Assembly (NCBI GenBank): GCA_018396705.1
Contig: JAGTQZ010000003.1
Location: 168,711-232,710 of the forward strand
Length of the DNA stretch: 64,000 nucleotides
Direction of reading: 5' to 3'
Source: Candidatus Bathyarchaeota archaeon
GTDB lineage: Archaea > Thermoproteota > Bathyarchaeia > Bathyarchaeales > Bathycorpusculaceae
Shown: piece after piece, positions 1 to 64,000 of the stretch
Layout of the letters: each line of letters starts with the position of its first letter
Numbering within the stretch: position 1 is the stretch's first letter
Notes under the pieces: generated by a model
The model's input: only the letters and a program-made list of their open reading frames with translations
Databases searched by the model: none
What the model was told of the DNA's origin: nothing
Made by a program: the position numbers and the translations under genes

Positions 1-691
1 TCGGTCTAAGCCTTGAAAAGTCGAAGCCCACCCCACCGCCGCTCTTCTCAATTAAAGCCATATTCTTCACCGCCGTGAAAATACTGTCTAATGAGTCTTC
101 AACCGGTAGCACAAAACATGCAGAAAGTTGTCCAAGTCTTGTGCCCGCATTAAAAAGTGTAGGTGAATTCGGCAGAAATTCCAGCCTTGCCATCATTTTG
201 TAAAAAGTTTCCTCGCTTGTCTTCGGATTATCACCATATCTTCTGTCTACTCTTGCTATGGCTCTGGCAACTCGACGGAACATTTGCGCAGGAGTCTCAA
301 TTACACGCTCGTTTTCATCTTTCAATAGATAACGTTTCTTCAAGACTTCAAGCGCATTAACCGACAACTTCGGTTCTTCAATTCCAAGCTGCGCCCTAAG
401 CTGCCTTATCTCCGTCTTTCTCTCTCTATAGGCTTGATATTCAACGGCCACCTCTTCGAAACCATTTTTCTTTAAAACCTCTATAACCGCGTCTTGAACA
501 TCTTCAACTGATGGAATTTTTTCCTTAAACCTTTCCTCCAGAAGCCCTACAACTTCTCGTGTCAGTTTTTCAGCTTTTTCGCCATTTTCAAGTTCCACGG
601 CTACAAAAGCCTTGTGAATGGCGCTTCGAATCCGTTCATGGTTAAAGTCAACTATGCGACCGTCTCTCTTTCTAATTCTTGTTATGGGCAT
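1..691 (-). CDS. nrdJ: Ribonucleotide reductase, N-terminal portion (ATP-cone plus start of catalytic domain), probably B12-dependent class II; the gene continues past the left edge
   Basis: Absent from the supplied ORF track because there is no stop in the window. Manual minus-strand translation from the ATG at complement(689..691) gives [29 protein letters not shown] (ATP-cone) ... [37 protein letters not shown] ... [16 protein letters not shown]. These are RNR large-subunit motifs. The class II assignment is from memory of NrdJ motifs. Confidence 0.75.
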
Positions 692-1269
692 GGCTTTTCA
701 ACTCTAGAAGAAAAGCAAAATGAAATATAAAGCTTGAAAGGAAGACGAAAGAAGCAACGCCCAGCGTAGGCTCGTATTTACCATGTAAAAGTTCCCTCTG
801 CGATTCTGATTCCTCTATTATTCTGTTCGGCTATAGTTTATACATGCAACATGAGAGGATTTTCGAGCATGTAAGAAATGTCCACAAGACTTCTCTTGGC
901 CGGGATACACGCTTTCATCGACGGAAGCCAAACCTTGGCGGAAGAAACCTAAAATTAAGTCAAAGTCTTTTCAATGCATTTGTAAGCTCTTTATGTTTTG
1001 GCGAAACAACAGCGTCCATGAAATATTTTGCTTTCCAACTTTTTAGCAACTTTTTGGCTGCCAACGGGCCTTTTGTTTAACTATAAAAACTTTGATGTGG
1101 CTAACCCATTTCCGCCGCCACTGGACACATTCTCCTGTAGCCGGCTATGAGAACCTACATAAGTTAAGGAAAGCTTTGATTACTAAAATTCAGACAAGCG
1201 TTTTATGATTCTAAAGTTTGAGATTTGAAAATTTTATATAGGGCTATTGTTATTGTAGTGTTGAGTGTC

Positions 1270-1578
1270 ATGGCGGATATCTGTCAAATATGCGGGCTTC
1301 CCAAGGACTTATGTGTCTGCGGTGAAATAGGAAAAGAGCAGCAAAGGATTCGCATAAGGTTTGAAACAAGGAAGTTTGGCAGACCAACAACAATTGTGGA
1401 AGGCTTGGACAACAAAGACACAGACATCGGAAGCATAGCACAAAAACTCAAAAGCTTCTGCGCTTGTGGTGGGACAGCAAAAAATGGACAAATAATACTC
1501 CAAGGAGACCACCGCGAAAAAGTTCGCCAGTACCTAATAAAACTCGGATATCCTGAGGAAAACATAGAAGTTCAGTAG
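1270..1578 (+). CDS. sui1: Translation initiation factor aSUI1 (eIF1 homologue)
   Basis: ORF 1225..1578. MADICQICGLPKDLCVCGEI ... RIRIRFETRKFGRPTTIVEGL ... CACGGTAKNGQIILQGDHREKV is the SUI1 signature. I prefer the ATG at 1270 over the TTG at 1225 because homologues begin at the CxxCG knuckle. Confidence 0.9.
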   Translation: MADICQICGLPKDLCVCGEIGKEQQRIRIRFETRKFGRPTTIVEGLDNKDTDIGSIAQKLKSFCACGGTAKNGQIILQGDHREKVRQYLIKLGYPEENIEVQ

Positions 1579-1821
1579 ACCTTAGAGACTGCAAAGGGGA
1601 TTAAGCCAACGGGATTCCTACAAAACCTGCGTGAGATATTTAAAACTCTAAGACACTGTAGACCATCAAAAATTTATTGTCCAAAATGCGGAAGCTCGAA
1701 ACTCCATCTGTCAAACAGTTTAGATTATTGGCTAACTCCTAAAAAATATTTTTGTGAGGACTGCGGCTATTATGGACCAATAGTTATGGAGCTTGAAGAG
1801 GACAGAAAAAATGGCTACTAA
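1579..1821 (+). CDS. Small zinc-ribbon protein (CPKC...CEDC) with no canonical start codon; open frame directly follows, and is in frame with, the aSUI1 TAG stop
   Basis: Manual translation of frame 1 after the TAG at 1576..1578: TLETAKGIKPTGFLQNLREIFKTLRHCRPSKIYCPKCGSSKLHLSNSLDYWLTPKKYFCEDCGYYGPIVMELEEDRKNGY*. The only in-frame ATG/GTG/TTG lies after both CxxC pairs. Candidate starts are ATT 1600, CTG 1627 and ATA 1636. Confidence 0.35.
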   Translation, partial: TLETAKGIKPTGFLQNLREIFKTLRHCRPSKIYCPKCGSSKLHLSNSLDYWLTPKKYFCEDCGYYGPIVMELEEDRKNGY

Positions 1822-1832
1822 CCCGAGAACAC

Positions 1833-2774
1833 TTAGTCCGGCAATTCGAGGTTAAGCTGTCTCTTTAAAGTTTTGTAGCGGTTCCGCACTGTAACCTCTG
1901 TAACACCAGCAGCTTCTGCAATGTCTTTTTGAGTCTTCTTTTCGTTACCCATTAAACACGCAATGTAAAGGGCTGCGGCTGCAAGCCCCATTGGATCTTT
2001 GCCTGCTGCAGCCCTACGTTTTTTAGCTTCTCTCAAGATTTGTATGGCAATCCCCTGCGTTTTGCCAGAAATTCCAGTTTTCTCAGCGATTTTTGACACG
2101 TATGTTAATGGGTCAGCTATAGGCATCTGCACATCCAGCTCTCGAAGTAAAAGTCTGTAGCAACGAGCAACATCTTTTTTGTCGACAAGGCTGGCTTCAG
2201 CTATTTCCCGCAATGTTCTAGGGGTTCCGCTTCCACGACAAGCCGCGTACAAAGCAGCTGCGGCTATTGCGGCTATTGATCGGCCTCTTACTAGTCCCTT
2301 GTCGAGAGCTTTTCGGTATATAACTGCAGCCTTTTCCTTTATGGGTGGTGGAATGTAAACCTTGTCTGACAAGCGATCGAGCTCAGCCATGGCTTGTGCT
2401 AAGTTGCGGTCTATTGAGGAATGTACTCTTGAGCGTATCTGCCACTTCCTCAAACGCCACATCTGTAAGCGTGTTGAAAGTGGAAGTTTCCTTCCGAAAG
2501 CGTCGCGGTCCACTTGGCTTATGGCTGTTGAAAGCCCCTTGTCGTGGACAGAGTAGGATGTCGGGACACCCACACGGCTTCTTGAAGCTTTTTCTTCTTG
2601 AGTGAAAGCTCGCCACTCCGGTCCTTTGTCCATCATTTGTTCGTGAAGAACAAGCCCACATTCTCCGCAAACAGTCTCACCAGTGTCATAATCATGAATA
2701 AGGTTTGGACTACCGCACTCTGGACACTTGTCAACCAAGCGTTGACGGGTTTTAACTTCTTGTTGCTCACTCAC
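1833..2774 (-). CDS. tfb: Transcription initiation factor TFB (TFIIB homologue)
   Basis: N-terminal Zn ribbon CPECGSPNLIHDYDTGETVCGECG followed by two cyclin-like repeats (RGRSIAAIAAAALYAACR ... GKDPMGLAAAALYIAC). GTG start. Confidence 0.95.
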   Translation of the reverse strand: MSEQQEVKTRQRLVDKCPECGSPNLIHDYDTGETVCGECGLVLHEQMMDKGPEWRAFTQEEKASRSRVGVPTSYSVHDKGLSTAISQVDRDAFGRKLPLSTRLQMWRLRKWQIRSRVHSSIDRNLAQAMAELDRLSDKVYIPPPIKEKAAVIYRKALDKGLVRGRSIAAIAAAALYAACRGSGTPRTLREIAEASLVDKKDVARCYRLLLRELDVQMPIADPLTYVSKIAEKTGISGKTQGIAIQILREAKKRRAAAGKDPMGLAAAALYIACLMGNEKKTQKDIAEAAGVTEVTVRNRYKTLKRQLNLELPD

Positions 2775-2880
2775 TTTCTCACCATCTCTGCCGCGGTAGA
2801 ACCGTTGCCTCTTTTCATTTCCCTCATCAGATCGGAATAGAAGACAGCCATTCGGCCCGCGTGCTTACTCAGATGAAATG

Positions 2881-2899
2881 TTTTAATATATAAATTTTA
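2881..2899. promoter_or_regulatory. AT-rich TATA-like element in the divergent tfb / nucleotidyltransferase intergenic region
   Basis: ttttaatatataaatttta is the strongest TATA-like string between the divergently oriented starts at 2774 and 2974. Which gene it serves cannot be decided from sequence. Confidence 0.3.
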
Positions 2900-2973
2900 C
2901 GGTTCAGATTAAAGGATACCATTCACAAATTTTGAATACTAATGTAAACTATTGATTTATTGGGAGAACACAA

Positions 2974-4095
2974 ATGTCCAGTATGATAAAACTTCCAGAA
3001 AAAATCAGAAGAACTCTCGAAAAAATAGTCAAAGAGATGACTGTAAAAGAGAATGTTTACGGCTTAGGCATGTTTGGAAGCTGGAGCAGGGGAGACTCCA
3101 CCAGCACAAGCGACGTCGACTTGCTTATCTTAACAAAAAGCAGCATTCCAGACGAATGTGTGGAAAGAGTTGTAGTTAACGATATAATGGTAGATCTGGA
3201 CTTCATCCCAATGCAATGGGTTCAAGGGCTCCTACCGCCTGAGTTGGACCAAAAAATCTTCGAAACCCAAATTCTCTATGACAGAGATTGGACATTAGCA
3301 AACGTTAAAATGTTAATGGCTAAATCTTACGGCTCTCCAGAAAGAGTGGAAATTCGAACAGATGCCCACGCGGTGGAAGCCGATATCCATTTAAGCAGAG
3401 CAACCTCAGCCCTATCAAAAAAGGACTTTTTAAGCGCTCATCTTTTCGCTTCAACAGCTATAGAAAACATCCTGAAGATACCATTAGAGATAACATTGCA
3501 GCCAATTTCAAACAGCCGCTTCATAGAAAACGCTGAAATCGCAACAGAAAAACTCGGTTTGAAAGAAATATTCACAAACTACATGGAAACATTGAAGTTA
3601 GACATGGCAGACAGAGTTCTGGCTGAGGAAAAATTGAAACTTTTTAAGGCATTATGGGACGAAATGAGCCATCTGGTTAAGCAGAACGCTCAAACAATTG
3701 AAAGAGCCCACTTCAAAATAAAAACAAGTCTAAGATACTATTTTAACCCAGTCTTTATGCAAGGTACTGTCTTAAGAACAACCTCAATAATCAACGCCAA
3801 AAATTTTGCAGAATCTGTCCACTACTTAAACAACGTTTTTCTTAATATGCTTGAAAACTATGCTTGGCTAAAATCTGTCGTAGAAAGACAGCAAGTTGAC
3901 TACACAACACTGATACGCTCCATGGAAAACCTTGAAAAAACAAGCCCAAGAAACTATCAGAGTATAGTAAAATTTCTAGGACTGAACGACACAGACGAAG
4001 CAAAAGTGAAAAAGATTATCGAAAAAGCCAAAAGAGACATAGTTAAACTGCGCAGAGAAAAGAAACATTTAATCAAAACCCACATAAAGAGTTAA
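2974..4095 (+). CDS. Pol-beta-type nucleotidyltransferase domain protein with a long alpha-helical (HEPN/KNTase_C-like) C-terminal region
   Basis: YGLGMFGSWSRGDSTSTSDVDLLIL is the GS-x(n)-DxD minimal nucleotidyltransferase motif. The ~270-aa helical C-terminus (ADIHLSRATSALSKKDFLSAHLFASTAIENILKI) resembles substrate-binding/HEPN-like helices. Confidence 0.7.
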   Translation: MSSMIKLPEKIRRTLEKIVKEMTVKENVYGLGMFGSWSRGDSTSTSDVDLLILTKSSIPDECVERVVVNDIMVDLDFIPMQWVQGLLPPELDQKIFETQILYDRDWTLANVKMLMAKSYGSPERVEIRTDAHAVEADIHLSRATSALSKKDFLSAHLFASTAIENILKIPLEITLQPISNSRFIENAEIATEKLGLKEIFTNYMETLKLDMADRVLAEEKLKLFKALWDEMSHLVKQNAQTIERAHFKIKTSLRYYFNPVFMQGTVLRTTSIINAKNFAESVHYLNNVFLNMLENYAWLKSVVERQQVDYTTLIRSMENLEKTSPRNYQSIVKFLGLNDTDEAKVKKIIEKAKRDIVKLRREKKHLIKTHIKS

Positions 4096-4113
4096 TATTA
4101 AAGACTAAACAGA

Positions 4114-4189
4114 AGCCCGGTGGTGTAGCGGACAAGCATAGCGGGCTTTGGACCCGCTGACGGGAGTTCGAATCTCCCCCGGGCTACCA
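4114..4189 (+). tRNA. tRNA-Gln (anticodon TTG), CCA encoded
   Basis: Hand-folded cloverleaf: acceptor agcccgg/ccgggct, anticodon arm gcggg-ctTTGga-cccgc, T arm gggag-ttcgaat-ctccc, then A-CCA. Confidence 0.9.
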
Positions 4190-4225
4190 TACAACCGCAC
4201 GATTATTTAGCTTCTTTTAACATAA

Positions 4226-4300
4226 TGGGCCGGACCGGATTTGAACCGGTGACCTCAGCCTCGTAAGGGCTGCGTCCTAACCAAACTAGACGACCGGCCC
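4226..4300 (-). tRNA. tRNA-Val (anticodon TAC)
   Basis: The reverse complement gggccggtcgtctagtttggttaggacgcagcccttacgaggctgaggtcaccggttcaaatccggtccggccca folds with anticodon arm cagcc-ctTACga-ggctg and T arm accgg-ttcaaat-ccggt. Confidence 0.9.
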
Positions 4301-4318
4301 TTTTCCACACGTTATCTC

Positions 4319-5320
4319 TTAGCAGCTTTTATTAAAGTTCTCGGAAATAACTTTTACAATAATATCCACAGGATCTTCTAAAGATGAAAGCTTTTTTTGT
4401 ACATCAAACCGCTTTCCAATGTAACGTTTAGCTATTGAGATGACGTCTGAAGCATTCGCCATAAATAACGGGAAACCTTTCTTTGCAAGATATTCGTTCA
4501 CATATGTTTTCCCGAACTCGGAAATGACTATGCTTGGGGTTCCCTGCAAAGCTGCTTCCCTTGATATCGTTCCACCAGCGCTTACAACAAGGTCAGCTGA
4601 AGCCACTAAACTTGCAGTGTCCACGAATTTTTCAAGGGTTATCACTCCGTTTATTTTTTGTTTGCCGTAACGCGAGATAAAAAGGACATTTCCAAGTTTA
4701 GCAAGTTTTTTCGCCGCTTTCTCAGTTACGTCTTCTTTTTCAAGGGCGTATGAGGCTCGCGTTTCAAGTTGCCTTACAACGATTAACGGCCTTTCAAAGT
4801 TAAAGTCTTTGGTTGGCGAAAAACCCTTAATCCATGCGACTTCGTCCACGCCTTTGAACTGGTAGATTTTGGGTTTGCCATAGCACGCGAAAAGCCTTTT
4901 CGGAATTGCTTCCGAAACTACAAGAGCTTTTGACAGGGGAATCGTAAGTCTGTTAACCGCGTCCGCATGAGGGGTGTCGGCTGTTAAAATTATGGGAATG
5001 GCAAGTCCAAACGCCACGCGGCACAGTTCTACGGACTGATGGGAAATGGCAACGTCTGGCAAGTTGTTTTTAAAAAACTCGGCTAGTTTAGATGTTCGCT
5101 TTGTGCTTTCCTTTAGCTTGCTGAAAAGCGAGGCTGAGCTGTATCTGCCGATGGCGACAAAGTCCTCTTTTAGTAAGCTTGCTAAAGCTAAAGTGTCGGG
5201 ATGTCTTCTTGTTGTTAGGATTACTTCGTGGCCTAGACTGCGCAGCTTTCTGGCTATGGTTGTTCCATAGCGTACATGCTTTCCGGTGCACGCGTCATAC
5301 CAAACTCGCATATCCTTCAC
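4319..5320 (-). CDS. DUF354-family protein (GT-B / UDP-GlcNAc 2-epimerase-like fold), glycan cluster
   Basis: 333-aa ORF. N-terminus MRVWYDACTGKHVRYGTTIARKLRSLGHEVILTTR and C-terminal GGTISREAALQGTPSI resemble DUF354 as I remember it. The GTG start overlaps the TGA stop of the upstream acetyltransferase (GTGA). Confidence 0.6.
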   Translation of the reverse strand: MKDMRVWYDACTGKHVRYGTTIARKLRSLGHEVILTTRRHPDTLALASLLKEDFVAIGRYSSASLFSKLKESTKRTSKLAEFFKNNLPDVAISHQSVELCRVAFGLAIPIILTADTPHADAVNRLTIPLSKALVVSEAIPKRLFACYGKPKIYQFKGVDEVAWIKGFSPTKDFNFERPLIVVRQLETRASYALEKEDVTEKAAKKLAKLGNVLFISRYGKQKINGVITLEKFVDTASLVASADLVVSAGGTISREAALQGTPSIVISEFGKTYVNEYLAKKGFPLFMANASDVISIAKRYIGKRFDVQKKLSSLEDPVDIIVKVISENFNKSC

Positions 5321-5823
5321 TTTGAATGTTTCTTGGTGAAAGCCTCTTTTTTCGCTTCATACTCCATTCTTGTCATAATTGGTTTAGCTGGCGAACCGGC
5401 AACAACCGTGTGTGGAGGCACATCCTTTGTAACAAGGCTTCCGGCACCGACCACGGCGTGTTTGCCGATCTTCACGTTTGGGAGGATTATGCATCCCCCG
5501 CCTATTATGGCGTTATCCTCTATTATGGATGGTGTTATGCATCGACCATTGGGAAATTTGTCATTTAATAAGCTGGTGTTGGGGCCTATAAAGACATTGT
5601 CGCCCACTTTGCACTCGTTTGATATTGTCACGTGGGCTTGTATGTTGCAGTTTCTGCCTATCACAACGTTTCTGCCGATGTCGCAGAAGCTTCCGATGCG
5701 GGTTCCATCACCTATTTCTGTATTGTCGCCTATCACTACGTAGTTCCATATCACGACGTCTTTGCCTACTTGTACGTTTCTGCCTATTATCACGCCTTCA
5801 CCCTTTTTAGGAGTGGGCATCAA
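5317..5823 (-). CDS. Left-handed beta-helix (hexapeptide-repeat) sugar N-acetyltransferase, WbpD/WlbB-like
   Basis: Continuous hexapeptide repeats (IGRNVQVGKDVVIWNYVVIGDNTEIGDGTRIGSFCDIGRNVVIGRNCNI...) in 168 aa, within a glycan cluster. Confidence 0.85.
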   Translation of the reverse strand: MMPTPKKGEGVIIGRNVQVGKDVVIWNYVVIGDNTEIGDGTRIGSFCDIGRNVVIGRNCNIQAHVTISNECKVGDNVFIGPNTSLLNDKFPNGRCITPSIIEDNAIIGGGCIILPNVKIGKHAVVGAGSLVTKDVPPHTVVAGSPAKPIMTRMEYEAKKEAFTKKHSK

Positions 5824-5905
5824 TTTTTCTCCTTTCGCTTTTAGTTATGAACAATGATGTGAAGCTTAAATAGTTTGACGATTTTAGTGTTTTCCACTAG
5901 TTAAA

Positions 5906-6772
5906 GTGGTTGAAATGGTTAAAGAAAGGGTTTTAGTTGTCGGTTTAGGCGAAGTTGGCCGTCCCTTGTTTGAACTGCTAAAAGAATGTGGAAAGTTTGA
6001 AGTTTACGGCTATGATTTGAATACGGATAGAATGCGTGAAATCGGCCAGTCTAAAGATTCCCTGCCCGAAACCGTTGACATAATGCACGTTTGCATTCCA
6101 TGCGTTAATAAAGAGAAATTCGCCGACGCTGTTGTGGGCTATGTGGAGTGTTTCAAGCCTAACCTTGTAATAATAAACAGCACTGTTGAACCCGGCACAA
6201 CCGCGGAAATCTACAAGCGTCTCCGCAAAGCATGTTTCGTGGCGCATTCCCCTGTGCGCGGAGTCCACAAAAGCCTAGAACACATGAAATGGGAGTTGAA
6301 ACGTTGGACAAAATACATAGGCGGAGTTAACGAAGAATCAGCGCAAAATGCAAAAAAGCATTATGAAAAACTAGGATTAAAAACAAAAGTTTTGAAAAGC
6401 AGCCTTGAAACAGAGTTAGCTAAACTTTTTGAAACTACTTACCGGGCTTGGATGATCGTGTGCTTCCAGGAAATGCACAGAATTAGCAGACACTTCGGTG
6501 CAGATTTCGACGAAGTGGTTGACTTTATCGAAGACACACATCGTGTTAGACTAGATAGGCCGGTGATGTTTCCAGGAGTTATTGGGGGGCACTGTTTAAT
6601 TCCCAACGCTGAGCTTCTTCTTAGAAATTACGATTCTAAGCTTCTGCGGTTTATATTTGAATCCAACGAGAGGCGTGTTGAAGAAATGAAAGACAAACGT
6701 GTCCGCGATGAGGTTGCAAAAATTATGAAACGTGTGGAAATTCTCCAAAAAAATTGCAAGATCAATAACTAA
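5906..6772 (+). CDS. UDP-glucose/GDP-mannose dehydrogenase-family protein, short form (NAD-binding and central domains only)
   Basis: Rossmann motif VLVVGLGEVGRPL and a catalytic-Cys-like motif VIGGHCLIPN. At 288 aa there is no room for the C-terminal UDP-binding domain. Confidence 0.65.
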   Translation: MVEMVKERVLVVGLGEVGRPLFELLKECGKFEVYGYDLNTDRMREIGQSKDSLPETVDIMHVCIPCVNKEKFADAVVGYVECFKPNLVIINSTVEPGTTAEIYKRLRKACFVAHSPVRGVHKSLEHMKWELKRWTKYIGGVNEESAQNAKKHYEKLGLKTKVLKSSLETELAKLFETTYRAWMIVCFQEMHRISRHFGADFDEVVDFIEDTHRVRLDRPVMFPGVIGGHCLIPNAELLLRNYDSKLLRFIFESNERRVEEMKDKRVRDEVAKIMKRVEILQKNCKINN

Positions 6773-6802
6773 AGCGTTGAAAAAGTGTAAGGTGAAAAGT
6801 TT

Positions 6803-7726
6803 TTGCATTGGAGGATAACCGTTCGGAAGATGCTTGGCCGCAGGGGCATTTTTCTCCTTAGAAACATCGCGTCGTCTATGGCTTTCTCTTTAAGGCTTAT
6901 TCCTCCAGCAACCAACGTAAAAAGACAAGATGGCATATCTGCTATCACCTGCACCTACAATGAAGAAGACTGGATAGAAGCATCCTTAATGTCGATAAAA
7001 GACCTTGTCAACGAAATTTTGGTGCTGGATTCTTCAACAGACAGAACACCAGAAATTGTGGAAGACCTCCGCGAAAACCATGGGCTTCCAGTTAAGCTGC
7101 ATAGGGTGCCATTAGGCGACATGGCGCATACGAGAAATCTTGGGCTCTCAATGGCAAAGTACAAGTGGATTTTGATATGGGACGCTGACTTTGTGTTGAA
7201 GGATGAAGCCGCATCTATATTAAAGAAGCTTTTGGAAAGCTTAGACGAGAGAAGGTACTATCTTATTTACTGGCCGCACATCTGCCTTGATGGAGATTTA
7301 ATGCATCAAGATCCTAGGAATGCGCTTCATGTTGAACATTGGCTTTTCACATGGAGCCCCAAGTTGCGCTACGCGAAAGTAGGCTTATCCGACAGCCTCG
7401 TGGCTCCCTTGGCCTACTATAAAGTCTTGTATGTTAATGAGCCGTTAAGCTTTCACTTGAGAACCGTGCGGAGCCCAATTAGACTACTTTATAGACATTA
7501 TAGATGGCTTATGCGCAGAGAAGGACTTGAAGGCAAAGTAAACCCAGAGGATTATGTTAAAACGAGAATAAGCCAAGACTTCCAAACAACAGACATTAAT
7601 CAAGCAGCAAACCTATATTTTCAAAAATACCTTTTAAATCTGGTCAAGTACCGTAAGGATGTTTATGGTGATTATCCCCGACCATTAAAAGAATACGCAA
7701 AAAGAAGGTATGGCATAATTCTGTAA
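6803..7726 (+). CDS. Family 2 glycosyltransferase
   Basis: ISAITCTYNEEDWIEASLMSI ... VLDSSTDRTPEIV ... ILIWDADFVL (DxD). The true start may be an internal Met. Confidence 0.8.
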   Translation: MHWRITVRKMLGRRGIFLLRNIASSMAFSLRLIPPATNVKRQDGISAITCTYNEEDWIEASLMSIKDLVNEILVLDSSTDRTPEIVEDLRENHGLPVKLHRVPLGDMAHTRNLGLSMAKYKWILIWDADFVLKDEAASILKKLLESLDERRYYLIYWPHICLDGDLMHQDPRNALHVEHWLFTWSPKLRYAKVGLSDSLVAPLAYYKVLYVNEPLSFHLRTVRSPIRLLYRHYRWLMRREGLEGKVNPEDYVKTRISQDFQTTDINQAANLYFQKYLLNLVKYRKDVYGDYPRPLKEYAKRRYGIIL

Positions 7727-7771
7727 CTTTGATCAAAAGTTATATAGTCTGGCAAATTTACGTGTACTAAA

Positions 7772-9616
7772 ATGGTTGGCATTGTTGGATACACAAAATT
7801 CAAGAATTCTCCATCGAAAACACGGATCCAGCGAATGGCTGGCGCTATAAAAACAAACAGGGACCAAAAAATTGAATATTTCTCAAACGATTTCCTTGAT
7901 GTTGCATCTGTCGCGTACCCAGATATTGGTTTCAGCGAGTTCGCCGTTAATGAGGACGGATCGGTTGGTGTTCTCATTTATGGTAAAATTTTTGGTTTTA
8001 AGGATGAGCTAAAGCTTCTTAAAAATAAGGGTCACTATTTTAAGAATGAGAGCAACTGCGCAGAGTTCATAGTACACGCATACGAGGAACATGGTAATGA
8101 AGTTTTTCGCGATTTAAATGGCTCTTTTTGCCTAACCTTGTATGATGTAAAGGTTCCTAAGGTGCTTTTGGTGACAGATCGTTTCGGAACAAGACCAATT
8201 TATTACACTTTTATGGACGGAGAAATCATCTTTTCGTCTCATTGTAGAGCTATTCTGGAGTGCCCTTTTCCAAGGAAGCTTAATCTTAAGACGCTTGTCA
8301 AGTTCTTATATTATGGGAAGCTAGGCATTTTAGGCGATGAAACATGGTTTGAAGGAATAAAACTCATGCCTTCAGCATCCGTGTTAACATTTACGGAAAA
8401 GGGTTACACTTTAGACAAGTATTGGGATCTCGTCTATTCCGCTCGATCTGTAAATGAAGATGAATTGGTACAAGCTCTTGTTAAAGCCTTCAAAAAGGCT
8501 GTGAACCTTAGAGTTAAAGACTTAGATGGAGTTTCAGTACAGCTTAGTGGTGGTTTAGATTCTCGGTGCGTGCTTGGTGTGATTAAAGAGAAAAGCAATG
8601 TGACAGCCGTGACTTTTGGTATTAAGGGTTGCAATGACATTGCTATAGCCATAGAAGTTACTAAAAGGTTGGGAGTTAGGCGTCTAATAATTAACTATGA
8701 TCCCAACGAGATGGTTGATTATTCTTTTGATGTTGTATCTCTAACTGATGGACAAGCAACAGTGAACGTTAGCTACATCCCATACGTTGCTAAGAAAATG
8801 ATGGAAAACGGGCTTAAATATTACCTACAAGGTTTCATATTTGATGTATTGTTAGGTGGAAGTTTTCTGTCTAAAGAATTCTTTAAAGTTAAAGGTTTTA
8901 ATGAATTTATGCAATCCTTAGAGAAAAAGTATACACTGTTTCAGCCTTCTGAATTAAAAAGACTCTTAAACGTGAGACTTCATAAATACATAGCCCAAGT
9001 CCGAGAAGAATTTGCCAAAACAGCCCGTGAGACTAAGGGGAATACTTTCCCAGATAGGGCAGACTACTTTATTATAACAACGCGTCAGCGACGTTATACT
9101 TTAATGGGTTCTATTTTATGTAGGGAGTTTGTTGAAGAGATGCTTCCAACAATAGACAATGAAGTTATCGAGATAATACGTCGCATACCACCCGAACTAC
9201 GCTTCAATTATCGTATTTACAGAAAGTTTCTTTTTGCCTTAAACTTTGAATTGGCTAAGGTGCCTTACCAAAAGACGCTGTTACCTCCAATTGTGCCCTC
9301 ACGATTTTGGCATCCAGCAATTTTGGTCATCGGTGCACTAAAAAAATTATCAAGAGACGCAATTAGATATAAACACTCTTATTTTGAGTTCAATGAAATT
9401 TTGCGCCGTCATTCTAGATGGATAATTTTGCTCAAAGAAACTTTGATGGATAAAAACGCTCTGATATATAAATTTGGCTACTTAAATAGAGACTATGTAG
9501 TCAAAATCGTAGACGAACATCTTAAAGGACGAAGAAACAACGGAGAAAAAATCGCCTTTCTAATAACCTTGGAAATATTTCTACGAACTTTTTTTGATCA
9601 AGACTTTAAAATCTAA
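7772..9616 (+). CDS. Asparagine synthetase B-like amidotransferase lacking the N-terminal Cys nucleophile
   Basis: N-terminus MVGIVGY compared with the canonical MCGI. PP-loop motif QLSGGLDSR. 614 aa, in a glycan cluster. Confidence 0.8.
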   Translation: MVGIVGYTKFKNSPSKTRIQRMAGAIKTNRDQKIEYFSNDFLDVASVAYPDIGFSEFAVNEDGSVGVLIYGKIFGFKDELKLLKNKGHYFKNESNCAEFIVHAYEEHGNEVFRDLNGSFCLTLYDVKVPKVLLVTDRFGTRPIYYTFMDGEIIFSSHCRAILECPFPRKLNLKTLVKFLYYGKLGILGDETWFEGIKLMPSASVLTFTEKGYTLDKYWDLVYSARSVNEDELVQALVKAFKKAVNLRVKDLDGVSVQLSGGLDSRCVLGVIKEKSNVTAVTFGIKGCNDIAIAIEVTKRLGVRRLIINYDPNEMVDYSFDVVSLTDGQATVNVSYIPYVAKKMMENGLKYYLQGFIFDVLLGGSFLSKEFFKVKGFNEFMQSLEKKYTLFQPSELKRLLNVRLHKYIAQVREEFAKTARETKGNTFPDRADYFIITTRQRRYTLMGSILCREFVEEMLPTIDNEVIEIIRRIPPELRFNYRIYRKFLFALNFELAKVPYQKTLLPPIVPSRFWHPAILVIGALKKLSRDAIRYKHSYFEFNEILRRHSRWIILLKETLMDKNALIYKFGYLNRDYVVKIVDEHLKGRRNNGEKIAFLITLEIFLRTFFDQDFKI

Positions 9617-9756
9617 CGGAATCTCCAGATTTTTCGCAGTATGCCATGCATTAATAGGCCTAAAGTTTGCCAACTAAAGATTAATAGACCTTTTACACCG
9701 AAAAGCTTCATTAACGCATATTTTCTACATATACGTAAAATAAGGACGCTCTAAAA

Positions 9757-10201
9757 ATGAAGCTTCTATTCGTCCTTCCACGCTTACTTTATGTATGCAC
9801 TTTGCATAAGGGGTTATATAAAGAGTGTTTGGATATTTTTTCTCAATTGGATAGGTGAATAGCAAGTCTTCCAAATATAAATATTTTAAGAGATTTGACG
9901 AAAATCTGAATTCACTAAAGATAAAGACCATCCGCCTAAAAGCCATGTGTGAACCACTTAGTCGTCTGCAGTTTGATATTTTGTTAAGATTATAAGAGAC
10001 CTTCACTTACAATTGCACGCAACATTGGAGTAAGTATGGTTAAAGGCGAAATAATTACTCCTTTTGGATAGTGATGTTTTACTTTATCCAGATTATATAG
10101 TAGAGAAGATATTAGAGATTTTTGAGAAACATCCAAACGCTTCAGGGGCGCAAGGATGCATAATTCCTAAAATGTACCCTAAAAAAGCAAGGGACTGTTA
10201 A
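9757..10201 (+). pseudogene. Decayed family 2 glycosyltransferase relic
   Basis: Fragments in different frames: MKLLFVLP...ECLDIFSQLD* ; ...SLTIARNIGVSMVKGEII then a frameshift, then LLLLDSDVLLYPDYIVEKILEIFEKHPNASGAQGCIIP...*. The ARN-G-x(3)-KGE and DSD motifs are typical GT2, broken by stops and frameshifts. Confidence 0.6.
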
Positions 10202-10280
10202 AAATATTTTACAACACTTAACAATTTTGCTTTGGCATTTTACAAGCGATTCTTGTGGACCATTTAGTTATCTTGTTATC

Positions 10281-11351
10281 TTATAATTTATAGTTTTTAT
10301 CTATAATTTTAACAATTTCATTAACAAGTCTACACTCTCTAGTTTTTATTGAGAACTTTCTCTGTATTCTTTCTCGCGCTTTTCCGCCTTTATCTTCTGA
10401 TTTTAATGCTTTTTTGATAGCTTCTGCTGTCGCTTCGGGGTCATTATAGGGCACATAAAAGCCCGTGTCTCCAACGACCTCTGGAAGAGCATACCGCTTT
10501 GTAACAACTGGGACACACCCGCACGCCATAGCTTCAGCCAAAGCCACACTAAAGCTTTCTTGAGCTGACAGTTGGCAATAGACCTTCGCTTTTCTGTAAT
10601 ACTCTAATAGTGTTTCGCTTGAAGCATAACCTGTAAAAACCACGTTGGGACCGGCAATTTCCTTCAGACGTTTAATTGAGTCATCGTATTTTCCGATCAA
10701 GACAAATCTAATTTCAGGAAGAAGTGCCGCTGTTTTTACGAAACACTCTAAGCCCTTCTTCTTTATAGTTAATTCAGTAACTTTCGCGACTGTTATGACT
10801 AAGTCTTCTTTTTTGCCAAGAGGCTTAAATCTGTCAACGTCAACACCGTTATACACAACCTCAAATTTTTCCGGTTTGGCAATCCTCAACATTTCTCTGG
10901 CCGTTGACTCAGAAACGGGTAAAACCATGCTGGCATGTCTCAAAACAAACTTCACTTTAACACGTTCAAACGGCGAAAGCAAAGATCCATAACCAATTTC
11001 TGGAACATAAGCCACCTCGTAGCCGCCTACAACCACCATTGATTTTTTCCTTAAAAGTTTTGAAAATAACACTGCGAAAAGGGCGTTTGTGCCGGCGAAC
11101 CATGTGTAAACCAAATCGACGCGGGTAGTCCATAAAAACATTTTAAGTACATTCAATGAATTTCTAAAAGTTGGTATCTCTAACTCTTTTACGTCAAAGT
11201 ATTTCCTGAGAAACTCCAGATCATTGCGCACAAAACTGGATAACTGGTAGTAGACAAATAAAATCCTGATTTTCTTTCCGCTGTGTTTGTGCATGGCTTT
11301 TGCCAACCAGAAACAAAGGTGAAACATATTAGTTAAATAACTGTTATCCAA
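10281..11351 (-). CDS. GT-B glycosyltransferase (family 4 / group 1)
   Basis: E-x7-E region SAQESFSVALAEAMACGCVPVV and C-terminal GT1 domain features. The start is probably an internal Met (MHKHSGKKIRILFV). Confidence 0.8.
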   Translation of the reverse strand: MDNSYLTNMFHLCFWLAKAMHKHSGKKIRILFVYYQLSSFVRNDLEFLRKYFDVKELEIPTFRNSLNVLKMFLWTTRVDLVYTWFAGTNALFAVLFSKLLRKKSMVVVGGYEVAYVPEIGYGSLLSPFERVKVKFVLRHASMVLPVSESTAREMLRIAKPEKFEVVYNGVDVDRFKPLGKKEDLVITVAKVTELTIKKKGLECFVKTAALLPEIRFVLIGKYDDSIKRLKEIAGPNVVFTGYASSETLLEYYRKAKVYCQLSAQESFSVALAEAMACGCVPVVTKRYALPEVVGDTGFYVPYNDPEATAEAIKKALKSEDKGGKARERIQRKFSIKTRECRLVNEIVKIIDKNYKL

Positions 11352-11369
11352 AACTAAGAATTCAAGCTA

Positions 11370-12494
11370 ATGCTGGTGGAAAAGCGTTTGAACGTAACCT
11401 TGGTTCTTGGCGCTCGCCCCCAAATCGTTAAGTCCGCGCCTTTAATCCATTTAGCAAGCAACGATAAACAAATCCGCTTAGACATAATTCACACGGGTCA
11501 GCATTATGACTATGAGATGACGAAAATCTTTTTCGAAGAACTGAAACTGCCAGACCCGATAGTGAACTTGAACGTTGGAAGTGGAACACATGCGCAGCAA
11601 ACAGCGAAAGTGATGCTCCGCCTAGAAAAAGTTTTGCAAAAACAGAAACCAGACATGGTTATAGTTCCAGGCGACACAAATTCAACACTTGCTGGAGCAC
11701 TAACAGCTGTAAAACTTCATATTCCAATAGCCCACATCGAAGCAGGCGCAAGAAGCTACGACATGCGCATGCCAGAAGAAGTAAACAGACGCCTAACAGA
11801 CCATTGCTCCACGATTCTGTTCACTCCAACAGAAAACTGCACAAAAAACCTCATCAATGAGGGTATAGAAAAGGCGAAAATTCACCAAGCAGGCGACACA
11901 ATGTATGATGTATTGGTTCAGCAACTTCCAAAAGCGGAGAAAAACCCAATTTTAGAGCAGTTAAACCTAGAGCCTAACGCCTATGCTTTATTAACAACGC
12001 ACAGACCGGAAAACGTGGACAATCCTCAAAAGTTAGAGAACATAATGAAAGCCATAATCCAGCTTAACCAATTAACTATAGTTTTTCCAGTCCACCCGAG
12101 AACCCAAAAACAACTCAGAAAATTGAAGCTCTACAATAATATTCAAGGGCAAAGCCACATCAAAATTATCAAGCCCATAGGATATCATGAAACAATAAAG
12201 CTGATAAAAAACGCAGCGCTAGTCTTGACGGATTCCGGTGGAATGCAGAAAGAGGCCTTCTGGCTAAAAACACCGTGCATAACATTACGAGAAACAACAG
12301 AATGGCCGGAAACGGTGGAACTGGGAGCCAACTACTTAATGGGCGCAGACACGCAAAAAATAGTGCACACGGCGACAAAGCTAATAGCGAAAAGGGAAAC
12401 CCGTGAAAAAATTCAAAAGCTGCCTAACCCTTTTGGAGACGGAAAGGCTTCTCAAAGAATACTGGAAACCATTAAATCTTATGGTATAGGCTAA
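11370..12494 (+). CDS. wecB: UDP-N-acetylglucosamine 2-epimerase (non-hydrolysing)
   Basis: VLGARPQIVKSAPL ... HTGQHYDYEM ... VPGDTNSTLAGAL ... HIEAGARSYD ... TDSGGMQKEA are classical WecB/MnaA motifs. Confidence 0.9.
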   Translation: MLVEKRLNVTLVLGARPQIVKSAPLIHLASNDKQIRLDIIHTGQHYDYEMTKIFFEELKLPDPIVNLNVGSGTHAQQTAKVMLRLEKVLQKQKPDMVIVPGDTNSTLAGALTAVKLHIPIAHIEAGARSYDMRMPEEVNRRLTDHCSTILFTPTENCTKNLINEGIEKAKIHQAGDTMYDVLVQQLPKAEKNPILEQLNLEPNAYALLTTHRPENVDNPQKLENIMKAIIQLNQLTIVFPVHPRTQKQLRKLKLYNNIQGQSHIKIIKPIGYHETIKLIKNAALVLTDSGGMQKEAFWLKTPCITLRETTEWPETVELGANYLMGADTQKIVHTATKLIAKRETREKIQKLPNPFGDGKASQRILETIKSYGIG

Positions 12495-12581
12495 AATAAA
12501 CCATCAAGCCCTTCACAAAATTGGGAATATTTTATTAAGGTTTTTCGCTGAGACTTTACACTAACACTTACAGGGACGAGA

Positions 12582-13679
12582 ATGGCGAGAAAAACAGTGC
12601 TGTTTGTGTCCACGAAAGGCGAGAAAACATCCGCAAGCAATGTAAGGATCAAGTACTTCAGACAAGCTCTCGAGGCTAACGGCTACGAAGTCGTTAACTT
12701 TGAGATTGGCTTGAGCGGCTTCAAAAAATATCTAAGTTATTTTTTCAGGTCTCCGCCTAAAAACTTGATTGAAGCTGCGAAGACGGCGAATTTGATAATA
12801 ACAACTTCGCCAACCTTGTTGAACGCTATATTAAGCTATAAAATCGCCAAAAAACAGGGACTGCCGCTGATAGTCGACGTGAGAGATATATGGGAGGAAT
12901 ACGCAAAAACGGCTCACTCCCTAATGCATAGCCTAGGCGTGGTAAAAAGAATAGTTGCAGAATACTACAAGGCGCTAAAATACGCGTCGAAAATTCTCGT
13001 CGTAACAGAACCAATGAAACGATACTATGAGAACGTTCTCGGCAACAGCGATAAGGTCACCGTAATCAGCAACGGCACGGACGTTGGCACAATCAAGTGT
13101 GATAACACAGCCAAACGAAAAGAAGACCTTGTGTACTTGGCGGATTTAAATCACCCTTATCATAACATAGAATTTCTATTTTCCGCACTGAAAAACAGTA
13201 AACTCCGCCTCGTTGTCATCGGTGGTGGCAAGCATTTGGCCGCAATGCAAAGAGAGGTGCAAAATCTCCAAATCACTGATAATGTCTCCTTTGCAGGTTG
13301 GGTTCCATACGAAGACCTCTCTTCCTACCTCTGCATGGCAAAAGTAGGAGTTGTGGGCCGCCCCTTCATCAGCAATGTTGGATATTTATACGCTATTCCA
13401 GTTAAAACCTATGACTATTTGGCAGCTGGCCTTCCAATAGTGGGGTATGGCCCTAAAAATTCAGCGTTAGAAGAATTTATTAAAAGAAACACCATAGGCG
13501 CATATGTAGCTGAGCCTAACCCTCAAATTCTTTCAAGGGAACTAGTTAAGCTGGTTGCTGAGCATGAGAAGTATATGTCAAAAGCCAGAGAGCTTGCAAT
13601 GAACTTTGACAGGCGGAGGCTTGCCCAAAAAGTTGTAGAAATAGTCAACAATACATTGTCTAGACGCCCAAAAATCTAA
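12582..13679 (+). CDS. GT-B glycosyltransferase (family 4-like)
   Basis: 365 aa. The C-terminal half (VSFAGWVPYEDLSSYL ... PVKTYDYLAAGLPIVG) resembles a GT1/GT4 nucleotide-sugar-binding domain. Confidence 0.7.
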   Translation: MARKTVLFVSTKGEKTSASNVRIKYFRQALEANGYEVVNFEIGLSGFKKYLSYFFRSPPKNLIEAAKTANLIITTSPTLLNAILSYKIAKKQGLPLIVDVRDIWEEYAKTAHSLMHSLGVVKRIVAEYYKALKYASKILVVTEPMKRYYENVLGNSDKVTVISNGTDVGTIKCDNTAKRKEDLVYLADLNHPYHNIEFLFSALKNSKLRLVVIGGGKHLAAMQREVQNLQITDNVSFAGWVPYEDLSSYLCMAKVGVVGRPFISNVGYLYAIPVKTYDYLAAGLPIVGYGPKNSALEEFIKRNTIGAYVAEPNPQILSRELVKLVAEHEKYMSKARELAMNFDRRRLAQKVVEIVNNTLSRRPKI

Positions 13680-13723
13680 TGTTACAATGTTTTGCACTGT
13701 CAAATATGATCATTTTTATTTCT

Positions 13724-14683
13724 TCAAAGGTTTAGAATAAAGTTTGCAAGGTTGTCTGCTCCGTCTGGCAAGGTTGGTGGCTTGGTTTCTTTTGCCCTTT
13801 CTATGGCGTTTAATATGCTTTCTAAAGTGATTTCTGAAACTAGCACAGCGTTCACTTTATTCACGTAGTGTTTTGCATCTTCAACTCCAGCGGTTCTTGT
13901 CCATTCGAGATTCGGAACAACGACTATTGGTTTTCTGTAGATGAGTGCTTCTAAAATTGTTGCGCCGAAATGCGTGACCACAGTCTCTGCACCTGCAATA
14001 AGTTCATAGAATTTCGCCGTATGTTCCAAGATTTTCCATTCTGGATGGCGTTTTCTGTATGGTTCCGGATCAACCCTACCTGTTTGTAGCACTACATTTT
14101 TCAGCTTGCTTTTTGAGATCACGTCAAAAAGTTGTTTATGTCCATGAGTGCCTCCCGTTACAAGGATGTATCCTCCGTTCCATGGTTGAATCTCGGGTTT
14201 TGGAATCAGTGGACCAAAAACTATTCCTTTTTTTAGCAGTTTTTTCTGTTCCTCCCATTGAAGCACCGTTACAGTTGAGAGAGGTTGCAGGAGGAGGGCG
14301 CTTTTGGAGGCTTTTGTAAAGCGCACTGAGCTTTCTATGTTAACCACGGGTATATTTTTCATCCACGCGAATAGGCAAGGTGGTATGCAAAAGTTGCTGC
14401 CCGTGCTTACGACGACGTCGAATTTACTTGGAACTTTTTTGAAGGCTTCAGCGAAGGCCTTGGCAAGTTTCGGCAAAAACTCTTTTGTTGGCGTTTTTGG
14501 TTCCCTAGGTTTTAAAAGGAAATCAACGGAGCCGAACTTTTCGAGTCTTTCATAGCTTAATTTGTCTCCTTTAGGGACGAGAAAGTATAAGTTCACTTTT
14601 CCACAGAGCCTCTGGGCTAAGGCGTAGCCGTAGGCGGTATGTCCTCCACCACCAGCAAGAATTAATACGTTTTTGGTTGGCAA
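13724..14683 (-). CDS. Fused Alg14-like / Alg13-like (GT28, MurG/Agl24-type) UDP-GlcNAc transferase
   Basis: N-terminal half: LILAGGGGHTAYG ... VVNIESSVRFTKASKSALLLQP...VTVLQWEEQ (Alg14 GSGGHT and ES-x-ARV...VQW pattern). C-terminal half: ILVTGGTHG ... VVLQTGR ... AETVVTHFGATILEALIYRKPIVVVPN (Alg13/Glyco_tran_28_C pattern). Confidence 0.7.
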   Translation of the reverse strand: MPTKNVLILAGGGGHTAYGYALAQRLCGKVNLYFLVPKGDKLSYERLEKFGSVDFLLKPREPKTPTKEFLPKLAKAFAEAFKKVPSKFDVVVSTGSNFCIPPCLFAWMKNIPVVNIESSVRFTKASKSALLLQPLSTVTVLQWEEQKKLLKKGIVFGPLIPKPEIQPWNGGYILVTGGTHGHKQLFDVISKSKLKNVVLQTGRVDPEPYRKRHPEWKILEHTAKFYELIAGAETVVTHFGATILEALIYRKPIVVVPNLEWTRTAGVEDAKHYVNKVNAVLVSEITLESILNAIERAKETKPPTLPDGADNLANFILNL

Positions 14684-14798
14684 TTCATTGCTCCTCTTTT
14701 AGGGGGTCTTCCGCGGTACAATTATGGACAGCAAGTGTTTTAAAAAAGTAATTGTTTTTAGACTCTAAAATCGGACTCGCATCGTTTGGTGCTGGTGT

Positions 14799-16286
14799 TT
14801 GAGAGAAAACCCAATAAGGCTTCAGTATTCAGGTTTCGTAATTTTTTCAGCAAAAATGTTCAGCGTGGCCACTGGTTTTATTTTCCAGTATATGATAGCT
14901 CGTTACACCTCTACAGTGGAATATGGCATATGGTTCAACATAAATGATGTGCTAGGCTATTTTCTGGTTCTTGCCGGGGTTATACCATTTTGGGTTGTAC
15001 GTTTTGTGGCGAGATCTGAGGAGGGGGCTGTGAAAACAGGTGTTCTAGCAAATTTGACTATCTCGTTAGTGGCGACCATTATTTATTTGGTTTCTGTCCC
15101 GCTGATAACTTCAGCCATAGGTGTTCACCAGTATACCAGCCTTTATCTGCTTGCCGCTCTTCAAGTGGTAGAATTTTATATGTTAAATGTGATCGAGGCG
15201 TGTCTTAGAGCTAGGAAGCCACAAGTCTTGGGGTACGGAGCGGTTATCGCTGAAATAATCAAAGTATCTTTGGGATATATCCTCATCATGAGATTACAAA
15301 AGCCTTTAGAAGGTGCTATAATTAGCATAATAACGGCTATAGCTGCTCAGCTAATTTATTACCTAAAACTTTTGGCTGAAGACTTTAAACAGAAAATTGA
15401 ATGGGCATATGTGAAGGAGTGGGTAAAAGGATCAATTGCAAATCTCTATAATGTCTTAGGAAATCAAATAGCCGCCTTCGTTTTCATCCTACTATTCGCC
15501 TACGGCGGAGAGGGGGCTCGAGGCTATTACGGCGCCGCCTCCTTGATAGCAAACATTGTAACATATTCAACCGCTTTGGCGTTTGCTTTATACCCAAAAC
15601 TTTTGGCTGAAGGTAAAAGTGAAGACGTTACAACCTCTTTTAAAACGGTTTTGATGTTTGCAATTCCCATGACTATTGGTGCTCTTGCCGCGCCCGGACT
15701 ATATCTTTCAATCCTTGAACGTGAGTACGCCAGCGCGTGGCATGTTTTAGTCGTCTTGGCTATAGATGCTTTAGTTGCAACAGTATCTACACTTTACGGC
15801 TTTGTTCTTTACGGGTTTGAGAGAGTTGATGAAGGAGCAAAAATATCCTTTAAAGAACTTTTAAAAAGCCGCATGTTTATAGCTTTCTCATTACCGTATT
15901 TTCACTCGGCCATAACTATACCCTCAACGTATTTTGTGTTGACTAATTTCACTTTAAACCAGCCTGTAACGTCGGCTTTTGCGGTGGCTTTGATAAATTC
16001 TGTAGCACGGTTTACCATGTTTCTTATACTGTACATTATGGTTCGTAGAATGATTAAGATGGTTATTCCTTGGAAGAGCATTGCAAAGTATGTTTTAGCT
16101 TCGGTAGTTATGGGTTGCCTTCTCCATTGGCTATGCTTAAGGTTATCTTTAACAAGGGTGTATCAAGCTCTTGGCATAACCGTGTTGGCTGGCATTTTTT
16201 ATTTCGCTTTGCTCATGGTTATAGATGAAAATGCAAGAGTTCTTGTCAAGTCAGCTTGGCTGGAAGTAAAGACAAAGTTCGAATAG
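14799..16286 (+). CDS. Polysaccharide/oligosaccharide flippase (MOP superfamily, Wzx-like)
   Basis: 495 aa with at least 12 hydrophobic segments, at the end of the glycan cluster. TTG start. Confidence 0.75.
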   Translation: MRENPIRLQYSGFVIFSAKMFSVATGFIFQYMIARYTSTVEYGIWFNINDVLGYFLVLAGVIPFWVVRFVARSEEGAVKTGVLANLTISLVATIIYLVSVPLITSAIGVHQYTSLYLLAALQVVEFYMLNVIEACLRARKPQVLGYGAVIAEIIKVSLGYILIMRLQKPLEGAIISIITAIAAQLIYYLKLLAEDFKQKIEWAYVKEWVKGSIANLYNVLGNQIAAFVFILLFAYGGEGARGYYGAASLIANIVTYSTALAFALYPKLLAEGKSEDVTTSFKTVLMFAIPMTIGALAAPGLYLSILEREYASAWHVLVVLAIDALVATVSTLYGFVLYGFERVDEGAKISFKELLKSRMFIAFSLPYFHSAITIPSTYFVLTNFTLNQPVTSAFAVALINSVARFTMFLILYIMVRRMIKMVIPWKSIAKYVLASVVMGCLLHWLCLRLSLTRVYQALGITVLAGIFYFALLMVIDENARVLVKSAWLEVKTKFE

Positions 16287-16292
16287 TAGGGG

Positions 16293-17165
16293 TTACTCGT
16301 TGTTACTCCATAGTTCACTGAAAAGGGCTTTTAGGGTTTTTATGAACGCGTCGTAGTTTGTCCATAGGGCTGCTGTTCTTTTTTTGCCGTTTCCTTTTCG
16401 GATTAACAGTAGTAACTGTTCGTTGTCCGCTATTATGAAGGTTGGTATTTCTTCAGCGTTTAGCCTTGAGTATTTCGCTTTCTTTAACTTGGTTCTTTCC
16501 AGAAAGAAGCATGTTTTTGGCGAGTAATTTGTGAGAAGTTGCACGTTTGCGCCTTTTTTGGATGTCTTTTCCAACCTGTCCAAGAATCCTGAATGGTAGA
16601 AGTTTGCAATGTCGTTTTCTGAAATGAATGCAAGGATTTCCTTTATAGCCTTGTCGAGGATTTCATCTGCCTTCAAGCTTATTTGCTCTTCACCTTCCAA
16701 TATTTGGAAGACTTCTTTCCTGTCAGCTTCTATCTCTGGTCTTGGTAGTGAAAGCCAAATATCAATAAGGCTTTGCCTCTTTTTTTCAAGGAGGCTAAGT
16801 TTCATCCTTTTAGTTTCTATGAGTATGTCTAACGCTTTTTCGAAAGGTGTCGCAATGAATTTTAAAGGTTTTTCAAAAACTGAAGAAACTAACCCCTTTT
16901 TCTCTAGATCCCGTAATATTCGGTAAGTTTCTGTTCTATGCAGAGATAACGCCTCAGAAATATCGCTTGCCTTATGCTCACCAGTTCTTGCCAGGTAAAT
17001 GTAAACTTTAACTTCGTTTTTTGATAATCCTAACCCACGAAGGGCTTTCTCTATCACTTCTATAGATTTTACCAGCCCCTTGTCTGCTTTTACAAAACGC
17101 CATAACCCGCTGTTTTCATCGTAAAGTTTCACTATGCTTTCAGGCTTTTCGATAGATAACTCCAT
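16293..17165 (-). CDS. TrmB-family transcriptional regulator
   Basis: Winged HTH LSKNEVKVYIYLARTGEHKASDISEALSLHRTETYRILRDLEKKGLV plus a TrmB-type C-terminal domain. Confidence 0.85.
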   Translation of the reverse strand: MELSIEKPESIVKLYDENSGLWRFVKADKGLVKSIEVIEKALRGLGLSKNEVKVYIYLARTGEHKASDISEALSLHRTETYRILRDLEKKGLVSSVFEKPLKFIATPFEKALDILIETKRMKLSLLEKKRQSLIDIWLSLPRPEIEADRKEVFQILEGEEQISLKADEILDKAIKEILAFISENDIANFYHSGFLDRLEKTSKKGANVQLLTNYSPKTCFFLERTKLKKAKYSRLNAEEIPTFIIADNEQLLLLIRKGNGKKRTAALWTNYDAFIKTLKALFSELWSNNE

Positions 17166-17299
17166 TTAAATCCCTACATTGTTCTGATTCGAAGCCGAAA
17201 CTCGATTCAGTTGTCACTATATTTTATACTTCTGAATTCAAAATATGAATTAGAAATACATGTTGCTAAAACTTAAAGCCAACTACTCTTGAAAATAAA

Positions 17300-17830
17300 A
17301 TGCCCAGAAGAGGGGAAAGGAGGTTGCGTATCAAGAGTTTGGGTTTATCTTTGAGGCTGAGAACTTTTCTTATTCCTGAGAAAAATCACTGGCTGAGGCG
17401 AATCATTCTGATTTTTTCCTTTATCTTATTCGACTACTTTTCAACGCTGGTTTTTTGTCACACGCCTTGGGAGGAAGCTAACATTTATGCTAGGTTCTTC
17501 ATGGAGAACCTCGGCATTCATGCAGGTTTGACGCTTTTCGTTCTGTCAGCCAATTTTTCCGTCTACATACTGTTGACGCTTGATTCTAACGTTGTTCGAC
17601 TTCCTTCTCGGATAGCTGTTGTTGCAGAATCTTTTGTGGATTTTGTTTTCGCATGGTTTATCGCAGGACTACATTTTGACGGAGGGGCAAGCTGGTTTTG
17701 GACTGCCCCTAGCCTTTTAAGGCAAGGTCCAGGCGCAGCGTTATATCTCTTTGGTGTATTTGTTTTTATAAGGCCCCCACGCCTTTTTTGTGGCAGGCGT
17801 TTCAGTGCGTATCAATGTGCCACATACTAA
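17300..17830 (+). CDS. Hypothetical integral membrane protein (possibly DUF5658-like)
   Basis: About four hydrophobic segments. FDYFSTLVF...WEEANIY resembles the D-x(2)-T...E-x-N motif I recall for DUF5658. Confidence 0.5.
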   Translation: MPRRGERRLRIKSLGLSLRLRTFLIPEKNHWLRRIILIFSFILFDYFSTLVFCHTPWEEANIYARFFMENLGIHAGLTLFVLSANFSVYILLTLDSNVVRLPSRIAVVAESFVDFVFAWFIAGLHFDGGASWFWTAPSLLRQGPGAALYLFGVFVFIRPPRLFCGRRFSAYQCATY

Positions 17831-17884
17831 CTCTATTATCTCATTAAGATGCTTTTCAATATGTGACTAGGCTAGCTTTGTAAG

Positions 17885-18550
17885 TTGGTGTCTGATGTGG
17901 AAAATAAAGATATAAAGAGAGATGAAAATGCTGAATTTTGGGCGAGTGGAAAAAATGTTCAGGAAGAGACTGCAGAGACTGTTTACTTTCTCCATTCATC
18001 GGGAGTTTCTGGCGGAGATGAAACTTCAAGTCCCGAGGAGTTTGAAAATAATAGAGCGGGGTTTGAACAAAAACTTCAGGAGCTTTTAAAGAATATAAAT
18101 GAGGAAACATTACAACTCAGCGAGTTTTTAACGGAGGAAAACAAGTTAATAAAAGAGTTATGCGACTCTCTCAAGCAAGTTTTGAAGAAATTGAGAGTTT
18201 CGTTTTATATTCCACCGCGGGAAATTCCGGTAAAGGGTAAGGTAAAGAAGGTGATTTTAAATGAAGAATGCTGTCTAATACTAGTTTACGATAAGGGTGA
18301 GACGCGTTCTGCTTTTTTGGCGGAATACCCTCCGGAGATAGTTTTAGCAATTTTATTGGTGATAATGCCTGAGCTAGCTGAGGTTTTAATGTTACACAGG
18401 AAAAGGATAAGCGCTCGCATCAACTTTTTTGTAAAGATAAAGAAGGAATTAAAGAACGTTGTAAAAGCGATAGTTGGAAACCAAGTTACTGAGGAAGCTG
18501 ATAGGGAGTCTGTGGACGTTGTTAAGAGCACATTAAATGCCGAAAACTAG
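17885..18550 (+). CDS. Hypothetical acidic coiled-coil protein
   Basis: 221-aa ORF with a TTG/GTG start only. No motif recognised. Confidence 0.5.
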   Translation: MVSDVENKDIKRDENAEFWASGKNVQEETAETVYFLHSSGVSGGDETSSPEEFENNRAGFEQKLQELLKNINEETLQLSEFLTEENKLIKELCDSLKQVLKKLRVSFYIPPREIPVKGKVKKVILNEECCLILVYDKGETRSAFLAEYPPEIVLAILLVIMPELAEVLMLHRKRISARINFFVKIKKELKNVVKAIVGNQVTEEADRESVDVVKSTLNAEN

Positions 18551-18584
18551 TTCTGGTTAATTTACAAAGGGGGTACCGCTAAGA

Positions 18585-19118
18585 TTGAACAGCCTTGCTA
18601 CAGAGATTCGAACGTTCTCTTCGATCAGAGAAATCAGGGAAACTGTTGAAGCTGAAATAAGCCAGTATAAAGCGTTGTTGGAGGACTACAGCCAATGGCT
18701 AGGCACATTGTTAAGAAATCCAGAATCATCAAAGAATCCTGAATGGGCTAAAAAAGTCTCAGAGCTGCAGAAAATTTTGAAATCCGGAAGTAGCAGAAGT
18801 GGGAAAAAAGAGGAAAAACCTTCATACTCATCGGAATGGGTTGAATTCAAGGATTTAATGCTCTGCGCAGATGAGTTTGGCGAAATAGAAATAATCTTTG
18901 AGGCTGTTGAAGAGTTAAAAAACAAAATTAACAAGTTGGAGAAGGCTAAAAACTCTTTAACAGAGCTGGAACGTTACGGATTTGGCAAAAACGTTGTTTA
19001 CGTAACCTACATTCAAAACGGCGTCCCGGAGAAAATAGCCATCAAACCAAAGAAAACTTTAGAGAACGAGGAAAAGTTCAAGTTTGTAGCTGACTTCTCC
19101 GTCGTGAAGCAAATATAA
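18585..19118 (+). CDS. Hypothetical coiled-coil protein
   Basis: 177-aa ORF with a TTG start, 34 nt downstream of the previous ORF. No motif recognised. Confidence 0.5.
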   Translation: MNSLATEIRTFSSIREIRETVEAEISQYKALLEDYSQWLGTLLRNPESSKNPEWAKKVSELQKILKSGSSRSGKKEEKPSYSSEWVEFKDLMLCADEFGEIEIIFEAVEELKNKINKLEKAKNSLTELERYGFGKNVVYVTYIQNGVPEKIAIKPKKTLENEEKFKFVADFSVVKQI

Positions 19119-19192
19119 GGTAACTTGGCGGCATTGAGTTCTGAGCCCTTTCTTGAAAGCTTTTCTTTATGGTTGTTTTGTTGTCTACAAAC

Positions 19193-19471
19193 CTACAACA
19201 AAAGCTCAACTAGAGCTTCTTGTACTTGGCTTTTTTCTCTCACTTTTCTGAAGATCGCTTTTCCAGTGTTGTAGAGGCGTATGGAAAAGTCCTTATATGT
19301 TAGGTCGAAGATTATTCCAGCAGCGGTCCTCTCTACTTTTGCTTTTTTAAGCATTTTTGCTATTGCCTCGTTTTTTTTCTCATATTTGAAGTGAACTATA
19401 ACGTCTTTTTCCTCGCCACAAGCCTCCTCAATCCTAGCTATGTATTCTCCCAGACCTGTGCTTGTAGTCAT
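19193..19471 (-). CDS. Small conserved-looking protein translationally coupled to sufS (function unknown)
   Basis: 92 aa. Its start overlaps the sufS stop by 4 nt. Single Cys (EEACGEE). Confidence 0.55.
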   Translation of the reverse strand: MTTSTGLGEYIARIEEACGEEKDVIVHFKYEKKNEAIAKMLKKAKVERTAAGIIFDLTYKDFSIRLYNTGKAIFRKVREKSQVQEALVELLL

Positions 19472-20706
19472 AGAGCTTTTTCAATCTCCTTTAGAGCTTC
19501 AATGAATCGATCTATTTCTTCCAGCGTGTTGTAAATATAGAAACTGGCTCTTGTAGATGATGAAATGTTAAGTCTTTGGTGAAGCGGTTGAGCACAGTGG
19601 AAACCGCTCCTCACCATTATGCCATAGCTGTCAAGGAGTAGAGCCACGTCGTGGGAGTTGAATCCCTCAACGTTGAATGGTATTATTCCACATTTCAGCG
19701 CCCTATCCTTTGGGCCGTAAACCATGACTTTTGAGCATTCTCCTAAGCGTTTCATGGCGTATTCGGTTAAGTCGCACTCGTAGGCTTTTACATTTTCCAT
19801 TCCAAGAGTCCTCAAATATTTTATTGCAGCCGTTAAACCAACAGCCCCGCAGACATCTGGGGTTCCAGCTTCAAACTTCCACGGTAGTTCGTTCCATGAA
19901 ATTTTGCATCGCTGAGTTTCGGGATTGAAGGAAACTTCCCTAATCATTTCGCCGCCGCCGTGAAAAGGCTCCATTTTTTCAAGAATTTCCCGTTTGCCGT
20001 ACAATACGCCTATTCCTGTCGGCCCAAGCATCTTATGCCCAGAAAAAGCTAAGAAGTCGCAGTCTAACTCCCGAACGTTTACGGGTATATGAGGCACTGA
20101 TTGAGCACCATCCACAAGCACTAGAGCACCATTTTCGTGGGCTAGTTTTGCTATAGTTTGCACGTCGTTTATGACGCCCGTCACGTTTGAAACATGGGTT
20201 ATGCAGACAAGCTTTACCTTAGGCGTTAACATTTCCTTTAGGGATTCATACTTTAGTGTGCCGTCTGGGTTGACGTCTGCATACTTGAGCTTGAAGCCTC
20301 TTATTTTTGAAAGGATCTCCCATGGAACCATGTTGCTGTGGTGTTCCATGAGGGTTACAAGGACTTCATCTTCCCGTTTGAGGTTGCGAAGCCCCCACGA
20401 ATAGGCGACAAGGTTTATAGCCTCCGTTGTGCCTCTGACAAAGATTATTTCTTCCATGTCTTTGGCGCCTATGAATTCGGCAACTTCTTCGTGGGCTTCC
20501 TCATAGAGTTCTGTGGCTTCCAGCGATAATGTGTGCACAGCACGGTGGACGTTGGCGTTTTGTTTTTCGTAAAACTCTTTCATGGCTTCGATAACTTGCT
20601 TTGGCTTTTGAGATGTCGCCGCGTTGTCAAAGTATATGAGTGGATAATTGTTTATTTTTCGTTTCAATATGGGAAAGTCTTCCCTAACCTTGTAGGGGTC
20701 AAACAT
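19468..20706 (-). CDS. sufS: Cysteine desulfurase, SufS/CsdA type (group II)
   Basis: PLP-Lys motif FSGHKMLGPTGIGVLYG, active-site Cys RSGFHCAQP, N-terminus YFDNAATSQKP. Confidence 0.9.
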   Translation of the reverse strand: MFDPYKVREDFPILKRKINNYPLIYFDNAATSQKPKQVIEAMKEFYEKQNANVHRAVHTLSLEATELYEEAHEEVAEFIGAKDMEEIIFVRGTTEAINLVAYSWGLRNLKREDEVLVTLMEHHSNMVPWEILSKIRGFKLKYADVNPDGTLKYESLKEMLTPKVKLVCITHVSNVTGVINDVQTIAKLAHENGALVLVDGAQSVPHIPVNVRELDCDFLAFSGHKMLGPTGIGVLYGKREILEKMEPFHGGGEMIREVSFNPETQRCKISWNELPWKFEAGTPDVCGAVGLTAAIKYLRTLGMENVKAYECDLTEYAMKRLGECSKVMVYGPKDRALKCGIIPFNVEGFNSHDVALLLDSYGIMVRSGFHCAQPLHQRLNISSSTRASFYIYNTLEEIDRFIEALKEIEKAL

Positions 20707-20707
20707 T

Positions 20708-21211
20708 TTAAGCGCCTTCTTCAGCCATCTTCATTTTTTTCGAGAGGATTTTTGCCAGCTCCTCCTCCTCTAATGCCTGTTTTTCTTCGAAAGTTAACTC
20801 TCCCGGCAACCATTCTGGAGTTTGCTGTCTCATTTTGTAATAGGCGCGGATGGCGCGTCTCAAAGCTCCGACAGCCAATATCCCGCAGTGAAATTTAACA
20901 GCTGGCAGCCCACCCACCTCTTCAGCTATACTTTTCCACGAGATTTTCCAGGCGTCTTCAAGTTTCATTCCCTTAATTTTCTCAGTTACAATGCTTGATG
21001 TGGCAATGTTGGCGGCGCATCCGTAACTTTCAAAGGTTGCCTTTTCAATGGTATCTTGCTCGTTAATCTTCAAATAGAAGGTTATCATGTCTCCACATTG
21101 TGGGTTTCCAGCCACCGCTGAAACCGTAGCGTCCTCCATTTTCCCTAAATTCTTTGGGTTCCTGAAGAGTTCCAAGATTTTTTGGCTGTAGGGTAAAGGT
21201 ACACGTGACAA
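20708..21211 (-). CDS. iscU: Fe-S cluster scaffold, IscU/NifU N-terminal-domain type
   Basis: Three cluster-ligand cysteines in NPQCGDMI, ESYGCAANIATSS and KFHCGILAV. Charged C-terminal extension. Confidence 0.9.
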   Translation of the reverse strand: MSRVPLPYSQKILELFRNPKNLGKMEDATVSAVAGNPQCGDMITFYLKINEQDTIEKATFESYGCAANIATSSIVTEKIKGMKLEDAWKISWKSIAEEVGGLPAVKFHCGILAVGALRRAIRAYYKMRQQTPEWLPGELTFEEKQALEEEELAKILSKKMKMAEEGA

Positions 21212-21213
21212 GG

Positions 21214-22437
21214 CTACTCCACCACCGTTGAACCTGTTATTCCCCTAAGCCTTTCAACGGCTCTGGGCAAAACCTTCAACACGTAATCTATATCCGCCTC
21301 TGTATGGACTCGTGTAACTTTCATGAGGATGCTCCCGTGGGCCTCTTCGAATTTTCTGCCTATGGCAACCAGCACGTGACTCGGCTGGAGCAAACGTCTT
21401 GTGCAGGCGCTTCCACTTGAAACATATACACCGTTTAGGCTTAACTCAATGGTTAGAGCTTCGCCTTCACAGCGTAGAAAACTTATGTTAACGTTGTCAG
21501 GTGCCCTTTTCTCACCTCTTGGACCGTTAAGTCGCACGTCCGGTATTTTACCCATTACGCCTTCAATGAGTTTGTCGCGGAGTTTCCGCATGTAGCTAAC
21601 ATTATCCTCAAAGTTCTTGAAGGCTAACTCAGACGCCTTTGCAAAACCAACAATCAGCGGCGTGTTTTCAACGCCGGGCCAAAGTTTCTGAGTGCCTATT
21701 TGCCCCTCCAATATTCTTTGGATATTTACGCCTTCCTTTACGTATAGAGCGCCAATCCCGCGTGGCCCCAGTATCTTGTAGCTGCTTATTGTTGCCATGT
21801 CCACATTCAGCTTTTGCACGTTAAAAGGAATTTTGCCATAAGCATCTGATGCATCTACGTGGACAAGAGCGTTTGGGTTTTTGTCCTTTATGATTTCAAC
21901 TATCTCTTTTATGGGCTGTATTGTTCCAATTTCATGGTTTACTGCCGAGAAGCTTGCGAGAACTGTTTCGCCGTTAACCGCCTCCTTAAGTTTTTCAAGG
22001 TTTACGAAGCCTTCGCTGTTTACTGGAATTTTTACTACTAAGAATCCTTGTTGGGCCATCATTTCGGCCACGTGTATCACACTTAATGGCTCAATCTCGG
22101 AGATCACGATTTTCGCACCCTTCATCCGCATCTGAGAAGCTGCGCCAAGCAAAGCGAGGTTGTTAGCTTCAGTTTCACCTGGTGTGAAATTGACTTCTTC
22201 AATGCTTCTACATCCTAAATAGCTAGCAATTTTTTGGGCAGATTCCATTATTGCCTCGTAGGCTTCCCATCCCGGCTTGTGGGTAAGCGTTGGGTTGCCA
22301 ATAGCACGTTTATTAAAATATGGAAGCATAACCTCAACGACTTCTGGATGAACAAAGCTTGAGTTCTCAATGTCTAAGTAAACTTCATGTTTTAGCCCTT
22401 CATGGGCTTTAAGAAGTTCACGAACGTTTTCCATCAT
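21214..22437 (-). CDS. iscS: Cysteine desulfurase, IscS/NifS type (group I)
   Basis: PLP-Lys motif SSYKILGPRGIGALYV and catalytic loop SSGSACTRR. Confidence 0.9.
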   Translation of the reverse strand: MMENVRELLKAHEGLKHEVYLDIENSSFVHPEVVEVMLPYFNKRAIGNPTLTHKPGWEAYEAIMESAQKIASYLGCRSIEEVNFTPGETEANNLALLGAASQMRMKGAKIVISEIEPLSVIHVAEMMAQQGFLVVKIPVNSEGFVNLEKLKEAVNGETVLASFSAVNHEIGTIQPIKEIVEIIKDKNPNALVHVDASDAYGKIPFNVQKLNVDMATISSYKILGPRGIGALYVKEGVNIQRILEGQIGTQKLWPGVENTPLIVGFAKASELAFKNFEDNVSYMRKLRDKLIEGVMGKIPDVRLNGPRGEKRAPDNVNISFLRCEGEALTIELSLNGVYVSSGSACTRRLLQPSHVLVAIGRKFEEAHGSILMKVTRVHTEADIDYVLKVLPRAVERLRGITGSTVVE

Positions 22438-22658
22438 AACCTTCAGATCCGCTTATACTTGTCACTTCATAATAGGTTTAAGCTTATAGAAAAAGCTATT
22501 TGAAAATGTGAAACTGCATCCAAAAGGTCAATAATTTGCAGTTGCTATAAAACAATACCTAGCTTCCCTCCTCTCCATATATTTTTGGCGTTTACGAAGC
22601 AAAATAGCGACTCTTCCCTTAGTTTTTCACAGTCTACAAGATAGCCCATCAATCAAGT

Positions 22659-23428
22659 TTAAACTCCAATATACAATGTTGCCAGCATTCTTATCCCAAC
22701 GACAAAAAGGACTAAGCCAAGGATCCTCCTTAAAGTTGTAACTTTTATCCGCCTTGAAATGGCTGGTCCAAGCTGAGCGCCTATGACGGCCCCAATAGTT
22801 ACTGGTGCAGCCCACTGTAGGGCAACGTTTCCAAGAAAAATGTGAGGTATAAGAGCAGCCGTGTTCGTGAGGGCCATCCCAAACTCGCTTGTACCCGCAG
22901 CTATGTATGGCGACATGCCCAGAACTAAAACCATTACTATCATATCCACTGTGCCGCCGCCAGCGCCGAACAGCCCAGCAACGAAGCCGCTGACGAAGCT
23001 TGCTAAAAGACAGAGACAAATTGTCCGCCTAGATAAAATAAAGTCTCCACATTCGATTTCGCCACCTTTCTCATTCTTCGTTTTGAGAATGCGAATTGAA
23101 ATTATCATAAGCAAACAGCCAAATAAGCTTGCAAGGATGTTGGAAGATAAGAGCGTTGTGATGAAAGCTCCTAGAACAGCGCCAGGGACGTCAAATACGT
23201 CAAGCAAAACTCCCACTTTATAATTAATTTTCCTTTGCCTAGCATATGCTATTGCTGCAGAAATTGTTGTAAACGTCATCATTAATAAACTGACTCCGAT
23301 AGCGTGCTGTGTTTTGAGGCCGAAACCCAAAACAAGTATGGGGACTATGAGAATCCCCCACCGAGACCAACTAAACTGCAAATGGTGGCCACCAGCAACC
23401 CAGCTAAGAATAGGAGCAGGTTGATCAT
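22659..23428 (-). pseudogene. TauE/SafE-family anion exporter, reading frame broken once in a homopolymer run (real frameshift or sequencing error)
   Basis: Upstream frame from the ATG at complement(23426..23428): MINLLLFLAGLLVATICSLVGLGGGFS*. Downstream ORF 22659..23381 continues ...ILIVPILVLGFGLKTQHAIGVSLLMM. The junction lies in the C5 run at 23355..23359. Length is 770 nt (3n+2), so one missing base would restore GLGGG-x-ILIVP, the typical TauE N-terminus. Confidence 0.75.
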
Positions 23429-23570
23429 TAGCATTCCAACCGTTTACATCCCAACATTTGGTTTGGCTTCTCCTTAATAATCGCTTCGCACTTCATGATT
23501 TTAAACCTACGTAATGTTTTAAATTGATGGCACTCTTTATTATGCAGTAGGAACATAAAAGGGCGTCCAA

Positions 23571-25799
23571 GTGAAAATTGTTGATCTACCGATTCCCGAG
23601 TCTGTCAAGGAGATTCTTATTAAAGGCGGGATTGTCGAGCTATATCCGCCCCAAGAAGAAGCTATTAAGGCTGGGGCTTTGGATGGGCATAACCTTGTCT
23701 TGGCTAGTCCAACAGCTTCTGGCAAGACTTTGGTTGCGGAACTTTGCGCGCTTAAACATGTCTTGGAAAAGAATGGTAAAGTCCTCTACCTGTCGCCTTT
23801 AAGGGCTTTAGCCAGCGAGAAGTATGAGGAATTTAGGAAATATTCAGTCATAATTAAGCCAGATGGTAAACGGGTAAGCGTGGGAATTTCTACGGGTGAT
23901 TATGATGGTTCTGACCCGTGGCTTGAGCATTACGATATTATTGTCGCCACCAATGAGAAAGTGGACTCGCTTTTGAGGCATAAAGCCAAATGGCTTGACG
24001 ACGTCAGCCTCGTAGTAGCGGATGAAGTGCACCTGCTCAACGAGGTGGACCGCGGTCCAACCTTGGAGGTGGTTTTGGCGAGGCTTATGCAGACAAATCC
24101 AGACATCCAGATATTGGCTCTGAGCGCCACCATAAACAACGTGGAGGAGGTTGCAGGCTGGATTAGGGCTGGCTGCATAACCACTGAATGGCGTCCCATA
24201 ACGCTAAAGGAGGGCGTCCTGCTTCACAATGAAATTCAGTTCAAAGAAGGCGACGCCAGAAAAATAGAGAAGGAGGTCAAAAATCCAGCCATCAACTTGG
24301 CTCTGCACACGGTGAAAACTGGCGGACAAGCCTTAATTTTTGCGGCTACTCGGAAAAGCGCCGTGGCTTTGGCGAAGAAGACAGCCAAAAAGATAGAAGA
24401 GGTGCTTTCGAAGCCGGCTAAAAGGGCTTTAGAACGCGAAGCTGAGCGAATTTTGGGCGCCGGCGAAAAAACAAGGATAAGCGAGCTATTGGCTGAGCTG
24501 GTTAAGCGAGGCGTCGCCTTTCACCATGCTGGTTTAGGGGGTGAGCACAGAAAAATCATTGAAGACGCGTTTCGTGAGGGCAAGATTAAGGTTTTAACCG
24601 CCACACCCACCCTAGCTTTCGGCGTGAACCTTCCAGCCAGAACAGTCATCATCTACGATTATAGGCGTTATGAGCCGGGGTACGGCTACTATCCCATTAG
24701 CGTTTTAGAGTATAAGCAGATGTGCGGGCGGGCTGGCAGACCAAAATATGACAAGATAGGCGAAGCCGTTATAGTGGCTAGAACAGCCGACGAAGCCGAC
24801 TACTTAATGGAAAGCTACGTGCTTGCCAAGCCCGAACGCATATGGTCTAAGCTTGCTGTGGAGCGTGTTCTGCGCAGCCACGTGCTGGCTACCATCGCTG
24901 CTGATTACGCTCACACAGAGGCTGGCATTTACGAGTTTTTCGGCAAAACCTTCTACGCCTACCAGTATGATGTGGCAGCCATTAAAGGAATGATTGCAAA
25001 AATCCTCAAGTTCCTCTATGATGAGGAAATGATAGATGTGAGCGGCGCCAACATTTACGCTACAAGATTCGGCAAACGCGTAAGTGAACTCTACATAGAC
25101 CCCATTTCGGCAGTTATAATCCGCGACGCCCTGCGGCAGAAACCCCCACTTCTGACGGAATTAAGCCTCCTCCACATGATCTGCCACACTCCCGACATGG
25201 GGCCGATTCTCAGACCATTCACAAGCGAACTTGACACTGTTGCGGTTTTCCTAGAAGAGCATTGGGACGAGTTTATGGTGCCCGTTCCAGACGAATGGGA
25301 GGATCGCATAGCCTACGAGCAGTTCTTGGGCGAAGTGAAAACAGCCATGGTTTTGAAGGCCTGGATTGAGGAAGTCAGCGAAGACGAAATAATTGAAAAG
25401 TACCGCGTGCAGCCCGGCGATCTATACCGAACCATCGAAAGCGCCAAGTGGCTGCTTTACGCAACCCACGAGCTGGCAGTTCTATTCAACAACAAGGAAA
25501 TACCGCCCCTAGCCAGTGAACTCATGGAAAGAGTGGAAAAAGGCGTGAAAAAGGAGCTTCTTCCAATAGTCCGCCTAGGAGGCGTGGGCAGAGTGCGTGG
25601 ACGCATAATATACAACGCTGGATACAAAACAATAGAGGACTTGAAACATGCTCAAATTGAAGACTTGATGAATCTACCGCTAATCGGGCCGAAGTTGGCA
25701 AAGAAAATTAAGGAGCAGGTGGGCGGCTTCATCAAAAAAGAAGCTTTGGAGAAGCTTGAAAAAGAAGAGTGGAAGCAGAAAGCCCTAACCGAGTACTAA
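23571..25799 (+). CDS. hel308: Ski2-like DNA helicase Hel308/Hjm
   Basis: LYPPQEEAI, ASPTASGKT (Walker A), DEVH, SATINN, HHAGL and QMCGRAGRP, plus a C-terminal HhH-like domain. 742 aa, GTG start. Confidence 0.9.
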   Translation: MKIVDLPIPESVKEILIKGGIVELYPPQEEAIKAGALDGHNLVLASPTASGKTLVAELCALKHVLEKNGKVLYLSPLRALASEKYEEFRKYSVIIKPDGKRVSVGISTGDYDGSDPWLEHYDIIVATNEKVDSLLRHKAKWLDDVSLVVADEVHLLNEVDRGPTLEVVLARLMQTNPDIQILALSATINNVEEVAGWIRAGCITTEWRPITLKEGVLLHNEIQFKEGDARKIEKEVKNPAINLALHTVKTGGQALIFAATRKSAVALAKKTAKKIEEVLSKPAKRALEREAERILGAGEKTRISELLAELVKRGVAFHHAGLGGEHRKIIEDAFREGKIKVLTATPTLAFGVNLPARTVIIYDYRRYEPGYGYYPISVLEYKQMCGRAGRPKYDKIGEAVIVARTADEADYLMESYVLAKPERIWSKLAVERVLRSHVLATIAADYAHTEAGIYEFFGKTFYAYQYDVAAIKGMIAKILKFLYDEEMIDVSGANIYATRFGKRVSELYIDPISAVIIRDALRQKPPLLTELSLLHMICHTPDMGPILRPFTSELDTVAVFLEEHWDEFMVPVPDEWEDRIAYEQFLGEVKTAMVLKAWIEEVSEDEIIEKYRVQPGDLYRTIESAKWLLYATHELAVLFNNKEIPPLASELMERVEKGVKKELLPIVRLGGVGRVRGRIIYNAGYKTIEDLKHAQIEDLMNLPLIGPKLAKKIKEQVGGFIKKEALEKLEKEEWKQKALTEY

Positions 25800-25953
25800 C
25801 CTAGATCAAGTATCCGAAAAACATAAAAGTTTTGTAGAAACTTTGTATGCTGGGAAAGACGCTTCGCTGGGGTTTGCCTAACTCTTCTTTTGAAGGGTTC
25901 GGGCGAATTCGGAAGTTGCGTTTTTCTCAACAAAATTGAAGGAGAAATTAAGA

Positions 25954-28263
25954 ATGAAAAATGTTGGCAAAGTATGGCTTATAATGTTGCTTATGCTTGT
26001 TTCCGCATCATTTTACGCCCTTAAAACGCCAAATGTGGAAGCGGCTGGAACCATTTATATTCGAGCCGATGGATCCATTGACCCACCAACCGCGAACATA
26101 ACTCGAGACGAGTTTAATATGACTTACACTTTTACCGGCAACAATTACGACACCATAGTCATAGAGCGGAGCAACATAATACTTAACGGAGCGGGGTTCA
26201 CGCTTAAAGTGGCAAGTGCTGATGGAATAAGCTTTCAGTATCAAAGCAACATAACAATAGAGAATTTGAACGTGGACGCTGGACCAAACTCATTTGGCAT
26301 ATACGCCTACTATTCCAATAACATAACCATATTTGGCTGCAGGGTTTACTCTTCAAGCACCGGCATAAGCATCTACTACACTTCATACTGCAAAATATAC
26401 GGAAACACCATTGAAGGCAACGGCATAGGCATAAGCATAACAGGCTCAGAGGTTGAGAGCGCCGGACACCACAATTTGATATACAACAACACCGTAGCCT
26501 CCAACAGCAATCATGGAATATACTTGCTCGGCTACAGCAACAGCGTTTACAGAAACAACGTAACTGGAAACAACCGCGGAATCAGTATTGGAGGCAACTT
26601 TAACAACGTTTACGAAAACATTATCACGCGAAACAAATACCCCGACGGGGAAGGTATCTCCATCCATTCACAGGGTGGAGGCTGTAATGTGTCTTATAAT
26701 TATGTCGCAGAAAACACCTGGGGCATTATACTGGGAGCTGGTCATGGCGACTATACGCCTAACACTTTGAAAGGCAATGTTATGGTGAACAACAGCCGCA
26801 TAAACTTCGGACTCGAAGGCTATCGGGCTGAGATGCCGCACTTATACAATGATGTAGACACTTCAAACACCGTTAATGGCAAACCAATCTACTATTGGAT
26901 TAGTAAAGAAAATGATGCACTTCCATTAGACGCCGGGTTTGTAGCCCTAATTAACTGCAAAAACATAACAGTAGCAAACCTGAACATAGAAAAAAACCTA
27001 GAGGGCATCATACTCGCCTACTCCAACAACTGCACAATTTATGGAAATAACCTTACCGACAACGGATATTCCTCATATTACTACGGTAACATCGCACTTT
27101 ACCGCTCATCAAACAACAGCATATACAACAACAATGTGGCAACAAGCAACTGGAATGGGCATGGAATAGTACTTGATCACGGTTCTTCACACAATACAGT
27201 TTCAAAAAACAACATCACGAAGACTAGTGTCGGAGTTTACCTGCCAAGTGATAGCCATCATAATAACATATCCAGCAACTTTCTTAAAAACAACGGTAAC
27301 CGAGGAATCAGCTTAGAATACTCATCAAACAATAAGGTGCATAACAACGACATATTAGGTCCAGGCAAATACGGTATATACCTTGGCATGGAACACAACA
27401 TCATTTCGGAAAACAACATAACCGCTTATCAACAAGGCGTTTACGTAGTGGGTCAACGGAACACCATAGTCGGAAACAACATTATGGACAATTTGGAAAA
27501 AGGGATCTCGCTGGATGGTTCATTTAACAACTTTACCGAGAACAACATCATGAATAACAACGAAGGAGTTTATCTTTACAGCTATGGTACAAACAACTTA
27601 TTTTTCCACAATAACTTCGTGGACAACAAAAAACACGTAACCTACTACTGGTCCGGCATCGCTAACTCTTGGAATAACACCTATCCTATTGGCGGAAACT
27701 ACTGGACCGGATACGAAGACAAATACCCAAACGCAACTGAACTTAATAATTCCGGTTTATGGGATACACCATACATAATAAACACGAAAAACATTGACTA
27801 CTATCCGCTTATGGCGCCGACAAAACCCATAACGAGAAAGTTCACCGCCTACGACGATACGAAAGTGGAAGTGCGCAGCAACTCTTCCATCTCGCAGTTC
27901 CAATTCGATACAACTGCCAAATCGATAAGCTTCAACATAACCGGACCAGCGGGAACGAAAGGCTTCTGCAACATAACTGTCCCGTTAAACCTCCTCTGGG
28001 GAGACTTCACACTATATATGGACGGTGTCCAACTAGAGGAGGGTGTCAACTACATGAAGACGTGCAATGATGTCCAATGCCTTTTCCATATAACATACAC
28101 CCATAGCGCGCATGAACTTGAAATACTCGGAACAGAAGTCATCCCAGAACGCTTGAGCTTAGCCGCAGTGCTACTGTTTACAATTTTCACAGTTCTAGCT
28201 ACAATCAAAACAAGGAATGGCTTTAACAGAACCAAAGGCTTCCTTTTGCAGCTTCAAGGTTAG
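25954..28263 (+). CDS. Secreted right-handed beta-helix (PbH1/NosD-like repeat) surface glycoprotein with a C-terminal TM anchor
   Basis: Signal peptide MKNVGKVWLIMLLMLVSASFYALK, preceded by gaaggag. Dozens of ~22-aa N-rich repeats (N-x-I-x-x-N-x-I...GI.L). More than 20 N-x-S/T sequons. C-terminus IPERLSLAAVLLFTIFTVLATIKTRNG. Confidence 0.8.
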   Translation: MKNVGKVWLIMLLMLVSASFYALKTPNVEAAGTIYIRADGSIDPPTANITRDEFNMTYTFTGNNYDTIVIERSNIILNGAGFTLKVASADGISFQYQSNITIENLNVDAGPNSFGIYAYYSNNITIFGCRVYSSSTGISIYYTSYCKIYGNTIEGNGIGISITGSEVESAGHHNLIYNNTVASNSNHGIYLLGYSNSVYRNNVTGNNRGISIGGNFNNVYENIITRNKYPDGEGISIHSQGGGCNVSYNYVAENTWGIILGAGHGDYTPNTLKGNVMVNNSRINFGLEGYRAEMPHLYNDVDTSNTVNGKPIYYWISKENDALPLDAGFVALINCKNITVANLNIEKNLEGIILAYSNNCTIYGNNLTDNGYSSYYYGNIALYRSSNNSIYNNNVATSNWNGHGIVLDHGSSHNTVSKNNITKTSVGVYLPSDSHHNNISSNFLKNNGNRGISLEYSSNNKVHNNDILGPGKYGIYLGMEHNIISENNITAYQQGVYVVGQRNTIVGNNIMDNLEKGISLDGSFNNFTENNIMNNNEGVYLYSYGTNNLFFHNNFVDNKKHVTYYWSGIANSWNNTYPIGGNYWTGYEDKYPNATELNNSGLWDTPYIINTKNIDYYPLMAPTKPITRKFTAYDDTKVEVRSNSSISQFQFDTTAKSISFNITGPAGTKGFCNITVPLNLLWGDFTLYMDGVQLEEGVNYMKTCNDVQCLFHITYTHSAHELEILGTEVIPERLSLAAVLLFTIFTVLATIKTRNGFNRTKGFLLQLQG

Positions 28264-29065
28264 ACTGGTATTGGACGACGCGTGTATAACCTATATCCTA
28301 AAACAATCAAGTCGGCTATGATTGTCCATGCGGTTACTACACGCGCAGCCATCGCATTTACTTCATGAACATTTATCTGAGTTGGATCTCGCGTCAAGAA
28401 AACGGCGCAAAAGGCAAAGATTATCATTGTTGCCACAGCCACAAGGTCGATCAATTTTTCTCTTGTTTGGGTTTGCAGCGTTGCCTGCTTTGGAATCGTT
28501 TTCTTAAAGATAAAGGCAGTTACAACTAGTAAAACGGCAATCGCAATGTATGCTCCTGGATGGATTTGCGGGGCTCCGGGCATGTTTAATTGTATGCTTA
28601 TGCAGTAGAGGAAGCCCACAAAAAGCAGTAACAAGACCAAAATTGCCCTTGCCCGTTTGAGAGAAGTTTATGATCCCAGTCTCTCGGGAAAAGACGTGTC
28701 GCAACATAAAATGTTAGCACACTCTGCAAGACACCCCACCAGAAAATGTTAATGAACAAGAGGGCTGCCCAGTTTATGCCGAAGATTTGTGGGTCAATAA
28801 ACTGTGACGCGGGTACGAAAAGCGTGAAAAAGGTTCCGAAAAAGAAACAGGCAATGACAACGTTATAGTCTTTTAGGCGGTGTCTCGTAATCAAGTCTTC
28901 CAGCAGTGTAAGTATGGAAAGTAAACCATAAACAGGAAAACCGGCAGCAGTGGGCGAACAGCTAAGTTGTTTAATCCCCTCATTGAGTATTCAAAGAGGA
29001 GATTAAAACCTACAGCGGCGAGAACAATTTTTCCAGCGGTTCAATGGGTTCATCTCTTTTGCCAT
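28260..29065 (-). pseudogene. Multi-pass membrane protein gene split into at least three reading-frame segments
   Basis: MAKEMNPLNRWK (ATG at complement 29063..29065), frame change in the T5 run at 29028..29032, then IVLAAVGFNLLFEYSMRGLNNL..., frame change somewhere in 28895..28975, then ...LEDLITRHRLKDYNVVIACFFFGTFF (ORF 28598..28894). ORF 28260..28640 overlaps in a further frame. Confidence 0.5.
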
Positions 29066-29149
29066 TTAAACCTTGGGATAGCTTGCATGTCTTGTTTAAA
29101 GCTTTGAATGTCTTACGTGTGAGTGACGCTTATGATGGTTTAAAATTTT

Positions 29150-30520
29150 CTAATCCTTTAGCCCTCTATTTTTGCGCTCTTGTCTTGTCTTTTCCACCAT
29201 AAGTTCAACCTGTTGCATGGCTGTTCCAAGATAGTTCCGCGGATTTAACGCATCGTCGATCTCTTTTTCACTTAGTTTCCCCCTTACAATCTCGTTTTCC
29301 AACAAAACTTTTTTGAATGGAACTTTTTCCACTTCACTCTTTATTGTTAATTTTCTGAGCAGTTCGTGGGCTTCCTGTCGGCTTAAACCTTTTCTCGTTA
29401 GGGCTATCATGACGGCTTCTGACATGGCTCTTCCTTGGGTTAGCTCTATGTTCTGGCGCATGCGCTCCTCGTTCACGTAAATGTTTGCAATCACATTTGT
29501 CATTAGAAGGAGCATGTAATCCACGAGGATGCAGGCTTCTGGAATAATAAAGCGCTCCGCGGATGACTGGGTTAAGTCGCGTTCGTGCCATGTCACTACA
29601 TTCTCTAGAGCTGGAATTATGAGGCTCCTGACTATGCGTGATAATCCGCAAATGCGCTCACATGTCTCCGGGTTCCTCTTATGGGGCATGGTGGAGCTTC
29701 CCACTTGTTTTTCAGCCTCAAATGGTTCAGCCAGCTCACCTATTTCAGGCCGCTGGAGCTCGCGTATTTCTGTGGCGAAGTTTTCGAGGCTTACGGCAAT
29801 CAAGGCCAGTAGACATACTAGCTCGGCGTGGCGATCTCTCTGCACAATTTGCGTTGAAATGTCCGCTGGCTTTAAGCCAAGCTTTTGCATGACAAGTTCT
29901 TGGATTTTCATGGCGTGTTCGCCTAAACCTGCCTGTGTACCCACAGCACCGCTGATTTTCCCCACAAGCACTCGTTCACGGCATTGTCTAAGCCTTTGAA
30001 TGTGGCGGGATACTTCCCTCATCCAAACAGCAAACTTGAAGCCCAAAGTTATGGGTAGGGCATGCTGCCCATGGGTTCGTCCCATCATCAACGTTTCCTT
30101 ATAGCATAGGGCTTTTTCCATCAAAACTTTCTCAAAATCGTTCAGCCGCTTCTCTATGATATCCAGGGCTTCTTTCAATTGGAGGGCTGTAGCTGTATCA
30201 ACAACATCATAGCTTGTGGCGCCGAGGTGTACGTAAGCCCCGCTTGGACCGCAAGCCTCTGCCAGTGCCTTGACGAGCGCCATCACATCGTGTTTGATCT
30301 CTCGTTCAATCTCTTTTATGCGGGCAAGTTTCACATGTTCAAGCGACGCAGCAGCTACTATCCGTTCAGCGTCTTCCCGCGGTATGTTACCAACTTCAGC
30401 GTGCGCCCAAGCCAAGGCTGCCTCGACATCTAACATCTTTTGGATACGGTTTTCTTCTTCGAAAATGCGCCTTATTTCAGGCGTGCCGTAGCGCCCAGTA
30501 TCGATTGGGAGGATTGGCAA
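29150..30520 (-). CDS. purB: Adenylosuccinate lyase
   Basis: 456 aa. RYGTPEIRRIFEEE, HLGATSYDVVDTA, GKISGAVGT and the fumarate-lyase signature SSTMPHKRNP. Confidence 0.92.
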   Translation of the reverse strand: MPILPIDTGRYGTPEIRRIFEEENRIQKMLDVEAALAWAHAEVGNIPREDAERIVAAASLEHVKLARIKEIEREIKHDVMALVKALAEACGPSGAYVHLGATSYDVVDTATALQLKEALDIIEKRLNDFEKVLMEKALCYKETLMMGRTHGQHALPITLGFKFAVWMREVSRHIQRLRQCRERVLVGKISGAVGTQAGLGEHAMKIQELVMQKLGLKPADISTQIVQRDRHAELVCLLALIAVSLENFATEIRELQRPEIGELAEPFEAEKQVGSSTMPHKRNPETCERICGLSRIVRSLIIPALENVVTWHERDLTQSSAERFIIPEACILVDYMLLLMTNVIANIYVNEERMRQNIELTQGRAMSEAVMIALTRKGLSRQEAHELLRKLTIKSEVEKVPFKKVLLENEIVRGKLSEKEIDDALNPRNYLGTAMQQVELMVEKTRQERKNRGLKD

Positions 30521-30592
30521 TTTTTTCCCTCTTAGAGAGTATTACAGTTGGGGATTAATGCTTTTTCAGTTTATGAGCATATCATATAAACA

Positions 30593-32122
30593 ATGCAATC
30601 TGCTTTAAATGGCTATAACCGCTATAAATTGCTACGTGCCCAGAAAGGTTGGATGACAATGAAAGCACTTGCAGCGATTCTCAATAAAAGGGGGAAAAAT
30701 GCTGTTAACATGTTAGTTTCAATGCTTAATGTCCTGGGACGAACCGGTACAGACACCTTTTGTATAGCTACACAAGATGACATAACCTTAAACTCTTCAT
30801 TAGAGAAACTTTCAATTCAAGGGATTAAATCGTCAACAGCCTTAGGACATGTGTTCTTAAAGGTGGTGGCTGCGGACAAACCCAAACTGCTACAGTTTGG
30901 AAAATCAGCATTCGTTTTTGATGGAAGAGTATACTCTCCCGCTACGGAGAACCTTGAAACAGTTTTAGCACAGAAGTTTCAAGCTGGCAACGTCTTAACA
31001 GCGGCTGAAACATTGATCAAAGAGTTTGACGGATGCTTTGCCTTTGCCATGGTTGAAAACGGGAAACTGGTTGCCGGTAGGGATGCCTTGGGAACGTATC
31101 CCCTATACTATGGAGAAAACAGCGACTTTTTTGCGGTTGCATCAGAATGTAAAGCCCTCCGGAAGATAGGCATAACCAGAGCAAAATCATTTCCACCGGG
31201 ACATGTATTGATCACGGATAAACAAAGTTTTAAAATTAAACGAGTTAAAACTCCTTCGAACCCAGTTAAATCAATGTCGGTGGAAGAGGCTGTTGATAAA
31301 GTTCATAGGCTTTTGTTACAGTCGACGGCTGAAAGAACAGCATGCCTAGATAAAGTTGCGGTGGCATTTTCTGGAGGTCTAGACAGCAGTCTAACAGCTT
31401 TCCTAATTCAGAAAACTGGAATTGATGTGCACTTAATCCATGTAAGCCTTGAAAGCCAAATTGAAACTTCACAAGCCGAAGAGGTGGCTCGCTTGCTGGA
31501 TCTTCCATTTAACAAGTTTTTGTATAGTGTTGAAGAGGTGGAACGTGACCTTCCAAAAATCTTGTGGTGTGTTGAAATCCCAGATCCGCTTCAAGTAAGC
31601 ATAGGCATACCCGTTTTCTGGGCAGCTGAAAAAGCTGCGGAACTAGGGTTTGGAGTTTTGTTTGCTGGACAGGGAGCGGATGAACTTTTTGGGGGTTATA
31701 GGCGGTATTTGACTCTTTACACACGCTTCGGCGAAGATTTTGCTGAGAAAGCTATTATATCTGACATTTTGAAAATGTATGAGAACAATTTCGAAAGGGA
31801 CTTCAAAGTTTGCAACTACCACAACATTGAACTTCGTTTGCCCTTTGCCTCCTACCCGCTTGTCGAATTGGCCATGGGCCTACCATTAAACTTGAAAATA
31901 GTTTCCAAAAGTGACATGCTTCGAAAATTTGTACTTAGAAAGACGGCTGAAAAGCTTGGACTGCCCAAACAAATAATCTGTAAACCTAAAAAAGCAATAC
32001 AATACGCCACAGGAGTTGATAAAACCCTCAAAAAATTGGCTAAAAAACATAGTCTGTCTCTAAAACGGTATTTAGTGAAGATTTTCAAGGAAAGCTTTGG
32101 TAAAACTTTAGGAGGGGGATGA
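30593..32122 (+). CDS. Asparagine synthetase-family PP-loop ATP pyrophosphatase, second paralogue lacking the N-terminal Cys
   Basis: Likely start at M 30659 (MKALAAIL compared with the canonical MCGIAGIL). PP-loop VAFSGGLDSS. GQGADELFGGY. Confidence 0.75.
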   Translation: MQSALNGYNRYKLLRAQKGWMTMKALAAILNKRGKNAVNMLVSMLNVLGRTGTDTFCIATQDDITLNSSLEKLSIQGIKSSTALGHVFLKVVAADKPKLLQFGKSAFVFDGRVYSPATENLETVLAQKFQAGNVLTAAETLIKEFDGCFAFAMVENGKLVAGRDALGTYPLYYGENSDFFAVASECKALRKIGITRAKSFPPGHVLITDKQSFKIKRVKTPSNPVKSMSVEEAVDKVHRLLLQSTAERTACLDKVAVAFSGGLDSSLTAFLIQKTGIDVHLIHVSLESQIETSQAEEVARLLDLPFNKFLYSVEEVERDLPKILWCVEIPDPLQVSIGIPVFWAAEKAAELGFGVLFAGQGADELFGGYRRYLTLYTRFGEDFAEKAIISDILKMYENNFERDFKVCNYHNIELRLPFASYPLVELAMGLPLNLKIVSKSDMLRKFVLRKTAEKLGLPKQIICKPKKAIQYATGVDKTLKKLAKKHSLSLKRYLVKIFKESFGKTLGGG

Positions 32123-32143
32123 AAAGGGGTTTTGGCAAAAACG

Positions 32144-32353
32144 TTACTCGATTACTTGAATGGCGCTTTCAGGGCATTGAGCTTCGCATGCTCTGCAGAC
32201 AAGACACTCTTCCACTTTCACCGGGACAGATTTTCCGTCCTTTATCTCGTAGACGCCCACCGGGCATGTGTCAACGCATGTTCCACAACCCGTGCACTTG
32301 TGGTTGTCAACTACTATCTTTACCATATTCATCCTCCTTAAACTAGATCTCAT
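32144..32353 (-). CDS. 2x[4Fe-4S] ferredoxin
   Basis: CTGCGTCVDTCP and CLVCRACEAQCP in 69 aa. Confidence 0.9.
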   Translation of the reverse strand: MRSSLRRMNMVKIVVDNHKCTGCGTCVDTCPVGVYEIKDGKSVPVKVEECLVCRACEAQCPESAIQVIE

Positions 32354-32390
32354 CTAGATTTAACGAGTGGGATAAAAATCTTTAGGTGCT

Positions 32391-34139
32391 CTAGCGGATT
32401 TCTTCACGTATTCTCAATAGAATTCCATTAATTGTTGTTTCAGCTTTTTCTTTTCTACGTTGATAGTCGGCGAGAAGTTTACGGTATGCCTCTATGGATA
32501 ATTCGCCCCTTCTATGACGGGCCTCTATGCTTTGGATGTCCGCTTCAACTTCATTGACTTCGGCTTCTGCTGCTTCCAACTGATGCATTAAGTTTGCGTA
32601 TCGGCCTCCAGCGGATCGAATTTTAACTTTAAGCTCATTTAAGTTTCGATTAAGCGTTGTAAGACGTGTTTCCAAAGTCTTCCTTTTAATCTTGTACCTT
32701 CGTCTTGGAATGCGCCCCTTACTTACCGCATTTTCAAGAGACTTTATTTCAGCAAGGATTTTTCTCTTTTCTTCGTAAAAATCGACAAAAGCCTTTATTG
32801 TCTCAAGGGTTAGCTTCACAGCCACTGTTGGAACCATAACGGCCACAGCCGCTGGTGCTTTAGGCTTCCTCCAAACAGCTATGATTGCGCATACGAATGT
32901 GGCTAAAGCCCAAGTCCAAAGTGTGGGCCTGAAAGAAAGCCAAATAGGGTTATACGTGTAGGACGCAATCACTGTAAACGCATCCAATAAAAGCAAACCT
33001 TGCTTGTGCAGTATAATTTTTTCTTGAAAAATCTCCTTGACAGTTCCATAAGTCGTATCGGTTGGAGAACCTTCACAGCTTAAATCCGTTATTTTAGCTC
33101 CTTCTGGAAATGTAAGCGTTATCCATGCTTCTTTAACGTAGTATTTGATATTTTGGAACATTTGCAGTTTAAGTTCATTACCTTTTTCACACCTTGCAAC
33201 AAGGTTGTCTGAAAGTTTGTATTTTACGATAAACCTTGCAGATTCTCCTGTTTTCAAGGACAAAGCTCGACCGGCAAATGTTAACTTCACTTTATAACGG
33301 CTTGAGTTTGCATCAGTCAGTGTGGGTTTTTCCCCCTTTCTTCCAAATTCGTCTTCTACAGTTACGTCAGAGGCATTCGGCATGAGAACGACGTCTATGG
33401 ATGATATCTCTTTTGGCGATTGATTCTTAATGAGGTAACTGTCTGAAACTGTAACTTCCCCCATCGCACCTACAGAGATTTCCCGTTTAAACTCTTCCAC
33501 AGTGAAAAGTTGTATTTCTTCCGTGGTTAAAGAAAAGGTTACGTTGGCCTTTTCATAAACGAAAGGCTGCAATTCAACATCAGCCGCATAGTTGAACCCA
33601 GAAACTGTGCCAGAAACATACTGCGCGTTTGAAGGCAAAACTAGCGAAGCGTTGCAGGAAGCTGCTTTTAACGTTAAGCTTGGAAACGCTGGAAAATCTA
33701 AAGTGAAAAGATTTTTGTTCGTTGCATTTTGTATAAGGAGATTTTGTGAGAGTACAAAACAGACGCTGAAAACACCTCCTTCCGGTGGAGGGTTGAGGTT
33801 TATACTCACGCCATAAAAGCCTACTCGTTCTTCTAGCGGAACACCAGCTACAACATTATATCGTTGCATGGCGTTAGAATGTGAATAAGCCATGCACTCT
33901 AGGATATAAGCACCGTATAAGTACGGTAGGCCTATCAAAAAATTGTCTGGTGGATTACCACCCACCTTAATTGTGTCGTTTATAAGGATATAGCCGTTGT
34001 AAAGAACCTCCACTTTGTGGTTAACCCACTCTACAGTGTATTTGTTTTCCGCCTGGGATCTCTCAACATGAAAAATGTTTAATGCCAAGGTTAAAGATAG
34101 AACAACCCAAACTGTGAACATCAAAGTTTTCCTTTTCAA
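32391..34139 (-). CDS. Type I membrane glycoprotein with a ribophorin I (OST1)-like ectodomain, single TM and coiled-coil cytoplasmic tail
   Basis: Signal sequence MKRKTLMFTVWVVLSLTLALNIF. Ordered motifs FKREISVGAMGEVTVSDSYLIKN / VVLMPNASDVTVEDEFGRKGE / YKVKLTFAGRALSLKTGESARFIVKY / ITLTFPEGAKITDL / IASYTYNPIWL. TM TLWTWALATFVCAIIAVW, then ~165 aa of charged heptad-like sequence. Confidence 0.5.
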   Translation of the reverse strand: MKRKTLMFTVWVVLSLTLALNIFHVERSQAENKYTVEWVNHKVEVLYNGYILINDTIKVGGNPPDNFLIGLPYLYGAYILECMAYSHSNAMQRYNVVAGVPLEERVGFYGVSINLNPPPEGGVFSVCFVLSQNLLIQNATNKNLFTLDFPAFPSLTLKAASCNASLVLPSNAQYVSGTVSGFNYAADVELQPFVYEKANVTFSLTTEEIQLFTVEEFKREISVGAMGEVTVSDSYLIKNQSPKEISSIDVVLMPNASDVTVEDEFGRKGEKPTLTDANSSRYKVKLTFAGRALSLKTGESARFIVKYKLSDNLVARCEKGNELKLQMFQNIKYYVKEAWITLTFPEGAKITDLSCEGSPTDTTYGTVKEIFQEKIILHKQGLLLLDAFTVIASYTYNPIWLSFRPTLWTWALATFVCAIIAVWRKPKAPAAVAVMVPTVAVKLTLETIKAFVDFYEEKRKILAEIKSLENAVSKGRIPRRRYKIKRKTLETRLTTLNRNLNELKVKIRSAGGRYANLMHQLEAAEAEVNEVEADIQSIEARHRRGELSIEAYRKLLADYQRRKEKAETTINGILLRIREEIR

Positions 34140-34230
34140 CGGTTTTCCTCCGCTTGCCTTCGAGTCTGGTTTTCAAAGATATTCGAAGAACTATTTATTT
34201 TCTTTTACATTTTCCGAGGTTTTCACGCTT

Positions 34231-34713
34231 CTAGAGGGGCACTTGTGATATGAAATTTGATGCTCTTTTAAGCCTATAAATAAAGACGCTTCTAAGTTTC
34301 CCTTTAACGTCGGGTTGCTTCTCCGTTTGAACCGATTCGACATTGTACTGTCCGAGAAACATGTATTTTCCTGGAGACTTTTTCTCGAAAACAAATAATG
34401 GGAAACGTTTTTCTATCTGCATTTTTAGGACTAGGTTTCCCCTTGTCATTTGCTGATCCCCAAAGCGTCCTTCACCGGTGTACAGGAGAATTTCACCCTC
34501 AAACCTATCGTGGTATGGGTTTTCAACACGCTCCTCTGGAGTCTTAACAATAACCGTTGTGAGAACAACATGCTTAATCCCAGTTTTTAGGCTTCCGCTA
34601 TACCTTATCCCCCGTCGCGTACACACATTGAAAATTCTTGAAATTTCCCGATTGCTGAGGATATCGCCAACCTTCAACCGCATATATCCATCAATGTACA
34701 CATGTGCAGACAA
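34231..34713 (-). CDS. Standalone SRA/YDG-like (PUA-fold) domain protein, putative modified-base reader
   Basis: VGDILSNREISRIF...RRGIRYS...HVVLTT...NPYHDRFEGEILLYTGEGRFGDQQMTRGNLVLK...FPLFVFEK...GKYMFLGQYNV parallels the SRA pattern GI-x-G...sivlsGgY-DD-D-G...YTGsGG...DQ-l-x-gN-aL...pVRV-r...Y-Y-GlY-V. No nuclease domain is attached. Probable start at M11 (34683). Confidence 0.45.
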   Translation of the reverse strand: MSAHVYIDGYMRLKVGDILSNREISRIFNVCTRRGIRYSGSLKTGIKHVVLTTVIVKTPEERVENPYHDRFEGEILLYTGEGRFGDQQMTRGNLVLKMQIEKRFPLFVFEKKSPGKYMFLGQYNVESVQTEKQPDVKGKLRSVFIYRLKRASNFISQVPL

Positions 34714-34793
34714 GAATTAAAGTATCCCTAGCATAAAATAAAGCATTGAGAAACAGGAGCCCTTGAGCAGTCCTTAAAAGGAAAGGTTTCACA

Positions 34794-35564
34794 TTGCCCT
34801 ACGATCCTGTTGAACGGCATATTACCGTCGAAAAATTGGTGACACGTCATAGCCCAGAGGGGCAGGAGAGAAAATATTACCGTATAAGACTTGCAAGATG
34901 GTATGGTGGAATAGTCACAGCTGACTGTGTTGGATGCGGTTTATTGTGCCGTTTCTGCTGGGTTTCGGATGTTGTCGCCAATCGACCAGCAAGTGTTGGA
35001 AGCTTTTACACACCAAAAAAAGTTGCTGAAAACCTAATCACCCTTGCAAGAAAATGCAAACTAGACCAACTTAGAATAAGCGGAGGGGAGCCAACCATAG
35101 GGAAAGAACATCTGCTGGCTGTACTTGAAAACTTAGGCAGGGAAAGATATCGTTTCATTCTTGAAACCAACGGCATACTTATAGCTCACGACGAAGACTA
35201 CGCCAAAAATCTGGCAAAATACGATTTCGTCCACGTGAGGGTTTCGCTTAAAGGGTGCAGCGAAGAGGAATTTACAATGCTAACGGGTGCTAAGCCGGAG
35301 GGGTTCAAACTGCAACTTGAAGCCCTCTGGAAGCTTGTTGAGGCTGGTGTAAGCTGCCATCCATCGGTTATGGCTTCTTTTTCAACAAGGGAAAGCCTCC
35401 AATCGCTTATGCATAAACTAAATCAAATAAGTCCTAAACTAGTGGAAGAAATTGAAATTGAAGAGCTTATATTGTACCCGCATGTCATTCGGAGACTACA
35501 AAAGCATGGATTGAAGTATTATTCTGGTTATGCTCCTGAAAGCGTTCCCCCGGAGCAAGTTTAA
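34794..35564 (+). CDS. Radical SAM protein (small archaeal family, function unknown)
   Basis: CxxxCxxC cluster motif CGLLCRFCW, preceded by YYRIRLARWYGGIVTADCVGC. GGEPT SAM-binding motif (ISGGEPTIG). TTG start. Confidence 0.8.
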   Translation: MPYDPVERHITVEKLVTRHSPEGQERKYYRIRLARWYGGIVTADCVGCGLLCRFCWVSDVVANRPASVGSFYTPKKVAENLITLARKCKLDQLRISGGEPTIGKEHLLAVLENLGRERYRFILETNGILIAHDEDYAKNLAKYDFVHVRVSLKGCSEEEFTMLTGAKPEGFKLQLEALWKLVEAGVSCHPSVMASFSTRESLQSLMHKLNQISPKLVEEIEIEELILYPHVIRRLQKHGLKYYSGYAPESVPPEQV

Positions 35565-35953
35565 AGTAATCCACCATGTTTCAGGTAGTAGTTTTCTTCT
35601 TTTTTGGGACCGAAACTTCGAACGCCTTTTTCTTTAAGCTGTTTTCTAAGTTGTAAAGCATATTCACTGCTTATTTCACCCCTTTTCTCCATGTAAGCTA
35701 TTATCTCCTCGGCTTGTTCTTCTGTGTCACATCGGCGTAAAAAGTCAATAACATCTGGGTCATAGTGGATAAAGGGGTCAGCGTGGTTTCTCCGTTTTTC
35801 AGAAACTGCTTTTTCCCCCACTTCAACATTTGTGCGGATAGAATTTATTTGAACTTTGTTTTCGTCTAATTCTATTTCTCTCGCTAGGTTCGGGAAAAGC
35901 TTTTTGAAAGTTTCTTTGTCGAACTCCACATGGTTTACCTTCAAAGGTTTCAT
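35561..35953 (-). CDS. Conserved archaeal protein, DUF2095-like
   Basis: 130 aa. FKKLFPNLAREI ... DPDVIDFLRRCDTEEQAEEIIAYMEKRGEIS ... KGVRSFGPKKEENYY matches my recollection of DUF2095. Confidence 0.5.
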   Translation of the reverse strand: MKPLKVNHVEFDKETFKKLFPNLAREIELDENKVQINSIRTNVEVGEKAVSEKRRNHADPFIHYDPDVIDFLRRCDTEEQAEEIIAYMEKRGEISSEYALQLRKQLKEKGVRSFGPKKEENYYLKHGGLL

Positions 35954-36005
35954 AATCTCAAATGATGATTCTAATATTTAAATGTCTAGCAAGGTTTAAT
36001 GTCGA

Positions 36006-36638
36006 CTAGAATGGAACAAATCTTTTGGTTGGGTTTTTTGATAGCACTTTTTCCAATTCATGAATGTTAAGTCCTGAAATAATGTCTCCATATATTTCGC
36101 AACTTTCTTTTGCGTCATGTTCTGCTTCTGCTTCCGCTTGATTTTTGACTATTATTTCCGCTTCCTCACCAGAGGGTAACTTCGCCAGTACGCGGTAAGC
36201 CCTTTTCCATTTGCCGCCCTTAGTCATGGCTATCCAACCTTTTTCCACTATCTTAATGCCAGCTTGCTCCAGTGTAGCTGAAACTTCTTCAGGCTGGTCA
36301 TGATAGACGTTTATGTCTATATCGCTTTTGTGGTGGATTGTGCCTCGCCAAACGCTACCCACAAGCACCGGGCTATATCTTTTTAAGGTTTTCATAAGAT
36401 TTAGAGCTTCCTGCCGCATTCGGATGAGGCGTTCTTGTCGTGTGGCGCCTTCTTTTTCTTCGGCTATCCTGTCAAGCTCCATTGCAACTTCAAGGTTTGT
36501 TGGCAGAATGCTTGCTTTGAAAGTCTCAGCTGCCTTCAGTTTTGCTTGCTTGTACTCTTTCTCAATTCCTTGGTATAAAAGGTTAGCAGCCTCTCTTGCA
36601 ACTTTTCTTCGGATGCCAGCGTCCATCAGAAAGCCCAA
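36006..36638 (-). CDS. Pol-beta-type nucleotidyltransferase domain protein
   Basis: LVGSVWRGTIHHKSDIDINVY (G[SG]-x(n)-DxD) after a helical N-terminal region. Confidence 0.65.
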   Translation of the reverse strand: MGFLMDAGIRRKVAREAANLLYQGIEKEYKQAKLKAAETFKASILPTNLEVAMELDRIAEEKEGATRQERLIRMRQEALNLMKTLKRYSPVLVGSVWRGTIHHKSDIDINVYHDQPEEVSATLEQAGIKIVEKGWIAMTKGGKWKRAYRVLAKLPSGEEAEIIVKNQAEAEAEHDAKESCEIYGDIISGLNIHELEKVLSKNPTKRFVPF

Positions 36639-36647
36639 TGCAACATT

Positions 36648-37898
36648 TCAGCGTTCTATTATTCGCTCATATAGTTCAATGGTTCTTTCAGCTATTTTGT
36701 CCCATGTGAATTCATTTAAAACTCGGCGTCTTCCGTTTTTGCCAAGCCATTTTTTCTTTTCAGGATTTTCCAAAGCATTTAAAACGCCCCAAGCGATGTC
36801 CGCTGGGTTGTTTGGGTTGATGTGAAAGCCACATTGCTCCTCACCGCATGGCACGACTATTTCGCGCATTCCGCTTATGCCCGCTGCGCCTACAACGACT
36901 GGACGCTCCATGCTCATGGCTTCCAGTGCAACTATCCCAAAGGGTTCGTAGAGGCTTGGGAAAACCGCCACATCGCATGCCGCGTAGTGAAGGATGCGTT
37001 CATCTTCTGGCAAGAATTGGAAGTTAAATTTTACAGCATCTTGGAGCTTCATCATCCTTACGAGGTTAACAAGGTAGTCTTGCATGTCGCCTAATCCAAC
37101 AATAACCAGTTTTGCGTTTGGGATTTTCTGCAGTATATGAGGCATCGCCATTACAAGTTTGTCAACGCCTTTGACACCTACGAGTCTTCCAATGAACAGA
37201 ATCATAGGTTCTTCGGGTTTTATGCCGTAAAACTCTCTTACGCGGGTTATTTGTTCCTGGGTTACTGTTTCTGGATTGTATTTCTGTGGGTCGACACCAT
37301 TGTAGCAAACCTCTATCTTATCCTTAGGGAAGCCTAGCGATATTAATTCGTCCTTCATGGCATAGGAAACTGTGATAACCATGTCTGCAGCTCTAGCCCC
37401 GCGAAGTTCTATGTTGCTAACAACCTCCGAGCCGTTTCCAAGCGTTCTGCCCCTCTCTGTGGAGTGGACGTGGAAAGCCAGCGGCAGGCCGGTCTCTTTT
37501 TTAACGGTTATGCCGGCTATAACTGAAAGCCAATCATGGGCAACTACAATGTCAAACTTGAAGCCTTCTTTGGCGATAAGCTCGTTAACAAGTTTTGAAG
37601 CACTTAAATAGTTATAAACTAAAATTTTTGAGAAAAGCTGTATGCCCCTGCCCCATTTTTTAACGTCTTCAGCCACCACGTCTGGCAGAGAATCCGAAAT
37701 GTCAATGTGTAATGGCCGGTGGATTTCTATGCCGCGCCAAATTTCTCTCGTTGGAAGAGTGCCCTCGTCATCATTCATTGTGAAAACTGTAACGTCATGA
37801 TCCATCAAAACGAATTTACGTGTAATTTCAGCTGCGTACGTGCCTAAGCCACCAACGATTTTAGGCGGGTACTCGTAGACAAGTACAGCCATCTTCAT
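36648..37898 (-). CDS. GT-B glycosyltransferase (GT4/GT5, glycogen-synthase-like)
   Basis: N-terminus MAVLVYEYPPKIVGGLGTYAAEI. C-terminal PSLYEPFGIVALEAMSMERPVVV (E-x7-E). Confidence 0.8.
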   Translation of the reverse strand: MKMAVLVYEYPPKIVGGLGTYAAEITRKFVLMDHDVTVFTMNDDEGTLPTREIWRGIEIHRPLHIDISDSLPDVVAEDVKKWGRGIQLFSKILVYNYLSASKLVNELIAKEGFKFDIVVAHDWLSVIAGITVKKETGLPLAFHVHSTERGRTLGNGSEVVSNIELRGARAADMVITVSYAMKDELISLGFPKDKIEVCYNGVDPQKYNPETVTQEQITRVREFYGIKPEEPMILFIGRLVGVKGVDKLVMAMPHILQKIPNAKLVIVGLGDMQDYLVNLVRMMKLQDAVKFNFQFLPEDERILHYAACDVAVFPSLYEPFGIVALEAMSMERPVVVGAAGISGMREIVVPCGEEQCGFHINPNNPADIAWGVLNALENPEKKKWLGKNGRRRVLNEFTWDKIAERTIELYERIIER

Positions 37899-38069
37899 AG
37901 TGTTTCCCAGTCTTCGTTTACTTTTTAGTGTGCTGGCTTATTTGCGTTTTCTAATGCGAAACAAATTGATTGTTTTAGTTTTTGCTTCTCTGATATTGAT
38001 TAGATGTCCATAATCTTTATGTGATATCTCACTGGAGGCTTACCTGATATTGGCTTAGGAAGTATACAG

Positions 38070-40019
38070 TTGATGTCGTATAGCGACGAGGGAGATGAAC
38101 AAAGAATACGTGAAAGTGAAGTTAGGTTTAAACGGTTATTCATGGATAGCCCTGATGCTTGTGTTTATTTAGATCCGAACTTTCATGTTTTAGATATTAA
38201 TCCTCGTTTCACGGAACTTTTTGGCTACACATCGGAGGAAATCAAAGGTAAAAACATTAACGACGTGGTTGTACCAAATGATAAAATTGATGAGGCAAGG
38301 GAACTAAACAAAAAAGCGCTTGAAGGCCCCTTTTGTTTCGAAACGGTCAGAAAAAGGAGAGATGGCTCCTTAATACCAGTGTCCTTGTCTATAGCTCCAA
38401 TAAAATTTAAAGGTAAACTTTTAGGGGCGGTGGGAATATATAGAGACATAACAGAGAGAAAACGTTATGAGGAACGCCTATCTGCGTTGAACTTTTACGG
38501 CCACAGCCTAAACGCTGCCAAAAGTATGAAAGAAATCTACAACCTAATATTGGACGCTTTACAAAAGGTGCTTGGGTTTGAGTATGCTGAAGTAATGATG
38601 ATTAGCGGAAACACGCTTCGTGTTGTCGCCTGCCGTGGATATTCGCAACCCATTTGCTCTGATTTGCCTCTTGATGGCAGTAAGAGCGGTGTAGCCGTAG
38701 AGGTGGCAAGAACAGGCAAGTCAATTCTAGTGTCAGACGTTAGGAATGAAGGTGATCTCGTTAGAGTTAAATATGGAGTTCTCTCCGAACTTGCCGTACC
38801 TATCAAAGTTGGTAACAAAGTCCTTGGAGTTTTAAATGTTGAAAGTAAAAGGGCAGCTGCTTTCAGCGAAAAGGACCAAGAGTTACTTGAAATCTTGGCG
38901 TCTCATGCTGCAACCGCAATAAGCAACCTAAAGCATGCCCAAAACCTAGAAAAATACGCACGTAAGATCAAAGCGAGCCAAGAAAAATTTGAAAAGTTGT
39001 TTATGAACAACCCGGAAGCCGCTGTTTATACGGATTCGAACTTTCGCATATTAGATATTAATCCTCGTTTCACGGAGCTTTTCGGCTACACGCTCAAAGA
39101 AATTAAAGGTAAGCATATTGATGATGTATTAGTGCCTAAAGACCTTATCAAAGAGGGGCTTATGTTAAACGAAAAAGCCGAGAAGGGGTATATCTATTAC
39201 GACAGTATCAGACAAAGAAAAGATGGAACTTTAATTCCAGTATCCATATCTGCAGCTCCAATAGTTATAGATGGAAAACTTGTCGGCACTATAGGAATAT
39301 ACAAAGATATTTCACACTTGAAAAAAATTGAAAAAGAATTGAGGGATGCGCTGGAAAAGTTGCGTGTTGTCGGCAAATTGACGAGACATGACGTGCGAAA
39401 TAAACTATCAGCAGTTGTTGGTAATGTTTACTTAATTAAAAAAAGATTGGCCGACAATCATGAAGCTTTAAGGTATTTAGAAGAAATAGAGGGTGTCATT
39501 AAACAAATCGAGAGAATCCTTAATTTCGCTGCGACATATGAGTTGCTTGGTGTTGAAGAGTTAGTATACATCGACGTCGAGAAAACCATTCAAGAAGCGG
39601 TTTCGCTATTTACAGACCTTAAAGGCGTCAAAGTAATGAATAAATGCAAAGGCTTGAAAGTGTTAGCAGATTCATTGCTGAGACAAATCTTTTACAATCT
39701 TATCGATAACTCTTTGAAGTATGGCAAGAAAATAAAGAAAATTAGAGTATATTATGAAAAGACAAGCGAAGAACAGTTAAATCTGATCTATGAAGATGAT
39801 GGTGTAGGTATACCTAAAAAAGAAAAGGAACTAATTTTCAAGGAGGGCTATGGAAAAGGTACGGGTTATGGTTTGTATTTGATAAGAAAAATCTGTGAAG
39901 GCTACGGTTGGACGATACAGGAAACAGGCGAATATGGAAAGGGAGTCAAGTTTACTATGACCATACCAAAAATAAATATAAGAAGTGGAAAGGCAAACTG
40001 GAAATTTGATGAACGTTAA
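38070..40019 (+). CDS. Sensor histidine kinase: PAS - GAF - PAS - HisKA-like - HATPase_c
   Basis: Two PAS domains, each containing LDINPRFTELFGYT. GAF-like middle region (YAEVMMISGNTLRVVACRGY...ELAVPIKVGNKVLGVLNVES). H-box LTRHDVRNKL. N box LIDNSLKYG. G boxes DDGVGIP and GTGYGLYL. Confidence 0.85.
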   Translation: MMSYSDEGDEQRIRESEVRFKRLFMDSPDACVYLDPNFHVLDINPRFTELFGYTSEEIKGKNINDVVVPNDKIDEARELNKKALEGPFCFETVRKRRDGSLIPVSLSIAPIKFKGKLLGAVGIYRDITERKRYEERLSALNFYGHSLNAAKSMKEIYNLILDALQKVLGFEYAEVMMISGNTLRVVACRGYSQPICSDLPLDGSKSGVAVEVARTGKSILVSDVRNEGDLVRVKYGVLSELAVPIKVGNKVLGVLNVESKRAAAFSEKDQELLEILASHAATAISNLKHAQNLEKYARKIKASQEKFEKLFMNNPEAAVYTDSNFRILDINPRFTELFGYTLKEIKGKHIDDVLVPKDLIKEGLMLNEKAEKGYIYYDSIRQRKDGTLIPVSISAAPIVIDGKLVGTIGIYKDISHLKKIEKELRDALEKLRVVGKLTRHDVRNKLSAVVGNVYLIKKRLADNHEALRYLEEIEGVIKQIERILNFAATYELLGVEELVYIDVEKTIQEAVSLFTDLKGVKVMNKCKGLKVLADSLLRQIFYNLIDNSLKYGKKIKKIRVYYEKTSEEQLNLIYEDDGVGIPKKEKELIFKEGYGKGTGYGLYLIRKICEGYGWTIQETGEYGKGVKFTMTIPKINIRSGKANWKFDER

Positions 40020-40090
40020 TCGCATCGAACACTGAAAACTGGAGTTGGAGATACCACTTGTGTTTTAACGTCCAACGGTGTGCTGAGTAA

Positions 40091-40846
40091 TCAAAATTTT
40101 CGGAGCCACTCGTTTATCTGCTTGTCAAGTCTTTTGTTTTTGGGCTTTTTTCCTCTCCATGAGCCTATGTAACCTCCGATTGATTCGTAAGCTTTTGTGG
40201 CAAGGGCGTCAGCTTCCCTCTTTTTGAAGTTTCGCCAGGCAGGGTTATGTTTAAACTTTTTTGGTTGAATCCATTCTGTGGAGAAGCTGTCAACTTTATT
40301 TGGTTTTAGGCATACACAAACCACGTTTAATTTACGATGAAAACTTAATGGGCATGTGAAGACTCTACCAGCATCCATCCTATTTTCGACACGTATATTT
40401 CCAGCGCATAGTTTTTCAGAGATCTTTGGCAATGCATGAAGATTTACATACTCCACGATAGCGTAAGCCAAGTCTAATGGATGTGCTCCGTTGAGAGCGT
40501 CTTCAGAGATTGCTTCTTCGTGAATGTGGATGTGGCAACCGTTCCCAGACCATTTAATGTAAACGGAATCTTTCACACCTTCGTTTTCGAGAAAAGCAAT
40601 TATTCGCTTTGCAACAGCTATGGTCTCCTGCCAGTTTGAAAGTTTGCTGTTAACATCCCATGTTGGAGTGCAGCGGGCTACATTTGAAAGTGCGCGCACG
40701 TCTCCAACATTATTCACTGAGCGGTATTTGTTAGCTGACGCATAAATGGTTCTCACTTGAAAATTCATTGCTCTCAAAAGTTCTTGGAAATCTCTTACCT
40801 CCTTGACTGTTAGTGGTTTGCCCTTAATGTATCTTCTGAAAACCAA
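40091..40846 (-). CDS. Compact archaeo-eukaryotic primase (AEP) superfamily protein, PriS-like, with a DxN variant of motif I
   Basis: IYASANKY ... TPTWDVNS (where PriS has hhFDhD), YIKWSGNGCHIHIH (motif II, SG-x-G-x-H), VENRMDAGRVFTCPLSFHRK (motif III, D...R-x-P-x-S-x-H-x-K). 251 aa, with no Zn-stem insertion. Confidence 0.55.
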   Translation of the reverse strand: MVFRRYIKGKPLTVKEVRDFQELLRAMNFQVRTIYASANKYRSVNNVGDVRALSNVARCTPTWDVNSKLSNWQETIAVAKRIIAFLENEGVKDSVYIKWSGNGCHIHIHEEAISEDALNGAHPLDLAYAIVEYVNLHALPKISEKLCAGNIRVENRMDAGRVFTCPLSFHRKLNVVCVCLKPNKVDSFSTEWIQPKKFKHNPAWRNFKKREADALATKAYESIGGYIGSWRGKKPKNKRLDKQINEWLRKF

Positions 40847-40937
40847 TTCACCCTTTTCGTTTACGCAATGAGTTGCAATCCACCTTTAGGCGCAGAAGCC
40901 CGCTATTTCTTTTTGAACATCCAGTCTAGAATAATGT

Positions 40938-41762
40938 TCAAGGACTAGATTCCGGTTGTTCAAACCTTCTTTTCTCCATCGTCCTCTCAATCTTCTCCAT
41001 AACTTTTCTGGGCAAAGCTATATCTTCTATACGTTCCTCCACCGGTCCCAGAATCACAAGTCCTTTTCCAGGTTCAATGGCGATTTCGTGCATTTGGAGA
41101 CTATGATACGTTTGTCGCATTTTTTCTACAAGCAAATAACGCTTTAAAACGCCGTTTCGTACAAAACGCCTAAACCTTATTATGCCATCTGCTATGTGCT
41201 CGACGCCCCAGCCGAAAGCCTCAGAAGTGGTTATGGCATATTGGGATGTCGCCAAAATGGTGAAGCCCCATTTTGCTAAAACCTTCTTGACAAAATAGGA
41301 ATGCCGTCGTGCCATGGCAGGCTTGTCAAGCCAAAAAGCTGAAAGCGAATCAATAACTAAGCGGGCTCTCCCATAACCCAAAGCCTTTTTCGCCTCAATA
41401 ACCTTGTTTACAAGCTCTTCAACGCTTAATGTTTTAATGGTCCACTGATCTTCGGTTCCCATCAAAGCGTCAATCAAAACAAGTCTTCCATTTTTTATAG
41501 CGCTGGCAAAGTCGAAGCCGAACTGTGCAGCCTGCGTTACTATAGACTCTCTACTTTCCTCAGTTGTCACATAAATACACTTGTCTTCGTCGGATAAACC
41601 TTGCGCAATGAAATGAATACATAGAATAGTTTTCCCGGTGCCCGGTTCACCAGTGACGGCTACACAGAAACCTCTTGGAATACCGCCTGCAAGCATTTTG
41701 TCAAGAGCATGCACGCCAGTCGAAAGTCTTTCTACAGCCAAACTGAGCCCTTCAGCAAACAT
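40938..41762 (-). CDS. Single-domain KaiC/RadA-like (aRadC-type) ATPase
   Basis: STGVHALDKMLAGGIPRGFCVAVTGEPGTGKTILCIHFIAQGL (Walker A) and RLVIDSLS (Walker B). Confidence 0.85.
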   Translation of the reverse strand: MFAEGLSLAVERLSTGVHALDKMLAGGIPRGFCVAVTGEPGTGKTILCIHFIAQGLSDEDKCIYVTTEESRESIVTQAAQFGFDFASAIKNGRLVLIDALMGTEDQWTIKTLSVEELVNKVIEAKKALGYGRARLVIDSLSAFWLDKPAMARRHSYFVKKVLAKWGFTILATSQYAITTSEAFGWGVEHIADGIIRFRRFVRNGVLKRYLLVEKMRQTYHSLQMHEIAIEPGKGLVILGPVEERIEDIALPRKVMEKIERTMEKRRFEQPESSP

Positions 41763-41932
41763 TATTATAAAAAATCCTTCTATTAGGGTTTATCATGGTT
41801 AAAATTTTGGTTGACTTCATAAGTTAATATTCAAACTTTTGGATTTAAAGGCTGACTCGAAGTATATATGAGGAAGAGGCATCAAAAAATTGTAAAACTG
41901 AGAAAATCCGCATGGAACAACCAGTAAATTTG

Positions 41933-43054
41933 TTAGACTGGCACAAACTTTTCCTTAAGCTTTTCAATGATCTGAGGCAAAGTTGTGTACTCCATGGATT
42001 CGACGCCTAAGCGGGCTGGCTCAAATTCGCCCATGTGCCTAAGCATGGCTGCAAGCTTCAAGGCTTCCTTCCTTGCCTTTTCAAAAGCTGGATCTGCGAA
42101 AAAGTCTGCTATCATAGGGTTGCCTTCATCGTCGCTCGCTATTGTCCCGTTACAAACTTGGAAGCCTAAAGCCACAAGTCTTGGAGGACCATCAAAAATT
42201 GTGCACCGTGCGTCATTCAACCCCACGGGCATTATGGGTCCCCAGTGGCTTCCTCGCATCCAACCTGCCACAAGGTAGCTATGCATAAAAGGTACAAGAA
42301 TTTCGCCGACAGCCGGTAAGCCATACTGAGCGCGTACAATCATGACGGGGTCATCTTTTCCAACGTATTTTCCAGCAATAAGTGAAAGCTTTGTTACGCT
42401 GCTTGAAGCGCATATTAAATCGTCTCGGGCTCGCCAAACCCTTGAAACTATGTATCGTTCAACAGTGCCTATTAACGCTACAAGCTCATACATTTCTTCT
42501 GGACATTTAAGGACAACTTTCTTTCCTTCCTTTGTGTCCACAACCTCGAACTTGAAACCTCCAGCCATGTTTGGATCTATAACGAGGCCAGCAGTGTTCA
42601 TTGGATCCGCAAAAATGCGGAAAAGTGGCAAGTTAAAGCATCCAGCTGATGTTTTGTCTGCTGCAAAAACTACTATTGGGTCTGATTTGCGTTCTTCAAT
42701 TTCCATTTCAGCTACACCAGGGCCTAATCCACGAATGTTCCCGCTGAAAGCATTTTTCAACAAGTCTTGCCCCGCTCCGTAAAGCTTCAGCTCTAAAGCT
42801 TTACTAGCAGCCTCTTGGAAGGTGTTCCATGCAAGCTGGTGAATTTCCCGGTTTGACTCACCCCTCTCATGCACCATAAGAAGCTGTAAGTCGTCTCCAA
42901 CGTTGAAAACATAGTAACTGTTTATTAAGCCTTTTTCCTTAGCTTTTTCAAGGTTTCTATTTGCTATTTCAAGTAATGGTTTAGGAACCACATGGTGTCC
43001 AGCCAGGGAACCTACATCACATTTTATAATTGAAATCGTGGTTTTCTTGGCCAT
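41933..43054 (-). CDS. fbp: Bifunctional fructose-1,6-bisphosphate aldolase/phosphatase (class V FBPase)
   Basis: TISIIKCDVGSLAGHHVVPKPLLE N-terminus and 373-aa length are typical of archaeal FBPA/P. Confidence 0.9.
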   Translation of the reverse strand: MAKKTTISIIKCDVGSLAGHHVVPKPLLEIANRNLEKAKEKGLINSYYVFNVGDDLQLLMVHERGESNREIHQLAWNTFQEAASKALELKLYGAGQDLLKNAFSGNIRGLGPGVAEMEIEERKSDPIVVFAADKTSAGCFNLPLFRIFADPMNTAGLVIDPNMAGGFKFEVVDTKEGKKVVLKCPEEMYELVALIGTVERYIVSRVWRARDDLICASSSVTKLSLIAGKYVGKDDPVMIVRAQYGLPAVGEILVPFMHSYLVAGWMRGSHWGPIMPVGLNDARCTIFDGPPRLVALGFQVCNGTIASDDEGNPMIADFFADPAFEKARKEALKLAAMLRHMGEFEPARLGVESMEYTTLPQIIEKLKEKFVPV

Positions 43055-43164
43055 GAAATACCCACTTTGCCAAGCAGATTACGGTTAAAAGTTAGAACCT
43101 CTAGCTTTTAAAAGGTTTACCGAAGAAAATAGGGAATAGTTAACATTAGCCTAGCGGTGGTAAT

Positions 43165-43665
43165 ATGAGCGAGTTAAAAGTGGTTTCCGTGAAAATTCCT
43201 GAAGAAGTTTATCAAGAACTAGTCTTGCGGGTTCCAGAAGGCGAAAGAAGTAACTTCATAAGAGACGCTATAATTGAGAAACTTCAAAAAACGCCGAGGC
43301 CGGACAAGATTCTCGAAATTGAAAGACGATTAGAAAAGCTTGAGGCTGAATTCTCCCAAATAAGAAAGTATCTCGCAGACTTGGAGCTTCTTACACATGA
43401 AAGAGGCAAAGCAAACCCCTACGCCTTCTGCTTAGACGAATTAGACCATAAGATCATAGATTACCTAATACACTATAAAGGTGCCACAACGCCTGAGATA
43501 GCTGAATACTTGAAAACAAATAGGTGGCTGATATTGAACAGGCTTAAAAGGATAGAGAAAAACTCCAAAAAACAACTCGGCAAACCAATAATAGAATACT
43601 ATCCAGGCGAAAAAACTGGCAAGAAAAAAGCGTGGTGGTTAAACGATGAGCTTATAGAAATTTAA
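43165..43665 (+). CDS. DNA-binding protein, ribbon-helix-helix N-terminus plus winged-helix C-terminus
   Basis: VSVKIPEEVYQELVLRVPEGERSNFIRDAIIEKL (CopG-like RHH). DHKIIDYLIHYKGATTPEIAEYLKTNRWLILNRLKRIEK (wHTH). Confidence 0.6.
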   Translation: MSELKVVSVKIPEEVYQELVLRVPEGERSNFIRDAIIEKLQKTPRPDKILEIERRLEKLEAEFSQIRKYLADLELLTHERGKANPYAFCLDELDHKIIDYLIHYKGATTPEIAEYLKTNRWLILNRLKRIEKNSKKQLGKPIIEYYPGEKTGKKKAWWLNDELIEI

Positions 43666-43727
43666 AAGCCCTATACAGCACCGATAATCATTAATTCCTA
43701 GAAAAAGCTTAACTTCCCTTAAAAGAT

Positions 43728-43839
43728 GGGCCCGTAGCCCAGCAAGGATTAAGGCGCCGAACATGTATCATGGAGAAGCCGTGACATGCGCGTAGGCCTC
43801 CGGAGCCGGAGAACCGGGGTTCAAATCCCCGCGGGCCCG
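43728..43839 (+). tRNA. tRNA-Arg (anticodon CCG) with a ~36-nt intron inside the 5' strand of the anticodon stem (about position 29/30)
   Basis: Exons gggcccgtagcccagcaaggattaaggcgccg + gcctCCGgagccggagaaccggggttcaaatccccgcgggcccg give a 76-nt cloverleaf co-linear with the intron-less tRNA-Arg(TCG) at 58771..58846. The intervening ~43760..43795 (aacatgtatcatggagaagccgtgacatgcgcgtag) contains an internal stem catgt/acatg. Confidence 0.8.
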
Positions 43840-43864
43840 CTAAGAATTCTGTTGAAATTTTGAT

Positions 43865-44185
43865 TCACTCTGTAGCTAATAACAGTAGTCCACAAACTAG
43901 ATTAGTTATTCCCATGAAGCTTGTTGCAATGATGGTGAAAGGTTTCAGCTGAGATATGAGGAACATTTGGGTATTTATAAAAAACTGCAAGAGTAGCATA
44001 AATGTGGAGAGGCTTGCGCTGGTTATAAGCAAAGCAGCAGTGTATTTGCGCATGCGAGAGCAAACTTCAAATACTTTAAAGCGCTCTTCTCCTGTGGTGT
44101 CTGTTATGAGGTTGTCCGAGCTGCTGTAGATTGACGTATGTGACGTCCGTGGGCGGATATAACTTTTTCTACGTTTTCGAGGCAT
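43865..44185 (-). CDS. Hypothetical protein with a basic N-terminus and a 2-TM C-terminal hairpin
   Basis: 106-aa ORF. The C-terminal hairpin ends in NLVCGLLLLATE, resembling the two small ORFs at 45723..46190. Confidence 0.45.
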   Translation of the reverse strand: MPRKRRKSYIRPRTSHTSIYSSSDNLITDTTGEERFKVFEVCSRMRKYTAALLITSASLSTFMLLLQFFINTQMFLISQLKPFTIIATSFMGITNLVCGLLLLATE

Positions 44186-44247
44186 GAAGTTTCGATTTGT
44201 AAAGGTAGATGTCCCCTAGTATTAAGTCTTGTGGGCATTTTAATTTC

Positions 44248-45714
44248 CTATTCTGATGTTGTTATATTAAAAACTCCTGCTAAAATTTGTACAGCACTTA
44301 CAAAAATCAGTATATAGAAGATTGCTTCTGCTGATACGCTGTTTAGCGTTATTTGGCTTGTTCTTATGAGGTAGGCTGTGAAGGAGGCGAAAACACCTGT
44401 GCCAAGGCTCATTCCTCCAAAAGCGATGCGTAGACGGTGATAGCCCACCATTCTAATGTAATAGACAAACAAGGCTATAATGCTGAGTTCTAAACCCAAA
44501 ATCAAAACTGCTGGTTCAATGAAGGCTACAAGGAAAATTGAGGCAGCTAATCCTGCGATAGGCGTTAAGGGATAAAAAGGTGCTTTAAAAGGTCTTTCCA
44601 AGTATGGTTTCTCTTTTCGAAGTTTTATTACTGACAAGTTGACGATCGAAAAACCGACGATAAAACCGAGATTAACTGCGTAAACCACAAAGTTTACGAG
44701 TCCGGTGGCCGTAAAAAATAGGGTGAAAACAGCGCTTATTGTTACTGCAATATAGGGTGTGCCGAAGCGCTTATGAATTTTAGAAACTTTTTGTGGGAAA
44801 TAACCGTCTCTACCCATGGCGTATAGAACCCTCGACTGAGCCATAATAGCTTCATTTGTCGCGGCTAACCCAGCAATTGCCAAGCCAATTGTCACTAAGA
44901 TGCCTCCAATCGGTCCCATTACTTGTTCCGCGACAAAAGCGATGGGTGAGGGTTGCTTGCTAAGAACTTCGGGGGGAACAACGCTGACGGCAACATACAC
45001 TATACTCGTATATAGTGCAATCAGCACAATCGACGACAGTATTATTGCCCGTGGAATGTTTTTCTCGGGATTTTTTATTTCAGCTTGAGCTGCAGCAACA
45101 GCCTCTGCTCCAAGGTAAAGTTCAAAAAGGTAGGCGATAGCCGCAAAAATTCCTAACCAGTTAGTTGGAGGTGATAAAATGGGTGCTTGTGCCTGTTGTG
45201 TATGGGGCCAGCCTCTTAAAATGTAAATGCCCAATATGGCAAGCACTAAAGCGGTTATTAGGGTTTCAACAGTTCCCGTTTCTTTAACCCCTCTTATGTT
45301 GATAATTGTGAAAATGATCACTACAAGTGCCGCTGTTAACGGAATATTGATTTTGGGAAAAATATAAGAAATAACATACGCAAAGCCTATGGAAGATAGC
45401 GCTGCGTAGAACATGTTACTTACCCATTCAAACCATCCAGTAATAAAACTGATGAAGCCGCCATATGCTGCCTTTGCGAAAGTGTATTCTCCTCCAGCCT
45501 TAGGAATAGCTGTTCCTAATTCGCAGTAGCTGAACATTGTTAGCAAACTTATGATGCCGCAAATAAAGACCACCGGAACAATACCGTATCCTGCTAGACC
45601 TGCAGCGTGACCTATTATAACGAAATTGCCCGCGCTTAACGTGCCTCCAATCCCTAACATTGTCGCGCGCAGAAGACCCAGCTCCCGTTTTAAATGCAGC
45701 TCACCCATCTGCAC
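44248..45714 (-). CDS. APC-superfamily amino acid/polyamine permease
   Basis: 488 aa, about 12-14 TM segments. N-terminus LKRELGLLRATMLGIGGTLSAGNFVI is typical of APC transporters. Confidence 0.85.
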   Translation of the reverse strand: MQMGELHLKRELGLLRATMLGIGGTLSAGNFVIIGHAAGLAGYGIVPVVFICGIISLLTMFSYCELGTAIPKAGGEYTFAKAAYGGFISFITGWFEWVSNMFYAALSSIGFAYVISYIFPKINIPLTAALVVIIFTIINIRGVKETGTVETLITALVLAILGIYILRGWPHTQQAQAPILSPPTNWLGIFAAIAYLFELYLGAEAVAAAQAEIKNPEKNIPRAIILSSIVLIALYTSIVYVAVSVVPPEVLSKQPSPIAFVAEQVMGPIGGILVTIGLAIAGLAATNEAIMAQSRVLYAMGRDGYFPQKVSKIHKRFGTPYIAVTISAVFTLFFTATGLVNFVVYAVNLGFIVGFSIVNLSVIKLRKEKPYLERPFKAPFYPLTPIAGLAASIFLVAFIEPAVLILGLELSIIALFVYYIRMVGYHRLRIAFGGMSLGTGVFASFTAYLIRTSQITLNSVSAEAIFYILIFVSAVQILAGVFNITTSE

Positions 45715-45722
45715 CGTCTCCT

Positions 45723-45944
45723 TTATTCATAGAAAAGCAGTAAACCACTTACAACTGAAAAGAAGCCAAACACCATAAAAACCAGCATGTAAAATTCTAT
45801 ATTGTCTCCGGAGAAGCCAAAAATAGATTGAACATTGAAGAAATTATAGAACAGAAGAAACGCAAAAATTAACGATATACCGCCAATAAGAGCTTGCAAC
45901 AAACCAATTGCTTTTGAAATAGCCCTTATAAATTTCATAGGCAT
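45723..45944 (-). CDS. Small 2-TM membrane protein
   Basis: 73-aa ORF ending 8 nt upstream of the permease start and abutting the preceding small ORF. Confidence 0.45.
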   Translation of the reverse strand: MPMKFIRAISKAIGLLQALIGGISLIFAFLLFYNFFNVQSIFGFSGDNIEFYMLVFMVFGFFSVVSGLLLFYE

Positions 45945-46190
45945 TTATCTCCGCAACAGTATTATCCCAGCTGTGAAATCTAATATTCCAATCAAAAAGA
46001 GAGTTAACATCAGCAAGGACATGTGTAGTTCATGTTGAAAGACTGTGGTGTCAATAAGGTTGAATAAAATTAGCAAGGTTACTCCTGTCAAAATTGCCCC
46101 AATCATTATGAGAAAACCTCCTATTGCTACGCATATCCTTTCTCGCTTTTTCATACGCCTCGCTAACCAAATTCTATTTTTAGTTAACAC
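45945..46190 (-). CDS. Small 2-TM membrane protein (paralogue-like)
   Basis: 81-aa ORF. Its stop directly abuts the start of 45723..45944. Confidence 0.45.
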   Translation of the reverse strand: MLTKNRIWLARRMKKRERICVAIGGFLIMIGAILTGVTLLILFNLIDTTVFQHELHMSLLMLTLFLIGILDFTAGIILLRR

Positions 46191-46338
46191 AAAAGATAAA
46201 AGTTAGCTTACTTTTTTAAACGCGCATAAACCTTATGGAAATTATAGTTGAGGAAATGACAACAGCGACAGGACAAATTACTTTTTAAGCTTTGGAAGAA
46301 ATCATTAATAGTTGGGTTCGTGATCTTATAATTTTAAG

Positions 46339-47019
46339 GTGTGCTTGTTGGTTGTTTCGAGAGAGCTATTGGCCAAGCTTATTGATTCCACAATGGTTAA
46401 GGCTACAGCCACAAGGAGTGAAGTTGAAAAGCTTTGCCGAGAAGCTGTCCAGTATGGTTTTAGATGCGTCATTGTGAACCCCGTTTATGTGCGTCTTGCA
46501 GCGTCTAGATTGAGGGGCACAGATGTCAAGGTTGGCTCCACAGTGGGTTTTCCATTTGGGGTTTCTTTGTCCGACATTAAGGCTTTGGAGGCTGTTAAAG
46601 CTGTAGAGGATGGGGCATGTGAGCTTGACATGGTTATGAACCTCAGCGCTTTCAAATCCGGCGACTATGATCTGGTTAAGCGGGACATCGAAGCGGTAGT
46701 GGCGGTAAAACGATTATATAGCGACATAATCGTTAAAGTGATAATTGAAACTCCATTACTAACAAATGAAGAGAAGGTTGCCGCATGTAAGATTGTTAAG
46801 GAGGTTGGGGCGGACTTCGTTAAAACTTCTACGGGTCTTTTTGGCAAAGGTGTCACGGTGGAGGATGTCAAGCTTATGCGTCAAGTTGTTGGAAAAGATT
46901 TTGGAGTTAAAGCTGCCGGCGGTATAAGAACTTATACGGATGCTATAGCCATGATTGAGGCGGGCGCCAACCGCATAGGAACAAGCGCTGCAACAGCGAT
47001 AATTCAAGGTGCACCATAA
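46339..47019 (+). CDS. deoC: Deoxyribose-phosphate aldolase
   Basis: LIDSTMVKATAT, VGFPFG, ELDMVMN and Schiff-base Lys context ADFVKTSTGL. Confidence 0.88.
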   Translation: MCLLVVSRELLAKLIDSTMVKATATRSEVEKLCREAVQYGFRCVIVNPVYVRLAASRLRGTDVKVGSTVGFPFGVSLSDIKALEAVKAVEDGACELDMVMNLSAFKSGDYDLVKRDIEAVVAVKRLYSDIIVKVIIETPLLTNEEKVAACKIVKEVGADFVKTSTGLFGKGVTVEDVKLMRQVVGKDFGVKAAGGIRTYTDAIAMIEAGANRIGTSAATAIIQGAP

Positions 47020-47023
47020 AAAG

Positions 47024-48976
47024 TTACATTCTTTCTGGCGCTGTTATTCCTATAAGGTTTAGGGCGTTTCTTAAAACTATTCGGACAGCATCAACAAGCG
47101 CCAGTCTTGCGTCGCTAAGTTCGGGCGGTTCAGCTTTAATAACTGGAAAGCCATTGTAAAACGTGTTGAATTTATCGGCCAGAGCGTTTGCGTATTCAGC
47201 TATGAGGTTTGGTTTAAGGGTTTCAGCAGCTTCAACAAAGTTTTCCGGAAATTCTGCAAGAGCGAAAACAAGTTCGTGCTCAAGCCTTTCCTTTAGGAGG
47301 CTGTAATCCGGTTTTTCAGGTTTTCTTGCAGCCTTACGCATTATGCTGCATGCTCGTGCATGCGAGTACTGAATGTAAGGTGCACTGTTCTTCTCAAAGT
47401 TTAAAACGCGGTCCCAGTTAAATTCGACTGGTTTAGCTGGGTCAACTTCCACAAGCGCGTAACGGACAGCACCTATGCCCACAATTTCAGCAACCCTATG
47501 TTTTTCCCCTTCAGAAAGCTGGGGTGAACGCTTTGAGACCTCTTCGTAAGCTCTTCTCGTGGCTTCGTCTAAAACTTCGTCTAAGGTTATGTAGCGTCCT
47601 CGACGGCTTGACATTTTGTAGCCTGGCAAAGTTACCAAGTTATATGCGAAGTGGGTCAGGTTTTCGGCGTATTTGCCGTAGCCCAAGGCGTATAATGCTA
47701 TTTTTAATTGAAGCTGTGCAAGCGATTGCTCCATTCCAATGACGTTTATACATCTTTCAGCTTTCCTAAACTTCCATAAAGTGTAGGCTATGTCTCTGGT
47801 AGTATACAACGTTGTGCCATCAGCTCGGACAAGCGTTAAACTTGGCACTTCATAGTCCTTTCTTAAGCCAAGTTTTTCTCGTAGGTTCAAGTCTTCAACA
47901 ACTTTTCCGGCTTCAAATTCGAGAACACCACCAAGAACGGAAACGTAAGGCGTTTGTTTAAGTTTCTGAAGAGTTTCTGCGACCAGTCCATTCCACACAA
48001 GGTCACTTTCCCAGTCCCAAGAATCATAAAACACACCAGCTCGGCTCAATGTTTCCTTGAAACCTTCAAGGCATAGTTGGCTCACTTCACGGATGAGCTT
48101 TTTAGCCTTTTCGTCTCCGGCTTCATAGGCTCTGTTTAGCTCGCTTATTCTTTCTTCCGGATCCTGGTCTTCACCTATCTTTTGTAGAAGCTTTTCAAAA
48201 AGTTCCGGATGTTTTTGTTTCAGTTCAAATGCTATGGACATCCAATCGTCAAGTTCTCTATTGATTTTTAGGATTTCTTCTTCAGCTGAAACAGTCTTCG
48301 CCCTTTCAAGTTCTCGTTTAAGCCTGTTTATTTCGACGAGGCAGCTTGTTATAGTGTAGATTTTTCCTATGAAGTGATCTGACTTTTCCATTGGTTTTGG
48401 TCTTTCGAGCTTCTCATATCCATATGCAATTACGGCTGTTTGTCTTCCAACGTCGTCCACGTAATAGTGACGGAACACCGTGTGTCCTCTCGCAGATAAG
48501 ATGCGTGCAAGGGCGTCACCTAACATGGGGTTTCTAGCTTGTCCAATGTGAATTGGATGAAGCGGATTCACACTCGTATGCTCAACAATAATCCTCAATG
48601 GTTTTTCAACTTTAACTAGTCCATAGTCAGCGTCTAATTTTCGGACGGATTCTATTGTCAAGGCTGAAAAACGTTCAAAGTTAACGTAAAAGTTTATGTA
48701 ACCTCCACCAGCTGCTGTGGCTTCCTTCACAAGCGAGTACTTTGACTTGTCCATAGCTTGGACCAGACGATGCGCCAGAATCAGAGGCTTTTCATCCATG
48801 TGTCTTGCAATTTCAAAGCAGATGGATGTGGCAAGTTGCCCAAAATCCCAGATTGGAGGCTTTTCAAAGGTGAACTTTTTTGTAGGCAAGTTTTCTATTT
48901 GGAGTTTGCTTATAGCTTCTTCCAGTAAGGCTTCGCATTCTTTTTTCAGTTCAGCCAAAGGGTTTTCTGAGATCAT
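47024..48976 (-). CDS. argS: Arginine--tRNA ligase
   Basis: 650 aa. HTSVNPLHPIHIGQARNPMLGD (HIGH region), MSSRRG (KMSKS-equivalent) and the DALR anticodon-binding C-terminus. Confidence 0.95.
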   Translation of the reverse strand: MISENPLAELKKECEALLEEAISKLQIENLPTKKFTFEKPPIWDFGQLATSICFEIARHMDEKPLILAHRLVQAMDKSKYSLVKEATAAGGGYINFYVNFERFSALTIESVRKLDADYGLVKVEKPLRIIVEHTSVNPLHPIHIGQARNPMLGDALARILSARGHTVFRHYYVDDVGRQTAVIAYGYEKLERPKPMEKSDHFIGKIYTITSCLVEINRLKRELERAKTVSAEEEILKINRELDDWMSIAFELKQKHPELFEKLLQKIGEDQDPEERISELNRAYEAGDEKAKKLIREVSQLCLEGFKETLSRAGVFYDSWDWESDLVWNGLVAETLQKLKQTPYVSVLGGVLEFEAGKVVEDLNLREKLGLRKDYEVPSLTLVRADGTTLYTTRDIAYTLWKFRKAERCINVIGMEQSLAQLQLKIALYALGYGKYAENLTHFAYNLVTLPGYKMSSRRGRYITLDEVLDEATRRAYEEVSKRSPQLSEGEKHRVAEIVGIGAVRYALVEVDPAKPVEFNWDRVLNFEKNSAPYIQYSHARACSIMRKAARKPEKPDYSLLKERLEHELVFALAEFPENFVEAAETLKPNLIAEYANALADKFNTFYNGFPVIKAEPPELSDARLALVDAVRIVLRNALNLIGITAPERM

Positions 48977-49146
48977 TAAGTTTTCGCCTTCTTATGACCT
49001 ACAGTTAAGAGAGAATACCTAACGTATAAGCTTATAAAAACAAACTGTTAACATATCTTCCACTTTAGCCACATGGGGACTCGCGCAATAATGTCTTCAA
49101 GGTGAGAAAGTGAAGGAGCAAAATAATCTGAAAGGAGTGGCATGAT

Positions 49147-50001
49147 ATGAAGCCGAAGATAGTATTTTCTGAAAAATGTTTGGAGTATGGATCGTGGCAT
49201 ATTGAGAGCCCGAGGCGGGTGCAAATAGCCTACGAAATATTAAAGGAAAAAGGCTACGAGTTTGTCGAACCCGAACCAGCAAGCGAAGAAGACTTACTTA
49301 AAGTTCATAGTGTAGAATATATTCAACTGCTTAAGCGAGGTAACATTGAAGACCCTGATACTCCAGCCTACGAAAACATTTATGAATACGCGAGGCTCTC
49401 TGCGGGAGGAGCCATCCTAGCCGCAAAAATAAACGGTTTCTCCCTGATGAGGCCGCCGGGACACCATGCTGGCAAATTTGGCGCTGCTTTGGGAGCCTAC
49501 ACAAAGGGTTTTTGTTATATAAACAACATCTCCGTAGCCGTTAAACACCTAGGCAAGCCCACACTGATTTTAGACATTGACGGCCATCATGGAAACGGCA
49601 CACAGGAAATTTTCTTAAGGGACCCGAAAGTTATCTTTATTTCCCTGCATAGGTATCCTCACTATCCGGGAACCGGCGTCAATTCTGAGGATAATTGCCT
49701 AAATTTTCCATTGCCGGCGGATTGTGGAGAGACAGTTTACCTAAAAACTCTTGAGGAAGCCATAAAAAGGGTGAATATGCAGAAAATTGAGGTTATTGCT
49801 GTTTCAGCTGGATTCGATGCTTACGTTGGAGATTTGGCTTCTTTAGGGTTAACTGAGAAAACTTACAGAAAAATAGGTGAGATGCTGGCTTCTTTCGGTA
49901 AGCCAACGTTTTTCGTTTTGGAGGGTGGCTATGTCGGCGAGAACGTTGGAAAGTGTGTGGATGAGCTGCTTAAAGCGTTCAGCCAGCACTCCGGACGTTA
50001 A
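49147..50001 (+). CDS. Histone deacetylase-family (arginase-fold) deacetylase, short form
   Basis: RPPGHHAG, LDIDGHHGNGTQEIF and the GFD...D metal ligands (SAGFDAYVGD). Confidence 0.85.
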   Translation: MKPKIVFSEKCLEYGSWHIESPRRVQIAYEILKEKGYEFVEPEPASEEDLLKVHSVEYIQLLKRGNIEDPDTPAYENIYEYARLSAGGAILAAKINGFSLMRPPGHHAGKFGAALGAYTKGFCYINNISVAVKHLGKPTLILDIDGHHGNGTQEIFLRDPKVIFISLHRYPHYPGTGVNSEDNCLNFPLPADCGETVYLKTLEEAIKRVNMQKIEVIAVSAGFDAYVGDLASLGLTEKTYRKIGEMLASFGKPTFFVLEGGYVGENVGKCVDELLKAFSQHSGR

Positions 50002-50015
50002 AATTTATCAGCGGG

Positions 50016-50597
50016 ATGGAGCATTTTAGAAAGAATATGAAGCATTTTAATGGTAAAGCGGCTGGAGCCTTAATATTCGTCGGTGCTGTCCAGTTTATTT
50101 TAAGCATGTTAATTGCTGAATGCCTTTATCCTAACTATAGCGTTTCAAGCAATTACATAAGCGACTTAGGAAAATTAGACGCTGCATCTGCTCCGGTTTT
50201 CAACACGTCGGTTTTCGTGCTTGGGTTTACGGTTGTAATTGGCACTTATTTTCTGAGACGAACTATCCGCGGAAAGGTTTTCCTAGGCTTCCTAGTTTTG
50301 TGCGGAATAGGTGCCATGGGTGTTGGAATATTTCCAGAAGACTTTGGCATATTGCACACAATAGTCTCCTTAATTGCATTTCTATTCGGAGCTTTATCCG
50401 CCATAGCCTCCCATGGATATCAGAAGCCGCCTTTATCTTATTTCGCTGTAGTTTTGGGCTTAACTTCACTGGCGGCGCTTGTGATGTTCGCCACAAACAT
50501 TTACCTAGGGTTGGGCAAAGGTGGAATGGAACGCATGATAGCCTATCCGGTGTTGCTTTGGGCTATAGCATTCGGTGGACATTTAATGAAAGAGTAG
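50016..50597 (+). CDS. DUF998-family membrane protein
   Basis: AVQFILSMLIAECLYPNYSVSSNYISDLG, then six hydrophobic segments. Confidence 0.7.
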   Translation: MEHFRKNMKHFNGKAAGALIFVGAVQFILSMLIAECLYPNYSVSSNYISDLGKLDAASAPVFNTSVFVLGFTVVIGTYFLRRTIRGKVFLGFLVLCGIGAMGVGIFPEDFGILHTIVSLIAFLFGALSAIASHGYQKPPLSYFAVVLGLTSLAALVMFATNIYLGLGKGGMERMIAYPVLLWAIAFGGHLMKE

Positions 50598-50608
50598 AGA
50601 CCGCAGCA

Positions 50609-52288
50609 CTAGCGCTTTTCCCTAGCGTTTTTGTTCATGCGAAACACTAGAACCGTGGATGATACTGTGAGAAGCGCCATTAATAGCAGAGGCACTGTCG
50701 GGAATTCTGGAATTATGAAATCCGACAACATAACCGTAACCTGCATATTTCTTGTTACATTTATGGTGGTTGTGTTGCTGTAAGTTTCATATGATACCGT
50801 GATATTATGGGAGCCTTGCGGATACTCGCATGTCGCATTGATAATGCTGGAGAGTACTGTCAGCCTTGCCCATCCGGTAGCGTTTGTCTGTTCCCTTGCG
50901 GTTTCTGTTCCATCCGAGCATACAACGGTTATATTTGCCCCTGGAACGTTCTGCCCAGTAGAATCAACTACGTGAACGTCAAGATACCAGTTGACAAAAA
51001 TTAGAGACCGTCCTTGAACGTTTGTTGTTATGACTGTGGAGTTTACTGCACGAAGCACGGAAAAGCTATACATATAAACATTGCTAGCCCTTGAATTCTC
51101 CGCATTAACTTCAGAGGAACCGCTGATGTTAACTGACTCAACGTAAGCGTGGTGCGCGCGGATAAAGGAGGAACCCGACGCGGTTAGTAAACTCACGTGT
51201 GATGAAGACAAAACAAGTGATGCGTTTTCGCATAGCGATATTTCTGTAAAAGTGGAGTTGGAAACTTTAGCTGAGGAAAGGTCATACAGCAACAAGTAGA
51301 CTGGGCAGTTAGGGGCTAATTGTGCACCATCTATCTGCGCTATGCTATTTTCGAAAAGCTCTATTCTGAAGGAATGAGTGTTCGTGTTAATAGTGATGCT
51401 ATCCATTATTAAGCGTGGTTTTCCGCCGAAAGCATCTTTTAGAGTGATGTTAAACTGAAAGGGAGCCGTTTGTGTAAACATCAGATGCGCGTTCTCTATA
51501 ATCAGCGTGGCGTTTTCTGTCACAACTATGCTTCCATTAATGTTAAACTCTCCAGTGATTATGTAAACGTCGTTATCTGAAAGCACTAAGTCGCCTTGCC
51601 AGAAAGGCGCAGCAATCTTAATGTCATGCCAACCCCAGATAACATCGAAAGGATTGGGAGATGAGTTAAGGCCGTTGTCAGCATATGCGACACAGAAACC
51701 TACAACATCTCCAATTTTTAGGCTAAAATCGTGAGCATCGTCCATTGAATTCAATGGGTGAACAAACTCAAAATAATTGTAGATGCCATCTCCGGAAGCT
51801 GAAGCAGTTCCGTCTTGTGTTCCACCATCCGCACTGTCAGTGGGCCATCCATCACCCGCAACATAAAAAATGTCAAGAGGCAGTCCACTGATACTAGCGC
51901 ACACAAGTCCATCGTCGCCTTGCTCATGAGGTATACCATCGTGGTCGTTTTCAAAGAAGAAGCCGAAAATGTCGACTGTGCTCTCGTTGGTTCCAAAGTC
52001 ATCATCGGTTATCTTTGCAGCCAAATACAAGTTTTCATAGTCATTCATAACATAAATTGTACCATTGTATACAAGGCTTGAAGCAGTCAAGCTGAAATTA
52101 ATTTTTGCCGCTGCACTCCATTCAGCGGCATTTATGACACCGTCTATTGTTGGCTGGTTCCAAGTCCAAGCAGACAACAAAACATCGCTGTGCGCCATCA
52201 CCAAAGAGGAACGCGTAACCAAACCAATTTGCAGAACAACTGATAATAGAAGAAAAGCCAGAAAAACGGATACTTTTTTCTTTTCCAT
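50609..52288 (-). CDS. Secreted surface protein: CBM9/DOMON-like N-terminal module, beta-helix-like middle, PEF-CTERM-like anchor
   Basis: Signal peptide MEKKKVSVFLAFLLLSVVLQIGLV. WNQPTIDGVINAAEWSAAAKINF...YVMNDYENLYLAAKITDDDF. C-terminus IIPEFPTVPLLLMALLTVSSTVLVFRMNKNAREKR. Confidence 0.7.
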   Translation of the reverse strand: MEKKKVSVFLAFLLLSVVLQIGLVTRSSLVMAHSDVLLSAWTWNQPTIDGVINAAEWSAAAKINFSLTASSLVYNGTIYVMNDYENLYLAAKITDDDFGTNESTVDIFGFFFENDHDGIPHEQGDDGLVCASISGLPLDIFYVAGDGWPTDSADGGTQDGTASASGDGIYNYFEFVHPLNSMDDAHDFSLKIGDVVGFCVAYADNGLNSSPNPFDVIWGWHDIKIAAPFWQGDLVLSDNDVYIITGEFNINGSIVVTENATLIIENAHLMFTQTAPFQFNITLKDAFGGKPRLIMDSITINTNTHSFRIELFENSIAQIDGAQLAPNCPVYLLLYDLSSAKVSNSTFTEISLCENASLVLSSSHVSLLTASGSSFIRAHHAYVESVNISGSSEVNAENSRASNVYMYSFSVLRAVNSTVITTNVQGRSLIFVNWYLDVHVVDSTGQNVPGANITVVCSDGTETAREQTNATGWARLTVLSSIINATCEYPQGSHNITVSYETYSNTTTINVTRNMQVTVMLSDFIIPEFPTVPLLLMALLTVSSTVLVFRMNKNAREKR

Positions 52289-52407
52289 TCAAACTCCTCT
52301 GTAGAGATGATTCTAAACGATACGATGGGAAAGCTACATAAGCATTATGAACAGCAAATGAAAATTCAAAATCAAAAATTCTATAAAGCTTAAGACGGAA
52401 AATGCGT

Positions 52408-53517
52408 TTAGATAAGATTTAGCACATTCTCTGCTATGAAGTCGATTTGCTCGACTTTTACGCCCGGGTGAACTGGAAGCGAAAACACTTGCTCTGATGT
52501 TCTTTCTGTTTCGGTAAGCTTCAATCGCCTGAATCTGCGGTACGGGAGCATTAGATGGATTGGCCAAGGATAGTATACCTCGGTGCCAATTCCCTTGCTC
52601 TTGAGTTGCTCAACAACCGCGTCTCGCTTCTGTCTGGGGGCTCCTTTAAGTCTGACAGTATAGAGGTACCAGCTGTTTTTGCAGTTGGGTTGCTCCCTCG
52701 GCAGTTGCAGTTTTTCCGCTGTACAGAGTTTTGCGGTAAGCCTTTCAGCGTTTTTCATTCGCGCAGCTAGAAACCCCGGTAATTTTTCCAGTTGAACAAG
52801 GCCTATGGCTGCTTCGATTTCTGGCATTCTGTAGTTATGGCCTATAAGGTTCGATGTGTATTTTTGCCGTTCTCCGTGGCAGCGTATGAGCCTTAATTTC
52901 TCGGCTAAATCGCCGTCATTTGTTGTTATCATACCGCCCTCGCCGGTGGTCATGTTTTTGCTGCCATAAAAACTCCAACAAGTAACATCAGCATAAGCGC
53001 CAACTGGCTTGCCATCGTAAACAGCGCCATGGGCCTGAGCTGCATCCTCTATGACTTTTAATCCATACTTGTCCGCTATTTCCCGTATCGGCTTCATATC
53101 TGCTGGTGCACCGTACAGGTCTACGGCGACTATGGCCTTCGTCCGTTTTGTTATAGCCTTTTCAACCTCTTCTGGGGAAATAGTGTAAGTTTCAGGGTCT
53201 ATATCTACAAAGACAGGCCTTGCTCCAGCTAGCACCACTGCCTCCGCTGTTGCCACAAACGTGAAGCTTGGAAGAACCACCTCATTTCCGCGTTTTACAC
53301 CAGTCGCAACAACGGCCATGTGAAGGGCAGCGGTTCCGCTGTTGACGGCCACGGCATATTTCGATCTCATAAACCTTGCAAATTCCACTTCAAATTTTCT
53401 AACCATCGGACCAGTGCCAAGCCCATGGGTGAGTACACCGCTTTTCAAAACTTTGACAACAGCTTCAATTTCTTTTTCCCCTATCTGCGGAGCGTTTATT
53501 GGAATCAAAAGCTCCAC
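52408..53517 (-). CDS. DegT/DnrJ/EryC1/StrS-family PLP-dependent sugar aminotransferase
   Basis: IPINAPQIGEKEIEAV..., FVATAEAV, and the PLP-Lys region SFYGSKNMTTGEGGMI. The track ORF extends to 53574 (TTG), but the GTG at 53517 fits the family N-terminus better. Confidence 0.88.
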   Translation of the reverse strand: MELLIPINAPQIGEKEIEAVVKVLKSGVLTHGLGTGPMVRKFEVEFARFMRSKYAVAVNSGTAALHMAVVATGVKRGNEVVLPSFTFVATAEAVVLAGARPVFVDIDPETYTISPEEVEKAITKRTKAIVAVDLYGAPADMKPIREIADKYGLKVIEDAAQAHGAVYDGKPVGAYADVTCWSFYGSKNMTTGEGGMITTNDGDLAEKLRLIRCHGERQKYTSNLIGHNYRMPEIEAAIGLVQLEKLPGFLAARMKNAERLTAKLCTAEKLQLPREQPNCKNSWYLYTVRLKGAPRQKRDAVVEQLKSKGIGTEVYYPWPIHLMLPYRRFRRLKLTETERTSEQVFSLPVHPGVKVEQIDFIAENVLNLI

Positions 53518-53609
53518 TCCCAATACTGTGTATTCAAAAATTATTAAAAAACTTGCTGTAAGACAAAAGAACAAAAGGGAAAAGCTACAAATGTTAACGA
53601 TCTACCGTT

Positions 53610-54977
53610 TTATTTTTTGGGAGCAATAGTTGGAACTTCTATTTTTTCAGGCTCATAATCTGCAAGTTTGCCTGCAAGGAATTGTTCATAAGCACCGATG
53701 TCCAATAGACCGTGGCCGCTGTAGTTCATGGCTATAACCTTCTTTTCGCCTTTTTCTCGGCACCGCAGAGCCTCGTCTATGACGAATTTTAAGCTGTGAG
53801 CTGTTTCTGGTGCAATTATTAGGCCCTCTGTTTGGGCTAATATTTGAGCTGCCTTGAACACTTCTGTCTGGTGATATGCAACAGACCGCATATATCCTTT
53901 TGTTATCAGATAGGATATTAAGGGCGCCATCCCATGATATCTTAAGCCTCCGGCGTGAATTGGCGGACATGCATACTCATGTCCTAACGTCAACATTTTC
54001 AGGAGGGGTGTAAGCTTGGCCGTATCTCCGAAGTCGTAGGTGTAAACGCCCTTTGTCGTATGTGGAACAGCTTTAGACTCGCAGGCAACAAACTCAGTGT
54101 CAACTTTGCCCTTAAGCTTGTCCATCATGAAGGGAAAACAGAAACCGCCATAGTTGGAGCCGCCGCCTATGCAGCCACACACAATGTCCGGATATTCACC
54201 TATAATCTCAAATTGTTTTTTAGCCTCTAAGCCTATGATGGACTGGTGTAACAATACATGGTTTAACACTGAACCTAAAGAATAGCGCGTATCCTCATGG
54301 TTTAGCGTGTCTTCTAAGGCTTCGCTTATGGCAATGCCTAAAGTGCCTGGATGATTGGGGTTTTCCCTCAAAAGTTTTCTTCCAAACTCGGTTTGGTCGC
54401 TTGGCGACGGAAACATTTCAGCGCCGTAAAGCTGAGCTATGGTTCTTCTGCCAGGCTTCTGCGTATAGCTAACGCGAACCATGTATATGCGGCATTTTAA
54501 ACCGAAAATAGTGCATGCAAAAGCCAAAGCGGTGCCCCATTGTCCAGCGCCAGTTTCGGTTACAAGCCGTTTTATGCCCTGTTCCTTGTTGTAGTAAGCT
54601 TGAGCTATAGCCGTGTTAGTCTTATGGCTTCCGGTGGGGCTGAAATTCTCGAACTTAAAGTATATTTTCGCTGGCGTTTTCAAGAACTTCTCAAGTCGCC
54701 TCGCTCTATACAATGGTGTAGGACGAGGTAACCGTAAATAGGCATCTAAAACTGCATCTGGAATTTTTATGAAGCGTTCTGTCGAAATTTCCTGCCTTAT
54801 AAGCTCTTTTGCAAATATTCTCTCTAACAATTTTGGATCTATGGGCTCCAATGTCGTTGGATCCAAAGGTGGTGGAAGTGGTTCTGGAAGGTCTGCCTGA
54901 ATATTGTACCACGCCGTGGGAATATCATCTTGACTCAACAGAATGAAGTATTCGTTTTTCTGAAGTTTAACGCCCAT
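53610..54977 (-). CDS. trpB: Tryptophan synthase beta-like protein, TrpB2 type
   Basis: PLP-Lys motif PTGSHKTNTAIAQAYY, GCIGGGSNYGG, 455 aa with the TrpB2-type N-terminal extension. Confidence 0.85.
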   Translation of the reverse strand: MGVKLQKNEYFILLSQDDIPTAWYNIQADLPEPLPPPLDPTTLEPIDPKLLERIFAKELIRQEISTERFIKIPDAVLDAYLRLPRPTPLYRARRLEKFLKTPAKIYFKFENFSPTGSHKTNTAIAQAYYNKEQGIKRLVTETGAGQWGTALAFACTIFGLKCRIYMVRVSYTQKPGRRTIAQLYGAEMFPSPSDQTEFGRKLLRENPNHPGTLGIAISEALEDTLNHEDTRYSLGSVLNHVLLHQSIIGLEAKKQFEIIGEYPDIVCGCIGGGSNYGGFCFPFMMDKLKGKVDTEFVACESKAVPHTTKGVYTYDFGDTAKLTPLLKMLTLGHEYACPPIHAGGLRYHGMAPLISYLITKGYMRSVAYHQTEVFKAAQILAQTEGLIIAPETAHSLKFVIDEALRCREKGEKKVIAMNYSGHGLLDIGAYEQFLAGKLADYEPEKIEVPTIAPKK

Positions 54978-55079
54978 TTATCTTCACCTATGCACATTTT
55001 TGTACATGGAATTCATAATGACGGAATGAACATATTTATGCTTTATTGCACAAAAAAGTACATTCAAGGGTGAACAAAA

Positions 55080-55583
55080 ATGTGGAATACTATAAAACAA
55101 CATTTAGAAAACTACCCGGAGAGGCTAAAGGTGGCTCGAATCCTTGTGGAAAACGGCTTAACCGTCAAAAACGGAAAAATCTATCTAAACGAGATTGAAA
55201 TTCCACGAGCGCGAATAGCTAAAGCCGCCGGCGTGGATAGGAGAACCGTAAACGAAACATTAAAAGCTATAAGGGCTAATAGGGAACTTCGTCAAATCTT
55301 TGAAGGGTTAAGATCAGCTGGGCATTCCTTAAAGGAAATTGCGCGCCATCTTGGATTTGGAGTGGTTGAGATAACCCCTGCAGACGCGAGAACACCGGGT
55401 ATATTGGCTAATTCAGCTATGATACTGGCAAAAAACGGTTTAAGTATAAGACAGGCAATTGTGGATGATCCGGAGCTTTCCCCAGAGCCAAAGCTGACGC
55501 TTATTGTTGAGAAGAAGATTCCTGGAGAACTTATCCCTGAGTTCTTAAAGGTTAAGGGTGTCGCCAAAGTTTCCGTCTATTAG
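55080..55583 (+). CDS. Predicted regulator of amino-acid metabolism, HTH plus ACT-like domain (COG2150-like)
   Basis: 167 aa. RARIAKAAGVDRRTVNETLKAI (HTH). The C-terminal beta-alpha-beta-beta-alpha-beta-like segment VVEITPADARTPGILANSAMILAKNGLSIRQAIV resembles an ACT domain. Confidence 0.6.
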   Translation: MWNTIKQHLENYPERLKVARILVENGLTVKNGKIYLNEIEIPRARIAKAAGVDRRTVNETLKAIRANRELRQIFEGLRSAGHSLKEIARHLGFGVVEITPADARTPGILANSAMILAKNGLSIRQAIVDDPELSPEPKLTLIVEKKIPGELIPEFLKVKGVAKVSVY

Positions 55584-57390
55584 ATGCCCATGTTCTCGAA
55601 GGCTATTATTATCCATTTTTCTCCTCGCTTTTCGAGACGCATAGTTACAGTATCACCATTTTTTGTTACCATAAGCTTGTTCCATTGAAGCGCCGGGAGA
55701 TCTTTTGGTGTAGCTTCCACCCACTGGTATGTGGTATTGTCCAAACGGAGAACTATGTGAGTTGTGCCATCCTCCACGTACTCATATTTTCCTAAAACTT
55801 TAGCTGTGATTTCTATTTCTGTTATTGTGCCGAAAAGTTTCAGAAAATTAAGCCTCGTAGCGCGCACGAGTTGCTCGCTGGTCATGCCCTCTTCATGCAT
55901 TTTTATAGCTATTTTGTTCGTTTCCTCTGCGTCAATAATAGCAAACCCAGCTAGATAGATGGTTTCATCTTTTCCACCAGTGCCTTCTCGCCAGTAGATA
56001 GGCACATACCACGCGAGGCGATAGTTGCCTTGTGAAACTTGTACCGGATAGAGTAGTGGCATTTCAGCATCGTATAAGCCTGTTGCTGGTTTTGGAAGTC
56101 TCCCTTCACAAGATCTTCAGCCGTCATGCCGGAAATGTAGTTGGCTTGTCTGTAATCGTAGAAGTGTATGCTGCCCCTAGTGGATTTAAAAACGCCGGAT
56201 AAAGTGCGCCTGTTGCCAACAGGATTCACGCAGACAAGAGCTACAACGTCACCTGTTTCTGGATCCACAATGTAGCGGGTGCCCTCTGTCATTTCGAAGC
56301 GTTCACGGCTTGGCGGTATAAACCACAAGAGGCCTCCGGCCCAATAATCAAAGCCTCCGCCTCTTCCGAAGTTTCCCATCTCGTTTATCATTTCTTCAAG
56401 CCAGTCCTCGTCATAAACCTGCGTAATCCACAATGGGATGTGCTGAAGGTCTTCTGCTTTAGGATGTAAGCCATAATCTTCGTTGTAAACTATGGGAGTT
56501 TCATAACGTCTAATCAAGTCGAAGCCAATATTGCAGCGTGTTACAACGTAAACCGGCTCATTTGTTTCAAAATCCCATGTTACATAGGCTGTGCCATAGC
56601 ATTTAGAAATGTCATTCATATAAGAACCATAGTGAATGTTGCGATCAAACCATAAACTTTCACCGACTTTAAACTCCTTTCTCAAAACCTTGGGAGGGGC
56701 AAGCGGTTCTGTGGCATTTATTATCACAAAGCTTTTCACATAGTTTTCGGCTATAACGCTTGTCGAGCCTATGATGGCAACCCAAACCAGCTTGCCATCC
56801 GGAGTTTTCGTTATGTGGCAGCCTAGAACTTGAGTGTTGCTTCCAAACTCTGACATGTGGCGTCTGACAATGGAAACTGCAAGTTCCCCTGTGACAAGCC
56901 ACACCATGCTGTCTGGAATTTCCCTGTTGAAAGGTAGCCCTGAGCTTATTTGGATGAAATTGTTGAAGTACGCGGCGTTGGCAACTCTTTGAACCTACCA
57001 GAATACATAAAGCCGGAAACAGCCAACAAATAAGCCAAAAATAGAACTGCAGCCAGCTTCGCCCTTATTTTCGCAGAAATTTTCCATGGTAGACGGCTAT
57101 GGCGGTGGTAGTAATAGTAGTGGTGTCTTTCCGACACTTCTTCCGTACTAATTCGCCTTATTGTTATGGTAAATTCCACAAAGGCGACAAAAACTCTGAG
57201 AAAAACAAGCGTGTATGTGAAGACGCTTAAGGGCAGCTGTAGAAACTGAATTAGAAAAGAAGAGGAACAAACCTAAAAGGAGCGAAATTACACGGGCAAA
57301 TTTTTTCCAACCAGTTTTTCGCAGTGGGATGGGCATGTACCAAATAGAAGCCCATAGAAGAAGGAATATGAATAGGTTCAAAGCCTTCAC
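55580..57390 (-). pseudogene. Membrane-anchored protein of ~600 aa with a large extracytoplasmic domain, split into four ORFs by at least three frame changes
   Basis: ORFs 57148..57390, 56946..57179, 55951..56907 and 55580..56062 overlap head-to-tail on one strand. Hydrophobic segments continue across frames. The last junction is ...QQQAYTMLK | (M)PLLYPVQVSQG, at the T3 run 56062..56064 on the + strand, where one extra base would fuse the frames. Confidence 0.6.
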
Positions 57391-57499
57391 CAGTCATGCA
57401 AAAATATGAATTTCTTGTTTAGAAAGCTTTTGCTTAGAATCTGGCAATTTTTATATGCTGTGAAAAATGAATAAAAGGATATTGGGAAGGTGAACTTTT

Positions 57500-58717
57500 A
57501 TGGTGGATTTTGCTTTCACTGAAGAGCAAATACTTTTCCGTAAGTCTGTCCGCGAATGGTGCAGCAAAGAGCTTACACTAGAAAAAGTTAGGGAAACGGA
57601 CACAAAAGGCGAAATTCCAAGAGAGATCATTAAGGGCTTAGCTGATTTAGGGCTGTTGCTTATGACGGTGCCTGAAGAACATGGTGGTGCAGGCGTAGAT
57701 TGGACAACCGCATGTATCGCAGCTGAGGAGTTAGGCTACGCTGACATAAGCATAGCTGTACCCGTGTTTTTCTTGGTGGAAACTGCATGGGGTTTTGTAA
57801 CAGACAAGCACTGCACTGAGCAGGTCAGAGAGGAGGTTATACGGAAAGCCGCTAAGGGAGAAGCGTTCATAGGCATAGCATCAACCGAAGCTGGCGGCGG
57901 CTCAGACGTTGCCGCAATAAAGTCTACGGGAACAAGGAATGGGGACCATTGGATTTTGAACGGCGAGAAAACCTATATAAGTGGAACCGAGGAAGCCAAA
58001 AGGCTTGGCGGAGGACACTTCACACTTGTTAGAACTTCGCCCCCACCGCCTGAGGCAAGCCATCGAGGTATGACAGCCTTTTACTTGCCTATAAACGCGC
58101 CAGGTGTGGAGACAGGCAAACGTTTCGAAGAGATGGGGCGAATGGCGATTTCCACAGGCAGTATAGCCATGGATAATGTTAGGCTGCCTGACGCTTACCG
58201 CATAGGCGAGGAAGGCAAAGGCTTCTATTTAGCCATGGAAGGATTCGACAATGCTAGACTGCTTATAGGCGCAACATGCCTTGGTGCAGCTCAAAGAGCC
58301 CTAGAGCTTGGTATGCAATATATCAAGGAGCGTAAAGCCTTCAGAAATCCTATTGGCAAGTATGAGGGCATTCAATTCGATTTAGCAGACTTGTGGGCTG
58401 AACTTGAAGCTTTAAGGTCGCTTGTTTATCGTACAGCATGGATGAATGACGAAAAATACAAACGAGGACGATTCACAACACTGGAAGTTACAAAGTACAT
58501 CTCAGCCGTCAAATTGAAAGTGCCGCCCTTCACCTTCAAAGTTTTCGAACATGTTATGCTCTGGATGGGAGCATGGGGCTACACAAAAGACTGCCCACTG
58601 GAAATGGGGTTGCGAGGCATAATGTCCTATTACATAGGAGCTGAAGGCACCATGAATATCCAGAGAATAATTATAGCAAGAGAACTCCTAGGCAGAGAGT
58701 ACATACCCTACAAATAA
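57500..58717 (+). CDS. Acyl-CoA dehydrogenase
   Basis: 405 aa. TEAGGGSDVAAIK, the catalytic C-terminal region YIGAEGTMNIQRIIIAREL, and aggtga upstream of the ATG. Confidence 0.9.
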   Translation: MVDFAFTEEQILFRKSVREWCSKELTLEKVRETDTKGEIPREIIKGLADLGLLLMTVPEEHGGAGVDWTTACIAAEELGYADISIAVPVFFLVETAWGFVTDKHCTEQVREEVIRKAAKGEAFIGIASTEAGGGSDVAAIKSTGTRNGDHWILNGEKTYISGTEEAKRLGGGHFTLVRTSPPPPEASHRGMTAFYLPINAPGVETGKRFEEMGRMAISTGSIAMDNVRLPDAYRIGEEGKGFYLAMEGFDNARLLIGATCLGAAQRALELGMQYIKERKAFRNPIGKYEGIQFDLADLWAELEALRSLVYRTAWMNDEKYKRGRFTTLEVTKYISAVKLKVPPFTFKVFEHVMLWMGAWGYTKDCPLEMGLRGIMSYYIGAEGTMNIQRIIIARELLGREYIPYK

Positions 58718-58770
58718 GCCAAATACTAATTATGTAAAACTAATCTTGCCAAAGAAAGGAACACAGCAAG

Positions 58771-58846
58771 CGGGCCCGCGGGGATTTGAACCCCGGTTCT
58801 CCGGCTCCGAAGGCCGGCGCCTTAATCCATACTTGGCCACGGGCCC
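58771..58846 (-). tRNA. tRNA-Arg (anticodon TCG)
   Basis: The reverse complement gggcccgtggccaagtatggattaaggcgccggcctTCGgagccggagaaccggggttcaaatccccgcgggcccg folds as a cloverleaf. Confidence 0.9.
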
Positions 58847-58941
58847 GTATTTATTGGAAAAATTGTTGCTATACGATTAAAAGTATTCTGAAAACCTTAA
58901 AAGGAAATGATATGCCTTTCTATTATAATTGGTGCTAGTGT

Positions 58942-59016
58942 GGGCCGGTAGCTCAGCTTGGCTGGAGCGTTCGGCTGATAACCGAAAGGTCGCCGGTTCA
59001 AATCCGGCCCGGCCCA
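58942..59016 (+). tRNA. tRNA-Ile (anticodon GAT)
   Basis: gggccggtagctcagcttggctggagcgttcggctGATaaccgaaaggtcgccggttcaaatccggcccggccca. Anticodon arm ttcgg-ctGATaa-ccgaa. Confidence 0.9.
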
Positions 59017-59074
59017 CTTAGATTTTTAAGTGAATCCTTAAATATGGAACATTCTTCTCTCTAATTGATGGAGT

Positions 59075-60382
59075 ATGGGGTCTAAGTACGCGCATCTGCT
59101 TAATGATGCGGATGTCAAGCGTTGGTTTGAAAATTTGGCCGCTAAGTCCATTGTCACCGCTACTGTCTATCTTAGGACTCTGGGTTTCTACTGCGAGCTT
59201 AACAAGACTGATCCAAAGGCAATTCTTAAAGCCGCCAAAACCAAGGCTTTCAGGGATGACTTCACAGACTTTATTAGGCGTATGGAGCGTGAGGGCAAGG
59301 CTGGCTCCTACCTGTCCAGGTTCAAGAAAGTGCTTAACTCTTGGCTTTCCTATAATGGCGTTAACGTAAAGCTTAAAGTTAACATCAGAGGCGAGTCTGA
59401 TACGCCACGAATAGCCGATGAGCGCGTGCCAAACAAAGAAGAGCTGGACAGAATCCTCAGAATGGCCACGCCCAGAGGAAGAGTTTCAATAGCCCTAATG
59501 GCTTTCAGCGGTTTAAGGCCTGAGAGCATAGGCAATTATGATGGAAGCGACGGCTTGAAACTTGGAGACTTTGTTGAGGCTGAAATCCGCCCAGACGGTA
59601 TAGAATTCGCAAAAATTCCATCAATGCTCGTGGTAAGGAAAAGCCTCAGCAAAGCTAGGCACCAATACTTCACATTCGTTCCGCAGCAAACAATAACCTA
59701 CATTGAGGAGTATTTGGAGGAGCGAGTTAAACAAGGCGAAGAATTGAGTAAAGATTCCCCATTACTGGGCTTTGACCCTAGAGGGGTTAAAAAGAACAGG
59801 TTTTTGAGGACAACCTTAGTGACGAGGGATATTCGCGAAGCCATTTTGAGGGCCGGCTTCAAGTGGAGGCCTTATGTCTTGAGGGCTTACTGCGACACAA
59901 ACATGATCATAGCCGAGTCTAAAGGTAAAATCAGCCACCCATATCTGCAGTTTATTATGGGGCATAAGGGCGACATAGAAGCCAGATACAGCACAAACAA
60001 GGGCGTACTGCCGCCAAACATGATCGAGGACATGCGCAAAGCCTACAAAGAATGCGAGCCCTTCCTAAGCACGGCAACCCAACCCCTAGAACAATCAAGC
60101 ATAATTAAGGAAGCCAAAATTGAAGCTTTGAAAAGTATGGCCAAAAGCCTCCTTGGAATAGACCTGCTTGACGTTAAGGTTGCAAAAGAAAGGCAGATTG
60201 GAAGAGAACTAAACAAGGACGAAGAACTCGAGCTTTACGAGAAAGAGCTGAAAAAACTAAGAGAGGGAAAACACAACCCACAAAGAATAATACATGAAAG
60301 AGAGCTTGGAAAATATTTGGCAAAAGGGTGGCAATTCGTAAGCGTACTACCATCACAAAAAATCCTAATCAAAAAATACTAA
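59075..60382 (+). CDS. Tyrosine recombinase / phage-type integrase with a ~100-aa C-terminal extension
   Basis: Catalytic-domain landmarks FSGLRPESI (Arg I), YVLRAY (box II Arg), FIMGHKGDIEARY (His and Tyr nucleophile). 435 aa. Confidence 0.8.
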   Translation: MGSKYAHLLNDADVKRWFENLAAKSIVTATVYLRTLGFYCELNKTDPKAILKAAKTKAFRDDFTDFIRRMEREGKAGSYLSRFKKVLNSWLSYNGVNVKLKVNIRGESDTPRIADERVPNKEELDRILRMATPRGRVSIALMAFSGLRPESIGNYDGSDGLKLGDFVEAEIRPDGIEFAKIPSMLVVRKSLSKARHQYFTFVPQQTITYIEEYLEERVKQGEELSKDSPLLGFDPRGVKKNRFLRTTLVTRDIREAILRAGFKWRPYVLRAYCDTNMIIAESKGKISHPYLQFIMGHKGDIEARYSTNKGVLPPNMIEDMRKAYKECEPFLSTATQPLEQSSIIKEAKIEALKSMAKSLLGIDLLDVKVAKERQIGRELNKDEELELYEKELKKLREGKHNPQRIIHERELGKYLAKGWQFVSVLPSQKILIKKY

Positions 60383-60555
60383 CAAGTTTTTACTCTTTTC
60401 TTCACAAAAGCATCACATGATTTACAAAGATAATAATCCAAAACACGCTTCAACTCGCCACTCTCACGATCCAAAACACTCTTATAAACAGGGACAGCCT
60501 CACCCTCAGAAAGCTCCCCACCACACATACGACAAACCAATTTCCTGCCAGACAC
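60379..60555 (-). CDS. Small zinc-ribbon protein (58 aa), convergent with and overlapping the integrase stop
   Basis: Manual translation: VSGRKLVCRMCGGELSEGEAVPVYKSVLDRESGELKRVLDYYLCKSCDAFVKKRVKTC*. Two CxxC pairs. Below the 60-aa cutoff of the ORF track. GTG start, or internal ATG at 60526..60528. Confidence 0.35.
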   Translation of the reverse strand: MSGRKLVCRMCGGELSEGEAVPVYKSVLDRESGELKRVLDYYLCKSCDAFVKKRVKTC

Positions 60556-60598
60556 ACAACCACAACTCCAAACGCATTTTATAAATCAACATCTATAA

Positions 60599-60632
60599 AA
60601 TTCTTCTATTTACTACAACTAACAGAAGAATT
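60599..60632. repeat. Perfect 9-bp inverted repeat (aattcttct / agaagaatt) with a 16-nt spacer
   Basis: Read directly from the sequence. Lies in the intergenic region between the small Zn-ribbon ORF and the NrpR-like gene. Confidence 0.6.
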
Positions 60633-60762
60633 AGGTTTGTACACAGTATTCATTACGGGGCTAAATTTTGATTTGTTTTCGCCTTTTGTGTTTAGATAAG
60701 TATTGGGGGTTGAGTATTGAAAGTTTTATAAGTTATTTAGGAGCATTCTCTTGTGATGGCGT

Positions 60763-61746
60763 ATGGTTAAGTCTGCTGAGGAGATTTCTAGGTTGGAAAC
60801 TGAGATATTGAGGGTTTTGAGTGAGTCGGCCGAGCATGTCGGGTCGAGGTTGCTTCAGCGGGAATTGGAGAAGAGGGGTTTCTTTCTGAGTGAGAGGACT
60901 GTGAGGTATCATCTTCAATTGCTGGAGCTAAAAGGTTTAGTTGCTGGGCATGAGCGAAGTGGAAGGACTATAACCAGTCAAGGGTTGGAGGAGCTTAGCA
61001 GGGCTTTGGTTTCTCAGAGGGTTGGTTTTGTTATAACCCGTTTCTTATCGATGGCTTGTTCGGTTACATATGACTATATTGCAGATTCCGGGATGGTGGT
61101 TGCGAATGTTTCTCTTGTGGATAAGTCTTTTCATGATAGAATGTTGGAGATAGTAAGGGATTTACACCTTGCGAATTTGCTTTTGGCTCCCTACATTAAG
61201 GTTTTAGATGAGAATGAAGAGTATCAAAATATTGTTGTTCCTGAGGGAAAGATTTGTCTTCTCACAATTTGCGATCTGACTGTGGACGGAGTGCTTATCC
61301 GTTCCGGGATTCCATTATTTTTTAGGTATGGCGGTTTGGTTCAAGTGGTGAATGGTAAACCTTTACGTTTTGTTGATATGATATCCTATGAGGGGACGAC
61401 GATTTCTCCGCTTGAGCTTTTCATTAGAAGCAACCAGACTTCGGTTTTGAAAGTTGTTAAAACTGGATCTGGTGTTTTGCCTGTGGGCATGAGGGAGATC
61501 GTGGCTGAAGCTAGGGAAAGAACACATAAAATTGTTACGACGTTGAAGGAAAGGGGGTGGGGAGGCGTTTTAGCTTTTGGCGTTCCTAATGAACCTGTGC
61601 TCGGTGTGCCAGTGTCCATGGATAGGTTTGGGTTATGTATGGTTGGTGGACTTGCCCTAGCAGCAGCCCTCTTGGAGGGAGGAGCAAAAATTGAAACTTT
61701 TGCTTCTCATTGTTTGGTTCCCATTGAGGAAATGAAAAGAATATGA
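60763..61746 (+). CDS. NrpR-like regulator (winged HTH plus DUF128 domain)
   Basis: ILRVLSESAEHVGSRLLQRELEKRGFFLSERTVRYHLQLLELKGLV, followed by a DUF128-like domain (GMVVANVSL ... GIPLFFRYGGLV). Confidence 0.7.
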   Translation: MVKSAEEISRLETEILRVLSESAEHVGSRLLQRELEKRGFFLSERTVRYHLQLLELKGLVAGHERSGRTITSQGLEELSRALVSQRVGFVITRFLSMACSVTYDYIADSGMVVANVSLVDKSFHDRMLEIVRDLHLANLLLAPYIKVLDENEEYQNIVVPEGKICLLTICDLTVDGVLIRSGIPLFFRYGGLVQVVNGKPLRFVDMISYEGTTISPLELFIRSNQTSVLKVVKTGSGVLPVGMREIVAEARERTHKIVTTLKERGWGGVLAFGVPNEPVLGVPVSMDRFGLCMVGGLALAAALLEGGAKIETFASHCLVPIEEMKRI

Positions 61747-61782
61747 TTAATCACCAAAATAAAGATGAAACTACACTCGTTT

Positions 61783-63174
61783 TTAATGTTTTGAAATGTA
61801 TGTGTTTATTGATTGGGCTGCCCTTTTACCTGCTTCTATGGCTTTTATGACTGACGCGGCGCCGCTTACCACGTCGCCTCCTGCGAAAATTCCGTTTGCT
61901 GCCTCTAGGGTCTCTTGGTTGACTATTATTGTTTTGTTCTTTTCTGCAATTTTAATGCTTCGTGTGGTGTTTGCCGCTGCTATTGTGTTGGGTATGTGCT
62001 CCGTTGCAACAATGACTGTTTCTGCGCTGTATAGGAATTCTGAGCCTGATTCTGGAATTAGCTTTGGTTTACCTGTCCTGTCTGGTTGTCCCGGCTTTAA
62101 TTTTATGAGTTCGACGAGTTTTACCCATCGTTTCTCGTCGCCTATAAGCCTAATAGGCTTTGTTGATGGTTGCATTTTTACGCCTTCTTCTAACCCTCGC
62201 CTTACGTCGTCGGCTCTTCCCACAACTTTTCTTTGGTAGAATATGCAGGCTTCTTCAGCTCCAAGCCTGAGGGCGGACCTTGCAGCATCCATCCCTCTTG
62301 CACCCAGTATTGCAACTCTGCCTCGAACTTTTATTGGAGTTTTACTTTTGTGAGGGAATAGGCCTGCCTTCATGAGGTTTATTCTGAGAAGGAACTCGTT
62401 TAGGGAGTAGACACCGCATAGGTTCTCTCCCGGAATGCCTAAAAGCTTAGGTAAGCCTGCTCCAGTGCCTAGGAAAACAGCATTGAAGCCTTCGTCGAAG
62501 AGGTCGTCTATTGTCAGCGTTTTGCCCACAATAACGTTTGTTTTTATTTCAACCCCAAGCTTTTTAACATAATCAATTTCTTTTTTAACAACTTTCTTTG
62601 GAAGGCGAAACTCTGGTATGCCGTAGATTAAAACGCCGCCTGGTTCATGTAGTGCCTCAAAAACGACTACATGGTGTCCCCTTCTCGCCAATTCTGTCGC
62701 CACGCTTAAACCTGCCGGACCGCTTCCAACAACAGCCACGCTTTTCCCAGTTGACGGCGCTATTTCAGGAACAGTTGCTCCAGTTTCTAATTCCCAATCG
62801 GCAACAAACCTTTCAAGGGCTCCTATATTTATTGGATCGCCTATGGTATTTTTGCATCCCATGACACATAAGGCTTCTTGTGGGCATACCCTTCCGCATA
62901 CTGACGGCATACAGTTTTTCTGACGGATTTTTTCGGCGGCTTCCTCATAATCGCCTAACCTGACAAGTTTTATAAATTCAGGTATGTCAACGTGTAATGG
63001 ACACATTTCCACACATAGAGGGCGTGTGCATTGGAGGCATCTTGCCGCTTCGGCCAAGGCTTGCTCTTCAGAGTATCCCAAAGCTACCTCGTCAAAAGTT
63101 TTCAAACGTTCATCAATTGGAAGTTCTGGCATCCTAACTTGTTTTAGTCTAAATTCTAGCTTTTGCATCCACAT
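61783..63174 (-). CDS. nfnB: GltD-like NADPH-dependent FAD/Fe-S oxidoreductase, large subunit of an NfnAB/SudAB-type complex
   Basis: RCLQCTRPLCVEMCPLHVDIPEFI, VCGRVCPQEALC, VAVVGSGPAGLS. 463 aa. Overlaps the upstream PyrK-like subunit gene by 19 nt. Confidence 0.85.
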   Translation of the reverse strand: MWMQKLEFRLKQVRMPELPIDERLKTFDEVALGYSEEQALAEAARCLQCTRPLCVEMCPLHVDIPEFIKLVRLGDYEEAAEKIRQKNCMPSVCGRVCPQEALCVMGCKNTIGDPINIGALERFVADWELETGATVPEIAPSTGKSVAVVGSGPAGLSVATELARRGHHVVVFEALHEPGGVLIYGIPEFRLPKKVVKKEIDYVKKLGVEIKTNVIVGKTLTIDDLFDEGFNAVFLGTGAGLPKLLGIPGENLCGVYSLNEFLLRINLMKAGLFPHKSKTPIKVRGRVAILGARGMDAARSALRLGAEEACIFYQRKVVGRADDVRRGLEEGVKMQPSTKPIRLIGDEKRWVKLVELIKLKPGQPDRTGKPKLIPESGSEFLYSAETVIVATEHIPNTIAAANTTRSIKIAEKNKTIIVNQETLEAANGIFAGGDVVSGAASVIKAIEAGKRAAQSINTYISKH

Positions 63175-63995
63175 TCACCAGCGATTTTTAGGGCGACTCT
63201 TTCTTCCTCATCGTACATGTGGATTCTGGCTCTGAACTCCTCAAAGTCCACTAGATGAGCGTCAAAGTCCGGACCGTCGACACATGCAAACATAGGTTTA
63301 CCGCCAACTGTTACACGGCAGCAACCACACATGCCTGTCCCATCCACCATTAAGGAGTTGAGGCTGACAATTGTTTTAATTTTGTAGGGTTTGGTTGTTT
63401 CTGAAATTGACCTCATTAAAGTTGCCGCCCCAACAGCGTAAACTAAATCAAACCTCTCCCCAGACTCTAGAAGGGTTCTGAGAAAATCGTTGGCATACCC
63501 CTTCGCTCCTTCTGAGCCGTCGTCGGTAACTATGTAGAGTTTGTCGCATACCCCCCTAAGCTGATCCTTGAAGATTAACTGTTTAGCTGTTCTGGCACTG
63601 ATTATGGCTGTCACGTTATTGCCTGCCTCCTTCATTTTCTTAGCCCTCTCGTAAGCTGCTGCAATGGCAACTCCCCTACCGATTACACACACTTTGCTAT
63701 GGAGGGCAATTTCGCTTGGTTTTCCAAGCGGTCCCACCAGATCGTGGATAGCGTCCCCAACTTCCAGTTTTCCAAGCTCCTTTGTGGACGCCCCAACCTC
63801 CTTAAACACCAGGGTTATTGTGCCTTCTTTAGGATCCCAGTCTATTAGGGTTAAGGGGATTCTTTCGCCATCCTCATCCACCCTTAAAATTATGAACTGT
63901 CCTGATTTTGCCTTTTTCGCGATCGATGGCGCCCTTACTTTTATTAGCTTAACCTCTGGAGCCAACTCTTCCTTAAAGATTATTTCATTTGCCAT
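63156..63995 (-). CDS. nfnA: PyrK-like FAD/[2Fe-2S] electron-transfer subunit (NfnA/SudB type)
   Basis: 279 aa. A ferredoxin-reductase-type FAD/NAD fold (GQFIILRVDEDGERIPLT ... VIGRGVAIAA), then MVDGTGMCGCCRV...FACVDGP cluster ligands. Confidence 0.85.
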   Translation of the reverse strand: MANEIIFKEELAPEVKLIKVRAPSIAKKAKSGQFIILRVDEDGERIPLTLIDWDPKEGTITLVFKEVGASTKELGKLEVGDAIHDLVGPLGKPSEIALHSKVCVIGRGVAIAAAYERAKKMKEAGNNVTAIISARTAKQLIFKDQLRGVCDKLYIVTDDGSEGAKGYANDFLRTLLESGERFDLVYAVGAATLMRSISETTKPYKIKTIVSLNSLMVDGTGMCGCCRVTVGGKPMFACVDGPDFDAHLVDFEEFRARIHMYDEEERVALKIAGECGCKS

Positions 63996-64000
63996 GATTA

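Follow-up and report, generated by a model that had tools for sequence, protein, structure and literature searches.

A gene on the minus strand of the window (the whole 64,000-nt stretch of a Candidatus Bathyarchaeota contig analysed here) encodes a protein that shares ancestry and architecture with OST1, or ribophorin I (RPN1 in humans). We consider it likely that the gene is the Bathyarchaeia orthologue of this non-catalytic subunit of oligosaccharyltransferase (OST), with a mechanism of ribosome docking beside AglB as proposed below. We infer that the protein acts as a ribosome-docking accessory subunit of AglB. The first-pass annotation of the sequence had named it ribophorin I/OST1; fold comparison and sequence profiles support that identity, and none of the refutation tests that were run overturned it.

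Architecture and fold of the OST1-like protein

The gene and the parts of its product are as follows.

32391..34139, minus strand: OST1/ribophorin I-like gene, 582 aa, TTG start, TAG stop; type I membrane protein
34147..34151, minus strand: GGAGG, Shine-Dalgarno-like, 7 nt upstream of the TTG (sequence read directly)
34050..34139, minus strand: predicted signal sequence, residues 1-30; hydrophobic core 5-23, then SQA/EN
33525..34040, minus strand: first extracytoplasmic beta-sandwich, residues 34-205 (AF2 strands, pLDDT ~90)
32955..33506, minus strand: second beta-sandwich, residues 212-395 (HMMER alignment to RPN1 274-440; hhalign)
32871..32927, minus strand: single TM helix PTLWTWALATFVCAIIAVW, residues 405-423 (hydropathy; AF2 helix; aligned to the RPN1 TM helix)
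32397..32807, minus strand: cytosolic basic four-helix bundle, residues 445-581 (tail-only model, pLDDT 92)

Thus all four parts anticipated in the first-pass annotation (signal sequence, ectodomain, TM helix and tail) are present within 32391-34139. The product is 100% identical to QXK93_05820, annotated as a "hypothetical protein" in a Candidatus Bathyarchaeia MAG, and its N-terminus (MKxKAL...) and start position are common to the orthologues. The signal region forms a helix (residues 2-27) in the AlphaFold (AF2) model, with a low-confidence stretch at 25-31, and A30 is kept in at least 90% of orthologues. SQA/EN is the predicted cleavage site.

Type I topology is predicted from the hydropathy peaks at 5-23 and 405-423, from the positive-inside RKPK directly after the TM helix, and from an asymmetry of sequons and charge across the membrane. 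The beta-rich ectodomain (residues 34-395 by AF2 strands) has a pI of 5.25 vs 10.0 for the bundle, which carries a net charge of +11, and orthologues average 9.4 sequons in the ectodomain vs 0.36 in the tail. Seven sequons are found in the ectodomain (N54, N138, N163, N199, N239, N255 and N278), exactly the N-x-S/T sites listed at first reading, vs 3.3 ± 1.6 in ectodomain shuffles (p ~0.03). The sequon N54-D-T in the first beta-sandwich is invariant (33/33 orthologues), and four sequons are kept in 28-33 of the 33. Because these four are conserved, the OST1-like protein is probably N-glycosylated itself.

Both Foldseek and the family profile (RPN1 8-255) align the first domain with the luminal domain at the N-terminus of RPN1 and Ost1. 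The second contains the conserved motifs EFKREI, LMPNAS..VEDEFGRK, RFIVKY, LTFPEGAK and YTYNPIW, and is the region matched by the Pfam family PF04597 (Ribophorin_I) in orthologues. What follows the TM helix is a 159-aa tail, charged as had been noted, but folded in the tail model as a bundle of four helices, the type seen in metazoan RPN1 and Asgard OST1, instead of the generic coiled coil first assumed. Its conserved basic surface comprises 24 alignment columns with at least 90% K/R.

The full-length AF2 model (pLDDT 85) shows two tandem beta-sandwiches, one TM helix and the cytosolic four-helix bundle. When the OST1 assignment was checked against the PDB with Foldseek, ranks 1-8 were all OST1/RPN1 chains of human or yeast OST (E 3.6e-28 to 6.5e-19), among them 8b6l_O (3.6e-28), 6s7o_E, 6s7t_E (TMt 0.64) and yeast 6ezn_A (8e-21, TMt 0.62). 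The next fold followed at rank 9 with 7e-7, more than 12 orders of magnitude away. For OST1/RPN1 chains without the tail TMt was 0.61-0.64, and the tandem beta-sandwich of the model has the OST1 topology.

The closest relatives of known structure differ from the window protein in several respects. Human RPN1 (6S7O/6S7T chain E, 8B6L; OST-A/OST-B) has the same four-part architecture and domain order at 607 vs 582 aa, with ~14-16% identity and the LPEGAK motif in common. RPN1 belongs to an 8-9 subunit complex of the ER membrane, whereas no partner subunit genes were seen in the window, and catalysis would here fall to AglB at the cell membrane. Yeast and fungal Ost1 (6EZN chain A, 6C26 chain 1) likewise have two luminal beta-sandwiches and a TM helix, but not the long cytosolic bundle, and the fungal alignment stops just past the TM helix. 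In its tail bundle, the window protein is therefore closer to metazoan RPN1 and Asgard OST1 than to fungal Ost1.

The Asgard protein is that of the Lokiarchaeon MK-D1 (Ca. Prometheoarchaeum syntrophicum, WP_147663064.1), compared here by its cytoplasmic domain (crystal structure 8WHN). It comes from a different phylum than the window protein, which is from Bathyarchaeia (TACK/Thermoproteota), and there, too, one TM helix leads into a basic four-helix bundle. The tail model of the window protein matches 8WHN with TM 0.84, an rmsd of 2.3 Å and 25% identity as the sole Foldseek match below 1e-3, and the window protein as a single sequence finds 8whn_A by phmmer at 7e-8. With the RPN1 tail in 8b6l_O included (TMq 0.64 to the tail model), these model-based comparisons identify the bundle as the domain by which human RPN1 contacts the ribosome.

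Proposed role beside AglB

We propose that, within the cytoplasmic membrane, the OST1-like protein would be a neighbour both of AglB (the archaeal STT3) and of the SecYE channel. The tail would hold a translating ribosome through contacts between its basic residues and rRNA, and the ectodomain would adjoin the emerging polypeptide, so that sequons could be offered to AglB during or just after translocation. Ribosomes are pulled down by the tails of both MK-D1 and human OST1/RPN1, the archaeal binding experiment having paired the Lokiarchaeon tail with human ribosomes only (PMC11417166).

Judging from the genes in the window, the source organism is one that invests in N-glycans. There is a GT cluster, and two surface proteins contain 23 and 17 sequons, in agreement with the sequon-rich surface proteins reported in the first-pass annotation. 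The Alg13/14-like gene reported there also exists, as a fused Alg14/Alg13-like gene at 13724-14683, but it lies 18 kb from the OST1-like gene and not in its proximity. Among the 40 window ORFs scanned against Pfam (nine non-shadow ORFs of at least 110 aa being left out), there was no STT3 or OST3/6. The AglB-type motif WWD[YFW]G was found in no ORF of the 64-kb window, nor within 10 kb in 84 related loci; since the search had no positive control, this result means only 'not adjacent'. There is therefore no genomic linkage of the gene to the catalytic subunit.

That the gene is never near the AglB catalytic motif in the 84 loci would also be consistent with a true OST1 homologue working without AglB, as a ribosome receptor or nascent-chain chaperone at SecYE, literally a 'ribophorin', whose recruitment to OST would have come later, in Asgard archaea or eukaryotes. 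Ribosome binding is the best-supported activity of the family's tail (PMC11417166), and in the established view archaeal AglB is a single-subunit enzyme (PMC10307638). On the other hand, all solved complexes (the Foldseek targets) contain the homologue as an integral subunit of OST. Eukaryotic OST1 is a conserved component of OST, and missing synteny is weak evidence, since AglB commonly lies apart from other agl genes. We regard a function apart from AglB as unlikely.

The accessory role beside AglB could be part of a larger scheme, in which Bathyarchaeia would perform eukaryote-style, ribosome-docked co-translational N-glycosylation with AglB and OST1 at SecYE, inherited vertically from a TACK/Asgard ancestor. 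This scheme is offered tentatively, as possible rather than probable. If it is true, the translocon 'eukaryotic signature' would predate Asgard archaea and would be open to experiment in a second lineage, one of great abundance.

Distribution and conserved neighbours

At least 151 species genomes carry the OST1-like gene; of the best 80, 79 are labelled Bathyarchaeia/Bathyarchaeota. A divergent clade with ~22-25% identity, of which members P0198 and P0311 are labelled Bathyarchaeota, is still reached from the window protein by BLASTP (E 1e-31 to 1e-51, ~550 aa aligned). The gene lies in a conserved string, DUF2095 - OST1 - ferredoxin, whose order is stable across the class. In the window its neighbours are the following.

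35561..35953, minus strand: DUF2095 protein, 130 aa, upstream neighbour (Pfam DUF2095, 1e-33)
32144..32326, minus strand: ferredoxin, 2x[4Fe-4S], 60 aa, downstream neighbour (Pfam Fer4 families)

The first-pass gaps, 91 nt to an SRA-like ORF and 37 nt to the ferredoxin ORF at its longest, are both correct. The ATG at 32326, preceded by GGAGG (32337-32333), is the likelier ferredoxin start by sequence, which would make the gap to the OST1-like gene 64 nt. Horizontal transfer or a compositional anomaly was also considered and rejected: the GC content of 41.5% at the gene is nothing unusual in a window that ranges from 36 to 49%, and synteny is stable across the class.

Among loci with enough sequence, the ferredoxin gene is directly downstream on the same strand in 79 of 80 (median gap 67 nt). 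In 74 of the 75 loci where it was found, the DUF2095 gene precedes the OST1-like gene on the same strand, and it also adjoins the OST1-like gene of the divergent relative P0146. We know of no glycosylation role for ferredoxin or DUF2095, and a functional tie of either to the OST1-like gene is no more than putative. The string might encode added partners without a eukaryotic counterpart.

Alternatively, the string could have a redox-linked function other than glycosylation, such as an electron-dependent control over the maturation of envelope proteins. The downstream ferredoxin is retained down to 40% OST1 identity. In one divergent clade, a ferredoxin-thioredoxin reductase beta-like gene precedes the OST1-like gene instead, with a peroxiredoxin nearby, and eukaryotic OST itself has a thioredoxin-like subunit, OST3/6. 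Nevertheless, the OST1-like protein has no cofactor-binding motif, and its only conserved cysteines are two in the ectodomain (C82, C162) and one in the TM helix (C417). Both ferredoxin and ferredoxin-thioredoxin reductase belong to the cytosol, redox genes are missing from the surroundings of another divergent locus, and gene order may simply have been conserved at the level of the clade. We regard a redox function of the string as very improbable.

Detection by sequence profiles and its implications

By itself, the window sequence is missed by Pfam. It gives no PF04597 match even at E<=10 and so falls short of the single-sequence gathering cutoff of 25 bits, an operational threshold and not a defining feature of OST1; its 72%-identical relative P0002 has no PF04597 match at E<=0.01. 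Sub-threshold coiled-coil/SMC-type matches in Pfam and NCBIfam at residues 440-575 were rejected as compositional noise from the helical tail. The family fares differently: PF04597 is matched by 28 of 33 orthologues at E<=1, orthologues scanned one by one score 30-64 bits vs the cutoff of 25, and most already have a precomputed match. A Ribophorin_I profile check, as suggested in the first-pass annotation, fails for the window sequence alone and succeeds for most of its orthologues. The missing match reflects the insufficient sensitivity of one model towards a single sequence and leaves the profile and fold results intact.

Homology to eukaryotic OST1 is found by profile methods. A profile of the orthologues matches human RPN1 at 1e-11, in an alignment that runs from domain 2 through the TM helix into the tail. 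A profile of the divergent clade matches RPN1 at 2.5e-24 over its whole length (residues 8-255 and 273-604), yeast Ost1 at 7e-14 and 8WHN at 5e-21; in a search of 5.8 billion sequences it also finds a fungal OST1 (8e-16). In hhalign against fungal OST1, the shallow orthologue alignment alone reached 8% probability (P=0.004), an outcome superseded by the diverse divergent-clade profile with 99.45% (E=4.5e-22, 380 columns).

The motif correspondences to RPN1 noted at first reading were reproduced by HMMER alignment. It pairs LPNAS..VEDEFGRK of the window family with RPN1 LPAAAQDVYYRDEIGN, LPLESG.STRFIVKY.LP with a 20-residue RPN1 stretch, LPEGAK with ILPEGAKNIE, and YEYNPLW with VHYTFN.

An unrelated surface glycoprotein or adhesin resembling OST1 by convergence, which might be suspected because the single sequence yields only coiled-coil noise in Pfam and NCBIfam and because beta-sandwich folds are common (M1 aminopeptidase N-domains are among the lower Foldseek matches), is scarcely credible and effectively refuted by the fold, hhalign, profile and tail matches: profiles tie the whole length to RPN1, Ost1 and 8WHN (E 1e-11 to 1e-24), domain order, TM position and tail topology are all as in OST1, and the next fold is far removed.

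Lists of Asgard 'eukaryotic signature proteins' (ESPs) routinely include ribophorin I/OST1. A genuine OST1 relative in Bathyarchaeia means that this "eukaryote-like" part also exists, conserved, outside Asgard archaea. The first-pass annotation had considered the gene notable on that ground, which holds only in part: in published work, OST1 and OST3/6 are stated for TACK as well as Asgard archaea (PMC11417166), and precomputed PF04597 matches exist for most orthologues. Our claim is tempered by that statement, and by the automatic PF04597 match that most orthologues carry.

A full-length OST1 with the ribosome-binding bundle that was lost in fungi is thus a conserved gene of Bathyarchaeia. Its presence supports the view that this translocon accessory arose before the Asgard lineage or, failing that, was transferred long ago, and more archaea than assumed may have multi-subunit, ribosome-coupled N-glycosylation. 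The closest clade lies just under Pfam's sensitivity, which is why database entries call these proteins 'hypothetical', and for the same reason ESP censuses by single-sequence Pfam matches will undercount OST1.

Architecture and homology of the OST1-like protein

The gene under study encodes a protein that is homologous to OST1 and built on the same architecture, including a bundle of the ribosome-binding type.

32391–34139, minus strand: OST1-like ORF, 582 aa, TTG start

A GGAGG motif lies 7 nt 5′ of the TTG, and the N-terminus is in register with ortholog starts in the alignment. Hydropathy agrees with the first-pass annotation on a signal-like N-terminal segment (hydrophobic core at residues 5–23) and on one TM helix (a single strong segment at residues 405–423). 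The AF2 model (pLDDT 85) has β-strands at 34–395, a helix at 405–423 and, past a disordered linker, four long helices (445–581). The seven sequons previously described are exactly those present, when shuffled ectodomains give 3.3 ± 1.6 (p about 0.03); among 33 orthologs, N54 is retained in 33, N163 in 29, N199 in 28 and N255 in 31. Orthologs carry on average 9.4 sequons in the ectodomain versus 0.36 in the tail, pI is 5.25 versus 10.0, and RKPK directly follows the TM helix. This pattern fits an ectodomain that would face outside and be N-glycosylated, and a tail that would be cytosolic.

Kinship with ribophorin I had been proposed from a series of motifs, and a search with Pfam Ribophorin_I (PF04597) supports it through the orthologs. 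The target sequence alone has no PF04597 match even at E ≤ 10, just coiled-coil noise on the tail, whereas 28 of the 33 orthologs (50–72% identical to it) match, with a best E of 9e-12. Individually scanned members score 30–64 bits, the gathering cutoff being 25. P0002, the target's 72% relative, is also without a match. A Candidatus Bathyarchaeia MAG encodes the same protein (100% identity) under the name 'hypothetical protein QXK93_05820', a label explained by these PF04597 misses.

An ortholog profile (A1) matches human ribophorin I (RPN1) at 1e-11; the alignment starts in the second luminal domain, crosses the TM helix, enters the tail, and reproduces the motif pairs of the first-pass annotation. 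It also matches 8WHN, which is the cytoplasmic part of OST1 from Lokiarchaeon MK-D1 (1.6e-10). Another profile (A3) represents 22 divergent members, which are 22–25% identical to the target (BLASTP E between 1e-31 and 1e-51, about 550 aa aligned). A3 matches RPN1 at 2.5e-24 in two stretches (residues 8–255 and 273–604); E is 5e-21 for 8WHN and 7e-14 for yeast Ost1. It also retrieves a fungal OST1 at 8e-16 among 5.8 billion sequences. In profile–profile comparison with 18 fungal OST1 sequences, the A1 match is weak and colinear (8% probability, P = 0.004); the A3 match reaches 99.45% probability (E = 4.5e-22) over 380 columns, covering the two luminal domains as well as the TM helix.

Structure comparison bears out the proposal. 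When the target model was searched against the PDB with Foldseek, ranks 1–8 were all OST1/RPN1 chains (8b6l_O, 3.6e-28; 6s7t_E, TMt 0.64; yeast 6ezn_A, 8e-21, TMt 0.62), and the next fold was the N-domains of M1 aminopeptidases at 7e-7. For the tail modeled alone (pLDDT 92), the sole match below 1e-3 was the 8WHN crystal structure (TM 0.84, rmsd 2.3 Å, 25% identity); the human RPN1 tail is aligned at TMq 0.64. The MK-D1 domain folds as a four-helix bundle whose topology is that of its human counterpart, and human ribosomes were pulled down by the MK-D1 and human tails but not by the MK-D1 ectodomain, rRNA contact being proposed for basic surface patches of the tail (PMC11417166). The tail of the Bathyarchaeia family carries a net charge of +11, its pI is 10.0, and K/R reaches ≥90% in 24 columns, including a near-invariant G-R-I-P-R-R-R-Y-K.

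A conserved gene string

In 81 Bathyarchaeia loci (OST1 identity 40–71%), a same-strand string is conserved, running GT4, nucleotidyltransferase, DUF2095, OST1-like, ferredoxin. Its DUF2095, OST1-like and ferredoxin part was traced in loci L004–L084 and L093, down to about 40% OST1 identity. Two of its members flank the target.

32144–32326, minus strand: 60-aa 2×[4Fe-4S] ferredoxin
35561–35953, minus strand: DUF2095

In 79 of the 80 loci whose sequence extends far enough, the gene for this cytosolic ferredoxin comes immediately downstream of the gene for the OST1-like membrane protein, at a median distance of 67 nt; DUF2095 is upstream in 74 of the 75 loci where it was found. Even a more divergent relative (P0146) retains DUF2095, OST1 and ferredoxin. 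The gaps previously given, 91 nt to the SRA-like gene and 37 nt to the ferredoxin gene, are correct; the likelier ferredoxin start, an ATG at 32326 with a GGAGG motif of its own, yields the 60-aa product called in public assemblies.

Only 25 of the 81 related loci have the SRA/SAD-domain gene that immediately precedes the target (34231–34713, minus), and 36 have the adjoining radical-SAM gene (34794–35564, plus); L004, the locus of a 53%-identical relative, lacks both. The two genes look like an insertion into the string, and the SRA-like gene is not a partner.

A divergent clade (L085, L086, L089–L092; about 26% identical to P0263, the first A3 sequence; gene, for example, at L089 6001–7740) has, 54 nt upstream and in the same orientation, a ferredoxin-thioredoxin reductase β-like gene, which is a second, different redox neighbor. 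A peroxiredoxin gene is nearby, and an unannotated 358-aa gene lies 100 nt downstream. Another divergent clade has neither the reductase-like gene nor peroxiredoxin alongside.

Incidentally, the spacer between the OST1-like and ferredoxin genes (32327–32390, minus) contains five consecutive Ts and an inverted repeat (CTAGAT-GAG-ATCTAG) that continues into its flanks, TTAAA/TTTAA. It folds at −15.9 kcal/mol with the ferredoxin GGAGG paired; possible roles are transcription terminator, attenuator and hairpin acting on translation.

Glycosylation context and possible roles

4319–14683: glycan-biosynthesis cluster
13724–14683, minus strand: fused Alg14/Alg13-like (Agl24-type) glycosyltransferase
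25936–28263, plus strand: predicted surface protein, NosD/β-helix, 775 aa, 23 N-x-S/T sequons
50609–52288, minus strand: predicted surface protein, CarboxypepD_reg/Big_1-like, 559 aa, 17 N-x-S/T sequons

Besides the fused gene, the cluster (about 4.3–14.7 kb) encodes a DUF354 GT, a hexapeptide acyltransferase, a UDP-sugar dehydrogenase-like protein, a GT2, an AsnB-type amidotransferase, a GT4, a UDP-GlcNAc 2-epimerase and another GT4; a 495-aa ORF after it (14799–16286) has no Pfam match. Sequon density in the two surface proteins is about 3 per 100 residues, versus 1 or fewer in most other ORFs. The first-pass annotation's claim of an Alg13/14-like enzyme and sequon-laden surface proteins in the window therefore holds, and this organism clearly puts resources into N-glycosylation.

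We infer that the OST1-like protein would accompany AglB, the archaeal STT3, and SecYE in the cytoplasmic membrane, where its tail would dock translating ribosomes and its ectodomain would aid nascent-chain presentation for co-translational N-glycosylation. The main rival is that it works at the translocon without AglB. Two things keep it alive: AglB is commonly viewed as a single-subunit enzyme, and the gene shows no linkage to it. Scanning 40 window ORFs turned up neither STT3/AglB nor OST3/6, and the WWD[YFW]G catalytic motif was seen in no ORF of the window, nor in any lying up to 10 kb from the gene across 84 related loci. A redox-linked role is possible given the ferredoxin synteny, although the target protein itself lends it no support. 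Convergence on OST1 likeness is effectively excluded by the Foldseek ranks and by the A3 matches to fungal OST1, RPN1, 8WHN and yeast Ost1.

Distribution and earlier reports

Surveys of ESPs describe prokaryotic Ost1 homologs as 'previously reported in Asgard archaea' (PMC10307638), and the Agl24 paper in eLife treats the glycosylation genes of Bathyarchaeota with no mention of OST1 there. One sentence of PMC11417166 places OST1 and OST3/6 in eukaryotes, TACK and Asgard archaea. In 2024, Ost1 was reported absent from P. syntrophicum MK-D1 (PMC11284389), the strain whose OST1 (WP_147663064.1) was identified and its tail crystallized in the same year (PMC11417166). Detection is thus marginal, and archaeal OST1 has evidently been missed by BLAST-level searches. 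The target is a new and well-supported addition to a known family whose presence in this lineage had been mentioned without being characterized. What is added is its conservation across Bathyarchaeia species, the retained ribosome-binding bundle and the location in a conserved gene string.

At E ≤ 0.001 there are 385 relatives. Among the 120 listed, all named organisms are Bathyarchaeia/Bathyarchaeota MAGs except one labeled Nitrososphaerota, and most have a precomputed PF04597 match. An exhaustive HMMER search with the ortholog profile gave 620 representatives of 50%-identity clusters, of which 227 reach E ≤ 1e-30; most of the 620 are of equal length and matched full-length. When one genome per GTDB species was scanned, at least 151 species were confirmed to have the gene, and the best 80 comprise 79 labeled Bathyarchaeia/Bathyarchaeota and one labeled Acidiferrales bacterium; because the patterns derive from Bathyarchaeia tail motifs, the scan is uninformative on other lineages. 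The 42%-identical copy on a contig (L063, DASPPK010000007.1) of a MAG labeled 'Candidatus Acidiferrales bacterium' probably reflects a mis-binned Bathyarchaeia contig.

Short forms of about 390–425 aa also occur (P0198, labeled Bathyarchaeota, P0205, P0208, P0224, P0230, P0233, P0254, P0257 and P0267). Their match to the profile is confined to positions about 205–577, that is, the second β-sandwich, TM helix and tail. They have an N-terminal extension of about 40–70 residues and may be single-domain paralogs or truncated gene calls.
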